This document shows, piece after piece, positions 1 to 64,000 of a stretch of DNA of 64,000 bases. The translations under genes were made by a program, and so were the position numbers. Each line of letters opens with the position of its first letter. Position 1 is the stretch's first letter. The stretch comes from Yuukianura sp. NJ FZ-2021. Taxonomy: Eukaryota. The DNA is taken from positions 11,656,001-11,720,000 of the forward strand of contig CM102285.1 in the NCBI GenBank assembly GCA_046563655.1. The letters run 5' to 3'. Under the pieces are notes generated by a model, which was not told the DNA's origin, did not search any database, and saw only the letters and a list, made by a program, of their open reading frames with translations.

Positions 1-2775
1 TGTAATTTTTCCTGTTAAGGTCTAACCTGATGCTACTATGTACTTCCGAATCTGCTTTCTCCTCCCCTTAGCTACTCAATTGTAATTTAACTTTTAGTGC
101 AACCAAACCCAGAGGATCTAAAGGAAAATGAAAGGTGCAAAGATTCTTCCATCCTAGGGGAAAGTGAATCAATTTTTAATGGAAGGAGTCTGGCATGGTG
201 CTTGGCGGGCCGTCAGTGCCTTCTCTCCTACTTTTCCTCCTAAATTTTGGTGTAAAAAACATTAGGTTTACATTACGTTTTCTCTTGAACGTACCACCTA
301 AGGTTAAGTTACGTTCCCAACGTACCGCAATGTACAGAGTTCCTTCAGTATTCTTTTAGTATGGGCTCTTCTGGAATACTCAATAGACCCACTCATCTCA
401 TTCCCAGCCTTCGGCCCTTTGAAGGAGAACCAAACCTTCCAGACAGATTTGAAAATTGCACATTTTGGGTCCATTTCATCCCATATTCCAAATGCAGAGG
501 AGAACGTAGCCATTATCTCCATATTAAAATAGTGCTTTCTCCACAGCAGAAACTCTTTGAAACCTGATTTTGGAATTCTGAATGAGAAAAGTGATGAGAT
601 AGGAGAGGTTGCCCTTTGGTAACGCGTACCCCGTTGGAGTTCACAAAGGGAGATTATTTATAAGGCAGCTGGTGCCAGAGGGAATAGCGTTTCGTTTAAG
701 CATAACTTTCAATTTCAGAAAAAATTATATAAGAAACGATAAGATTTTTGAATTTTCAAGGGAAGAATCCCAAAAGAATTCAACCCGGTTCTTCAAAATG
801 TCCAAAATTTACTTTCACCCTCAAAAACTCGTTTTCAAAATTTGGTCTAGTGCAATAGCTAAACCTGAAGATTTAAAAGAATGTTGAATTCCCAAAGCTG
901 GACTTGCCGAGATAAGTTACGTTAGGCTAAGCGAGTCCAGGTGAGGTTAGCTTAGGTTTTAGCTTAGACTGAACTAAGCAAGGTGAAAGCACGCAAGTTG
1001 ATGGCAGGTAAGAATAAAAATTTGATAGGATTAGTTTCCGTGAAATTGACTTTCTCTCTGCAGAATTTCCGAGAGACTAGCGTAGATTGGAATGAGGAAT
1101 TTTATACTGGCCGGAGAGAGTCACTGGGGAGGGAGTTATTGCCTCTGCACTCCAGTTTTAGGCCTAAGGTATGCTGCCTCCTTGTACAGAATTTTGGAGT
1201 TTACCTTAGTTTCCCCATCCCCTACTTTGTTCAAACACGTTTGAACAAACGCTGAACTCCCCAGGAACTCCACACCCATTCGTCCCAGGTAGCTTTCTGT
1301 GATTCCTCTGCGGATAATAAACTCCTAACCTAATGGAATTTATCGGCTGAACAAAAGAAACAACAACAAAGTACACCGAATTCCAGTACCCGGGTAGAAA
1401 CAAATTCGGGGAGTTTAATTCCCTTTAGAATCCTCTTGCAAAACTCTAAAACTCTACAACAAAAATATCCAATTTCACAAACAGGAGAAAGGTTAATGGT
1501 CTAGAATCGTAAAAAAATATTCACAAAAGAAAAGGATTCAGGTTCAATTTCAATTCTTTTCCTATCAAATGTAACACAAATTCAACTTTCAATTTTCAAA
1601 AATTCAAATTTCAACCTGCGTTTATTTTGGAAGTCGCCTTTAGGTTTCTTCTTTTCTACTGCTGAGAACGAGCGTCGGATTGTGGTTTAAGATAGTGATA
1701 GTAGTTACTATTTTTTAAGAAATTCATTGCAATTTAATAATTTTTTGAGTTTTGAGGTTTAAAATTTGAAAATGAATTTTGACCGCACATTTGTCGTACG
1801 TTTCATTTTTTGAAAAAATCTAGACTCGGAGAAAGTTTAAAAAATAAACAAAGTCAGAAAAAAGAGAAATGCCTGTCATCCAGAATCAGATTATGGTTTC
1901 TCCATTGTACTCTTCCTTGGTAATGGGAAAGTCAGTTTCAAATAACAATTTCCTTTTTTTGAAGACTTTATAATGCAAAAGCTTGTTTCTTTCTCTTTTT
2001 TCAAAACAAAATATGCTTGAAATGAGCCCAATTCTCTCATTTTATCATCAGCTTTCTCCTACGCGTTTTTATTCTTTCCAAAACTACGCAAACAAATAGG
2101 AGAGTGGCTGTCTGTCTTTTCTTTTGTATGACGGGCAGTAAAACGGTTTCCAGGAAAATGAAAAAAATACGAAAAGTCGCCACCATGACCGACCGTGGTT
2201 TAAACTCAAAGTTCAAGAAACTTTTCCGATTAAAAGGGCAAGGACCAGCATCAACTGCGGGGAACAAAGTAAACAAATGGGGAAAGTCGGCTCTGGTTCC
2301 TTTTGCACTGGATGTTGGCTGTAAGCCTGAGAAAAGTTGTGTGCAGAGGCATTAAAATCAATGAACGTCACTTTTGTATCTGGCAGGAGAAGATTCGGTT
2401 TTCCAGAAGACAAGGGGCTTGACACGCGGGAATTAATCATGGTTCATCTTCAGCTTTACTTTCCTTTCAAATCCACAATGCAACAGAAAAAAAAATTCCG
2501 GGAAGGCGTTCGCTACCTCTTTAGAATTCGATTCGACACAAAAGAAAAAAGAAGAAAAGAAAGCATTTTTAAATCATTCTCATTTTTTCCAGTTTTCGTC
2601 ATTTTCTTTCATCTGTCGGTTTTTTCTCTGAATAACTTGGGACGACCATCGTCAGAACTTCAACAGTACATCGGATTTGGTTGATGATGCTAAGACTGAT
2701 GAAAAATGATGACGAAAGTTTTCAGGGCTGCTGTGTGACCTTGTGCTTGCCATTGGTTGACCTTTGATGTACGCG

Positions 2776-3284
2776 TCAGTCCAGTAAAAGGTCAGATGAA
2801 ACAAATCCAAGTATTCCAAGCGCAATCGAAATGATCTGCAGTTTAGTAAAAATGTTATGTTTTTTTCTTTGTCAAAAGTGTATTGATTGCTTAAAAAAAT
2901 GGAGAAACGCATACAGTGTGATAAACGTAGTAGAAAATTTCGGCTCGTTGATACTGCCGGACGTTTCCAAGAAACGACGCTTCCGCACGAACGTTCTGTG
3001 CAACAGGCACGTACAAGGACCTAAAAACATGTTTTTTGCCTGCTAAATTACAACGTCGTAATGAACCCCAAGTCTACTTGGACGGTGTAGCTCACAGGTC
3101 AAAGTTCAAAATTGACTAACCGGCGATCCACCCCGTAAACAATCCGTAGTAGCAACTCCATAATTTCCTTAAACCAGTACATCAGCATCACAAAAACCGT
3201 GATCACTATAGGCTTGTATTTGATGGCTTTAAAACCCGATCCACCTGAACTGGGTATCGTTGAGTTAGTAGAATTGTTCGACAT
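2776..3284 (-). CDS. Unrecognised 109-aa microprotein with two predicted transmembrane segments (3 exons)
   Basis: Exons 3284-3121, 3020-2915 and 2835-2776. GT-AG introns of 100 and 79 nt, phases 2 and 0 consistent, total 330 nt. Product: MSNNSTNSTIPSSGGSGFKAIKYKPIVITVFVMLMYWFKEIMELLLRIVYGVDRRSLYVPVAQNVRAEASFLGNVRQYQRAEIFYYVYHTIISIALGILGFVSSDLLLD*. Two hydrophobic stretches; N-terminal NxS/T sequons. Confidence 0.7.
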
Positions 3285-6200
3285 TTTCAAAATGTAAATT
3301 CTAACCAACTGAAAACACTTCCAGTAAACCACAACATTGGACACGCTTGCTCAGAGCTCACCAAAATCAAATCTTATCAAACGCACGAGATTCTTCGAAA
3401 GTTTGAAATCGTCGCTAATAAGTGCACTGTCGCTGAGACAATTCGTGAATTCGTTTTTTTAGACCAATCGCAATCATGATAGAGAATCGGGGAGTTCTTG
3501 CCTTTACTTTCTCTCTACAGGCGCACAAAGTTTCTTTAATTTCTCCACATATAAAAGGCGTAGAAAAAAAAAACCAGATTCCAGTAGTGACCAGATCTAT
3601 ATTCTTTCCACGTAGAGTGGTTTTAAATATTGTACTAATTTTTAGTTATGTGAAAAAGAAAATCTAGCACAGACGTATGTGTACAATAACTTTTGAAATA
3701 GGCACAGGCAATGCGGCCAACTTTTAACCTCTATTGTCCTTGGAGACTTGACCTGCTCAAACTAGGGCGGAAAATTTGGCAAATGAAGGGCTTTGGTGTC
3801 TCCCTATGGGACGATGAAACAGAAAATTAAGGCCCAATGAACCCTTTGTGCTTATTCATACTTTGTTCTCATCTTCAAGTTGATTTTCCCCATCGGAGGA
3901 AGTACTTTTGAGGAGTAATTACAAGGATTTAGTTCCTGTTCCCACTCAGAATATTAATGAAAAGGCTTCGCTCAGTTTTTGCTAGAACGAAGCGGGAACG
4001 TGCGGGGGAAAGCAATTCCAGCGTTGTAAATAATTTACACTCTCACCCATCACTCAAGGCGTGATGGAACTTTGGGTAACAATTTGAATAGAGAGTCTCT
4101 TCCAAATTAAACCACATTTGGCGTCGTCCTTCCTTTCTCTTATTCTGAATTTCTGAAAGTTTGGAAACGTAGAAAACTGTAAAACTGGTTGAGAATTTAA
4201 CATTTATTTAAAGGACACTTCATAAAGAAAATGGAATATTGGAGTAGAAAGTAAATCGAGAAAGTTTTGGGAAACGAGCCTTCACTGTAGTTCATGATTA
4301 AAAAGTAGCAAGTTTTTCTATGCTTGACAAATCCACTGGAAGATGCGTCATAAAAGTATAAGTTTTTCCAAAAAGTTTGAATTGTTCCACATTTAATTTC
4401 CGCAGTACTAAATTGGACTTCAATTTTTCCGTTTTCTGGAAACTTTTACTTAAAATTTTACTAACAAACTTAAAATTTCATGCTAGTTTACTATTGAGAC
4501 TTTGGCAGATAAGCGAAAACGTCTTTTCTTCACTGAAATTTTAAAACCAAAACTGAAAAGTTGATGAAAAACCAAAGTTTTCACCACAAAGTACACTGAA
4601 GGGTCTTTGATACTAGATTTTTGGGCTTAAAATTTTCGGAAAATCGTCTTTTATCTCTTTACTGATTTTTCTGAGACATGCCCTTCACATTACTGACAAA
4701 TGCGAATATCCGTTTGGCCGAATGAGTAGATTTCCGTATTGATTTGACGAGTGAGTGAATTTGGACGTAATATCGTCCTTCCGTCCTTGTGGATTTGAAG
4801 CTAATGGACTCGGACGTTAAGTGTATGTCCAATTCATAAATATTTGAGTCAGCTTCCTCTGTCTCTCATCTCTTCTAGGGCAAATGATATATCTCTCCCA
4901 AGTACAACGACCATGAATCACGACAGCACTTTAGTTCAAACTACTTTCTCTCATTTCCTCATTTTCTTTCAATTCAATCCAATCGTCCAATGTCATCAAG
5001 CTCTATACTAAAACTCGGACATTTTACACCAATTTCAGGATCAACGCAAACGCTCTAAGCTTTTATATGTATCCTGTCAATTTCACAGAAAACTTTCACT
5101 TAAAACGTTATTCCTGATGCTTTAATCATGCTTTTCTCGCCCTGACTTTCACTTTTGGACCCAAACATATCGGATCAACTTTTGTTAACAAGATTAACCT
5201 TTGCCATCCACAGGAAAACGAAGTTTCAGTTACAAAATCGTCTTATTGTGAAATTAAAGCTAGTTCACTCGTATCGTTTGGCTATCTTTTTAGAAATTTT
5301 AAAAGTAAACCTTGTCATTGCAAAGCGTTATGCTGGAAAAGCCGAACACGTCGTTTTCTGATGAAGACATTGATTGGTCACTTTCCAGTTGCCTGCCACT
5401 AGCAGGTTTGGGAAAGTAATTTTTCATCCTTGGAAAAATTGACACAAAAACAAGAAAACTCTAACGTTAACCATGACATGCCTCACAAAAATGGACACGG
5501 ACAGTGAATTTAAAAATATGATTAACTTGTACCCAGCAGGTCCATGGCGTGACTTGGTCACAAACTATTATTTTGGAAACAAATGACCTTTGACACATTA
5601 GTTTCTCTTGACAGGATTCCAATTTAGATAAAACCTAATCGTGGGAACTACCATCAGGGCACTATTTTATTAAACTTTCACCAATTTCTTTGTTTTAACA
5701 TTTATTAAGTCATGATTTACAAAAGTAGGGGGTTGGATTGATTGCATTTCATGAATCAGGTTAATCTCAAGCTTCTATGTTTTACTAAGCTTTCACCACA
5801 TTTGACTAACTAACAGACCTTAGATAAACCTAATCTACCTTACACTATATTAAATAAAATTAATTTATAACTAATTAGTAAGATTTACATTCCGACTTAG
5901 GTTAGTTTACAAAATGGGGTTGAAGATTCAAGCAGATCTCTATACAAATACTACCGAGTTAAAGCTTCATCACAAACATTACGACGAGTTCTGCTTTTAA
6001 AAGTTAAATTTGACCTACTCTTTAGCACATTTACATAATGTCAATAATGTGTAATTCAGCACACAACGTTACCATTTACTCTGATTGCTTTAGTTTAGGG
6101 TATAAAGTAAAACTTCGTGTGAATAACACATTAGATTTCCCAAACTAAAGTTAAATTAGAAAGTTCCCTGAGTAAATAACAATATTTTGGAATTGATACG

Positions 6201-7125
6201 AAACTTCCATGAAGGTAAACATTAGTCAGGAGGAAAAGCCTCAACGATGTTATTGGTGACATGAAACTGAAGTGGGTCCTCGAACGACTTGTATCGAAAC
6301 CTAAGTTGGAAGCTCCAGCACAAACGGCAGTATTACCATTAAAGTTGTCGAACCGGAGAGAAAGTAGGCTGCTCTCCGTCGTTCTGAACAGAAACTTTAG
6401 AAAAGTTGAAGTGTGTGTATTTGGAAGATAGGGAGTCCCCCTTTTCCTCGTGTAACCTTCAAGCATACTTGGGGACTTTTTTACTTGGATTCTGTTTAGG
6501 CTGGTGAGGACTTATGACAGAAATGGCGGGAGTGAGGAAAAGTCTGCCTTCAATCCGCATTCCTCCACGTTCTTTATACTTGAATGCCTCCTTGCCTGCA
6601 CTATTGAATTCCTTCAAACTTCCACTTTCTTCCATTCTTCCAGTGATTCCAAGGGAATTCACAAGAATTGAGGCTAAGTCGCTTAACACTTTTCAGCCCA
6701 ACAGAATTTGTTCCAGCCTCCAGCTCCGGGCAGAAGTCGATGTTTTAAGGCAGGGTTCGACTGGATCCTAAGCGGCTGCTAGAGGCTTTGGATCTCTTGG
6801 TTTTACTTGCTTTTCGTAGTTTCGTGTCTTTCCCCGCTCTGATGACAGGTCATTTATACCATTCCACCCGAATCCACTTTGTACATTTCACGTTTTTTAA
6901 ACTTCGGGGATTTAGGAGAACTCAAACAGAACAGAAGAGGTGGTTGGGTTAGGTTATGGGAAGAAAGGAGAGAGTTTAGAAGTTCAAATCCTCAGGGAGT
7001 TAGAATTTTTTCTAGAAAAAGGTGATAATTTAGAAGAAAGTTGTTTTCTGTTTGAAATTTCAAAGTGACAAAGTGTTTGGAAGAGCAAAAGTTTGTGAGA
7101 GTAAGGATTAGGGATGGAGATTGTA

Positions 7126-10100
7126 TCATGATCCTAAGTAAACACATTGAGTGTGTCCCTCGATAAGTTTTGACGGAACCAAAGTTTCCACGGGTTCGAA
7201 CGCTGCTAGGGCCCAGTTGTCTCGAACCTAGAAAAAAAAAGAATTGAGGAAAATAGAATTTCTTCAAAAACATTTATTTTCACTTTGGATGAAATTTCTC
7301 TTTAGGGAAATTTTGCGTTCGAAGACAATTTTCCAACTTGGAGAATGAAGCAATTCGACAGTTTGGAAATGACGCTGATTGTTTGAAATTTACAACTTAC
7401 GATTAGAGGAAGTGGTGGTGGGGTGGAGTTTTAGGTGATTCGTAAAAAACTTTTTGTGAAAATGAAAATTTGAAAATTTACAACCAAGGGCAAAATTTTG
7501 GTAAAATTTATTAACAGAGGGAGGAAAGTTGGAATTATCGCAAATCAGCACCTTCCATAATGATGGATTGGTTCCAAAAAAGTCCAAAAGTTAACTTAAA
7601 AAAGTTAGGTTCCCCATTTCCTGCTGAACTTACTTGCTCAACTTGGCGAAGAACTCGGAGAAAGTTAAGTCCAGCCAACTTTTTCAAATCATCGGCTGAC
7701 CAAGTAGAGTCTTCCAGAAGTTTTGTAAACAAATTAGGATACTTGGATGCATCTTCGAGTCCTTTAGGCGTACTGATCACAAAAAGACAAAATTACTTTA
7801 CTTACTTTGTTCCTTTGCTGAGGTAAACACAATGGAACCAGCCCAAATTCCCTTCTTTGTCATATAAAATTACACAAAAACGAAAAGTTCCCTTCAATTT
7901 AATGATAAAAGTCCTCAACTTTCCTTTGCTTTCCAATCATTTGTTAACTTTTCATAAGTTTATTTTCTTCGAATTCAGCAGGCCCAATTACGAGTGTACT
8001 TGCACAACTCAAAAAGACGAAAAAGAAAGTCACTTTTAGAAATTTTTTTCTCTAATGTCAAAGAAACCTCTGTGTGTCCACTCCATACCATTCCACCAAC
8101 CATGTTTTATAATGAATCTGGGTATTTTGGCTTTCACTGTGTCCGTTTCATTCAAAAATTTCAGACATAAAAACTCTTTCTTGCTTTCTTTGTAAGAAAT
8201 TTAAGTATGTTTCAAAATTATTTTCAAAAAGAGTTCTTGACGAACGGTAAGAAATTTTGTTCAAACTCCAAAATGAACTCACTAGATATGCAAAAAAAAA
8301 TCATCTGAAAACACGAGCCAAGAAAATGAAAGTGTTTTCGTTCACTTTGATTTCATTTTGAAAAAGTGAAAGTAGTTTTTGGCGCGTAATTCCGCTTGCG
8401 CCACTTCTACTAATTAAAGACATCCAAGGCTGAATTCCCTGTTTGTTTCTTCTAATTCCTTCTACTAACACCTTTCCTCGCTCTACATTTTCAAAATTTC
8501 ACTTTCACTTTTCGAAAACATTCTCCAAACTAAAAACGAACAACTTTTCTCCTAAGCTTTCTGGCCTAATTATCTCCCTCTTCCAGAAACTTCACGTCCT
8601 TTGTTTTTTAGCTTGAACGTAAATGCATAAGAACTCAAGAATACAAAATCAAAAGAGCTCTCACTCTCCCCGTCACTATTATTCAAATGAACAACACTTT
8701 TTTTAAACATTTAAAAAAAACTTCCTCTTTTCCAAAACTCAAATTTCTCAAATGTGACACTTCCAGAAGAGGATTCTGCAGACTTTTGTTGTAGTTTTTC
8801 CACAGAGTTATACTCTTCCCGTCCCGACAGGGATAATAAAGCTAAAGTAGTAAAAACTATTCACGTTGAAGTGAAAGAGGAACCAGGAAGAGTAAAAGTT
8901 GTTCAAAGTGGGTGTAAAAGGCATTAAGTACTTTGACTTTTTGAAGGTTTCCTGAGTTTCCTAACAAAAGCTCTCTTGCCATATTCTATTTTGTCCAAAG
9001 AAATAAAAATTTTGTTGCTTGTCATTTTCTAAACTTAGATCGTTCGTAACTTTCACTTCTCAGACGCAGAGAAAAGTTGTTAAACCCAATTTTAGTGTTT
9101 CTGTCTCAGGTTAGGTTTGGAATGTAAGTGCAGGAAAAATTCTGAATATTCTAAGGTAAATTTTGAGATCAAGATGTACTTACTAATTGATTCCATCAAA
9201 ACCAGCACCAATTCCAACATGATCAACTCCAGCAACATTACGGATATGGTTGATATGATCTGAAAAAAAATGCAAAAAAATTCAATTTAAACTTCCAGCT
9301 TTCTTGATTCTTTTCATTTAAGGCGACTTGGATTTGCCGCGCATCTCTTGTGATGATAATTTCCTTCATCTTAATATCCACCAAAAGTCATTACTTTTAA
9401 ATGAAATGTTCCAAAACTTCATTGAAGTTCTGGACTAAATGTTTTCGACTCATGGAAAATGAAGGAGAAAGCGGCAAGCAGATTCTAGATTTGAAGTTAG
9501 AAAGAACAAAGACTTCAAATGAGGTCTTGGCGGAGAAGACAATAAAGATAGGAATTTTATAGTGGGAAAATGGAAAAGTGTAAGAACAGGAGATGGGAGT
9601 TGAATTTTCCATTAAAAATGGAAAACTTCATGTTTTTCGTTTTTTTCTTCTTTTAAAAGTGAACAACCTACTTCTCATCTTAGCAGTTCTTAGTAGCTTT
9701 AGAAGATGAAAGGAGAAGCAGACCATCATGGCAGTGCCAAGTTTAAATCTTCTTGTCTTTAATGATTTTCAAAATCAGAATAGAAGGTGAAAGTGGGAAA
9801 AGGAAAACGGAATTGAAAACCTTCTTTTGGAAACTGGCCAAAAACTTGAGACTTATCGTTCCCTTTTCTCGTTTTTGATTTCTTCCTGCCTTTCTTGTGA
9901 TCCGTAAAAGTGAAAACTCTGAAGAAAGAAACTCAACCTAGACCGTGCAAATTGCCCTCGAATGATGCTTATAGGCTTAACCTACACACTTTTCGACGTG
10001 AAATGAAGCAAAGGTTGTTGTAAAAAAAAAAAAAGTTTAAAAAAAACTCGAAAAAAAAGTTGAAGACTTGCATTTTGAAAGTCTTTTAAAGTAGAAAGCG

Positions 10101-13100
10101 CAGAGTTAAGTTGGGTTAGTGGGTAAGTGAGTATCCTAGATTTTGTTGGAGCTTGTTCAAAAATTACGCATTCATTTCACAAATGTCAACCGAGGGTTGA
10201 TGAGGGGGTCTTAAAAAGTTTATGAAAAACGTGACTTTCTTTTCATTGTAAACTTGAGGTTCTTAGGAACTTTCTCCACACGGAAAAAAAAACAAATTGT
10301 CAGGTTGACATTTTACACTCACGGATGGCAATAATGTCAAGAGATGTTAAAGAAATTGAAAAGGTTAAGTAACAAGCAAAGCATTTGTTAGGTTATTGAA
10401 GTAGAAAGGTGTACTTTCACTTTCAGACTATTTTAAGAGCATGGGAAAAGGTAATTTCCAATGGAGGAAGAGCTTTAGGCTAGAACAGAAAGCACTTTGG
10501 TTGTAAATGGCTCACAGAAATTCATTCTCAGTAAATGAAAACAATCCAATTACTTTGTCCAACTGAGGTAAAGGGGCTGCAGCGTTAAAATGTAGTTATA
10601 GCTCGAAGCGTACGGAAAAAAGATTCAAAATGGAAAGTGAACATGCTACTGCTTCTTTGGCATGGTTTAGGTTTTATTCATCTAAATTTCACACAGATTT
10701 ACCGTCACTTTATTTCCTGGAAGGCAAATGGAAGCAGAAGAGCGAGCTGGAAGTAAGTAGTAGCCAGCTTTCACTTTCATGTTTTTAGTCTGCTGGTTTC
10801 GTTTGCTGGGCTGCTTTTGAAATTATTACCATCGGCCCATCTTTTACAATTCTAAATTTCTTCTCATGGGGCATGTAGAAAATAATAATGGATTCAATTT
10901 TTTTTTTCGAAAAGGCGGTTGTTTTTTGAAAATTTAAGATAGCCGGGTCTTCCAGAATGGAAATAAGAAACTTTCTAACTTTCTCTCAGTAGGATACAAG
11001 AGGATGCTTCTTCGGCTAAAAAGTCACAAAAATCTGTTCGTCCATATTTTTTCTTTTAACATCTTTTTCTCCTTGCTACACTTTCTCCTATGTGCTTACT
11101 AAGGTTAGGTTTTTACCTTTTTCAAAACTTTTTGGTTTTTTAAATTTTCAACCTCCTCCAGCAGCATCTGTCCGCAGCGTTACGTTTTCTAACACGTTAA
11201 CTTTCACCAGACTCCTTTCCCTTCTTATTTTCAAATTCTTGCGTAAATCTCAATAAGAATCTTCTTCCTCTCGCGCTTTTCTTAGCCAGAGGCTCGAAGG
11301 TGGTGGTAGGCAAAGGCAAGTCGCCAGGAGCCACAAGGTATGAATTTCTAACCATCTTTTTCCCGTTTCCCAAAACGCGCCACATGCAGAGAAGCTTTAC
11401 AAAGAACGCAGTCAGCCTGCCGTACATTCAACACGGCATAGTAAAACGACGTGGTTGAACATCCGCTACCCTGCGTGCCACAAAACAGTGATTTCGTGGA
11501 AGCCTTGTTTTACCAAGTTACAGCAAAGGTAGATCTCAAACCCAAGGAAAAGAGGACCACCACAGCCAGTCGTCACCTTCATTCATCCATGTCTAAATTC
11601 ATGGTGAAGTATTTTGGAAATGCTGCTGAATGCTCCTAAGGAAGTGATGTGCACTTTTACTGCCGTGCTGCGGCACAAAAGGCATTGTGACACCACTATA
11701 AGAAGAAAGTTGGAAACCAAATTCCGTTCCCGTCAATGATTTCCAACGGAAACTGTCTTTGAAATGGTCTCCGTTCCTTTTCTCCTTTTTGGTTTTTGGC
11801 TGTATATCGTGAAAAGAAGCTTAGAGAAGGTGGAGCTGTCTGTGCTTATATTTCGATATGCTTACAATCTAATACCAAAGGTAAGACACGCATGAGATCT
11901 CAATTTTCCAATGCTCCGGTGCCCCTTCCTTCTTAGCGTCAGCTTTTGCCTTACTATAACACTGGAACAGATTCATACCAAGAGCAATCCCTATGAAAAA
12001 ACTTCAAAAGAAGTTACAAAGTTCAGAAAATTCTTACATCAGTTTCGAATTTCACCACCTTTTTCTGAACGAGAAAGCATTCAAATCTCAAAATTAAGGA
12101 CACCAACAGCTTTCTTTTTCAAATTTTGCATACATAGGACAAACCCAAACATCATTATCAAAAATAAGGTTAGCGAAATGCAAGTGGTGAAAGTAGATAT
12201 AAACCGATTTTGATTTAGTTTTTTTGCACTTTTTGCAAAACCTTTTACCATTCGCACGCATTCTCCTGGATACTAATGGAACAATGCCATCACGACCAGA
12301 AGTTGCAAACATGAAACCGTAAGGTTTTTTTCTGCTAACCTAATGGATAACCTAAAATCTTAACCTAAACCATGAAGGGACAAAGTTTTTGGAACATTGA
12401 ATCATTTTTCATTGTTCTGATACTTACTAACCATTTCCGCTTAATTGCCAAAGTTTGAAACTTTCTTCTTTCGTTTTGCTACTTTAATCTCAGCACGACA
12501 AATGATTTCTTTTCTTCAAGGCTCAATGTGCCCCCTCACCTTTGCTCCCACTTTTGCTTGTGTTTTGTAGAACCACTTAAGTTTTCCAAAGCATAAGCGT
12601 TTTTGTTGTTTCGAAATTCTCAATACTTAACACTCCAAATCACTGAACATTAACCATTCAATTTTGTTTGAGCAACAAAACTTTTCTTTTAAAACACGAA
12701 GTTTGCATTGTAGTAGTTTGGAAATTAGTAGAAGGCGTTGGATGGACCAAAATATTTTAAGTTTAAAAAAAAGTTGTAGCGTTTTAAGGAGTTATTTGCA
12801 CCTAACCCTCACATTATTGGAAACGAACATTTCGTTACGAATTTTAATAAACGGTTCAAAATCGAAACGAGTTCTTTAAAAAGGAACACAGAAGTGCACA
12901 GGTTTAACTTTTTGATTAAAATTTGACGTCACTGTGACACTATGTTTCTTCATTTCTTGCCATTGGAGACACACAAGAGTGAAACAGAACAAAAATGTAT
13001 TATAAAAAGTTTCTAACTTTTTTTTTCATTTTTAAAATTACTAACTTCGTCTCTCGAGGGTGATGCAAGAAACTTATGTTCTCGAAGGAAAGGTTTTTTT

Positions 13101-16100
13101 TTTTCTAAAAACTCCTAGAAATTTTTCACTTCTGCTGCTACCTCTGTTCTTGAAGTTTAATAAGAGACAACAATAGGAGAAATTATGACGCTCAACGAGA
13201 AACTTAAAAGGTAACGCCGCCGTCGCTTTCCTTTGAATTTAATATGGAAAAGAACTTAAAAAAAGAAAAGTACCGTTTGAGAACTCTGTTTTCAACTGTA
13301 ACAGTTCACACCCACGTCGCCTCTTTTGCTCAAAAAGCAACAAAAGAATTTGGACTTTCACTTCCAAAATTTTTCAAAACAAAAGAAAAAGGTTTAGTGA
13401 AAAGTGATTTTACTTTGTTCAATTTTTCAAACTGCGACTTTTTTTTTTCTTGTGATATTCACAGAATTGAGACTCTCAGGGAAAGTCAAATTTTAAATGT
13501 TTCTTTAGATATCTCAATTTTCATTTATATATAATCTTTAATACTTTTAAAATATGAAAAGAAGAAGCTTACCAATGACGTCGCTGATGCTGGCAGATTC
13601 ATTACAGGTGATAAAATAGCTGTAGAAGTTAACCATCACCAACCCACCATTCTTAGTCTAGAAAAAAGAAAGAAAGAGACAGAGCGGAAATAAGTTAAGC
13701 AGAGAATAATTGATGAGCACTGGAGCTAGTTGCTGCCATGAAGCGGAACCATTCCCGTCAAAAGTGAGAACATTTTAGCAGGAAGGAACTCCAGAACTAA
13801 CAAATCCTCTTGTAACTTTCCCTTTGACCTCACCGAACATCAGTCACGTGGGTAGACAGCCCTGATCTAAAAATCTGAAGCGCAGAGAGGCTTAGCTACT
13901 CCGGTTTTGGACTAATCCAATAGAACTTTCTCCTTCCCGCGCTTTCTCTAATTTCTTCAAATGAATTGGAATAAGTGATTTTTCCGTTTTGTTTTCCTCA
14001 CCAGTGATTGGAGAATATCATCAGGCACATTTCGGCTACTGTTACACAGAGCGTGAGCAGAGGAGTGTGAAAAAATGACCGGAGCATGGGTCACTTCCAG
14101 AGAATCCTTCATCGTCTGGACTGATACATGAGACAGATCCACTATCATGCCCAATCGATTCATCTCTTTTATCACGGACTGGAAAAAGAAAAGAGAAAGC
14201 AATGACACCAGTTCGAAGAAAGTGGAAGTAGCGAAATAGGAAAATCAGTGGGAGAGAAAGCAAACTGTCTCCCACTGCTTTCTCAATTTCCCGCGTTTTT
14301 TAAGAGTAGCTTATAAGACAAAGTAAAGAAAATTGGGAAAAAGTCTGCGTGAAAGGAAAGGGAAGGCCTATTTCCTTCGAATTTGTCAATTCCTATCTCT
14401 AATTTTCTTTCAAACTAGCTGATACGTTTCAGTCATCTCCAAAGGGAGTAACTATTTCAGCAAAATTATAACCGAATCTAACCAAAGCCAATAAATTTAA
14501 CATTAGTAGAGCTCAGAAACCATTAACTTGAATGTCATTTTCAAGAAAAATCCTATTCCTAATACACATTTTTCTCAAACAGTTTTGAAGTTTTTAGTTA
14601 CTCCCTCCACTTCTTTTTCTGAAGCGCCAAGTTGAAATTTCTTACGTTACGTTGAGTAAGGCATAAACTTTTAGTGATTCCTTGAACTTTTGAGCGTAAG
14701 GAGTTATAATAAGCAATTAAAGAATTTTGCCACTTTACACCTCTTACTGCCTTCTTCTTTAAGGTTTTAACCTCCACTTTCTCCTCAAGTTACACTTCCC
14801 ATTCCCCACATCTGGGCTACGGAAATGTAATATCCATAAAGGTAATAATCGTAATAATAACATTTCTAACGTCCTTTTTGGAGCAAGCAAGAAGACACTA
14901 TCACACATTTTGATATTTTTGGGAAGAAAGTAATGAGCCAACGTCCTCCCGCCATTTCCACATTTACTTTCACTTAGACTTTTGTCCCATGAAAACCCTC
15001 ATTACATTTGGTAAAGTCATAAAGGACCTCGCTTTCCTTGTGACTAACACTTCTACTGTGGTCTAAAAGAAGGTGGGCTAAAAGTTACCAAGGAAGATTG
15101 TTGCATGTCTTACTATACTGGAGAAAACTAGGGCATGGTTTCTTTAGTGGCTTCAATTGTACAAGTATTATTGCTACAAATTCTACTCGGGGAGTCGAGG
15201 GTGAAGAACTTTGAACTTATTCCTGATGGGGCAATGCACATTTATTAGGTTTACAAAGTAATTCTCACTTCTAAGGACAGTTGTGGATACTTGGGAAGCA
15301 TATGCAGTGGAGAGCCCTTAAGGTCTTCCAGAAGGATCTCGAAGCTTGTTGACAATTAATTAATGCCTGAGGTCTTGGCTTTAGCTTTCTACGACATGGC
15401 TGGAATGGAGATGAGAATCGGAGAAAGTAAACTCGGAATTACGTTGTTTACTTGTAAGCTTTCGATTAATGTTATCTCGTTTTCGCTCCGTCTCTTGGAT
15501 TAACAGGTAAAACCAAATAGTAAAGACAGAGAAACCCAGGAGAGAGGTTCAAGTTTCTTAAGTTTAATTAAAACTTAATTTGTCAGAAGTAATTACTAAG
15601 GAGGCTGAGATGAGTTTCATACTATGATATGGCACTTCTATGTTTGGTTACTTTAGGGTGGTTAGTGTGATCTTGCTCTAGTTTTAATCAAAGTTTACCT
15701 TGCCAAAGTCTTTGAGACCTGTGGACTTTGTTTTCTGTCCAGGATCATCAGCACTTGAACAGTCCGCCCTAAAAAATTAACAAAGTAGTAATCTACTTGC
15801 GAGAGATGTTACTGAAAGTTAAGAGAACAATTTAATCCAAACAAATCCTTTTTGTATTTTGAAATATTTGTTTGAAATTAGTGAAAGCAATTGTTTAGTG
15901 AAAGCAGATTTTCGTAAAAACGGTTTTTGAGGTAAATTGTGAAGAATTGTAAATAACTTACCAAGGTGTGTTGCAGGAATGGGTTAAGGTGAGGTATCGT
16001 GCACCGAGGTGGTAGAACATCCGGAGCACTGCAATGCTGTTTCCGATTGCATGACCTGATTCGAAACAAGAAAACAATTAGTCGTTGGACATGCAAGCCT

Positions 16101-19100
16101 TTACGCCAACTCCCATGTCGTATTCTTTATAGCTAACCCAGCTTAAACTTACCTCCTTCTACACCCACCATACTTGCAATTTTACCGCGACGATGAGCAG
16201 ACTCGATTCCTAGAAAAAGAGAAAGTAAAATATAGATTTTCAAGGAAACGATTAATCAAATCTTAGCTCTTGTAAACCTTTTTCCAGGAAGTGGGTGGTT
16301 CAATACAAACAGAAACCTAAAACCAAAACTGGAGAAAAATTGGAGATTTTACCACTCGAAAAATTCGCTTTCTCTCTGCGAGAAACTTTCTTCGTTCAAC
16401 CTCGATGAAATTACAGACCTAATCCGTACAAATAGAAAAATAGACGAAGACAAAGCAGTTGAAATGTTGCAAACTACAATAATTCAAACTTTAGACATTT
16501 TAAGCAATGACGCGTCAGCAAATCTATCTAACTCTTAAGACTTATTTCGATTGGCAACTAAAAATTCAAACAGGGTTTATTTTTGAATTTTCAATACAAC
16601 TTTCTTCAGCCACTTTTTCCAAGAATTGAAAAAATCACTTTCGTTTAGAGAATTTCTGGGTTGTTTTTGAAGTGCTTGAAGTGTGGAGAGAAAGTCATTT
16701 GAGTTGGTGGGTAAAAACAAAAACGTTGAAGTCTTAGAATAACTTGGTGTTATGAGGGCGAAAGGTGATGGGGAAGCGGGATCTGCTTGTTCCTCTGCAC
16801 ACTTTCATCCAGCAGCTTCAGATCCTATCATATGCCTCACTTCATTTTCTCCAGTCTTCCAAACCAAAATCCCTTCTCAAAATTTCGTTATCTTCCCATA
16901 TGTGTCAATTGGGAAAGAAAGGAAGCAGAAAGTTGAAAAGAGCAAAATCCGGTTCTAGTTATAAACGATGAAACTGGTGGTGGGGGAGGTAGATGGAGAA
17001 AGGCAGAACGGAAAAGCGTAGCAGCACTTCCTTTTTACTTCTAGAAACGGAAATGATGAGAACCGTGCCGTGTGTCGAATTCTCAAATTATTAAGACTTT
17101 TCTTCTTGTTCAAATCAGGCTTCACGATCAGCTTCGAGATATAAAATTCAAGTGGGGAACCAAAAATTATTAACGCTGAAATCGACGGTTTCTTCCAAAG
17201 TGTTTTTTATTTTTGTGGTAGCCACACCCATCATTTTGATTTGCAAAAAAAGAAAGGAAAAATTATACCATTAACCATGACGCAAGTTCAAGTGATTTTT
17301 CATGACTTGTAACGTTATGTGTTTTTTCTTAGCAAACTTTAATGCTTAGTACTAAATGTTAATTTAATTTTAGTGAAATTATTCAAATTTCAAATTTTGT
17401 GAATGAGAATTTCCAATTTCTTTAAGATTCCAGTCCATTAACTTGGTTTTAATTCTTGGTTAATTCCAATTCAGTAGCCTAACTGGAAAAATTTAGATTG
17501 TAGCTGACTAGAACAAACACATTTGAATTTTCATTTACATTCTGCACACACATGGACGCACGAAAAGCATTATCCAACTTTAATCGAAATGGTTTTTCGA
17601 AAACCGGGCAACTTCGGTGTTTTCTCTTTTTTCTAAAGTCACGTTTGCCAATTCTAGTAGTTAATGACAGGTGTCAGAAGAAGAAGTAACTTTCTTGCCA
17701 AAAACAGATAGTGAAAACTAACCACAAAAACCATTCAATCGTTTCCAACAGAACAAAACACGCACTTTCACCTCGAGTCGCAACAAATGCTTTCAAATGC
17801 ATTAAGATCAACAGCCAAAAAAGAGAGAGAGAAAAAAGAAAAAGCATGGTTTAGTCTATACACAACCAGAGATTCTACAGCTTCTGTATTTCTACGCGTA
17901 TGAACTCTGTCTTTTCTAATTCAAAAAGTACTAAAAGTTACACTATCTGCAGTAACCCATACTGTATTTTCTTAGGTCAACTAACTTTCTTTCTAAACGA
18001 CTAGCCTCTGGCACGTTCTCTTTTGCTCCTCCATTTAACTTTTCCTTGGCCCAATACATTCTGGTGTTATCCATTCAAATCCAAAAGAAGACGCATTTCA
18101 ACCACAGAGGTACCGATGATGACATTTTCTTAAGAAAGTCTTCCGCAGAAGCATAAATACCACCAGAAGTTCAGCATTGGAAAAGAAAGTTAAGAAAAAA
18201 AGCAACCAAGTGAAGAAGAAATATTGACTTGAATTGGGAAGTGCTTTGGAGCAATACTTCCAGAAAAGGACTCCTTTTCAGTCTAACCTAACGAAGGCCA
18301 TATCCTAACTTGGTAGTGGAGGAGACAGAGAATGCCAAAGGGGTTCCTTCCTTGTTTTGATGGCAAATCAATGGTTCCCGCTTTTCAAAATCATAAAAAA
18401 AGAATATTCTAACATTTTTTCTTCTCTAAAAAAAGGGAGGAAGTGAAAGCACTGCTGCGGCTAGCCGTTGAGAAAAGTGATTCAGTTCATCTTCCTATGC
18501 AAAATTTATTCTAGCTAGCTTTCCAAAACTTTCTTCAGGCGAGACATTGACGTTCGTTTAAGAAAATCTTCTCCTTTTTTTTCTTTCTAGACTTTCGTGT
18601 CACTACTAAACTCGAAAAAGCCTAGCAGCTCTCTGCTACCCATTATTCCATGTTTCAAAATCGTTAGTTGTGGCATATTGAACAGAAATGATTTTTTTTT
18701 TCAAAGAAAAAATAAGGAGAAAGAAAGCAATTCTAAAAAATGTTGCCATGAAGTCCCTCGAGGGCCCTCTGGAGAAAAAAAAAGTTGATTGCTTGGAAAG
18801 CTCCAGAAGTTTTTTTTTCCTTGGCACAGGAAAACCATGTTTTTATGCTTCCTGTTTTTTAAATTGAATTCAAGGAAATCGTTAAAATGCTTATTTTTAA
18901 AAACCAAAATAAGTAGCTTAGGAAGCCACTAAAATGGCAGTCCTTGCTTAGTTTTCAAAACAAAACTGTACCATGGGTTTTTAAAAGAAGTTTTTTTTAC
19001 TGCTGCTTTGGAGCTTGTTTTCTTCTACTTTTTTAGTTCCCGAGCTGGTCCCGCCTATTTCCGACTGTTGAGAATGTATTTTGCGGTCGATTTAGTTCAT

Positions 19101-22100
19101 AGTGAAAGTTGAGAATTGTGAATGTGAAGTTAAGGACTTTGAAATTTTTTTTTTGGATATACGCATGAGATACGTAAAAGAAAAAGTACGTTTTTTTTTG
19201 GAGAAAGTTGAATTTGGCGCATTAAAATTCCGTCGTTTTTTCTTCTATCCAAATCTCTTTTTATTTTTTCTTAAAAAAATGAAGATTCCATTTTTAGATT
19301 ATTTCCAGCTTCAATAGAATTTTCAAATGCAGAGGCACAGATCTCTCTGAAATTCCCCGTGTGCCAGGTTCCAGCGGAACCACGTTTCACTTTTAACAAT
19401 GAGCTTAACGGAATCTTTCGAGTTCGTTTTCAGAATTACTAAATGCGAACTCGGAGATTTTTCTTAAGGAAACTGAGAAGATGGATGAAAAGAGTCCTGA
19501 AAGATTTCGGGTGGTTTTAAGAACTTGGTTGTGATTGTACTACCAAATGAGATTAAAACCTAACATTGTTACATTACAAGAAGAAATGTTAGGGTGCCAA
19601 TAATTTAAGGCTGAAGCTTACTTTCTACCAAAACTAAAGTGAATGTTACCTTCCAAACAATTGGGAAATGATCGCTAGAGAAAGTTAACTCGCTAAATCC
19701 ATTTTCTTAATTAAGCTGAAAGTTCTAGCGGAAAGACAATAGGAGTTATTTCTCTCTTTCACGCTTCTATTGACCAGATATTTGGTAGATTTAGTAGATT
19801 TAGCACGATTGGAATCTTGAGGAATGTCTTGAGGCTAAGCTTCTTAGGTTAGGTAAGGCTAGTCCTGCCTAATATCACAAAACCTAGCTTTTCTCCGTTT
19901 TCTAGTAGAAACTTACCCTAACCACGCTGGAGTAAAATTAACTTAACCAGAAGTGGAGAAAGCATTGAAATTTAAAAAAAACTCACCTCTGGCCGTAGTG
20001 ACCCATTCTAAGGCATTGGAGTACTTTTCAGTGAGACGTCGAATTACGTCAATTTGTTCCAGCGTCAGTTGAACAGCATCTAAGTGTTGAGCACCGCAAG
20101 GGATGTATGCGGACCACAACTGAAAATGAAATTGGATAAAGTTTAGAAAAGGAAAATGGCACAGGAGGAGACAATTCATAAATCAGATGGAGTTGGCAGC
20201 GAAAGGAAAGCACGGAGAGCTATACTGCTGCTTATCGCTATCATCCAAGGTAAAGTCTTTGGCTGAGACCATAGTGAAAGCAAAGGCGCCGAAAGAATAA
20301 GGACTTGAGCAAACGCGTGCGGATTTGAAGGTAGCTTAAGACTTTCTCAAAATCACAATTGATTTCTTTCTTGGTCCATAAATTTCTTCCACTCCAAAAA
20401 AATATACACTCAGAAGTAAGCAAAGTCCAGTTCAATAGGTTTTTACTTCTTCTCGTAGCACTTTCTCTGACTCTATTAAGATTCGATTGAGCCTCGTAGT
20501 GGAGAATTGGACGGAAGCCATTTGATTCGCAGATACTGTCTCATACATTCTTGGAAACCATGGAGTTTACTTCCTACTTTCTTTCCAATATCTTTGATAT
20601 ACAAGATTCAAAGCAAATCACGCACCAATCTTGAAATATGAGTCATAGAAAAATGAGAGTTTCCACAATTTTTCAAAAGAGAAAGTAAAAATATACAGAA
20701 ACAAAGGATTCCAATTTACCAAAATTGTGGAGTCACATTTCGGAAATTGAGTGTTCAAAAAAAAAGTGAAAGCATTGAAGCGAGGCAGGCACGTAACGGG
20801 GAAAGTTTTGGTTCATTGTCACACTTTCACCCTAATGTAACAGTTTTTACCTGACAACCAACCATTCCTTGTTGCAGTCGTAGCAGGTCCGTATGAGACC
20901 ATGTAGAACGTGACCATGGCTCCAGTTTTCTCAGATCTGATGAAAAATTAAACTCCTGGATTTGATTATGAACAAATTTCCGAATGTTCCAAGGCAAGTC
21001 ATTGTGTCTGGAAACCAAAAAAGAGAAAGTTCTTAGTTGTAAAGAATTCATGAACTTTGCTATATTTTTTCTTGGTCTTTTTGTTTCCAAAAGTGTCACT
21101 TTTCGTATTCTCAAGCAACCCAAAACCGCCTCCAAATCTCCATTTTCTAGCAGACTTTCTTTAGCCATTACCCATCTTTCTTTTGGAATTTCTCTACCAC
21201 TAAAAAGCCTTAGGTAGCCCTAACCTAACCTAACTAGCCATAATATCCTTGGATCCATGATCCTGAAGACTCTTCTAGACTTCTATTGTCTTTTCGGTCT
21301 TCTTGAAGCTACTAGAAGAGCTCTCGGAATGAAACGACCGTCTCTATTCAAACCTCAGCAGCGTCAGACCGTGTTGTTGAGACTCTAGCGCTGCTAAAAA
21401 CAAAAGGCCACTCTAAACGCTCTTCCCTACATTAGATTAAAAGTTTTCGAAACGAAGGAGACGAGGCGTTGCTCTGATTAGGATCCTTTGCTCCTCCTTT
21501 ATAATCAACTCTAATTCAGTTTGAGTTCTCTAAATCAACAAAATCTGAGGAGGAAGGGGGAAAAAGTTCAACTTTTGAATTTTCGGCTCAACGCTTTCAC
21601 AACTTTTTCTTCCCTTTCTTTAAAAAAAAAAGAGAAGAAAAAATACTGCCTGTGCTGAAAGTGTAGAAGACTCTTCTCTGCCTTCTGCACTAGAGTTATG
21701 TACTATATGTTAAAAAAGTGAAAAATGGGATGCGTTTCAGTTATTCTAAGGGTTCTCATCTATCATAGACTTTCTTTTGGGTACTAGAAGAGAAAAAATC
21801 GGATTTGATATCTTTATTTTAACGTTTGTAAGCGTAAAAGCGGCTCATTTTTAAAAAAGTTTGTGTCTTCCTTCTTTTTCTTAGTTTACAGGAGAAAGTG
21901 AGCACCAAACCAAAGCGGACTTTTGGTTTCCGTTGAAAGTTGAGTTTTCCATGTGACCGGAGGCAAAAGACATAACAAGAAATCTTGTGGAAAGTAAGTA
22001 TGACATAGGCAGATTAAGGATGGAGGGAATATGAACTCTTCTTCTTCTTCTCTCCAAGCCTTACTAATGGGGTTTTTACTTTTATAACTTATTTTCTCCT

Positions 22101-25100
22101 TATAGTCACGAAGAACCTACAGGGTGGCCCGGTGAAGTCCTTACCCAAGTGAAAGAAAGAGAAACTCTCACATGAGTTTCTTATGACAATAGTGAGAGGA
22201 AAAGAAAGAGGGTAAGGACTTCACCGGGCCACCCTGTACGTTAAAAAAACTAGAGCTGGAATTTTTCTCTCCTTTCTCATAACAAAGTTTAAAAATCAGA
22301 GGCCTTAGAGCATAAGGACTATAAAAACAAGTCTTGTTCCGCAGAACGAAGTTTCATCTCTCACCTTTAGTGTCAAAGTTGGATCATATCATCCATCTTC
22401 TTTTTTTACTTTGGAAAGTGGATTGGACTAGGGGCTTTGGGAAGACTTAAAACGGCTAAGAACACATTATTTTTACCTCAGCATTTTCAAACTTTCACTT
22501 TGCTTAAGGTTAAGGCAGGCTAGTTCACCCAATATGGTAAGGATCCCGTAAGTTTAGTAAATCTCGGAAACTCTTTTGTTAATTCTTGGAAACTCACTTC
22601 TCAAATTTTGGAAAACTAATATTTGGAAAATGCTGAGAAAGAGAGTGAAGAAAGTCATAAATTAGGTTGGAAATTATTCATAGGATTTTGTGTGTATTTT
22701 ATTGACGTTTCTCGCCTCCACCTCCATCTCCTCCTTCCTTTTTGTTCAAAATTGGACAAGGCGGATCCAATTTAGCCACAAATTATGCATGGCTTTTTTC
22801 CTCTTGATTGAAACTCCACTTTCTCTATTGTCATTTTCTCCTTTTCTCCAAGTTATGAATCCAAAATGAGGAGTTATTGTTTTGGCCGAAGCTGAGTAAT
22901 CTCTAGAGCTCATAATTCATCAACAAAAGGCTTCAAAAGCGCTCCTAAGTTTTCACTTGTTTTGTTTTTGGAGGCGACTGATGACTCTTTGAAAAGGAGC
23001 GAAAATGAGAAATTAGTTTCCACTACTCTGATTTTCGGTTTCTCCGAAACATCTCTAATCACAATCAGAAGGTTCTGAGACCAGTTTTCCACAAAATCGA
23101 AAATCGAAACTTCATCTTTGAAAATTATTAATAAAATCGCACCTTAAAATTCAACTAGCACTGGAAGAACAAAGCAAGTTTTATCGCCTACTAATTTTAG
23201 CCCTTTGATACTTTAAGCTTTGAATAGACATCTCAGTTCCTCAATGGCTTTCTCCTGAATGACTTTCACCTGTTCAACAAAGTTTGACTATCCTGGAGCA
23301 GCCGAAGTTTTTGAAGGGTCCCCTCAAATGAGTCCTCAAGGGCTCACTTTCCCATAAGGTAATTGAAACCGGGTAAAGGTGGGTGTTAAGGTAGTGTCTA
23401 GACATAGTGATGCTAAGGGATACATTAAGAACACAAAGTTTCCCTGTTTCTTTTCAGAAGAATGGAAACTTCAAATCAAGTCCCAGAGCTATCATTTCCA
23501 TTTTATTTCTTTTGTTCTTCTTGTGCAGTTTTGGTATGAGTTAGTTGTAAAATGAAAAGTTGGTGGGAATGATGGTCGTCCAATGCCTGAAACTAATGAT
23601 TCCCCAGCGACTACTCAGGTTTGAGTAAGTATCTGGTTCAGAAGAGCTATTATCTGCCATTAGAAGTTTAGGAGAGGAAAGTTCCTGGATCCGGGAAACC
23701 GGGACCTTGTGGGTGTAAATTGTCTCAGCTAATTAATCCTTAGCAACACCACCACCATCCAATTTATAACATGCTACGACGGTTAAACAGAAAACAGAAA
23801 CAGCTTGCTGACCTCCAGCTCAAAGTACTTTCTAATGGTTTTCTCATTTCGGAGAAAAAAAATGTGTAAATGCTTGCGGTGTGGCCGCTTCGTTTTCTTT
23901 ATAACCGACACAAAAATTTAAAGAACTTAAGGCTGTGAAAGTTCTAACTTCAAAGTTTATGAGTTTCAGACTTTCGAATTCCAATATTTTTAAGCGTAGT
24001 ACATAATCTATTCATACTTTTTAGAAAGCAAACTAATCACTTGTAGTTAATCATAATTAGATTATGACAAATGTGCTCAATCTGCAGTAAATACTAAATA
24101 GCGTAACAATTAAGGTTCGTTGACTCCATAGATGGAGACCAACATATGTGTATTGCCATTTTGTCAGTGAGAAATCTGTAGAGCTCGATTTTGGGTCAAA
24201 TCTCCATAGACTTCATCGCTTTTTATTAATTCTTCCTCACTAATTCATCAAAGTTTTATTTCGATACAACTCATTCCGCAACACACTTTGACGGATCACA
24301 GAAGACAGATTATTGGAAAAGCTCTGCTCGGTTTCAGATTTTTTAAGAATTAGATTTAGCTTAACTAGGTCAATTGAAATGTTTCTTTCTTTCGCTTTCG
24401 CAGTTTTGGTTTTAGCGAATCCTCTCGCCATGGGATATGTCGTTCCTAATTCAATTGAAGTCGACGACAATGCTCTTGAATTGGAAATTAAGAGAGAAGA
24501 GCCTAGCTGGGTACCGAAACCAACTTGTTCCTCCAAATACGAAGATTGCCTTGGTAAGAAAGTATTACAAATCAGATTTTCAAAAAAATAATGAAACAGA
24601 GGGATTTATGCTACTCTGTTTTTATTGATGAGAATAGCGGAAATTGACACTTCTGCGGTAGAGAAAACAACTCCCAGTAGCAGAGACCCTGAATCGTCTA
24701 GCGACAATCCACAAAATTTGAGCGAATACCAAAAAATTGTTGTGGCCACACTTAATTGTTCGAAATTGTATCTCCAATGTCGCAAGGAATCGAAGGAGAT
24801 CCAAACAACGACTGCTAAGGAATTCCTCTACTACTAATTTAAAAAAAAACATCAATTGTACTAAAACCGAATACTAACATGCAATTCCAGAAGCAATTAG
24901 AGGAAACACATTCGTTTGTAGTAATTATTAAATGGATACGTAACATTTTCTCGGAAAATGAAAAAGAAACCTGTTTTTTATGTCTTTTTAAGCCTTTCTC
25001 CATTTCGTTTTCGAATTGGTGAGTGAATCAGCGCAAATATAAATTTTGCAAAGCTTTATTAAGAACCTCTGCAATCGGAGTCATGAAAATGTTGGTTTTT

Positions 25101-28100
25101 GATGGGCGGAAACGGAAACGCTGTGGTTTGTAAATTTGAAACTCGAGCTTCCGCTGGCATCGGAATTTGTTAACCTCTTGCCCAGAGTTATTGATCAGTT
25201 TAGAAAGCACGCCCAGTGAGTGGCCACTTTTGTTTGAAAAATGGCTCAAATTTGGTACATATTTGGTAACATTTGGCCAGTACTCGTTTTGCCTAGACCT
25301 CGGGTGACCCTATCCATGTTGTCACTCCTTCTTCTGGTATCATCTGCCTTTTTGACAAGAACCGCAGAGGCATCACCACTCCTGGCACTACGAGACAATG
25401 TGAGCATAAATATTCGGACAAGATCTGCTGAATTATTGATCTCTTTTCGGAAAACCTAACTTATTGTTTTTCAGCCTCTGCAAGGAATAGAGTTGTCCTC
25501 GGAACTTAGGTTTCATGACTACGGACAACAACAGTTCCACAACTACAACCCACAACAACGAAGACACAAACGACTCCTCTGCTTCTTCCATTGGATATTT
25601 ACCGGAAGCTGCTAAAAAATTAATGGAACAATCCCTACGTCTCCCGCCGTCCTTACAGCACAACCAACTTTTTTTTACTTTCTCCTCGACGAAAAATCAT
25701 CATTCATATCCTTCCGCATATCATAATTACAAATAACTGCAAGGGAGCAGTAGATACCAAACGGCTTCCGCTTCGCGAGAGAAGAAAGGAGCTTTTTCAA
25801 AATTTTGGGAAGAATTAGGACATGTACGTGATCTGAACACAGTACGTGTTCTAGATTCCAGAATTATGGTGTAGAGAAGGAGAAAATTTGGAAGATTCTT
25901 TAAGCTTACGTGATGACTTTTCTTCATTAGTCCTCTCCCGTCAACAATTGAGCTGAATTCAAAAAATTCTAATATTTTCTTTTCAAAATTTCTTTTTCTC
26001 TGAAACCTAAATTCTAAAAAATTACCAAAGCTCATATTCTAAATCTTGTAGTAAAAACTTTCTAATAAATCACTGATTTTCTATTGTTTTGCTAATTCTC
26101 TTCTGAATTTTGTTTCAACCCAGACGCAGATTCTGTGAAACCTAAAATAAGTTGGTTTCTCCCTTTCAATACTCCGTTCTATTGTTATTAAAAGGCGGGA
26201 TTTTGTATTTCGAGCACGTTGCAATGAACGCACAAGTCATACGGAGGAAGGCAGAGGACATGCCTCGGAGGTCTTTTTTTCAAGACTACAAACGGGTAGG
26301 TTGTGAGTTTATTATGCAGGGCCCTTCCAAAAGAAGTTCTCAGGAGGACAATATGTGGTATGACTCCGGTGAAAGTGAAAATGGGAGAGGGTGGACGTGG
26401 TGAAAGTAAATTGAGTGAATGCTGTGTTCCCGCGAGTCATAATAATCCGCCTGTTCCATTTCAGCTGAAGGAAATTACGTCCGATGCGAAATAGAAAATA
26501 ACTGAAGGTCTAGGTTTATAGTAGAAAGTATAGGCGGTGAATGCAGTTTTAGCCTGAAGCAACTCATCAAAAAGAGGGTGAAGGCAAGTTAAGTCGTCGT
26601 ATGTTCTGTCGAATACACAACGCATGTCGCACTGTCGCCATCACCAGTATTTCTATTTCCGTGGTGACAAAAATGACTCTTCGCCTGTAGCCATTTCGGA
26701 ACTAGGCTGATGCGCTTCTATAGCTACCACTACGATAATAGCTTCAACGTAATTAGATTATGAGATCACTCTGCTAGAGAAAGGGAAGTGAGCGACCGTT
26801 CGCTACTTTCTTTTTTAGAATAACATCAAAGTCAAAATCCAGACAGTTTTAGCTTTTTGAAAAGTTAAGTGTAAAGCTTTCACCCGCCCTCCATTTAAGT
26901 ACTTTCAACTGTTGTTTCTAAGGGCTTAAACTTTGACTTTAAAATTGGCACTCTAACGGCACTGCACAAAGACTTGCAGCAGCAGGGTGGCTATACCAAA
27001 ACAAAAGAGAAAAGCTAAAGCTAGCTTTCTCCGTTGGCGAAAATGTAGAGAAGGGAGCAACTATGTTACGTTATGAATTTCTCTGCGTGAAGTAATATAC
27101 GGAAGGAAACGAGCTTTCATGCCAAAGTTTAGGTGGAACCTTGTGCTCTCGCCGGTTCCAGAATTATTTTGGTGAAAGTTAAAAACAAATAAGCAAACTG
27201 CATTCATGTCCCCTCCTGCTGCTTAGTGTGATAATAATCGGTAGCATTAATCTTCAAATTCAATAGAACCACACACACAAACAAACTCACACAACCGAAC
27301 ATGAGCACAAGAGATTCGCAGGAAAAGTTTACAAAAGAAAAGCGAAGCTTTTACCTAGAAAATGCTTTTCAGTTTCTAAAGCTGAAAGTTGGAATTCGAA
27401 AATTTGATGAAGCAAATAAAGCGAACCATTTAGTTTTATCAGACCCAGAAGGCTAAATTACGCAAACCTTTTCATACTGAAACTGAATACTTTCACAAGT
27501 CTAGTGAAATCCGATTGTTTTTAGCAAAATGGATTTTTTAACACTTTTGAAACCTTTGAATCTCCAAGCTGTACAAACATTTTTACTGAAATTTCGAAGT
27601 AGCAGGCTTCATTTTTCATTTAGGTTTGCCTTGCAACTCATTATATTGTGAATTTCCGAAAATCATATTGACAAGAAATTTTTTAAAGCAAATTCAAAAT
27701 AGGTCAATGTACAGCTTAAAGTAAAATGAAATGAAATGAGCAGCGATTTTCTTAGTTTCAAAAAGTTTAGATTGAGAAAATGAGAAAACGAGAAAGAATT
27801 CAAGAGAATTTTAGCTGTGAATGAAGTTCCGGAAGTTGGAGAGGCCCATTGTGTAAATGATGAAATCAAATAAGGAGAAAGCGTAAGCACAAAATTATTC
27901 TGAAGAAAAGAGAAATGGAAATGGCAGGCGGAGGGACAATGAGCGGTGAAGAACATAAACCAGAAGAAGAAAGTCCTCAGCTCCAATGTATTTTGTATTC
28001 ATACTACAAGATTAAACCGTGGAAATTCTTTGAATTCGTCAACTTTCTCTTTCCTTTCAGTTTTGTACAGCCCGGGGAGCATGACAGAGCACGGCGGTAA

Positions 28101-31100
28101 CTTCGGCTCATGATTGTGTGGGAATGTCGTTGACGCTTGGCTTCTTCAGGCCTTAGCCTCTTTTTCTATGCCCTGGGTACTTATGAGCCCTTCAGAGACG
28201 GAGACAGTGGAAATGGAGGCGGAATAAATCCACTGACTCTCTCGGGTATCCAGCTTACTAAAGAAAAAGTACTACTGATTCTCTGTCGCTTTTCTAGACT
28301 AAGGGCTGAGATGAGATCCTGTAAAAGTTGAACAGACGGCTTATTTCTCAAGTTCCGGAATTGAAAATGCATATTGCATGGCCATAGGACCTAAAATTAC
28401 TCAAGTCGGATTTAATTCTAAAATTAACGGGAAGGTATTTTTTTCTTCAAAATTTGAAAACGGATTTGTGGGTACTTTTAAAAACTAAACCTCGATGCAG
28501 TAAAAGTTTCTAAATTTCAGACAACGAAATTATAAACCGAAGTATAAATTGTAATCTAGTATGTCTGGGTTTGTGACAAAAGTGAACTCAAACTCACCTT
28601 GACACGATTGAAATTTTAATTTCAATTTTACATAGCGAATTTAAGTGAAAACTGTCTTTTGTGCAGAAAAATGCGAATTTAAATTGATGTTGTCATTCTA
28701 GTGACGTCCTTTGGGAAGAAAAAGGTGAAGTGGCAGTCGAGAAGGTGTCAAAAAACATGTAAACTTTTCTAGCCTTTCACTTTCCAAATACATATTTTAA
28801 AATTTAAGGTTCATAAATCTAAATTGAAAGGAAACCAACAAGGAAAAGTAAAGCTGCTTGAAACTCACAGAGTCTTGTACAAGACACCGTTGCTAGCAAA
28901 AGTGAAAAAATTGAAATGAATTTTGAGTTTTTGCATATGAAAAGAAAGTTTCTTATTCCGTGTTTTTCAACTATTACTTTCTCTAGAGAGTGAAAGTACT
29001 TTGGCAAATATGAACATTTTGAATAGAAGCACTGCTTTTTGACTTTCACTTGTGATTGTCAGCGAATTCAAATTTTGAATTCAATTGCATCTACAAAAAT
29101 CGTACTAGATTTGCAACGGTTGAGCAAATTCTATTAAGTTGTTGGAATTGGAACTATAGTGAAGGTTGATATATTTTGAACGCAGGAGCTTGTAGCAAAG
29201 TTGTTTCATATTTCCCGGACGTGTTTGTTGTATGAAAAAGTACGATAAAATGGCCAGTGGGAATTGATGGAGAGGCTGTTTTTCCGAGCCGTTTTTTAAA
29301 GTAGGGAGAAGATGAAATTCGCAAGGGAAAGGAATGTTTCTTCTCAGTGAAAAAAAGTCGTGAAAATCAGAGCAACACGTAAAGGGGAAAAGCATAAATA
29401 GAAAAAGAGAAAGCAAGGGAGAGTGCTACAATAGATTTCCTAAGTTACAATACACACAAAACGAAAAAAGGGAAGGGCAAAATCAATTTCAGTTTTCTTT
29501 TTAACTTTCTCCGCACTCTTTTTCGTCTTTCATGAACCCTGCAACTCCATTTTCTAAAAAGTTGGTGCCATCATATTGACTACCTAACTTTTTAACTTTC
29601 TTCTTTCTATTTTGGTCCATCAAGTCGTAATGAAAAGGAGCACTTTGCTCTCTTCAATTTTAACTTTTTATTGCTTCGATTTAACAAACAAGTGACAAAA
29701 ACCCGACCTCTTTTCCAATAAGACGCATGCGACTCTTTTCAAAAAAATTGGCTAATGCTAAAACTGGAGCGCTAATGCCTTCGCATTGCACGACATTGTA
29801 GTAAACAATGAAAATTCTTTCAAACTTTTCGTCGCTTTAACTTTTTCTGCGGCCATCGAAATTTTTTCCCATAAGCCAAGCCTTCTTCCTAAACTTTTTT
29901 CTCTCGTCGATCGTTCACTGACAGTCTTCTATTTCCCACCTTGAAAGCTTGACACATTTTCTCAATTTTTTCCAAAAACCCGGGAAAGTAACTTTGCTGG
30001 TTGAGAAAGTGTCATACAATTTCAACTTTTGTATAAAAAAAAAAGTTAAAAGGTTCTAGAAACTTTTTAGTTGCCCCCATCCTCAGACGACTTTATAATT
30101 CATTTTCCATATAAAACTTGTGCAGCCTTTTCTATCGCGTTCCGATGCCTTTTTCAATCAATACGTTGTGTCACTTTCTATGCCTACAAATGCATAATGT
30201 TTAGGATTTTGGATTAGTCAAATCAATAATACTAACTAAAAGGATTCTTGCACTAAGCTTTCACTAGAGCGAACTGCTTTCTCTTTAGGGAACCATTTCT
30301 GTTACGTACAGTTTTTAGTAGAGCTCACGAATCTCGTACACTCTTTAGGACTAAAGTACGTTTGTGTTTAATTAATAATTCATTTCCGTGAGTAGTCACG
30401 AAGTTCTGAGAATACAAAGTTCCATATGGGAATCCTAAAGCTTTTCAGGAGTCGGCTACTAACTAAAAGCAAAAAAAAGGACAGCTCCTGGAACGCTTCA
30501 AACATAAATTTACAAACAGAAACGTGGTGCTGTTAGTAGGCTTAAAGCAGAAGATTTACCAGGAAGGAGTAAACTTTAAGTTTTGTTGATGATGTTGACG
30601 TTTGGTGAAAATGGATCAAAAGAGGACTGGAAACCTTAAGGCTCTCCTAGTTCCGCCTTCTCCTTCTTCGTAAAATGGTGTTTGTTCATCTCCAACTGGG
30701 TTTTCAATTATAAAAGCCTAATCTAGAACAAAATCCATCTTCATTTGAAGTTTTTGGGGCCTTCAAGGGTCCTCCCATTTCCTGATTAAAATCCATCCTT
30801 AAACTTTTAGACCAAAACCTTCTGGAGCAGCAGGAGAAAATCTTAGTTTTCACTAGAGAAAGTCTTCAAATTACGATGAGAGGTCAAATGTGGGGTGAGG
30901 TAACACAGGTTTCAGATATTCATTCCTAGAACAGCAAAAAGCCTACGTTGATTTTTTGTTACTTTAACATTTTTTCGACTTTCTGCAAGAGTGAAAGCAA
31001 TGGCCTTGACTAAAGTGCGACGCTTGACAGCAGAAATCAGTGCTGAGGATAGCGAGTTTGCCAGTATGTTTACCCGGCATAGCAAAAAAAGTTCCGAGGA

Positions 31101-34100
31101 ATGAAAACAAACATTAGTACCCAATGTCCAGCTTTCACTTTATTTTTCTTTGGATTTAGAGCCTCTAACTCTTTTAAGTTTTTCTTTTGTGTCCTCCAAC
31201 CCTTGTTTTACAGAAAACGGATGCGGGGGAGCTGGAAACTTGTAAAAATTTTCTGTTTGTTGAAAAAAAAAGACGAGGAGCTGGTGAAAGCAAAAGGAAG
31301 TTAGAAAGTCGTAGACCAACGACTGTGTATTTTTGGTGGATGGGCTTGCTGCTGCCGACTCTTAAGTCTTATATGGACATTTTTTCTACTACGCTTTCTT
31401 TTTTTGGCGAAAAAAACGGGAAAACAGAACTCCGAAATTTTTGGAACGTGGAAAGATCTCCCATGAGAATCAGTTCCTTCTAAGTGATTAATGTAGAGCT
31501 TCGACATAATTACTGACTTTGGATGGCCGTACCTAACCTAACGGTAGAGTGTAGGTTGTGTACGCACAAAACAAACTTTTCGTTTTTGCTTGGAGTCGAA
31601 ATAGAGTCCTCGCCAAAAATGAAAAGGAAGGAATTTCACTTGGGACTGCTTGGCGGCAAAAATGAAACTTTCTCTCTATTTGACGCTTGTCCAGTCCAAT
31701 TCATTTCAGAGAAAAAAAGAGAAGATTTTGGAAAGAGAATTTTTTCTGCCCAAATATTTTTATTTGTTCAAAAAGTTATCCAAGAAGATAATACGAAATA
31801 AACTCAGGAGAAAACCTGTTTAGAATAAAAAATGCATTGGTTGTAGCGTGATTTTTGATTGTCAAAACCCAAAATTTTAAAAAGTTTGCTACTGCTGTCT
31901 GCTCCTCCCTTATTTGAAATTTTGGCAAGAAATGGAAATGATTGCTTTCACTTTTCAAAACCTTTTTCTTTCTCGTTTGGAGACAGATGCGTGTAACAGG
32001 CTTCAGAATTTCTTTTTCTATTGAATTTCATCCTAAGTTCTATCGTACTGCTTTCTCTAACCTAACCTAGGGTTTGATCAGAATGCCGAATGAATGGAGA
32101 AGTTTTCGGTGCCAAGAGGAGGTCAATATACTCATCCATAATATTCAGCAGCCTCAACTGCAGTGTTTTCATCTAAGATGAAGGATGAAATGAGGAAGAA
32201 TGGTTGGAAATAAGGGGTGGATTTTTTGGACAGGGTGATGGACGTATCTTACCCATCAATCAACGGAACTTCTCTCAAGATCTTCTGAACAGTCTGCAGA
32301 CGATCTTTGGGCGAGGGGATAAAATCTTCATAAATTGCCAATGGAACGCCAACTCCGACTCCAACAATTCCAGCCAGCAGAAGAACACCGCCTACGAAGG
32401 CCCAGTGCCTCATTCTTAATTCTGCTCCTGCCAAACAGAATAAATCATTAGAACATTTCCATTTTACCAGAATCTGTCACAGCCCGAACAAATTTTCATA
32501 TCAAACGCTTGTTTTCTAGCAACCAACTCAAGATCATGTCTTAACTTTCACTAAAAATACAGCGTATAACTTAAAACTCTTGAGGCTTCGTTTTGTATAA
32601 ACTTCTGGAACGGACTTACTCCAGTATTTTCCCAATGGAAAGGTGCTTTATTCGTTGTCTCCGAGCTAATTTACAAGTACTAAAAGCACGGGCGCTCATG
32701 CGCATTGCTCCGCTGCTAAAAAAATTACTAAAAACGGTTTTTTCTTCCTTTGCATCTGAAAAATTCCTTTGAAGATTTGCCAAGTTTAGAACAAAGGAGT
32801 TTCTTTTGTGTCTTCACGGTAGCAAATTAGTAGAGCCAAACTTAATGACTGAGTCGACATTGTTTAATTAGAACCTTTGTTTTTCTAAAACAAGTGATTT
32901 AAAATAGCTTTTTTGAAATCCTGTAACTGCATAGGTAAAAGAAACTGTTTGTGCTGTTGCAATTTGCTGATGACAACACAGGATTTGGAGAAAGTCAAAT
33001 CCCCAAAATTTAATTAACGCCTAGGAACTTGTGTTCTATTCTTGTGCAAATTAACTCTTCATTAGTTTCTCTTTCATTTTGATAAACTAATTCAAAGCAA
33101 AAAAGGCCTAAGCAAAGTTGACTAAAGTTAGACTAAAGTAGTATCCTATGTTTTTAAGCCCAAAATTTACAGTAGCACAAACAATCTCCAGCTTCTACTG
33201 TTTGTTAATTTTATTTCAAGTAATGTAATAAAGCACTGCCTTTCAAGTTGATGTCTGTCAAGTTCTAGGAATCAGTCAAGAGGCGGAAGTGTCAGCGGGA
33301 GTTGATGATGTTACGTTTTTTAAAAAACTGACATTTTAGCTTTCTTTTTTTGAAATTGTAAATTCGAAAAGTCTCACAGCCTGCTTAGCCTTCAAGTCCT
33401 GCTGTGAAGTCTCCTGCCAACTTACCCTGCCATAAAAACTCATTACATTCAAGCTGTTTCTTTCAAACCCTAAAAAATCCTATTTCAAATGTTCTTCGTC
33501 TTTAGCCTAATTCGTAATTTCTAAACGAAAAAAACCAGCAAGGTACTTTGTAATTTTAAATTTACAATTTAGTTCTTCTTTTCTGTTTAGAAAAACGACT
33601 GGAGTGGCTCATGTGATGGGAATGCAAATTAAAATTAAAAAGAAAAATGACTCACTGCAAACTTTCACTTTTAGAATAAATTTTTCAATTGAAAATTTAG
33701 AGCCACTTCGCGACTTGAAATTTTAAAATTTTGCAAACAAGCCAGTTAAGACCTTACCTCTTGTATCTTGTATTTCAGGCTCGTTTTCTTCTTTGCTATT
33801 TGAACTGATTGAGTCTGCTTCAATAACTGTTCGGCCGTTGATTCGAACTGCGGAACCGTTTTGATTCGACAGTGGAAGACTGACGACTGTGGAAAATCCA
33901 ACTGGGCTCACTCGACTAACATCCGGCAATTCAATTAAACCTGTAGTTCCCTACAAGGAAAAAGAAGTATGAGACACATTGTTAAATTCAAAGGAAATTA
34001 CACCGGAGAAAGTGCAACTTTCTAGACTTTCTCTCCTGTTTTTTTAAGTAAAAAAACTGAAGCGAGCGGTGCAACACTCATATCCTTTGCTACAAAAACA

Positions 34101-37100
34101 CTGAAGAAGACTTACTCCCGCGCTTTCTCCAATTCCACAGACGTCTTTCTTAAGTCAACTTTCTCGTTTCTTTTAATTTCAACTGTACACGGACTTTAAT
34201 TACAGGTAGGAAATTAATTTCGACTCCTCGGAACATGCTCGTTTGTAACAGGAAAAAACTCAACTTTTTTTTACCTCACCTAACTTTCTCTTTCCTTCCG
34301 GCAGGCTTGGACACTATACGGAAATTGCTTTAGCAGAAAAGTGCGTCTCCTATTTCATTTTCATTACTTTATTAGGCTTATGCTAGTGAAATCCTGACTA
34401 GAAATTGATTCCTAGTGCCATAAAAGCCAGAGAATCCCTGGACTTATTCGACTATAATTCAAGTCCAGACCTCCATCTCCATTCTGAACCTATTGAAAGA
34501 ACAAGAAAAAAAGAAATTGCTTCCTTTTTGGAAACTTTGCACCATTCCGCTACTACAGTAGCCTTTCCTTTTCTATATCTTCCCATCAATAATGGACAAG
34601 TAGCCCACTAGATCCTGTAGATTTAGAACAGTTTCAAATGGGTTTACCATGCAAAGTACTGGTTACAAAAGGCAGAGAGCTACAGTAATGGATTCCGGAT
34701 TCTTCGGAACGAGCGAAATTCGTATCCACGGTTTAGCAATAATAAAGGAATTTTCAATTTTAAAATCAATGGGTACAGTAGTGTCGTTTTTATGTTTTTG
34801 AGAGATTCATGGATTTACAGGTTTTGAAACTTCCTTCACGCAGTCCTTCCCACTTGCTTTCTCTGCACAGTTTGAAGAAAGTTTTGGAGTGTTTGGGGGT
34901 GATGCCATTTGTGGAAAAGGCTCCAACTGAGCAAACAGGGAACGCATGAACCAAGAATTAATTGTTCCTTTGTTTTGATTACTTTGGACTCAAAATTAAA
35001 TTTCCAAGTTCAGTTTCAATTCCTTTTCGGAAGGAGAAAGTCTCAGCAGGAAAAGTACAATGGCGTAGGAGAAGAAAAGGAACCTTTCTTCAAGGAAATC
35101 CATCTTTACTCTGACGCTTAAACTTTATTCTCAGACTAACACGGACGGACACTAATGGACGTGCATACTTCAACCAAAAAACTATGTTAAAAAGTCATCG
35201 TCCATCGTCATTCTTCATATTCCTGTCAACTGTCCATTATAGTCGTATCTATACAAAATCCGTCCGTTGTCTATCAGAGCCATGACAACCCTGTCCGTAA
35301 GTGTCAGTACATGCGTGTCCGTCCCCAAGTGTCTCGTAACTTGCCAAACTGATCTCTGTGTTGGGCCTCCGCCTCCTCTTCATCAACTTCGCTTCTTTCA
35401 TATGCACTCCAGAGGCAGAGACTTCGAAGACGCTGGAAGCTGAAAAGCGCTTGAAGCGAAAGATCGCTGCTGGAACAAGCAAGTAATTAAGCAGGTTTAA
35501 TTTATAGCCTTCATTTCCCATGGCAGGTCGTATATTGGGCAGGAGGAATAAGGAAACCCATTACTTTCCCTTTTAACTCCTTTTCCCACCAACTAGAAGA
35601 AGAAAGTCTTCTGTTATTATTTGTAACATGCATTATGCTCCCTTCAACTCCAACCCCGAAAACCACCACTGCCACAAGTCACATTAAGGGCTCCCATGAT
35701 CTCTTCCTTTTGCTGAATAGGCCCCTTCTTAGCTTCCAAGACTTTAACCAGCGTCTTTGTAAAAACTTCTTTTTCCTTGTGTCAGATTATAAATTTATAG
35801 TGAAGTCATTACATTCCTGGTTGTAAGGAATTAATTCCAAATGTTAGGAAATTACATTTGAACAATTAATCAAGCCAAATTACATTCGAGACTTTCACAT
35901 CCGAAACAGGAGACTTCGGATTTCGCTTGAGAGGTAAGAAAAATCAAGTTGGAAGAGTTCCATGCTCAAGCTAACTATGTTTCAAGTTGCACATCCACTT
36001 TTCAGATCTGGCGAAATGGTTGTGAGATCACGTTTTAAGTTATGTTAAGTAAAGGTTATGAATAAATAGTTAGGTTATGTAATTTAGGTCACTGTCATTA
36101 GTCATCGGCTCAAAAGATCCAGTGAAAACACATTCATTGTCAGGGTCTCCGCGCTTACTACTTTTTTCAGCTTGTCATTGTTAAAATGTCTTAACACTTT
36201 TTCTTTCGCTTCCCTTGTTTTCAGGATTTGGATGTCAGAAAAGGTCACGTTAAATCCGCCTTCCTTTCTCTTCCGACGTCATTTCACTTTGACGACACTG
36301 GACAAGGGCAGTGGAGGGAGATTTGATGGCATAATGGAAACATATTGTATTTATAACCTCCTGGAGTCTTGTGCCCTAATGGACAAAGACTCACCGTTGT
36401 CCCCATTGTCCACCAAACCACAAGAATCTGAGACTGGTTTTGTATGACTTTCTCCATTTTCTCCACAAAAAAAGGTACCCGGGCACTCTGCCCGAAACCA
36501 TCCAATCATCATTTCATTACGCGATGCCCACTGACAGCTACTGCCCATCAACCTTACGTCCAGGAAAAATAGAGGTGGACATGATCCCATTTCCACTACA
36601 CAACAGTCCACTCCACCTCTTTCATCAATGCCAAGACAATGACCCATCCTGAGGGAATCCAGCCTCAGAGTAGCCTTAGGTTAGGTAGTTTCTCCTCTCA
36701 CTGGAGAAAACCACAACGAAAAACAGAAAAAACGACTGTTGTTTTCCCTCCGAAGATGAATTTGGTGCTATTACCTTGCTTTCAGAGGTGAAAGTCAGAG
36801 GAAAGACTGTAATTGAACATTAGGAGACAAGAGGGATAAGCTCCTAAAGAATTTAGGAGAAAGTAGGATCCATAAGATTACTTGTACTTTTCTTTCCCTA
36901 ACGAAACTATCCTTACAGTTGTTGTGGAGTGAGGTGTTAGTAGATCTACTTGGAAAACGCTTTTGACGATGACAGATTTGGGCAGAAAGTACCAGCAAAC
37001 CGACTCTGGTTATGAGAAATGGGGCGAAAAAGTTGAGCATTACTCTTTTTCCTGTTCATCCACTCGAGCCTAATGCTTAAGCACTTCTGCTAGCTCTTTT

Positions 37101-40100
37101 TCTGTCTCCTTTTTTCAACTATAAGTGTAATAAGTGTCAAAGGATTTAGCATTATGAGACTAACTTTTGACATAGGACGAAATTTTCTTCAAAAAGCGGA
37201 ACTAGTAAAGGATAAACCGAAAAAGCCGCATTTCAAAATTTCTTCCAAAATCCTTCGAAAACCGCATACGTTCAAAAGAGTTGTTCAGCAATTCTCGTGT
37301 CTTTCTAAAACTTTTCGAAAAAGCACAAAAAGAAAGTCGAATTTAAGTTTTACACTCCTTGTTCATAAAGTTTGAAATTTGCCTAAGCTTAGTTTAGTTT
37401 TTAGGTTTTGAGAATTTGGGTTTAAACTGCATGAAAATGGACACTTAAAATGATGCCTATCGTTGCATTTTATGAAATACTAATTCCAGAACATTTGTTT
37501 TTATGACTCTAAATCTGAAATTGGATTTTTAGAAAATTGGTCAAATTTTTTGAATTATACAGAACTGTAAAGTTTTTCAATTGGAGAAACGTACTACTTT
37601 CTTTTCTGAAATGTTTCCGTCGACTTTTTATGCGAATTTTTCTTTTGTAAATGTGGTTAGCACTACAAGCAGTTTGGAATTAGCCAGGGACACTCCCAGG
37701 TACTACTCAATTACTTGTTCCAAAGTTTGAAGCTTCGTTTAAAACTGGAAGTGAAGAAAGTCTTTTCCTTTTGGACAAAGTTTAGGCAATTAAGAAGGAT
37801 TTAATCAGATTAGATCTGCTCCACTTTCAAATTTTCAAGTTACAGAAGTTTTCCCTGCCGACAATTTCATAGTTGCCAATTTCAGTTTCCTTCGGCGAAG
37901 AAAAGGCAACAAAAGTAAAGAAAATCTGAAAATGGAAATTTTGTTTTTCCTTGGATTTGAAAAGTAAAAACTAAAAATTTCTTTTGCAATTTTTCTCTTT
38001 CTCTCAGCCTATTCTTTTTGTGTTCAAACGAAAATAATCTCCATGTCTTTGGAAGCTTCCTGGGAAAAACTATTTTTTTCGAAAAGACTACAACAGTAGA
38101 AGATGAGAGGGCGTCTCGGAATCGATATAATAGTTTTCCGCATTTGTGTCTTCGTTTTCAGAAATAACAAAACAAGAAAAACGAAAAAAAAAGTTTTGAA
38201 GCAATAGAAAAATCGATTTTGTCTCATTAAAATGCAACAAAGGCAACTGAACACTGTGGGCTTGGAAAACGATTTCAAATCCAAGTAAAAACTCCCGCAT
38301 CCCAAGACAAGTTAGGGTTTTGTTTTGAATTTGAACTGGGAAAAGCTCCAGAAAAGTCCCAAGGAGGAAGAAGACAAGAAAAGGAAAGGCATTTATAGGA
38401 TTTAAACTGTAGAAACTGAATAAATAAATAAGATGAATAGGATTTCAACTGTAGGAAGAGAAAGCCATGGCAAAGGGTTGAGGGTTGCTACTTTCACTTC
38501 AGACAAAGTCAAAGTGGTCAAATTGAGTTTACTTTGTGGTGATATAGAGGTTTGGGGCTAAGTTAACCCAGCCTAGTACTGAACTATAGTAGTAGTGTAC
38601 CGTAGAGCATAAAGAAGATAGAGGCTAATAAGGAAAACCACGGTAATCACTCCCATTTCTCTGGAGAAGGAGAAAAGTCAAGTGAAAGTACTGTTGCGAG
38701 ACATTGGCTTTTTATTGGTAGGCCATTAGGAAACCTTTGGTTTGGATTAGACCTGAGAGTCCAAAGAAATAATCAGTATCGTAATAGCACCAGGGGGAAA
38801 ACACTTTATGTTTCATTATTTGGAAGTGGGTTATGGGTAACCTCTTGTAGAAGTAACCTTCCGGAACAGTTACAGTTACCAAGGTTCCTTGACAACCGAA
38901 TTGTATTTTCTACAAAAGGTTGTCTAGTAACTCAGAGTTTTCAAAGATCTTGCTTCAAGCAACTGTTAGCACTAATTTAGCACCAATCCCGTTTGTATTA
39001 GATTATATGCAAAAAATTATCCTAGAAAGGCTAATTTGCTTCTTTCAAACAAATTTTAAAACTTCGAGTTATTGGACAACCTGTGGTGTAGAAAAATTTT
39101 TCTTTTGTTTATGAACCTTGGTAGTTACCTACACACAGGAACCTGCTGAAACTGGTTGCAGCTTTAATGTTACCTTTCTGGGTAACCAAAAATAACAACC
39201 AGACGTACGGACGGGTAGATTGGGTCTTATTGTGTAGCAGAAGCTAATTTTTGAAAAACATGTAACTAAATTCAATGAACCACTTAGCGATCCAAGTGCT
39301 TTGATCTTCCAACTCCACTGTAGCTTAGAGACGTCAAAAGTGAAAGTTGTTTGAACTTTTTATAAAAACAAATTCCGAATTTTCTTATTTCAGAGTTCGA
39401 TTCATTTTCTGAGTTGTCTGAGTTTTCTCTACTTTTTTCTTGGAATATTTTAGTTTGATTTGATCTGAGATTTTTCTCGTCTGTCCATGTCCAATTCATG
39501 TGTCCATTTAGATAATTTGCGATATTTGGTTACTCCCTGAGTGCCGGTACATCAAAGAGCACCGACAGTATCTTATTTCTTGTCTCGTATTTCATAAATA
39601 TGATTGAAATGATACAAAAACAGGAATCTGAATCACTCCCTTATGAACATTTCAAAGATTCGAGAAGTCTCTTTTCACTGGACAAGCCAAAGACATACAT
39701 CCTCCATGTTTGCTCTTTTTAGACATGTTTTTGTAGAGGAGAAAGTCTTTGTATTTGGAAAATGTTACACATCTCTACTTTCTCCGTCCTTAAAAGATTG
39801 GAGCGGAGTATTTCAAAGATTTCAACTTCAAACAGAAAAATATAGACTGAAGTAAATAAAAATACTGGAAAATAAGGAATAACTCGTTGGTAGACGTAGG
39901 AAAATAATGATGGGTCTTTCATTGATCATGACTGGAATACACTAAAAGGAGGGTGAAGAGGACAGAACCAGAGGATTTTGAGAGTCCTCACGTTCAGTTC
40001 AAGTAATCAATGAACATTTGGAGGAGAAAGGCCTTTGAAGACGACAAAAGTTTTATTTTCATCAGAAAGATTCAGCTGGACTCGAGAGGACGACAAAGAA

Positions 40101-43100
40101 TGTTAAGATCGAAGTGACAATTGCAATAGGACTAACTTCTGGAATCAGATTATTCTCCTTTGCTTGTTCCGAACGTGGGAAGCTAGATCGAATCGACTCG
40201 ACAAGTCTGGTTTTGACCAAGAAAAATTAGAAGATCCAAATGTAGATTTATTTTGTCCGAAAGTTCAATTTGCAAACGGACATTTCAAATTGTCCTCAAT
40301 TTTGTGGCTAAAACAAAGTGCTTACAGCAAAGCTTAAAAAAAATTCTCTTCAGTGAAGTCTGAATTGTACGTACACTTTCCGTTTTAAAATTCTTGAGCA
40401 ATGCAGCTTGTTTTTTTGGAGTCACACTTCAAGCGAAAAATCAGCGCTCGCTTCCGTTTAGCCTCCAATCACAAACTTTGTCTCAAAATCCTTTGGTCCT
40501 GGAACGTTAAAGCCGTTGCTTTCACTTCGGTAAGACTTACTAAGTGTGACCATGTCCTACTTTGAAAATAAATATCCCTTCCTTGTCGTTTTCTAAACAC
40601 AGAAAGCTTTCCTTTTTCCGCTTTTTTCTCTGTGCAGCTACAAAAGCTTTAGAACCATTTTCACACTCCACATCCATCCAACCGCCATTTTCCCATTTTA
40701 GTTTGGACTTTCTCTCACGTCCCACCAGATCTCCAAAGTATCGAAATAGGATTCAGGCAAAAAAGGACCAAAGTTCTACACGACCAAAGCAAAAGTGCGG
40801 AAAAGTTCTCAGGACTTGAAGAGCGTTGGGAAATAAGCCGCACGGAGGTCAGTTGCCGGGAGTTTCGCCTGCTGCTGAAGCCCTTTCCGCCTCTCATTGT
40901 CTAATCTCGACTTTCTCCGCTTTCACTTGATCTCCATTGTTTCAGACGCGGCGGTTAGGTTAGGCGGGGAAATGGAGTTGCTCAAAATCAATACCCACAG
41001 ACTTTCAAAAAACTGGTTTAAACATTTCCGAAAATTTTTGAACAAAGGAATTAATCGAAAGTCAATGTGCATTTTTGAATCATGATTCAAAACAATCAAG
41101 TACCTAAATTTTGAATTAAAACTTCACTTTAGTTTTATTCTCTAGAACTACGCTTTGAGGACATTGTTTAAAATTATTCTTTCCAAAAGCCCCAAACACT
41201 GACGTTCTTTTTTTAAACTTAAAACGAACTACTGCATGTTTGAATAAATTAAGTTTCAGAGAAGAATGAATGTTAGAGAAGACAGAATTAGGATTGATAG
41301 GAGAAAGTTCTTCAGTTGTACACCTTCCAGCTAAGCAGCCTCGAGGCCTTGTCAGGAACATTTTCCGTTTCTTCCATCCTGAGTAGCTGAGTACGTTCTG
41401 AGTTTCAGGTTGTCTAGATTATCAAATCTGGTTCAGGATGCTTCCACCAAGTACTGCATCTACATCCTCCACTTTCTCTTATTTTTTTCGTAGCGCTTTC
41501 TTTGTGATAACATCTTTGCAGCATCTTCATCTTTGTTTCTTCCAACCTTGAGTCTTCATTAAATTAACATGGAAAGATAAACATCTAGAGTTCTGGCTCT
41601 ACAAACCTCTTCTTAAATTTAGCAATCTTCCGCCTGTCTGAAATCTAGCGTAACTTTAACCAAAATTTTCATGCTAAATTTGACGCTACTAATGAAGAAA
41701 AGAGAGTATCACCGGGCAAGAGAAAAGAAAACTAGTAATTACTTACTATGTTACGAATGCGCTGATGTTAAGTTTAAAAATTCAGATAATTTCCAGGGAA
41801 AACTCTAAAAAAAAATCTCCACCAGACACCGCCATAACACAAGGTTGGCTGAATTTCTTTTACTTACAAAAACTTTCAATTTTCCCGAAACATTTTATTG
41901 TCCAACTTACACACTTCCATAAACAAACACATTTTTAAAAAAAAAGTTAGATTCAGCAGCTTTCTCTTTGGAGAAAATTAAAACTTCAAAATTTAAGTTG
42001 AAGCTTTGAAAATGTTTTGGTTTCAAAAGCATGGGCAAAACGCAAGAGAATTTTAAACTCGCTTTAATTTTGTAGGAAATACTTGAGCAGCACTATTTTT
42101 GCCAGGAGCACAGTAAAAGGCGGTGTAATTTTGAATTTAATTGATTCCAACAGGAGGAAATAAAATGTAAACTAAATTTTATTGGATTTAGGAAATTTTA
42201 TAGGGAAATAAAAGTCATGTTACTTTCAAATACGAATTACTCTCTTTTTCCGCTTGTTTTCTACTAAAGTTCAGGCTCTTCTAATACCAACAGAAGTCAA
42301 TACTCCTGTGATGGAAAACGGAAAATTCTTTGGAAAGACTTTTCTAAAAGTATTTGGGTCGACTTGAATTATTTTTATTTCAAATACACTAAATCACGTT
42401 TTCCTCCCATCTTCCAACTTCTCCTGGATTTCAAAAGGTCAAATTCCACTGTGCCATTGATGCCCGCGTCGACTTGAAAGTAAAACTGCCAGGGAGAAAG
42501 TTTCAAAGTTTCTTTTGTGCTACCAAAGTCCATTGACCGTTACTGAGAGTCAATAAAATTTGTTTCAAATTTCACTTTATTTTGAACAATATTGTGAGAT
42601 CAAAATACGTTTTTCGAAAACTAGTTGTAGAAGAACTTTTTTTTTCTGAGAAGTTTGACCTATCAAGTATTGTACTTTGTGCTCATTCAAAATTGATGCA
42701 TTTTTGAAAAAGAGACAGCATCTTGGAAGCCACATCGACCAAAAGTCTCAGACAAATGAAAAACTATACCACAGAAAGCTGAAAACTCCATTTCATCTTT
42801 TAGAAATCCATCTTCTATTCATAAATCAATTTCTGCGTTTTTGCATCTTTTGGTTCTTGTTCTACTTTTTCCGGTTTACCATCAAAAGTGAAAGTCGACG
42901 TTTTCTCAAAAAAAAGTTGAAGTTTTGTCAATACTTAGAAGTTCGTAAGCTTCAAATCCAGAAGTTAACGTCTTGACTACTACATTATATACTCAGTTTG
43001 AATTCAAAATGAGGAGAAAGCGCAAGAATCATAATTTTTAAAGAGGATTGATGGCTCCTACTTTAGTATAATGAATCATGTCAATTACCATCGTACAGTT

Positions 43101-44879
43101 GCTTTTTATATTTTTAGGAACCTCGACTTCATAATTTTTTGGATGCACTAGGCTGGAGAAAGCGTAGTTTAAAAAAAAACTGGCTTGAATATTTTTCAAT
43201 TAATATCCGCGCCTGTCGGACCGTATGGAAAGCGTCTACTGTGGAGAACAAAGTGCTTTCTTCCCTCGTCGCATTTTCTTTACCAAAGGTAACTCTGTTA
43301 ATTTTACTTTCTCTATGTAGCATGCAAAAAGGCGCCATTTTATGATTCCCTAGCATTGGTTGCTTGTGTTTAGAAATTTTGTAAACATGGCGGAGTTATC
43401 TGAAATATGAGAACCGCCAAGTATACAAGCGTAGACTCGACGGCTTTTTAAAGTTCGTTTCTAATAGAAAACTCAATAAATCCGACACCGAAGTGCTATT
43501 AGTAAATACGCCTTTCAACTTTTTTCCCCTCCTTTCGTTTTCCCGTGTACGTTTTAGTACTACAACATAACATTGGATTTCGAATACAAAAGAGAAATAA
43601 AAACTTAATGTTTACACAAAACGAAGGAGAAATTGCAACAAAAGAAAGAAAAGCACTTCTGGGCTAAAATCAGTTTTCAGAAATTCAAATTATTCCTAGG
43701 AGCCCCAGGAGGAATAAAAAACCTATTCAAAGGGCGCTTTTAAAAAAAAAGTTTCAAATTTTTCTGCGCACAACGACTACTCGGTTTGCCTGGAAGTGAA
43801 AGTCAGAGAACTGGAAGGTAGTTGCTATAAATAAAGATGAAACAATAGAAAAGAGTTAAATTTTCAGTGAAAAGGAAAATCTCCCAGTGGTTTCAGTTGG
43901 ACTTTCAAATGATCCCCAGAGGCAATTAGCAGTAGCTTGGGTGCTTGTTACTTAAATTTTGAATCCAAAAAGCTGTACAAATGGGTTTCTTTCATGTAGC
44001 TCTTCCAGGAAAAGCCTTTTTGGATAGGCTGATACAAAACTGCGTTTTGGTTAGATGCCTCCCAGACCTCAAATGATTATGAACCAGAGGAAACGATTAC
44101 AGCGGAAACTGATTTATATTGGGATCCCTCCAGGGGAGAAAGGAACCTCAACCATTAGAATAATAAACTTTGTTTAAGAAATATAAATTGTAGTTTTCAA
44201 TTTTTTGTAACATTTTTCAATTAAAAACAGGAGAAAGCAGGAGGCTTTAGAGCTACAACTTTTCCTGTTCTAGAAAAAAGTTAGATTGAAATTGAATGAG
44301 ACTTTGGGCTGGGTCTTAATGCTGTTGTGAACGTGTTGGGGTTTAGGAGTTTTTAGGGTGAGGTAAATTAGGGCTTTAGGACCTTACAAAGTCAATTAAT
44401 AATTCAGGGAACGGGGTGTTAATTAAAGTTGGAACGATGTGCGGATTAAATCAAATAATCCAACATTTTAGCCTTTTCAGAGATTGCGCAAATGCTATAC
44501 AGCTTTTACTGCCCAGATTTTAATTGAAAATGATTTTGGGAAATGGAGTGAGAAAAATGGTTCAAAGTGTTTCAGTTACACGTTTACCGAAGCAAAAGAA
44601 TAAAAGATAAAAGTTATTTGCAAAAGAGAAAGTCCAATTTTTGAAAAAACAAAGTTCTCATGAAGTTATGTTAAAATTCTTTTGAAATTTTGATTTTTTT
44701 TAAGTCTAAGCTGTTTTTACCTGATAGTCCAAGTAGTTCCCATAGCCCATGTGGTCACAAGTACAAGTACATCTTGAAATGTGTTCATGAATGTTAATTG
44801 GAGGAGGCCAAGAGCAGTCAGTAGTGGCCGCAGGAGGAATGGCATTTGGTAAATGTGCCTGTCCCATAACCTCCTCCAT
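7126..44879 (-). CDS. DPEP1: Membrane dipeptidase (peptidase family M19, renal dipeptidase-like), ~538 aa, 13 coding exons, N-terminal TM anchor
   Basis: Exons 44879-44721, 33950-33758, 32427-32253, 21007-20851, 20119-19987, 16209-16153, 16055-15962, 15768-15699, 14178-14002, 13657-13573, 9259-9184, 7772-7634 and 7227-7126. All GT-AG and phase-compatible, sum 1617 nt. M19 motifs: [75 protein letters not shown]. The symbol means DPEP1-like, not proven orthology. The first two exons are less certain than the catalytic ones. Confidence 0.93.
22120..22236. mobile_element. 117-bp Tc1/mariner-type MITE
   Basis: Perfect 27-bp terminal inverted repeats CAGGGTGGCCCGGTGAAGTCCTTACCC (22120-22146 and 22210-22236), flanked by TA on both sides (22118-22119, 22237-22238). 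No coding capacity. Confidence 0.88.
24379..24837 (+). CDS. Nested secreted pre-pro-protein (124 aa) with a KR cleavage site and twin CSxxYxxC motifs
   Basis: Exons 24379-24553 and 24638-24837, joined by an 84-nt GTAAG...TAG phase-1 intron, total 375 nt. Product: [124 protein letters not shown]. Signal peptide, acidic propeptide, 4 Cys. Antisense within dipeptidase intron 3. Confidence 0.75.
25316..25615 (+). CDS. Nested pre-pro-peptide (74 aa) releasing a C-terminal 13-aa disulfide-loop peptide
   Basis: Exons 25316-25399 and 25475-25615, joined by a 75-nt GTGAG...TTTTTCAG phase-0 intron. Product: [74 protein letters not shown]. Signal peptide with an AxA|SP site and a furin-type RxKR site. 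An in-frame upstream ATG at 25241 makes the start uncertain. Confidence 0.75.
35133..35334. repeat. Possible decayed inverted-repeat element (MITE relic)
   Basis: Left end agac..ggacggacac..atggac is partly complementary to right end gtacatgcgtgtccgtcc..gtct (10-bp perfect core). GGAC words cluster left and GTCC words right. No clear target-site duplication. Confidence 0.3.
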
Positions 44880-45761
44880 AGCAAAAGTCAACCCATCATT
44901 CTCTGGGCTTTCACTTTTCGAATTTTCCCGCCTTTTTAATTTGAATTTACTCTAACTTTCACCGGAAAAAGAAAGTTGTCAAATATTCTCGTTTAACTTT
45001 CTAAAACTTTTTGTCTCTTGTGGTAGTAACTCACACTTCTTTTAATTCATAAGTTTCTCTGCACTCACACAGTTGAAGCACTCAACTGGCTGTTTATGTC
45101 TCAAGAAAAAGTCAAGAAAGCCTTGAAAGTTTTGTAAGAATTTTGGCTTGGAAAGACACGGCGTAACTGGGACTGACAGTATACGCGGTGACAGAAACCC
45201 ACGGACTAACTTTCACTGATCTTTTTCCTGTGTTATTTCCAAAGTTTGGACTAAAATGTTCCAGAAGACAGTGGGTAGCTTGTGTGTGAGGGAGTGATTA
45301 GTACTCTAGATCTGTCTTCGGTTGGAGTGAAGTTGTCGAGGAAACGTTGTTCCCAGAACCTTGTCTGTCCAAGGAATAAAGTTTCCGGGAGCTCTCAACA
45401 CGAGGAAGTGAGGAGATCGCACAATTTCTCGACTTTACAAAAAGCACACATTCCGGCCGCCGGAGAAAGTTCAAGCGCGCGCACAAGTCTACTTCGCTGC
45501 CAACCCCCTTTGGTTTTTTAAGGAAAGTTGAAGATGAAGTCGTGTCATAACTTAACCTCTGGGAAACCACCACAACCACAAAGTTGGACAAGGCTCCTTG
45601 ACTTTCAAAAACCGCAAAAACGGTTCAAATTCTGTAATTTTTTTTTTCAAAAAATCTTGATAGAAAGTTTAAAATTCACATTTTGCGACGATAAGAAAAA
45701 GTACATGGACTCAGTTTTTTTTGCCACTCAAGAGACGTTGTGAAAACTAACGCCGAATTTC

Positions 45762-45802
45762 AAATTGAAATAGGTTTGGTATTTTCAAACCTATTTCAAT
45801 TT
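45762..45802. repeat. Perfect inverted repeat (17-bp stem, 7-nt loop)
   Basis: aaattgaaataggtttg-gtatttt-caaacctatttcaattt, between the divergent dipeptidase and TMEM200-like genes. Confidence 0.8.
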
Positions 45803-48800
45803 CAAAAGATTTCCCAAATTCGAACTTCGGGAATTATGCAAGTTTTAAGGTTGTAGCGGAGAATTTCGAATCTGAAAGCAAGATTTTCTCATAATTTCGG
45901 GAAATTAATAAGGGAATAAACTTGCAAAGTAAAAGCAAACAGTTACTTTCGTTGTGATTCTCTTTGAAGATCACGAAAATTTTGACTTTGTGCAATTTGT
46001 TGCCGTGTTTACTCGCTCATTTCTATTCACGCACCATCGTTTTCAAGTTGAAAGGTTGAAACTCTAGGATTTTATCAATATAATCTTTTCCGAAAAATAT
46101 TTGATCTTACGTAAGGCTAAAAAAATGTCGTATTTAACTTTGGAGAGAAAACGCACTGTTGTAAAGATTCGTCAGCAAGGGCATTAGTTTTTTCTACTTC
46201 TACTAACCAAGCCTAATTGCATTCCACCCCTTCCATTTCTTTCATCTCAAGTTTCTACTTCGAATTAAGAATTGAAGTCACTTAAAATATAAGCCAAAGT
46301 CCTCTGCAATATAGAAAGGAACTTATTTCATCTCTTCAAACATTACAGACAACTATCGTCTTTCTTCACTTTCTCAAGACGGACGACGAGGAAATTTAGT
46401 AGAATGAAATTTTAGAATTTTACAAAAATACAACTTTCAAAATTAAAAACAAAAATTTCCAGCCACGTCATGCAAATCAATCTTACGTAAAACTGTAACA
46501 TTTCAAAAATTGAATCCAAATTCAAATGTGTTAAGTTTATATCGACAATTTAAACTCAATTGAAATGCATTATGGTAATGCATTCCAAGAATGCAGTGCT
46601 TTCTAGCTGGAACCTTAACCAACGAACTAAAGACGGAAACCTGTGTTGTGACTTTCCTGGCATCTGTAGACGAAAAAAGAAAGGTCTGGAACTCTCTGGA
46701 AAGTCTGCTTTTACTGCACGTTTACTACGTCCATCCACAAGGTGAAGCCTTCGTTGCTTTTCAACTTTTCGAAGCCAATGTGAATTTTGTCATTTTCTTT
46801 TTTAGTAACTCAAGCAATTCTTTTGAGAATAGCTCAGATTAATCCCAAAAGTATGGTTCACTTTAAAAATCATACGCTTATCTTTTTGAAATTCCCTGCG
46901 AACTCAAGAACTTTCTTCCGAATAGTATTTTAACGTCATAACATTTCGGGACCTTGAACTCTCCAATTTCAGAAAATGAAAAATTTATGACTAAAGGAAC
47001 AACAGATTGGCAAATTGACGTCAAAAGGTTTGAGTCGTAGTTGTGAAATTATGACAGTTGGGGAATGAAACTTTACGACCCACCGGAGAAAGTGGAAAGT
47101 TGTTGGAAGAAGGAAAAGAAGGTCTTAGGAGAAGTGACTTAGGATTTAAGTTTTCTGCTGAGGCAGCAAAGACATTTTAATTAAAAAGTAGAGCAGAAAG
47201 TCTCAAACTGTGTCAATAATGAAACTTTTCCGGACTAAGATGGCGGAATGTGAGAAAGAGGTAAGAACAGTAGTGGCTTCCAGTGGAGCTTCCATGGAGA
47301 AAGTAGATAGCAGGATTTCTTGAAAGGAGTGAAAAAGCTTGTGACACTTTGCACGGAAATCCATAAATCCATTTCCACCTCTCTGTTTAGCTTGGGTTAT
47401 CTCCTGCCTTTCTTCAAAGTAACTCATACAACATTCAACAAGGCATAGGAAATTCCCAACCAGGATTTTCTGACAGATGGAAGAGACTGAAACAGAAACA
47501 GGGAAGCTGAGGTTTTGAATTTTTAATTCTGTTTTGAACCACTTTAATTTAAAACAAGCTGAATTCCAAAACATCAAAGTTTTTCAGTGTGCTTGAGCGA
47601 CTTTCTCTTTGTGAACTCTCAGCTATGAAACTTAATTAACTTGATTTTATTTGAATCACGATTCACGAAATGAAAAAGAAAACAAATTTTGAAACTATTT
47701 CATAAACAGTAATTCAGTTCCTATTCGAAAAATCAGGTTTCGAAACTGACACCACATGAAAATGACGTTTTTTTTTTTTATAAAAACTCGAGCAACAAAA
47801 GTCTTCGGCCACTTTAAATGTGTTACAAAATTTAGTTTCTTCGAAGAAAACAACTGAACTATCGATAAGATCCTGCATTTTAAAAAATATGAACTCCAAA
47901 GTACTGAAAATTTCGATACTGTCACTGTGCAGGGAACAAATTTGCAATGGAAAGAGAAAGTTTTTGAACACATGATGTTCAATTTTAAAAGAATTTCAGG
48001 AAAAAATACAAACTGTTCGACTTTTTGTACGAAATCTTTTAGGACTCATGAATTCCAGATCCAATGTTGATGTGAACCGAAACTGTTTCGGAAGACCGTT
48101 GAAATGACTTTGGGAAACAACCTGTTGAACAAGCCATAACCGCTCCTGTATCCCATAAAGAAAGGACTAAAACTTTTCTTTTACACGTAAACTGAAATTT
48201 TGTGTTTCATTCAACCAGTTGTTTTGATCCAGCTTTCTTAAGAATTTTACATTTCTTTTGTACTCCTTACCTCCAGGTATTATCCCTATTCTAAACATCC
48301 ACGAAAATCCGACAGCAGAAGGGCGAGCTATTACAACAAAAGGATTCTCGAAAATGAAATTCTTATGCTCAAACTCTTTGAATTTCAGCTACAAAATTTC
48401 TTTTCCTGTTCCCCAAGCTAAAATAACAATTATTTGATCCTGTCCTTTGAAAGTATGGAAAACAAGTCTGAAATAAGTTTTATAATGCCTTGTAAAGAGA
48501 AAGTGAGAAAAAAGTTCGCGGAGAAAAATGAACGTATTTTTTGCTTAACTTGCTTGTTTGTTTTCACCTTTTCTTGTATGCTTTTGTGGTTTTAGAAAGC
48601 ACAAAGGTGTCCAATTACTTTAGGCCTCAAATTAGAGTAAAAGCATTTTTGTTCATTCGGAACACCTTTAACGGATAATGCAAAAATCTGAGATGGATCT
48701 TAAAAGACTTGTAGCTTCAGAAAACGAGCTTTTCTAAAGAAAGGCTTTTATGTGTTTTACTTTCCTATAATCGAAAGCAGCAGTATCAAAAGCAAACACG

Positions 48801-49519
48801 CTTTTCGTTTCTTCGTACTACTCTGTTGTTGCAGTACGCAGTACACTTTCTGGAAGAAGGAAGAGGATGGATTGGTTGCTGTAAGGATGTTCTGGAGAAC
48901 CACGGTGGATTGAATGATGTGAGCATCTCCTGGCTCTGCTGCTCCAGCGTAAGTCCCGGTCCTTCCAGTGTTGTTGCAGCGCTATTACTTTCCCTGCTTT
49001 CACCGTCGCCAATACCCACAGCAGCATCTCTGGTGCTGGTGCTCTCTCCTCCAAAATTCCAATCACAGTTCCTCGGCATCTCTTCCAGTCAACTCCATCT
49101 TCGTCATCATCCAGTCCTGCAACGAATCACATACGATTAACTTCCTCCTTACCAAAAACTACTGCACTTGACTGGATTTCTTTATTACAACACTACAAAC
49201 GTCACGCAAAGGAATTCCCCTTCGGTTTCAGACAAATCTGAACCATTAACGCACAAAAACCATTCGTGCAGCTTTGCCAAAAATATCATTGGTGGAACTT
49301 GTTCACGAAATTGGAATTGTGCAAGTTATTGACAAATCAGCGACTTTGCAACTTTTCCGGAAGATAACAATTGCGCAACTGCTCCACAAAACATTAGCAA
49401 TTGCGCAACAGCAGCAGCAAAGAAGATCGTCCATATACAGAAACTAACTTGAATTTGCAATAACGTGTATTAAAACATGATTTCGACTTAAGTTTGTAAA
49501 AATACAAACCAAATCGATC

Positions 49520-52500
49520 ATGAGTTTGGATCGTAGAGCTCGTATTGTAGGTCGAAGGTCAAGCTTAATAAATGCAACTTACTACCGAGCTTCAGCACGT
49601 CAACCGCCGGTGATATGGGATTTGCAGGTACATTTTATTCATAGTGCTCAACGTTTCTAAAAATGTCAAACTAAATTTTGAAAAATCGTTTTTTGGGAAA
49701 ATTAATTATGCAAAAGAATTAAGTTTAGTAATGATGAATTAGAAGGCTCCATGTTTTCCCTGAGAGTGCCTGCTTGTGAATAATCCATTAGGGATTGGGT
49801 TGGAAAATTAGGAAATCCGGGGGAAGGACTAAGATCGATATGAATTGAGGCAGTAGTGCTGCCGTAAGCATACGGTTTCGTTCTATACTTTTAGAGATCA
49901 CTTCAATTCCCTTCAGGAGGAGTTTCAGCAGCAGTACAATATAATGGGAACAGAGTTCGTCCATCCGAAAAGTATGTTACAAAGTAAAAGGATACAAAGC
50001 GTTCCTAACAGGATTATGCTGTTTGGGGTTTTGGGAACTTTCTCCATGTATAACTTAATTTCTTTGGCATGAGGAACGAAGAATAAAAGGAAATGACGGA
50101 ACCTTGCTCCAATTCTTTCCTTTGGCAGAGGAACCAAAGTTTTCAAAATTCAGGGAACGGTTGGACAGAGTCTGTTTTTTGAATACAGTACTTGGCAGAA
50201 CTATCGTTTTATTTGAAAGGAAAGTGGAGATAAAGAGAGGAGGATTTGAAAGGGCTGCTGACTGTGGGAAGCTCATTTGTACTGGGAAAGCGTAGTGCCA
50301 ATCGACAGGAGGATCAATTGGAAGGAGGCCAAAGGCTGCTTGAGTGAACTTTCCCCTGGGAGAAAGTCAGGATTTGATCTTTCCGCTCTCTCCAACCTGT
50401 TGGTTCCTCATCTCCACTTTTTGATTAATACGCCAGTTTCGAAAACTTAACTTTCATGTTTTCGTTTTTGAAAGAAAAAATACACTGAAGACATGCAAAC
50501 TTTTTATTTCATGTAAAAGTTTAATACAAATTCTGAAAACGTCAGAGATTGAAAAGCGAGAAGACTGAAATGAAAATTGGAATTCAAACTTATCATGATT
50601 GTGAGCCAGAACGGGTGCTGCTACACAATTTAAATTTACTAAATTCAAATAGGCAACAGCTTTTATGATTTGCTAAATTCGGAACTTCGATTTTTAAAAT
50701 TGAATTTGTTGTTTGGATTGATTGCTCAGGGCGTTCGAGGTCAAATGTCAACCAATTGCCTCTGGCATGCCTGTCGAGCTCTATTTGTGGGAATTCTACT
50801 CTTCGGAATTGGAACTGTCATGTGTATTTCAGGTAAGGCTTTGCATTTTCCAAATTCCTCTAAGCTTCAAATCCTCTTGAGAAATACCCGAAAATGATTG
50901 ATATCCATATTTGAGATGTACAAGAATTTAATTTAGAACGTCGACATGGATGGATTGGTGGTACGTGTGGCCTTTAGAAAGTTTTTTAATCGTGTTAACA
51001 TGTATGTTTGTTGCAGTGGTGGAGGTAGAAGGAAGAAAAAGTGGATTAGAATTGAAAATGCTGAACTTGCATGAAGTGTCTCTTGTATGCTTTCCATACC
51101 TCTTTTACTAAGATCTCTGGAGAATTCTAGGGATTTGGCAACCAGGAGAAAGCTGGAGAAAGTTGTTAAATTCCAAGTGAAAGTCCTTGAGTAAGCGCTT
51201 GACGTTTCTTAGGAAATTTCAGTTTTGACGCCAAAAAAGCAAGAGCGGAAGCCAAGGCAATACGCTTTCTTCTGCTGACTTTCTCCAGCTTCCCAACTTT
51301 TAGTTTTGGAGGGACTTTCACCTTTTGGCTGCACCAACCTTAGGATTCTGGTAGTTTGTGAGGCTGGCTAAGAAGAAGGAAAGGAGAAAGTAAAAAATCA
51401 ATAGGACAGGGCCATTCGCTGTACTTTTACATTAAATTACAGGAGCAGTTACTTGGGAAATAAATGACATAACCATTCATCCCAGAACAATTCCTTTCAA
51501 TTCTCTGGATCCTTCGATGCTGGATCTGGACCAACTTTGCTAGTTGTTTGGCTCTTTGTAGCAGTAATTTCTAATGTACGACCAAATAAAAGGAAAAGCG
51601 TAGGTTCAGGAACACTAAACCTCAATCCTCTCCCTTGTGTATTACTAACTTTCACCAAATGCGAGAACCCGTTACAACGAAAACAGACCTTCTCCTGAGT
51701 GGAAGATTCTCTTACGTTACAAACAACAGAAGAGGAAGGCTAAATTATAGAATAGTGGTGGAGTTAAAATTGTAGTTTTCCTGGCACTGCATCTGCGATA
51801 TAAAAATTTAATTCAAGGTTGAGTCACCTTTACACTTTTAAACGTAATTCCAGTGCCAAGGTATACAAAAAAATATCTTTGTCGAAATTGTGAATTCATA
51901 ATCGAATTGTATGAAAAATTTTGATTTTCCGTCACTATTGTCGAAGTTTTTGCAATTAAACTTTAACTTTACCCGTGTTTGAATTTTCAACTTCTAAAAT
52001 TATTAATTATTGGTATTCAGGTGAGAAAAATGCATTTGATATTAGTAGTAAGAGAGCCATGAAATGAAAGTAACGCTTTCACTGAAAGCTGATCTTTGAA
52101 TCGTCTTTTCACAGTTAATTGTTAATTGAAACCTAACAAGTCAAAGTGTTCAAATCATACGGCATTAAAAAAATTAAGGCAATCACAAATTTAAGAACAG
52201 TGAGTGTCTGTTACAATGCAATCACGGCGTGACTCGCGTGGTACTGCTCTACACTGCTGTCTCAAAAATAAACTCTCGATTTTTGGCCGGAGCTATCCGG
52301 AGATTATGCGGAGCAAAAAGGTTCTCAAAAGGTTTCCCCCACCCCTTACTCTCTGGGTGGGGAGCCAATGGCGGGAAAAAGTTTGAAAAGTTCCAAAATA
52401 AATTCAAATTCCAAATTCTTTGTTCATTCTTCTTGAAAACCACGCAACACAATTCGTATAACTGTTATTTAATGATTTACTGAAATTTGGAACGCTAGAA

Positions 52501-54431
52501 CTAAACATTTAAGAATTGGAATGTTATAACAGGAGGATAACTTTTTGATTTTACTTGGAACGTGGAAATCTTGGAATTAATTCCCACCAGCGACCAGCTT
52601 ATTACTGAAGCAGTTTTCTAAAAATGTAAAAATAATGGAAAGGAAAGTAGTAAACGCACAATTTGTTTTATTTTCTAGGGTTTTATGCTGATGGAGTGTT
52701 CAGTGAAAGCAGCAATTCAACCAGAACTTACTACTCACGGGAAATGTACTTTCGTGATCCAAATCGACAAGTCAAATTCAGCAAGCTTTCATACATTGGA
52801 CCAATCATTATGGGAGTGGGGGGTGAGCTACGCAGTGCTCTTGCTTGCTACTATCTAGTTTTTCAAAGGTTTTCACCGAGAAATGTTGAAATGTGTCACT
52901 TCTGGTTTGGGATTTACAGGGTTCATCATCGTGGCGACCTGTGTGATGACCTTTGAGGCCCGTGACTCGGCTGCCAAAGTGGGTCCGGCGGCATATGGAA
53001 CTGGGACGGGATCTTCATCTGCAGGTCGATCCTACCCATTAACGAGTAAGAGTCGTCGTGAAGTTCGGAGTGTTGGGAGTCAGACGCAAGGCTCCTCTCT
53101 CTCCGGCAGTACACTCCAATTATTTGACAGAAAACACCTAATGGATGCTTTTCGAAAGTTTTCCAAGTAAATTAAAAAATAACTTTTCCAATCATTTCTA
53201 GAAAGAAAAAGTTAAGTAGAAGAGAAAATCGTCGGATCAGTAGCAGAGTACAGTCAAGTCTCCCAACAACTTCTGACTTTTTTAAATTAGAGGAGTTGGA
53301 GTCAATTTCTAAAGCAACTTCAGTAACTGACAGTGAAAGTTCAACTTTCAACCTAACTTGGGTTGAAAATTTGTAACAACCCGGAAAAGTTTAGACAAAA
53401 TCACTTCGAAATGTGCTGGCTAAGGATCCCCTGTGATCGCTTCCAATTTGTAAAACTTATTCCTTATTTGTACCATCTACGTTCACCTTTTGAACTCTCC
53501 GAAGCTTTGACTGTACTCAAACAACCTGAACCAAAAGTAATCAATTTTTGATTTGTGTTTACTTTGTAGAACCCTCCGGAGTTCGGCGTCAGTTACGTCA
53601 ATGCAGGGAGACCAGTTTCATCGAAGTCCATCAGCACCATCCCTCCTAAATGCAGCACTTCCAGCACGTCGTGGAAGTGCTTCCAGTTCCAACATATCCA
53701 GTACTCGTCGTTATCTTCAAAAGACAAAACCCAGAATACCTCCAATCCTACGTCAAGCAATGTCCGTCGATTGTTCCCATAGTGGCCCAAATCCACATCC
53801 GTTACTTTCTCCTTCTATGCGACAAAATAGTTCAACCCAGACGCTGACGTTACCTCAGTTATCCAATTCTTATTTATTGAGACACAATCATTCTGCTGGA
53901 AGTCCTAGTAGGTCCATGGCTCATCCCAAGATTCAGCGGGGATTTTACTCAACTTCATCTGAATGCAATCCATCAACAACCAGCAACGTCACGCTCAACG
54001 AAGAAGCTCATGAAAATACTAAAATTCGATTCGAAAACGAACGAGTTCTGAGAAGTGTCAATGCCAGTGTCCACTTTGATTCTGACAGCAGCGACCTTCT
54101 TTCCAATGGACTCCTCCGTAGTCTTAACGTCACGAGACCAAACACGGCCGGTTCCTGCAGTTCCCTAAGAACACTGTCTCCACATCCTAGTTATTACAGT
54201 GAAGACTCCATGGATATTTCTCCAGCCAAAAGTGAACAGATTTCAGTTACATGCAGATCACCAATCTTAGTCCAAACGTCCAAGTTACGTTCTGCTGAAC
54301 TGTCGTACACTCGCCCTTCCCTGTTAAGACAACCGAAAGTTGATTACTCGGAAATTACTGCAATTCCGGATTCAGACGAAGACGAACCCACCCTTGTGCC
54401 AGACGACGATTTAAGTACAATTCCTGAATAA
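49520..54431 (+). CDS. TMEM200: TMEM200/DUF2371-family transmembrane protein, ~487 aa, 5 exons
   Basis: Exons 49520-49627, 50730-50832, 52679-52822, 52920-53166 and 53570-54431; phases 0/1/1/2 consistent, 1464 nt. Two TM helices: CLWHACRALFVGILLFGIGTVMCISGFY and YIGPIIMGVGGFIIVATCVMTFEARD, matching the TMEM200 GP-IMG-G-F...E-RD pattern. Long Ser-rich disordered tail. Confidence 0.8.
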
Positions 54432-54888
54432 TGTTGACCTCAATACTCCTATTAAGTCTAAATGAAAGCGAAATCTTTTTAATTCCTCGGGTTTAATTTT
54501 AATTACTCATATTTTAACTGAAACTAATTTCAAAGTGACGATACATGAAGTACATTAAAAAATGGTCAAGAAATGTAGTAAGATACACCAATTCCTAATT
54601 CCTACGTGTTTTCTCCGTACTCGTTCGTACGACCATAAAACTCGGTTCACTGTCGACCGTATTAATAATTTTCGACCAATTCTTGACAATACATACTAAA
54701 AATTATTCTAAAAGAGTCCGAACAATACGTTTCAAAAATAGTCGTGTTTACATTTTCACTAGGATTTACTTAATCGCTTACGGAGATGACAACGGTTGAC
54801 AAAAAGAGTTATTTCATGTGATGACGATAAGGCAGGTTATAAGCGTTGTAGGCCAAACTCATATTTTTCTGCAGCGTTTGAGTCGCTG

Positions 54889-56456
54889 TTACTGCTCACT
54901 CGGGAAACTGCAAAACTGGGACAGAGATGGACCGTATTTCCCAAGTGGATCACTAGGAAACATGATGAGATCGTTGACCCAAGTGAATTGAAGAAGCCTG
55001 TAGTTGTAGTATGCAAAAATGTATAAATCGGCTTTCTTAAATGTCCAGAAAATGTAAATGATTAATCCAGAATGCCTTACCGATGTGTTATTGTATCCCT
55101 CCATTTTGGTTCTGTTTGAAACAAGTCTTTGTAGTTGTCGTTTGTGATTACAACACCGCCAGTAGCACACGCATACTCCAAAATAAACCTTCAAAGTGCG
55201 AATTGTATACATTACGACTATAATTAACTTAACTTTTCAAATTAGAAACTACATCTCTGTGTCTGTCTGCTGATGTTGCTGATATGAATTACCTATCATC
55301 GTATGATGTTATATCTCGCCCATTGACTTCTCTACTCGGTGTGAATTTGACTATTCCTTGAGCCTCCAGTTTTTCCAGAATGTGAGTGTCAGATGACTGG
55401 GATTTCTTTGTTCGAAATTTGGGTACGAAGCATATGATTTCACTATGCGGAAGGCATTCTTTGACTCGGTTGACACAAAGTTCTAGGCCGCGACACGAGA
55501 ACACTTTCCTCAGACCATGGCTGTAGAAAAAAAGTTATATTTAAAGCAAAGTACTTGTCGGTCGAGTCAGAGGAGTTGGGATGCTGGGAGCATACTTACC
55601 CAATTGCTACATTACTGCCGTCGATTATAATAGGACGCGGTTTGCCGAGGGAACTGCTTGCCGAAACACCGATCGGAGCCTTCGTCGTCAGGAGTGATGA
55701 TGGCGCTACTTGTAATGTAGGAAGAGCTTCAGCTTCGGATGTCGACGATGGGAGGGCAACATTACTGGATTCGGATTGGAAACACGTAGGCGCTGGCATC
55801 ATGTTGTAAGAGAGCCAAATCGAGGAAGATCCGTATCCCTGGATAGGCTGGTGGATAGGCTGGATAGGATTTCGAGGAACTGGAGACTCGTCAGGCGTGG
55901 TCGTAGTTGGTAATGGAATCAATGGTCGCCTTCTAAATTTTCCTGTTCTAGCTTCATCCTCATCTTCTCCAGCCCTCGGGAATTGGATAGTCTTTTTACT
56001 TCCACTTTTGTTGTCCGGCGACTCCGGCCTGTGTGTGAAGTATCGCACGGGACGGTTATTGTTAATCGGTGGTGGAGTCGGGGTCCACCTTGCCAGATTG
56101 TTATTCAATCGCTTCAAAGCCGCTTTCCCGATTTTGCATTTTTTGCCACTAGGCTGGTTGAGCTTGAGACTGCGTCTACCATGACGATGACGCTTCTGGG
56201 ATACTTTTTGCTTTTTCGGCGATACAAGTAGGAGATTAGGTTCTCTCGTCATTGCTGGAGTACCATTAGAATTGCTACGAACTATGGCAACTTTAGATCG
56301 AGTATATAGCGGAGATTTCTTTCGATTGACCTTAGCAGACTTATGAGACCCGGATTTCGATATAATAGCCACAACTTGGCAGTCATCTTCTTCCTTCATC
56401 ATCGCCGTACTCGTAATCTTCTCGTCTATTATTACAATGCTGTCGTCGTCTTCCAT
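54889..56456 (-). CDS. Regnase/ZC3H12/N4BP1-type NYN (PIN-like) ribonuclease, ~433 aa, 4 coding exons
   Basis: Exons 56456-55600, 55520-55293, 55188-55081 and 54997-54889; all phase 2, 1302 nt. RNase_Zc3h12a motifs: RPIIIDGSNVAIGHG..VFSCRG, FTPSREVNG..ITSYDDRFI, GGVVITNDNYKD, RLLQFTWVNDLIMFPSDPLGKYGPSL. An in-frame stop lies just upstream of ATG 56456. Confidence 0.9.
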
Positions 56457-56996
56457 TGTGCTTTTGCCAAGCACAAGGTACTACCAGTGTGTTCGTTCCT
56501 CCTGTTAGGACCACAGGTACTTAAGAATATGACGAATTAAATAAAATGGCCTCTCTGCGTCAAATATGTGTATAAAATATTCACTTACCTTAAGCACTTA
56601 CCTGAACTTCACGATGTCAACGTCAAGCTCAATGTCACAACTGACACCTTAATTGACACTCTTCGAGCTCCGAATACGGAGCAAAGCGATATCTTGCCCT
56701 AACCGCTTATTCAGTTCGGATTGAGCGAGCTCGACACCGACTGTTTGGGAAGTTGGTAAGAAATCTTACGCACCCTAACCCAAATCAATTGCTTTCTTCT
56801 ACTGCGATATGTGTCAAATCAGCAGCAGTAAACAGCGCAGCGGTTGGTTTAGAAGTTCTGATTCTTGATTAGAGGCCTCGTACACGTTTAATGGGTTGGT
56901 CGTTAACTCGTTGCTAGTTTATTATGTGAAGCAGGAAGCAGTACGAACAAGGACATCAACCTAAAATTAAAATCTGGTTAGAAATACACAGAATCC

Positions 56997-57130
56997 GCGA
57001 GAACCCTTTCAGCACCGCAGCACCGCACATTACGAGACGTAAGTTAGGTTTGTCCAGGCTAGGTTAGGTTAGGACAACCATAACATACGCTCCGAAAAGT
57101 GCGGTGCTGCGGCGCTGAAAGGGTTCTCCC
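56997..57130. mobile_element. 134-bp Mutator-like MITE with 10-bp target-site duplication
   Basis: 32-bp TIRs (G[C/G]GAGAACCCTTTCAGC[A/G]CCGCAGCACCGCAC, 2 mismatches) flanked by the exact direct repeat CACAGAATCC (56987-56996 and 57131-57140). The core contains TTAGG-like pentamers. Confidence 0.88.
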
Positions 57131-59211
57131 CACAGAATCCAACCGATTAATACTTTTCGTTATGCTTACTCCCACGCTCACGATGAATTTGGTCCGCCTT
57201 GTGGGGTTCTTACTACTTAATTCAATTATTGTTTATTCTTAGTTAACATACTATAACTCTCTCACCAAGGGTCACGTCAGGTCAGGAGCCAGGACAAGGC
57301 AAAGGCGATTCCGTAAATCAGCTGCCGAATTTTCAGAGTACAGTGAACAAAGGACCCAATAAGTGACCCAAATTAATCGATTTTCTGCAAATCTAACTTG
57401 ACTCAGCAATTAAATTCCGAAAAACATCTGATCCGACACTGTAAATCAAATTAAATTTTAATCAAAGCAATCATTGAAGAGTAGCGGATATGAATTCTAC
57501 TATACTATACCTTATAGAAGTTATATAAATGGCAACTCCAAGTGTATGAATAGTGATAAACAAAAATCTCCCTGTAGATGGTGCGAGCGAACCGAATTCC
57601 ATTGCTGTACCACGCCAAAGAGAAAGCGGAACCTCTTTGAATCGTAGAATCTCCGGTCACCACTTTCACGAAATTGGAGAGTGCACTTTTTAGTACAAGT
57701 TTCATTTTCAATTCGCGTAAACGTAATGTAAAGTTGTAACTAATTGTTTTATAACATAATTTGAATAACTTTTGTCACTTTTAACTATTCTCTCTTAATT
57801 TCTAAATTTTAAGAAGATTAACAAAGTTTTAACAGGAAATCTTTTTACCCACAAAAACAAAACAGAACTTTTTAATCACAACAGGAAAGTTTACTAAACA
57901 TGATGCAACTCCGTGTTGCTAAAGATAACTACTATGCTGAAAAAGCCAAATCAGGCAGAATTTATTTTTGTTTTTGAGATGCCCTTGTCTTGTTGTCAAG
58001 TTCGTTGCTGACTGGCCCGTAGTTGACCTCTTCACCCTGTTACCTCCAAATCCAGAGTCTTTCTTTCATGGAAATCTTCTTTCCCTTGCTGCACTTAAAA
58101 AGTGTCTGTTGTGGACTACGTGCCAAGCCTTGTCACGTAGATAGTCCAAAAGGGCCCGGTTACGTGCACCTCTGCAGACTTACACCTCTTATTCCCCAGT
58201 TCTACATTTGACCTGGAACAAGTTTTAAGCAACGCGAGAGTGACTTTGTTCCCCTTCAATGTTAATTTTCAATACACGAAGACGAGGTTTTAGCAAATAA
58301 CAACATAATAAAAAATTACGACTTCTTTTGTGTTAAAATTGAATAATAAAAGTCACCATCTTTCACGCAACTTTTTTTCTAACTTTCTTTACATTCTGTG
58401 TTAATTTTGACATTCGGATTATACGAATTTTAAAAATATAAGCTTGAAATTTTGTAATAGTAAAAGAATTTCGTTGTTTTTTAAATGTTTACTCTTATTC
58501 TGTATTTACTTCCTCGTCCAAATTATCTAATCGAAATTGTGAAAAAAAGATTACATGCAATTTAGAATTTTGCAAACAATCGCATTCACCACTTCAAAAA
58601 ATGAAAACAAGTACGAAATCGCATCAAAGTCCAGAATTTCAAAAATTACGCCTCAAAAATAACGTAGTGCTATTAGCGAAATCTTTCTATTTATAAAAAA
58701 CTTGGTTTTGTTTTTATCTTTTAGTTTTGTTTCTAAATAGCCTTGGAAAATTGGTGTTTTGATGCATGTCTGTCAATGTTATGTTCATGGCGAAACAAAA
58801 TGCGACTTGGTAGCTCCAGAGTCTAAATATTTCATTGTGTGCTGAACTATAATAATCTAGACTTTTAGCATTTTAAGCTGTTTCGAAATTTCCAAAACTA
58901 AAAACTCCCCGGCTTGGCCGGTCCATCCGTGTCTGCTCCACGCTTGTTTACAAACTTTTCTTATCCTCTTTAGTATTCCTGAAAGCGTTTTTGTTTTTTT
59001 AGCCCTACAAGGACAAACCAAGGAGGAACTGCTAACTGCGCACTTGGAAACAGGGGAAAGCTAAAGTTAGTTGATGAAAAGCTAAGGGGGGCTACGTTCT
59101 GGAAGTAAGTTTGTCCTACCAAGAACAGTGCATACACCGTAGCACGTACATGTAGAATGTACGTGCCACGGGGAACGGATAAGTTTTTGGGTTTTGGGAG
59201 GACGCTGAGGA

Positions 59212-59219
59212 TATTTATA
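59212..59219 (+). promoter_or_regulatory. Candidate TATA-like element for the 88-aa microprotein gene
   Basis: ATTTATA-containing element about 200 nt upstream of ATG 59411. Positional inference only. Confidence 0.25.
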
Positions 59220-59410
59220 CCAGACCAAAACATTCGGCGTCGGCAGATCGATTCCTACCTTCATACAAGCAACATCTTACCAGAAAAACTTCTGAACCAC
59301 TTGAAAACTAAAGAGAAACTACGCAATTCGAAATTTTTCGGAGAAAGCATAGTAAATTTGATCGAAATTTTCTTTGGAAACTTTCTTGTGTGGAATCCAA
59401 GTAAAACAAA

Positions 59411-60190
59411 ATGGTAAGATGCGATTTACGACAAAAAATTTCTGAAAAATTTGAAATTTTTGAAAATTTCAATCTTTAACAAGTCTGCTATGGATCGTAA
59501 CATGATGGTCAGTAGCTTGAATTGAATTTCAAATTTCGAAATTTAGTTTTTATTACTTTCTAAAATGACCATTAATTTTCAAATTTTTTCCTTTTTTAGT
59601 CAAACCCGGAGAACATTCCTGGCGGTGAGTCTTTTTCTCTTCTTGTTTTATTTATGCGTGAAATGCAACTGAATTTTCACTTTGAATCAAATTTTGTGTG
59701 TTGCGTGTGAAAAATAAAAAAGAGGCGCATTTTGCGTTGTTTTTCTGTTGACTCTTTATTCATGATTTCCTTGTTGGTATTTTTAGCTCCATCATCCACA
59801 AAGTACCACTGGTGGTATGACTCCAACAAGGCTGGTGTGAGGTAACGAAATTTTGAAAAAAAAAAATGAAAAATTGCCAATTTGGGACAAATTTTGAGAA
59901 AAAAAAATTCTTTTTAGAAATCCACCACCGACGAACATGAGCGGATCACCGCCCGAGGGTGCACCGCGTCGCTTTTCTTTGACGCAAATGCTGATTGGAT
60001 CTCCGGGTAACTACAAATAAGGAAACTTCAAGAAATTTGCTAATTAGTTCCGAAATGACAAACCTAATTAACAAAAATCTTAACTTTTTCTGCAGATTCG
60101 GTGCCGCATTCACCAACTTTCAATCCGGAGCGTCGTGACAGTATCACGAAGATGTATCACTTGAGTGACTTTGGAACTCCCGATAACTAA
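59411..60190 (+). CDS. Unrecognised 88-aa disordered microprotein with RRxS and SP motifs (5 coding exons incl. micro-exons)
   Basis: Coding exons 59411-59413 (ATG only), 59600-59624, 59787-59841, 59918-60006 and 60096-60190. Four canonical introns (GTAAGA, GTGAGT, GTAACG, GTAACT donors; T-rich YAG acceptors), phases 0/1/2/1 all compatible, 267 nt. Product: MSNPENIPGAPSSTKYHWWYDSNKAGVRNPPPTNMSGSPPEGAPRRFSLTQMLIGSPDSVPHSPTFNPERRDSITKMYHLSDFGTPDN*. Confidence 0.85.
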
Positions 60191-61316
60191 TTCCCTCGCA
60201 TAAAGAAAATCGCAGTCGACTGAACCGGAAACATTTTCTAGAAGAAAGTATTTATATTATTCAGTTTAAAATTATACTTTAGAATTTATGGTTTTCCGGT
60301 TGTAACCGCTTTTGTAACGCTATTAATTTCTTACTACTTAGCATTAGCTCCCTACTATTATTAAGATTTTTGGTTTTTTGAAAACCTATTGGTAAAAACC
60401 GGTTCCAGTTGCGTAGTAGTGCAATATGTGTAACCAGATGGAAAAGTTGCAATTTGCAATATGTAGAAGGTGAAAAAGACAGCAGATTTTGAATAAAATT
60501 TGTAGTAAAATGAAACTAAATAAAAAATTTACGCAAAAACAAGTTGCAAATCATGCTACAATTGCAAAGCAGATTCATTTTCTAAAAATAAAATTTGTTG
60601 AAAACGTGAACAGAGAAAGTTAAAAAGTGCCAAAAGTGAGTAATTCCAAATTGTGCTAATCAAGTTAAATTCCAAACTCCATCGCATAAAGCATCCCAAT
60701 ATTTGTAGGCGTTAAAATTGATATATACGAGTTATAAAAAAGTAAAATGAAGTTAAAACTTCAGTTACTTTCACCTCCAACTTCTTGAAAATTGAGCATT
60801 TTAATTTTTAGATTTGCACTTATTTTACAATTTATTCTCGTTTTGATTTATTTTCAGCATGTCTGAATAAAATTGAGGGGTGGAAAATCAACCCTCTGTC
60901 CACAATTGCGACTTGAATTAAGTGCTAATAATCTTAATTAACCAAACCATCACCACCGCTGATTGCAGCGAATCAGCGAAAAATTTGCAGTTTTTCCACA
61001 AAGTACAAAGTCAAAGCGTCTCTTCTTCTGCCATTCTGCCACCTACTGAATGGAAACCTAACTTTTTGCACTTGTTGTTCCCCCAAGGGGGTTTTGTGAG
61101 GAGATGACGCGAGTGAAGAGCGAACGGTTTGAAAACCTCAATTTTGAATTTTTTTGGGAACGAATTGAGGGAATAGCGAAGTTGGTTTTGAATTTGTCTG
61201 TTCTGTTCTTGTTGTTTACCATGCAGGAAGACCTTATAGCCTCGTACAATGGTGGCGATGAGTACTGTGAGACTAACGAAGCGACAGTGGAGTTAGGTAA
61301 CCAAATAATGGTCAAC

Positions 61317-63002
61317 ATGGCGGAACGATTGGAGGGCTTAACGCCCGGGAGTCGCTATGAAAAATCGTTGGGTCTCCTGACGACTCGCTTCGTGTCACTG
61401 CTACAGAAAGCAAAGGACGGCGTTCTGGATCTGAAAGAGGTAAAAACAAGGTTCAAACATGTTCCCGCATTCTGTACCGCGGTTAAATCAACCCTACTGT
61501 ATGGAGCTACTTTCAAATTAACATGATTTACCAGATGATTTATCAGGTCGATGTAAACAACAAACCGTTAATTAGATAAAGGGAATACTGTTAGTTCAGT
61601 TTGAGTGGAGCATTAATACGAAACGAGTTACCAATGTCACAAATTCGAAAGTTCACATTCAGAGTGAACACGGTTTTTAGGTGTGTCACTCCTATGGATT
61701 GGAAGATCTGGGATAGAATTGCAATCCAATCCAATAGTTAAGTGGTAATGTAAAGTTTGAAGATGTGGAATTGACATGATAAATGTGAAATGTTAGTTTA
61801 CTTTCTTAGATAATTATTGAACACCATATGATACGACGTTGTAAACTTTTAGTAGTTAGCTGAATATTGAATATTTCTAATAGTAATGACTCGTTTTCTA
61901 ATAATGACTCGTTTCGTTGTGTTTCAGGCAGCAGATACCCTAGCAGTGCGTCAAAAGCGGAGAATATACGATATTACAAACGTATTAGAGGGAATTGGAC
62001 TAATCGAAAAGAAGACCAAGAATGCAATCCAGTGGAAGTGAGTTTGACTGTTCTAAATAATAAGATCAATTGAATTGAAGTGTTAAACACTGACTAATTA
62101 TCATTTTCGTTTCTTGCAGGGGAGCTAGTCCTGGTACAAATACAGAAGAATTTGTGGCGAGAGTAGAAAGGCTAAAAGATGAAGTTCGAAAATTAGATGT
62201 GATAGAAAAAGATATAGACAAGCACAGAAAGGTAAATAAGCACAAGCAGTGATTACTTTGCTGCAAAGCTGCAATCTTTCAAAAACCAATCATTCATGAT
62301 TTAGAATGTTACAAACATTTTGTATTTGTTCACTACTAGTGGCTGGAGCAAAGTCTAAAAAATGTAACCGAAGAGCCTGACAACATGAGGTTCGCGTACA
62401 TTCGAGAAGAAGATATGATCGAGGCGTTTCCAGACCAAACAATCCTCACTGTAAAACTTCCAAAAGATGTCCAGATGGAATTACCTCCAGGAGAAACAGT
62501 AAGGAAAACAAAAATCACAATTGCTCGATTGCCACATTGATTTGTTTAGCTCAGGATTTACTTGCCCTTGTTTCAGGTTGGTGATGTTTCTAAGTACAAG
62601 ATTCGATTTAAAGCCACGAAAGAGCCAATATTCGCCTACCTCGTGAATCCTGAATTAGAACCTCCAGGAGTAACACTTGAATTTGCTAAAAATCAAAGTT
62701 CAAACCCTGCCACTGATCCGAATTCGGAAGAACCGATGGAGGAGGATGATGTAGCCGCAGAACTTCCAGATGGCTTTACTTCAACTTCGCGTAAGTTTAA
62801 CTTCATTTTCAGCTATTTCATCTAAAAACTGATAATTTGAGGCACAACACATCTAACCCATAATAATTTTTCAGTTGTCGGTCCCATCCTGCGCCTGAGT
62901 CCACCTCCAACTGAATTAGACTACAGCTTTACTTTGGCAGTACATGAAGGGCTCATGGATTTATATGATCTACGGAAACCAATTAGTTCTACAAGTGGTT
63001 GA
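61317..63002 (+). CDS. E2F4: E2F4/E2F5-type transcription factor, ~281 aa, 6 exons
   Basis: Exons 61317-61439, 61928-62037, 62120-62231, 62340-62498, 62577-62790 and 62875-63002 (846 nt). Winged-helix DNA-binding domain [58 protein letters not shown], coiled-coil/marked box, and C-terminal pocket-protein motif LRLSPPP..DYSFTL...EGLMDLYD. In-frame ATGs at 61308, 61221 and 61104 make the start uncertain. Confidence 0.93.
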
Positions 63003-64000
63003 CGTCTATCACAATATTTCCATCTTGCGCGACCTTCTGAATTACCTTAATTGTTAACTCTATAAGGCACAACTTCTAGCGTGATCTTCGTAACCTGCGG
63101 GTTGAACTATTTTCGAATCAAGATGAAAGTAGCTGGAAGGAAACAGCGATTGGTTATCCAAATTCTTCCAGAACCGGAATCAAGAAGATCGGTACATTTT
63201 CCCAGTCCTTCTCGGGTTTAGGGATTGTCTTTGTCACCTCACACAGCCAATATTACGCTAGTATCTAAGTTTTATTTAGAATGTTCTCATAATGCTTTCT
63301 GTCCTGTTAACTTTTGTAAACAATTAATTTATCTGTTTTAAAAATTTAGAAGAAGAATTAAATGTAAGTTGAGATTTCACAACTTCGCACTTGGAGGTTC
63401 GTTGAACCCAATAATTCAATAATTTTATAGCTAGACAATATGACGCATTTTGTCTTATTATTACAAGTTAGTCTGAAAACCTACATTAGTAAAAGTATTA
63501 TGATAATCTTAATTGTAATTAACTGTTAATTAAATCGTGGTGATAATGAATTATCTCAGGCGTCTTTTAGTTTGGCGCGAGTGGAGTCACAGATGATGAA
63601 GTTCAAAAAGAGCCAATGGGATTTCAACGCATGTGTTAAGCCTTTTTTCTGCATGAATTTGTGACACGACACACAAAACTCATTTTAATTGTCATTTTCA
63701 CACTCAGCCGGTCAGTATCAGTAATTCAATTACTAATCGTAGTTTCTGACGGTCTCTCATTTCCTTAGTCTACAAAGATCTAAATTAAAAGGTCAATCAG
63801 ATATCCAACTACCAAGTTTCGTTACATTCTGTTGGACGGGAAAATATTTTTTCAAGACCCAAGATCTCTCTTGTCGTGTACCGGTCTCATTGAATACTGG
63901 AATTTGAAACGGAAACGACGTTAATCGATTGAAGGAATTCAAAATGAAGCACGTTAACTTTGTATTATCGATACTAGCCGTAACGTATGTCGGATTTGCA

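Follow-up and report, generated by a model that had tools for sequence, protein, structure and literature searches.

The two-exon reading frame at 25316 to 25615, which had been proposed to encode a precursor of a somatostatin-reminiscent cyclic peptide, is most likely an open frame that arose by chance rather than a functional prohormone gene. We offer this as a weighing of odds, not as a demonstration, and hold it with about as much doubt as confidence. The frame lies on the forward strand of a window of 64,000 nt from Yuukianura sp. NJ FZ-2021 (GCA_046563655.1, CM102285.1, forward-strand positions 11,656,001 to 11,720,000; coordinates below count from the start of this window), where it sits antisense in the ~11-kb first intron of a membrane dipeptidase gene. 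In the reading we prefer, three things would coincide in that intron: a hydrophobic, ATG-started ORF, a short intron that is canonical by chance and a low-complexity patch, which is first A+C-rich and then C+T-rich. The Gln-rich "propeptide" and the RRHKR site would then follow from translating A+C-rich, T-poor DNA in this frame, the Leu/Phe/Cys-rich "mature peptide" would be a readout of the pyrimidine-rich run that follows, and no peptide would be made. Composition, unremarkable coding statistics, the lack of a relative, the problems at the start site, the commonness of hydrophobic ORFs and the odd tail all argue for a chance frame; the rarity of the pattern under null models, the textbook intron, the exon-like GC, the coding-like exon 1, the neighboring precursor-like ORF (ORF-A) and the absence of a repeat relic argue against it.

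Reading and translating the DNA reproduces the structure given in the original prediction exactly, to the base. Proposed exon 1 (25316..25399, + strand, 84 nt, 28 codons, GC 0.476) opens with the ATG at 25316; the proposed intron (25400..25474, + strand, 75 nt, GC 0.333) is in phase 0, with a GTGAGC donor and a CAG acceptor; and proposed exon 2 (25475..25615, + strand, 141 nt, GC 0.454) comprises 46 codons and a TAA. A CTAAC at 25456-25460, 14 nt 5' of the acceptor, is followed by a tract with 10 pyrimidines in 12 positions and by the CAG that ends at 25474. The intron is close in size to the three short introns of an NYN gene in the window (about 79, 104, and 83 nt). From stop to stop the exon-2 frame spans 25460-25612; it holds no Met and is therefore absent from the list of ATG-started ORFs, as the prediction had remarked. 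The GC of both proposed exons falls in the range of real exons (0.43-0.48) and the window mean is 0.374, but the contrast between exons and intron is not independent evidence, because open frames favor GC-richer DNA. The canonical 75-nt intron and this GC contrast are among the points in favor of a different reading, which we consider possible but doubtful, namely that the precursor of a small secreted peptide is genuinely encoded here by a lineage-restricted (orphan) gene, which lies nested within the dipeptidase intron on the opposite strand and may form a pair with ORF-A.

The features of a precursor that had been described can all be read in the translation: the frame starts with a hydrophobic segment, continues through a Gln-rich spacer to RRHKR and finishes with 13 residues, of which the last, at the stop codon, is Cys. 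Exon 1 encodes a hydrophobic core, with a best 9-residue hydropathy of 2.49, and a possible signal-peptidase site, A-E-A/S, with no basic n-region; the phase-0 intron falls nine codons past the putative end of the signal peptide. RRHKR (25559..25573, + strand) fits the furin/prohormone-convertase pattern R-x-K/R-R, one of the two forms looked for beside a peptide (the other being KR), and directly precedes the last 13 residues, so placed that cleavage there would release them. This C-terminal tail (25574..25612, + strand) contains two Cys with nine residues between them, the second lying just before the stop; the DNA coding for the first part of the tail is a CT-rich run. It has no Gly for amidation, is strongly hydrophobic and rich in Leu, Phe, and Cys, and carries one His as its sole charged residue. 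Were the orphan gene real, a prospect that we do not favor, its N-terminus would direct the product to the ER, signal peptidase would cut after A-E-A and a furin-type convertase after RRHKR. The 13-residue tail could thus be released as a peptide looped between its two Cys and with its C-terminus free, a step about which we are equally hesitant. The product might serve as a tissue-specific secreted factor, for example of a reproductive, salivary, venom or endocrine gland, though we put this forward tentatively; in a variant that is no firmer, the 37-residue spacer would be the active product.

Such a gene would resemble those of the Drosophila seminal peptides, sex peptide and DUP99B. Those genes are very small, consist of two exons and a short intron, and encode a signal peptide and, at the C terminus, a disulfide loop closed by a second Cys that is the last residue. 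These peptides evolve fast and have a narrow taxonomic range; they are not known to be released at an RxKR site, and they are less hydrophobic than the candidate tail. Known soluble peptide hormones do not look like this tail, strongly hydrophobic and uncharged apart from one His; as a hormone it would be an odd one, which counts against the orphan-gene reading. An antimicrobial peptide was considered and dropped, as the tail is not cationic. A reading of the F-T-G..C ending as CCAP-like, based on the motif as generally known, was likewise rejected: loop size, missing amidation and flanks do not fit.

The family to which the candidate had been likened offers explicit motifs for comparison. In PMC9048919, all SSRP and SSRP-like peptides are described as sharing a WK motif in the Cys loop (FWK/YWK or I/V/LWK), with loops of 4 residues (UII, URP, as well as SSRP-like peptides of protostomes) or of 10-15 (SS/CST and echinoderm SS2). 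The one W of the candidate loop is preceded by H and followed by I, so that W-I stands in place of WK, and the loop of nine residues falls one short of the lower bound of 10. For protostome ASTC the same source gives a loop of always six residues, Asn in most loops, FxP in many, particularly ecdysozoan ones, and an aromatic first loop residue as a feature of arthropod ASTC (PMC9048919). The candidate loop has nine residues and contains neither N nor P, in agreement with the statement in the original prediction that this is not a canonical AstC (C-x9-C rather than C-x6-C, and no F-N motif); its first residue is aromatic, as in arthropod ASTC. All SSRP and ASTC genes examined there, chordate SS/CST among them, are reported to have one phase-0 intron within the pro-region, and ecdysozoan ASTC genes an additional phase-2 intron (PMC9048919). 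The candidate model, with its 84-nt exon 1, carries one phase-0 intron in the pro-region and no phase-2 intron, although the ecdysozoan expectation may not apply; the phase-0 intron is not specific to the SSRP family and would be expected for almost any two-exon precursor.

Set beside SSRP/urotensin II precursors, the candidate is alike in having a putative signal sequence, a pro-region, a basic site and, at the extreme C terminus, a looped peptide with a free acid end, but differs in lacking the WK (FWKT) core, in its nine-residue loop and in a tail without a basic residue. Set beside ASTC/CC/CCC precursors, it shares the C-terminal Cys-loop after a basic site, the aromatic residue after the first Cys and the phase-0 pro-region intron, but has no six-residue loop, loop Asn or FxP, and no phase-2 intron in the model. 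Precursor similarity is likewise missing, Pfam-A giving no family and HMMER only a spurious repeat protein. Of the claim that the precursor has the architecture of somatostatin and AstC precursors, the layout (a C-terminal Cys-loop after a basic site) stands and the family-defining motifs do not. The somatostatin likeness, which the prediction itself had flagged as possibly coincidental, fails as a family hint on the WK motif and the loop size, and thus does not survive the family's own defining motif. That the candidate is a divergent SSRP (somatostatin/urotensin) or allatostatin-C member acting on a somatostatin/AstC-type GPCR therefore appears highly improbable, a reading that the motifs bring close to refutation.

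Composition bears on the chance-frame reading. The segment 25515..25572 (+ strand), with base fractions of 0.47 for A, 0.33 for C, 0.12 for G and 0.09 for T, is low-complexity DNA rich in A+C (80%) and encodes the Gln/Asn/His-rich spacer together with RRHKR. No stop occurs in any of the three forward frames from 25515 to 25612, and exon 2 is overlapped by two ORFs, one of 81 codons that is longer and runs in a different frame (25491-25733), the other antisense and of 87 codons. The length of the exon-2 frame is thus largely explained by composition. Codon usage is indecisive. At -0.075 per codon, the codon log-odds of the candidate lies between the +0.186 of known exon pieces and the -0.186 +/- 0.132 of 391 non-genic ORFs, and 21% of the null ORFs score as high. 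By a position-specific score, exon 2 stands at -0.039, a value reached by 35% of 390 null ORFs, while the rival frame stands at +0.010 and held-out real exons average +0.033. Exon 1 alone is coding-like by this measure, its score being reached by 4.9% of null ORFs. Overall, the coding statistics are ambiguous and do not single out the candidate frame. For the orphan gene these results cut both ways, as the composition of exon 1 is coding-like but exon 2 is not and lies in low-complexity DNA.

One argument for a real gene comes from the rarity of the pattern. Our scripted search required an ATG-started hydrophobic ORF, a GTRAG donor, a YAG acceptor with 9 or more pyrimidines in 12 positions, an intron 40-300 nt long and a 40-200-aa product, criteria that were chosen after the candidate had been seen. 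Three constructs in the real window satisfied them, and only the candidate has a dibasic site followed by a two-Cys tail. A loose version of the pattern, with the two-Cys tail after any dibasic site, arose in 10 of 150 windows simulated with an order-3 Markov model and in 18 of 500 simulated with an order-5 model (28/650 together). The strict RxKR version was found in 0/150 order-3 and 0/500 order-5 windows (0/650), and the reversed window gave 0. The Markov null, however, yields too few junk ORFs, with 8.6 hydrophobic-start ORFs per simulated window against 18 in the real one and 0.28 clearly junk "dibasic plus two-Cys tail" ORFs against 3. Because the pattern is rarer than the null models produce, a real lineage-restricted gene stays a serious rival. 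Hydrophobic-start ORFs of at least 22 codons number 34 in the window, and chance instances of the pattern are still to be expected across a whole animal genome. Compared with chance or proto-gene intronic ORFs, the candidate has the same lack of homologues, ambiguous codon statistics, low complexity, overlapping ORFs and antisense position in a long intron; it is unlike them in a combination of features rarer than the Markov nulls give and in adjoining a second precursor-like ORF.

A match to an already named peptide family, which the original prediction had listed as grounds for abandoning it, was looked for by word search, Pfam, and HMMER, and none was found. With exon 2 as query, a word search of proteins of 25-81 aa returned no relative, and no Pfam-A family matched at E up to 1. 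HMMER against 1.84 billion protein representatives produced one match, a 1065-aa bacterial-type surface repeat protein that was matched through eight copies of its repeat and is not a homologue. A scan of metagenome contigs with the whole stop-to-stop frame (25460-25612) yielded 593 pattern matches and a single tblastn pass, on a bacterial-type contig, where it falls within a 268-aa ORF but in a different frame. Among PDB sequences nothing fell below E 0.2, and no ESM Atlas look-alike of exon 2 was accepted (best score 0.80, recognition 1179). An 11-residue string from the tail and a 12-residue string from ORF-A had no full-text literature match, a weak result as supplementary peptide tables fall outside the scope of that search. 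The lack of a homologue in protein collections or metagenome contigs counts against the orphan gene, but small, fast-evolving secreted-peptide genes typically have no detectable homologues. In addition, the 294-aa exon of the NYN gene, compared with longer proteins only, gave 3602 candidates and none at E up to 0.001; missing homologues are thus weak evidence, because this exon is also unmatched and the collections may contain no close relative.

The start site is a difficulty for the orphan gene as drawn. The proposed ATG at 25316 has T at -3, a poor context, whereas an in-frame ATG 75 nt upstream (25241..25243, + strand) lies in the better context AAAA-ATG-G and opens a 72-aa ORF (25241..25459). 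If the transcript begins upstream of that codon, 25 extra residues would precede the hydrophobic core, which would then start 26 residues in. Three more ATGs, all out of frame, lie within 235 nt upstream of the proposed start. The sole initiator-like TCAGTT between 24850 and 25316 (25195..25200, + strand), a consensus word only, lies upstream of the 25241 ATG; a TATAAA at 25038, also a consensus word only, is not at -30 from it. Downstream, the first AATAAA (26064..26069, + strand) lies 449 nt past the candidate stop.

These observations also bear on whether the DNA is transcribed but read otherwise, as a non-coding antisense RNA of the dipeptidase gene, as part of a longer transcript with ORF-A, or as coding DNA with a different frame or with the start at 25241, which we think quite unlikely. 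With that start, a version we rate just as low, the product would have 99 residues, among them a long N-terminal extension. Consistent with such readings, the candidate lies in a GC-richer, ORF-dense block at ~24.2-26.4 kb, whose 2.2 kb contain 10 of the 127 ORFs in the window that reach 75 codons; the 25241 ATG combines a strong context with a position downstream of the only initiator-like word; and the rival frame at 25491-25733 scores slightly above exon 2. However, a Pfam search of all frames between 21.5 and 30.5 kb, which took in 91 ORFs with 40-74 codons as well as the longer ones, found no domain, and the first exon of ORF-A, spliced straight to the 25475 acceptor, meets a stop within 12 codons. 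A Myticin-prepro match at 23787-23918 was sub-threshold, with E 0.0053 over 91 queries and a score of 17.4 bits where the cut-off is 28.5, and is treated as chance.

ORF-A (24379..24837, + strand) lies 0.5 kb upstream of the candidate and is itself precursor-like, with a hydrophobic start that is the strongest in the window, a KR, a C-x6-C stretch and GKK. Alternatively, it may be spliced from a strong donor of its own (G/GTAAGA at 24554) across an AT-rich intron of 84 nt into a frame of 66 codons, in phase, where another C-x6-C is found; this second frame leans towards coding, its score being reached by 6.9% of null ORFs. The ORF-A pattern (hydrophobic start, KR, two-Cys peptide, G-KK) occurred twice in 400 simulated windows, and an ATTAAA at 24927, 90 nt after the ORF-A stop, is as expected for tandem genes. 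The presence of such a neighbor alongside the candidate favors the orphan-gene reading. Against this, window self-comparison revealed no detectable sequence similarity between ORF-A and the candidate, and they are therefore not recent tandem duplicates. A word-based protein search with ORF-A gave three candidates, none at E up to 1; nothing fell below E 0.2 among PDB sequences, and the second frame had no usable ESM Atlas look-alike. We regard it as unlikely that ORF-A and the candidate are a real pair of lineage-restricted prohormone-type genes, with the C-x9-C cyclic 13-residue peptide founding a signaling or secretory peptide family that has no described relatives and is unrelated to somatostatin/AstC. 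If the candidate were real, it would be an unannotated peptide-hormone-like gene without a known family, found from raw sequence alone, and would provide a test case for small secreted-peptide genes missed by annotation and a new ligand for orphan receptors. As it stands, the chance-frame reading illustrates that low-complexity DNA after a hydrophobic ORF and a canonical-looking intron can mimic a precursor convincingly.

The position of the candidate, antisense in an intron of another gene, also counts against a straightforward prohormone. A transposon or repeat relic was considered and set aside, as self-comparison of the window gives only matches of at most 18 nt there, and Rfam at gathering thresholds and a tRNA scan each returned 0 hits across the whole window. 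The host is a Peptidase_M19 membrane dipeptidase gene on the minus strand, whose putative first and second exons, with the intron between them, lie at 20880..32413 and whose later exons reach down to 7538. As assigned by motif, its first exon would begin with the ATG at 32413 and end in ..PLIDG, and its second would carry HNDLPWN.. at ~21006. The later exons are marked by Pfam matches to Peptidase_M19, all on the minus strand, at 19946-20182 (profile positions 47-94), 15961-16077 (111-145), 13960-14244 (164-225), 13550-13657 (225-252), and 7538-7792 (278-319).

Direct reading and translation of the sequence confirm the forward-strand, two-exon candidate exactly as it had been delineated. Exon 1 extends from an ATG at 25316 to 25399 (28 codons) and is followed by a GTGAGC donor at 25400, a 75-nt intron (25400–25474) that contains CTAAC at 25456–25460, then a T-rich tract, and ends in CAG at 25474, and an in-phase exon 2 (25475–25615) that encodes 46 residues before a TAA. 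Because the exon 2 frame has no methionine, it is indeed missing from the ATG-based ORF list. The prohormone-like layout described in the original prediction is also present, with a hydrophobic start and a putative A-E-A|S signal-peptidase cleavage site, a spacer of 37 residues, the proposed convertase site RRHKR (25559–25573) and a 13-residue tail. The tail contains two cysteines with nine residues between them, the second being the final residue, and has no glycine for amidation. If real, the product would act as a generic prohormone, being processed by signal peptidase and a furin-type cleavage and closed by a disulfide. Genes of the sex-peptide/DUP99B type, which are small, fast-evolving two-exon genes with products that terminate in a loop closed by Cys, provide the nearest overall design.

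The rarity of this arrangement was assessed with a scripted pattern, the criteria of which were set only after the candidate had been seen. It called for a hydrophobic ATG-initiated ORF, an intron of 40–300 nt running from a GTRAG donor to a YAG acceptor with no fewer than 9 pyrimidines in the 12 nt before it, and a product of 40–200 aa. Three constructs from two starts match this pattern in the window, compared with approximately one construct in each simulated window, and of the three, the candidate alone combines a dibasic site with a downstream tail of 6–40 residues that contains exactly two cysteines. With any dibasic site allowed, such tails arose in 10 of 150 order-3 Markov windows and 18 of 500 order-5 windows, while the RxKR version arose in none of either set (0/150 and 0/500), although this null under-produces ORFs (8.6 hydrophobic-start ORFs per simulated window versus 18 in the real one). 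The reversed real window contains no such pattern. These rates indicate that the pattern is unusual within one window, but even at one per thousand windows, chance instances are still left genome-wide. Three plainly junk ORFs with a dibasic site and a two-Cys tail are found in the real window, whereas the Markov null, again falling short, gives 0.28.

The evidence on whether the candidate is coding is decisive in neither direction. Codon log-odds, trained on 934 codons from known exons of the window, gave −0.075 per codon for the candidate, compared with −0.186 ± 0.132 for non-genic ORFs (n = 391) and +0.186 for the training exon pieces; 21% of null ORFs reach the candidate value. On a second, position-specific score with 12 parameters and held-out positives, the candidate scored −0.003 (null, −0.073 ± 0.077, n = 390; held-out coding, +0.033 ± 0.047, n = 20). 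Exon 1 is coding-like on this score (+0.056), whereas exon 2 is not (−0.039), and an overlapping frame, 25491–25733, scores higher (+0.010). That the DNA belongs to a transcript read differently would seem improbable. The poor score of exon 2 stems from the composition of 25515–25572 (A, 47%; C, 33%; T, 9%), a stretch that reads as Gln, Asn, His, Lys and Arg in the candidate frame; all forward frames are stop-free across 25515–25612. This A+C-rich stretch supplies the RRHKR codons, and a pyrimidine run encodes the beginning of the tail. The GC contents of exon 1 (0.476) and exon 2 (0.454) are exon-like and that of the proposed intron falls to 0.333, but this contrast is not independent evidence, as open frames favor GC-richer DNA anyway. 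Whether the candidate is a chance frame is an even call, with the low-complexity origin of its spacer and cleavage site set against the rarity of the pattern.

The consensus words for start and end, which are not evidence of function, do not favor a clean model of the candidate. For the proposed ATG at 25316, position −3 is T. Another ATG, in frame at 25241 (AAAA-ATG-G), would put 25 more residues before the hydrophobic core, and the sole initiator-like TCAGTT word, at 25195, lies upstream of that ATG. Three further ATGs, at 25083–25102, are out of frame, and the nearest downstream AATAAA is 449 nt past the stop.

Database searches yielded no relative of the candidate in a word search of 5.8 billion clustered proteins (25–81 aa), in PDB sequences or in the ESM Atlas, and no Pfam family at E values up to 1. 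HMMER, run against 1.84 billion representatives, returned one match, a 1065-aa protein with eight repeat copies and a cell-wall-anchor-like end; this repeat protein aligned over the spacer only and was rejected as a homologue. The sole metagenome-contig match was out of frame on a bacterial-type contig and was likewise set aside. The word-based search of longer proteins also found no relative of a 294-aa N-terminal exon of the NYN gene in the window, which suggests that the organism is poorly represented in protein collections. As these may contain no close relative of it, missing homologues are weak evidence.

The likeness to somatostatin and allatostatin-C (ASTC) raised in the original prediction is not supported, while its statement that the peptide is not a canonical ASTC is borne out. 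According to PMC9048919, all somatostatin-related and somatostatin-related-like peptides have a WK motif, their cysteine loops contain four residues (UII, URP and protostome forms) or 10–15 (SS/CST and echinoderm SS2), and the group is apparently missing from ecdysozoans. The protostome ASTC loop invariably comprises six residues, in most cases including Asn and frequently an FxP motif, and a phase-0 intron in the pro-region is common to all genes examined. The candidate has W-I in place of WK and a nine-residue loop with neither Asn nor Pro, and by the families' own criteria therefore falls in neither. It resembles them in its phase-0 intron and overall layout only, which are expected of almost any two-exon precursor. 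A true somatostatin or ASTC relative is thus very unlikely.

Approximately 0.5 kb upstream of the candidate lies a second precursor-like frame, ORF-A (24379–24837, forward strand), which has the best hydrophobic, signal-peptide-like start in the window. Unspliced, ORF-A contains a KR site, a C-x6-C stretch and G-K-K, a pattern found in 2 of 400 simulated windows. A spliced alternative would use a strong donor, G|GTAAGA, at 24554, an 84-nt intron (GC 0.26) and a weak acceptor (4 of 12 pyrimidines) to reach an in-phase 66-codon frame, which has a second C-x6-C and leans coding-like (6.9% of null ORFs score as high). ORF-A has no relatives in word-based protein, PDB sequence or ESM Atlas searches and no similarity to the candidate in a window self-comparison. 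The adjoining of two precursor-like frames is the strongest argument that orphan secreted-peptide genes form a small cluster here, as opposed to noise, although ORF-A is weighted moderately because it was noticed after the fact. Together with the pattern rarity, textbook intron and coding-like exon 1, this neighbor makes a real, lineage-restricted secreted-peptide gene a possible, if doubtful, reading of the sequence, against which stand the low-complexity DNA that encodes the spacer and cleavage site, a second exon that does not look coding, the difficulties with the start codon and the odd hydrophobic product.

Long open frames are in excess on both strands of 24243–26436: of the 127 ORFs in the window with 75 or more codons, 10 lie in these 2.2 kb. 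The region also contains GC-richer blocks, and the excess is without explanation if nothing there is coding. A 44-codon forward frame with a Cys-rich piece at 23787–23918, 0.5 kb upstream of ORF-A, gave a sub-threshold Pfam Myticin-prepro match (E = 0.0053 with 91 queries run together; 17.4 bits versus a cut-off of 28.5) that is probably chance.

The surrounding DNA is AT-rich and animal-type (GC 0.34–0.41) and gene-poor, with introns that range from very long to short. Pfam identified reverse-strand exons of a Peptidase_M19 membrane dipeptidase at 19946–20182, 15961–16077, 13960–14244, 13550–13657 and 7538–7792. Its putative second exon (HNDLPWN.., ~21006) and first exon (ORF start 32413, ending ..PLIDG, with an N-terminal hydrophobic anchor) were assigned by motif, as neither piece was scored by Pfam. 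The gene would thus span 7538–32413 (~25 kb, at least seven exons), placing the candidate antisense in its ~11-kb first intron. A Zc3h12a-type NYN RNase gene (54892–56480, reverse strand; Pfam) has three short introns of ~79, 104 and 83 nt, as read from the sequence, so an intron of 75 nt is of ordinary length in this genome. A 296-codon forward frame at 53541–54431 is Ser/Thr/Pro-rich and has no family match, and an E2F-like exon lies at 61062–61523 on the forward strand (frame to 61526; Pfam E2F/DP winged-helix, 25.5 bits versus a cut-off of 25.7).
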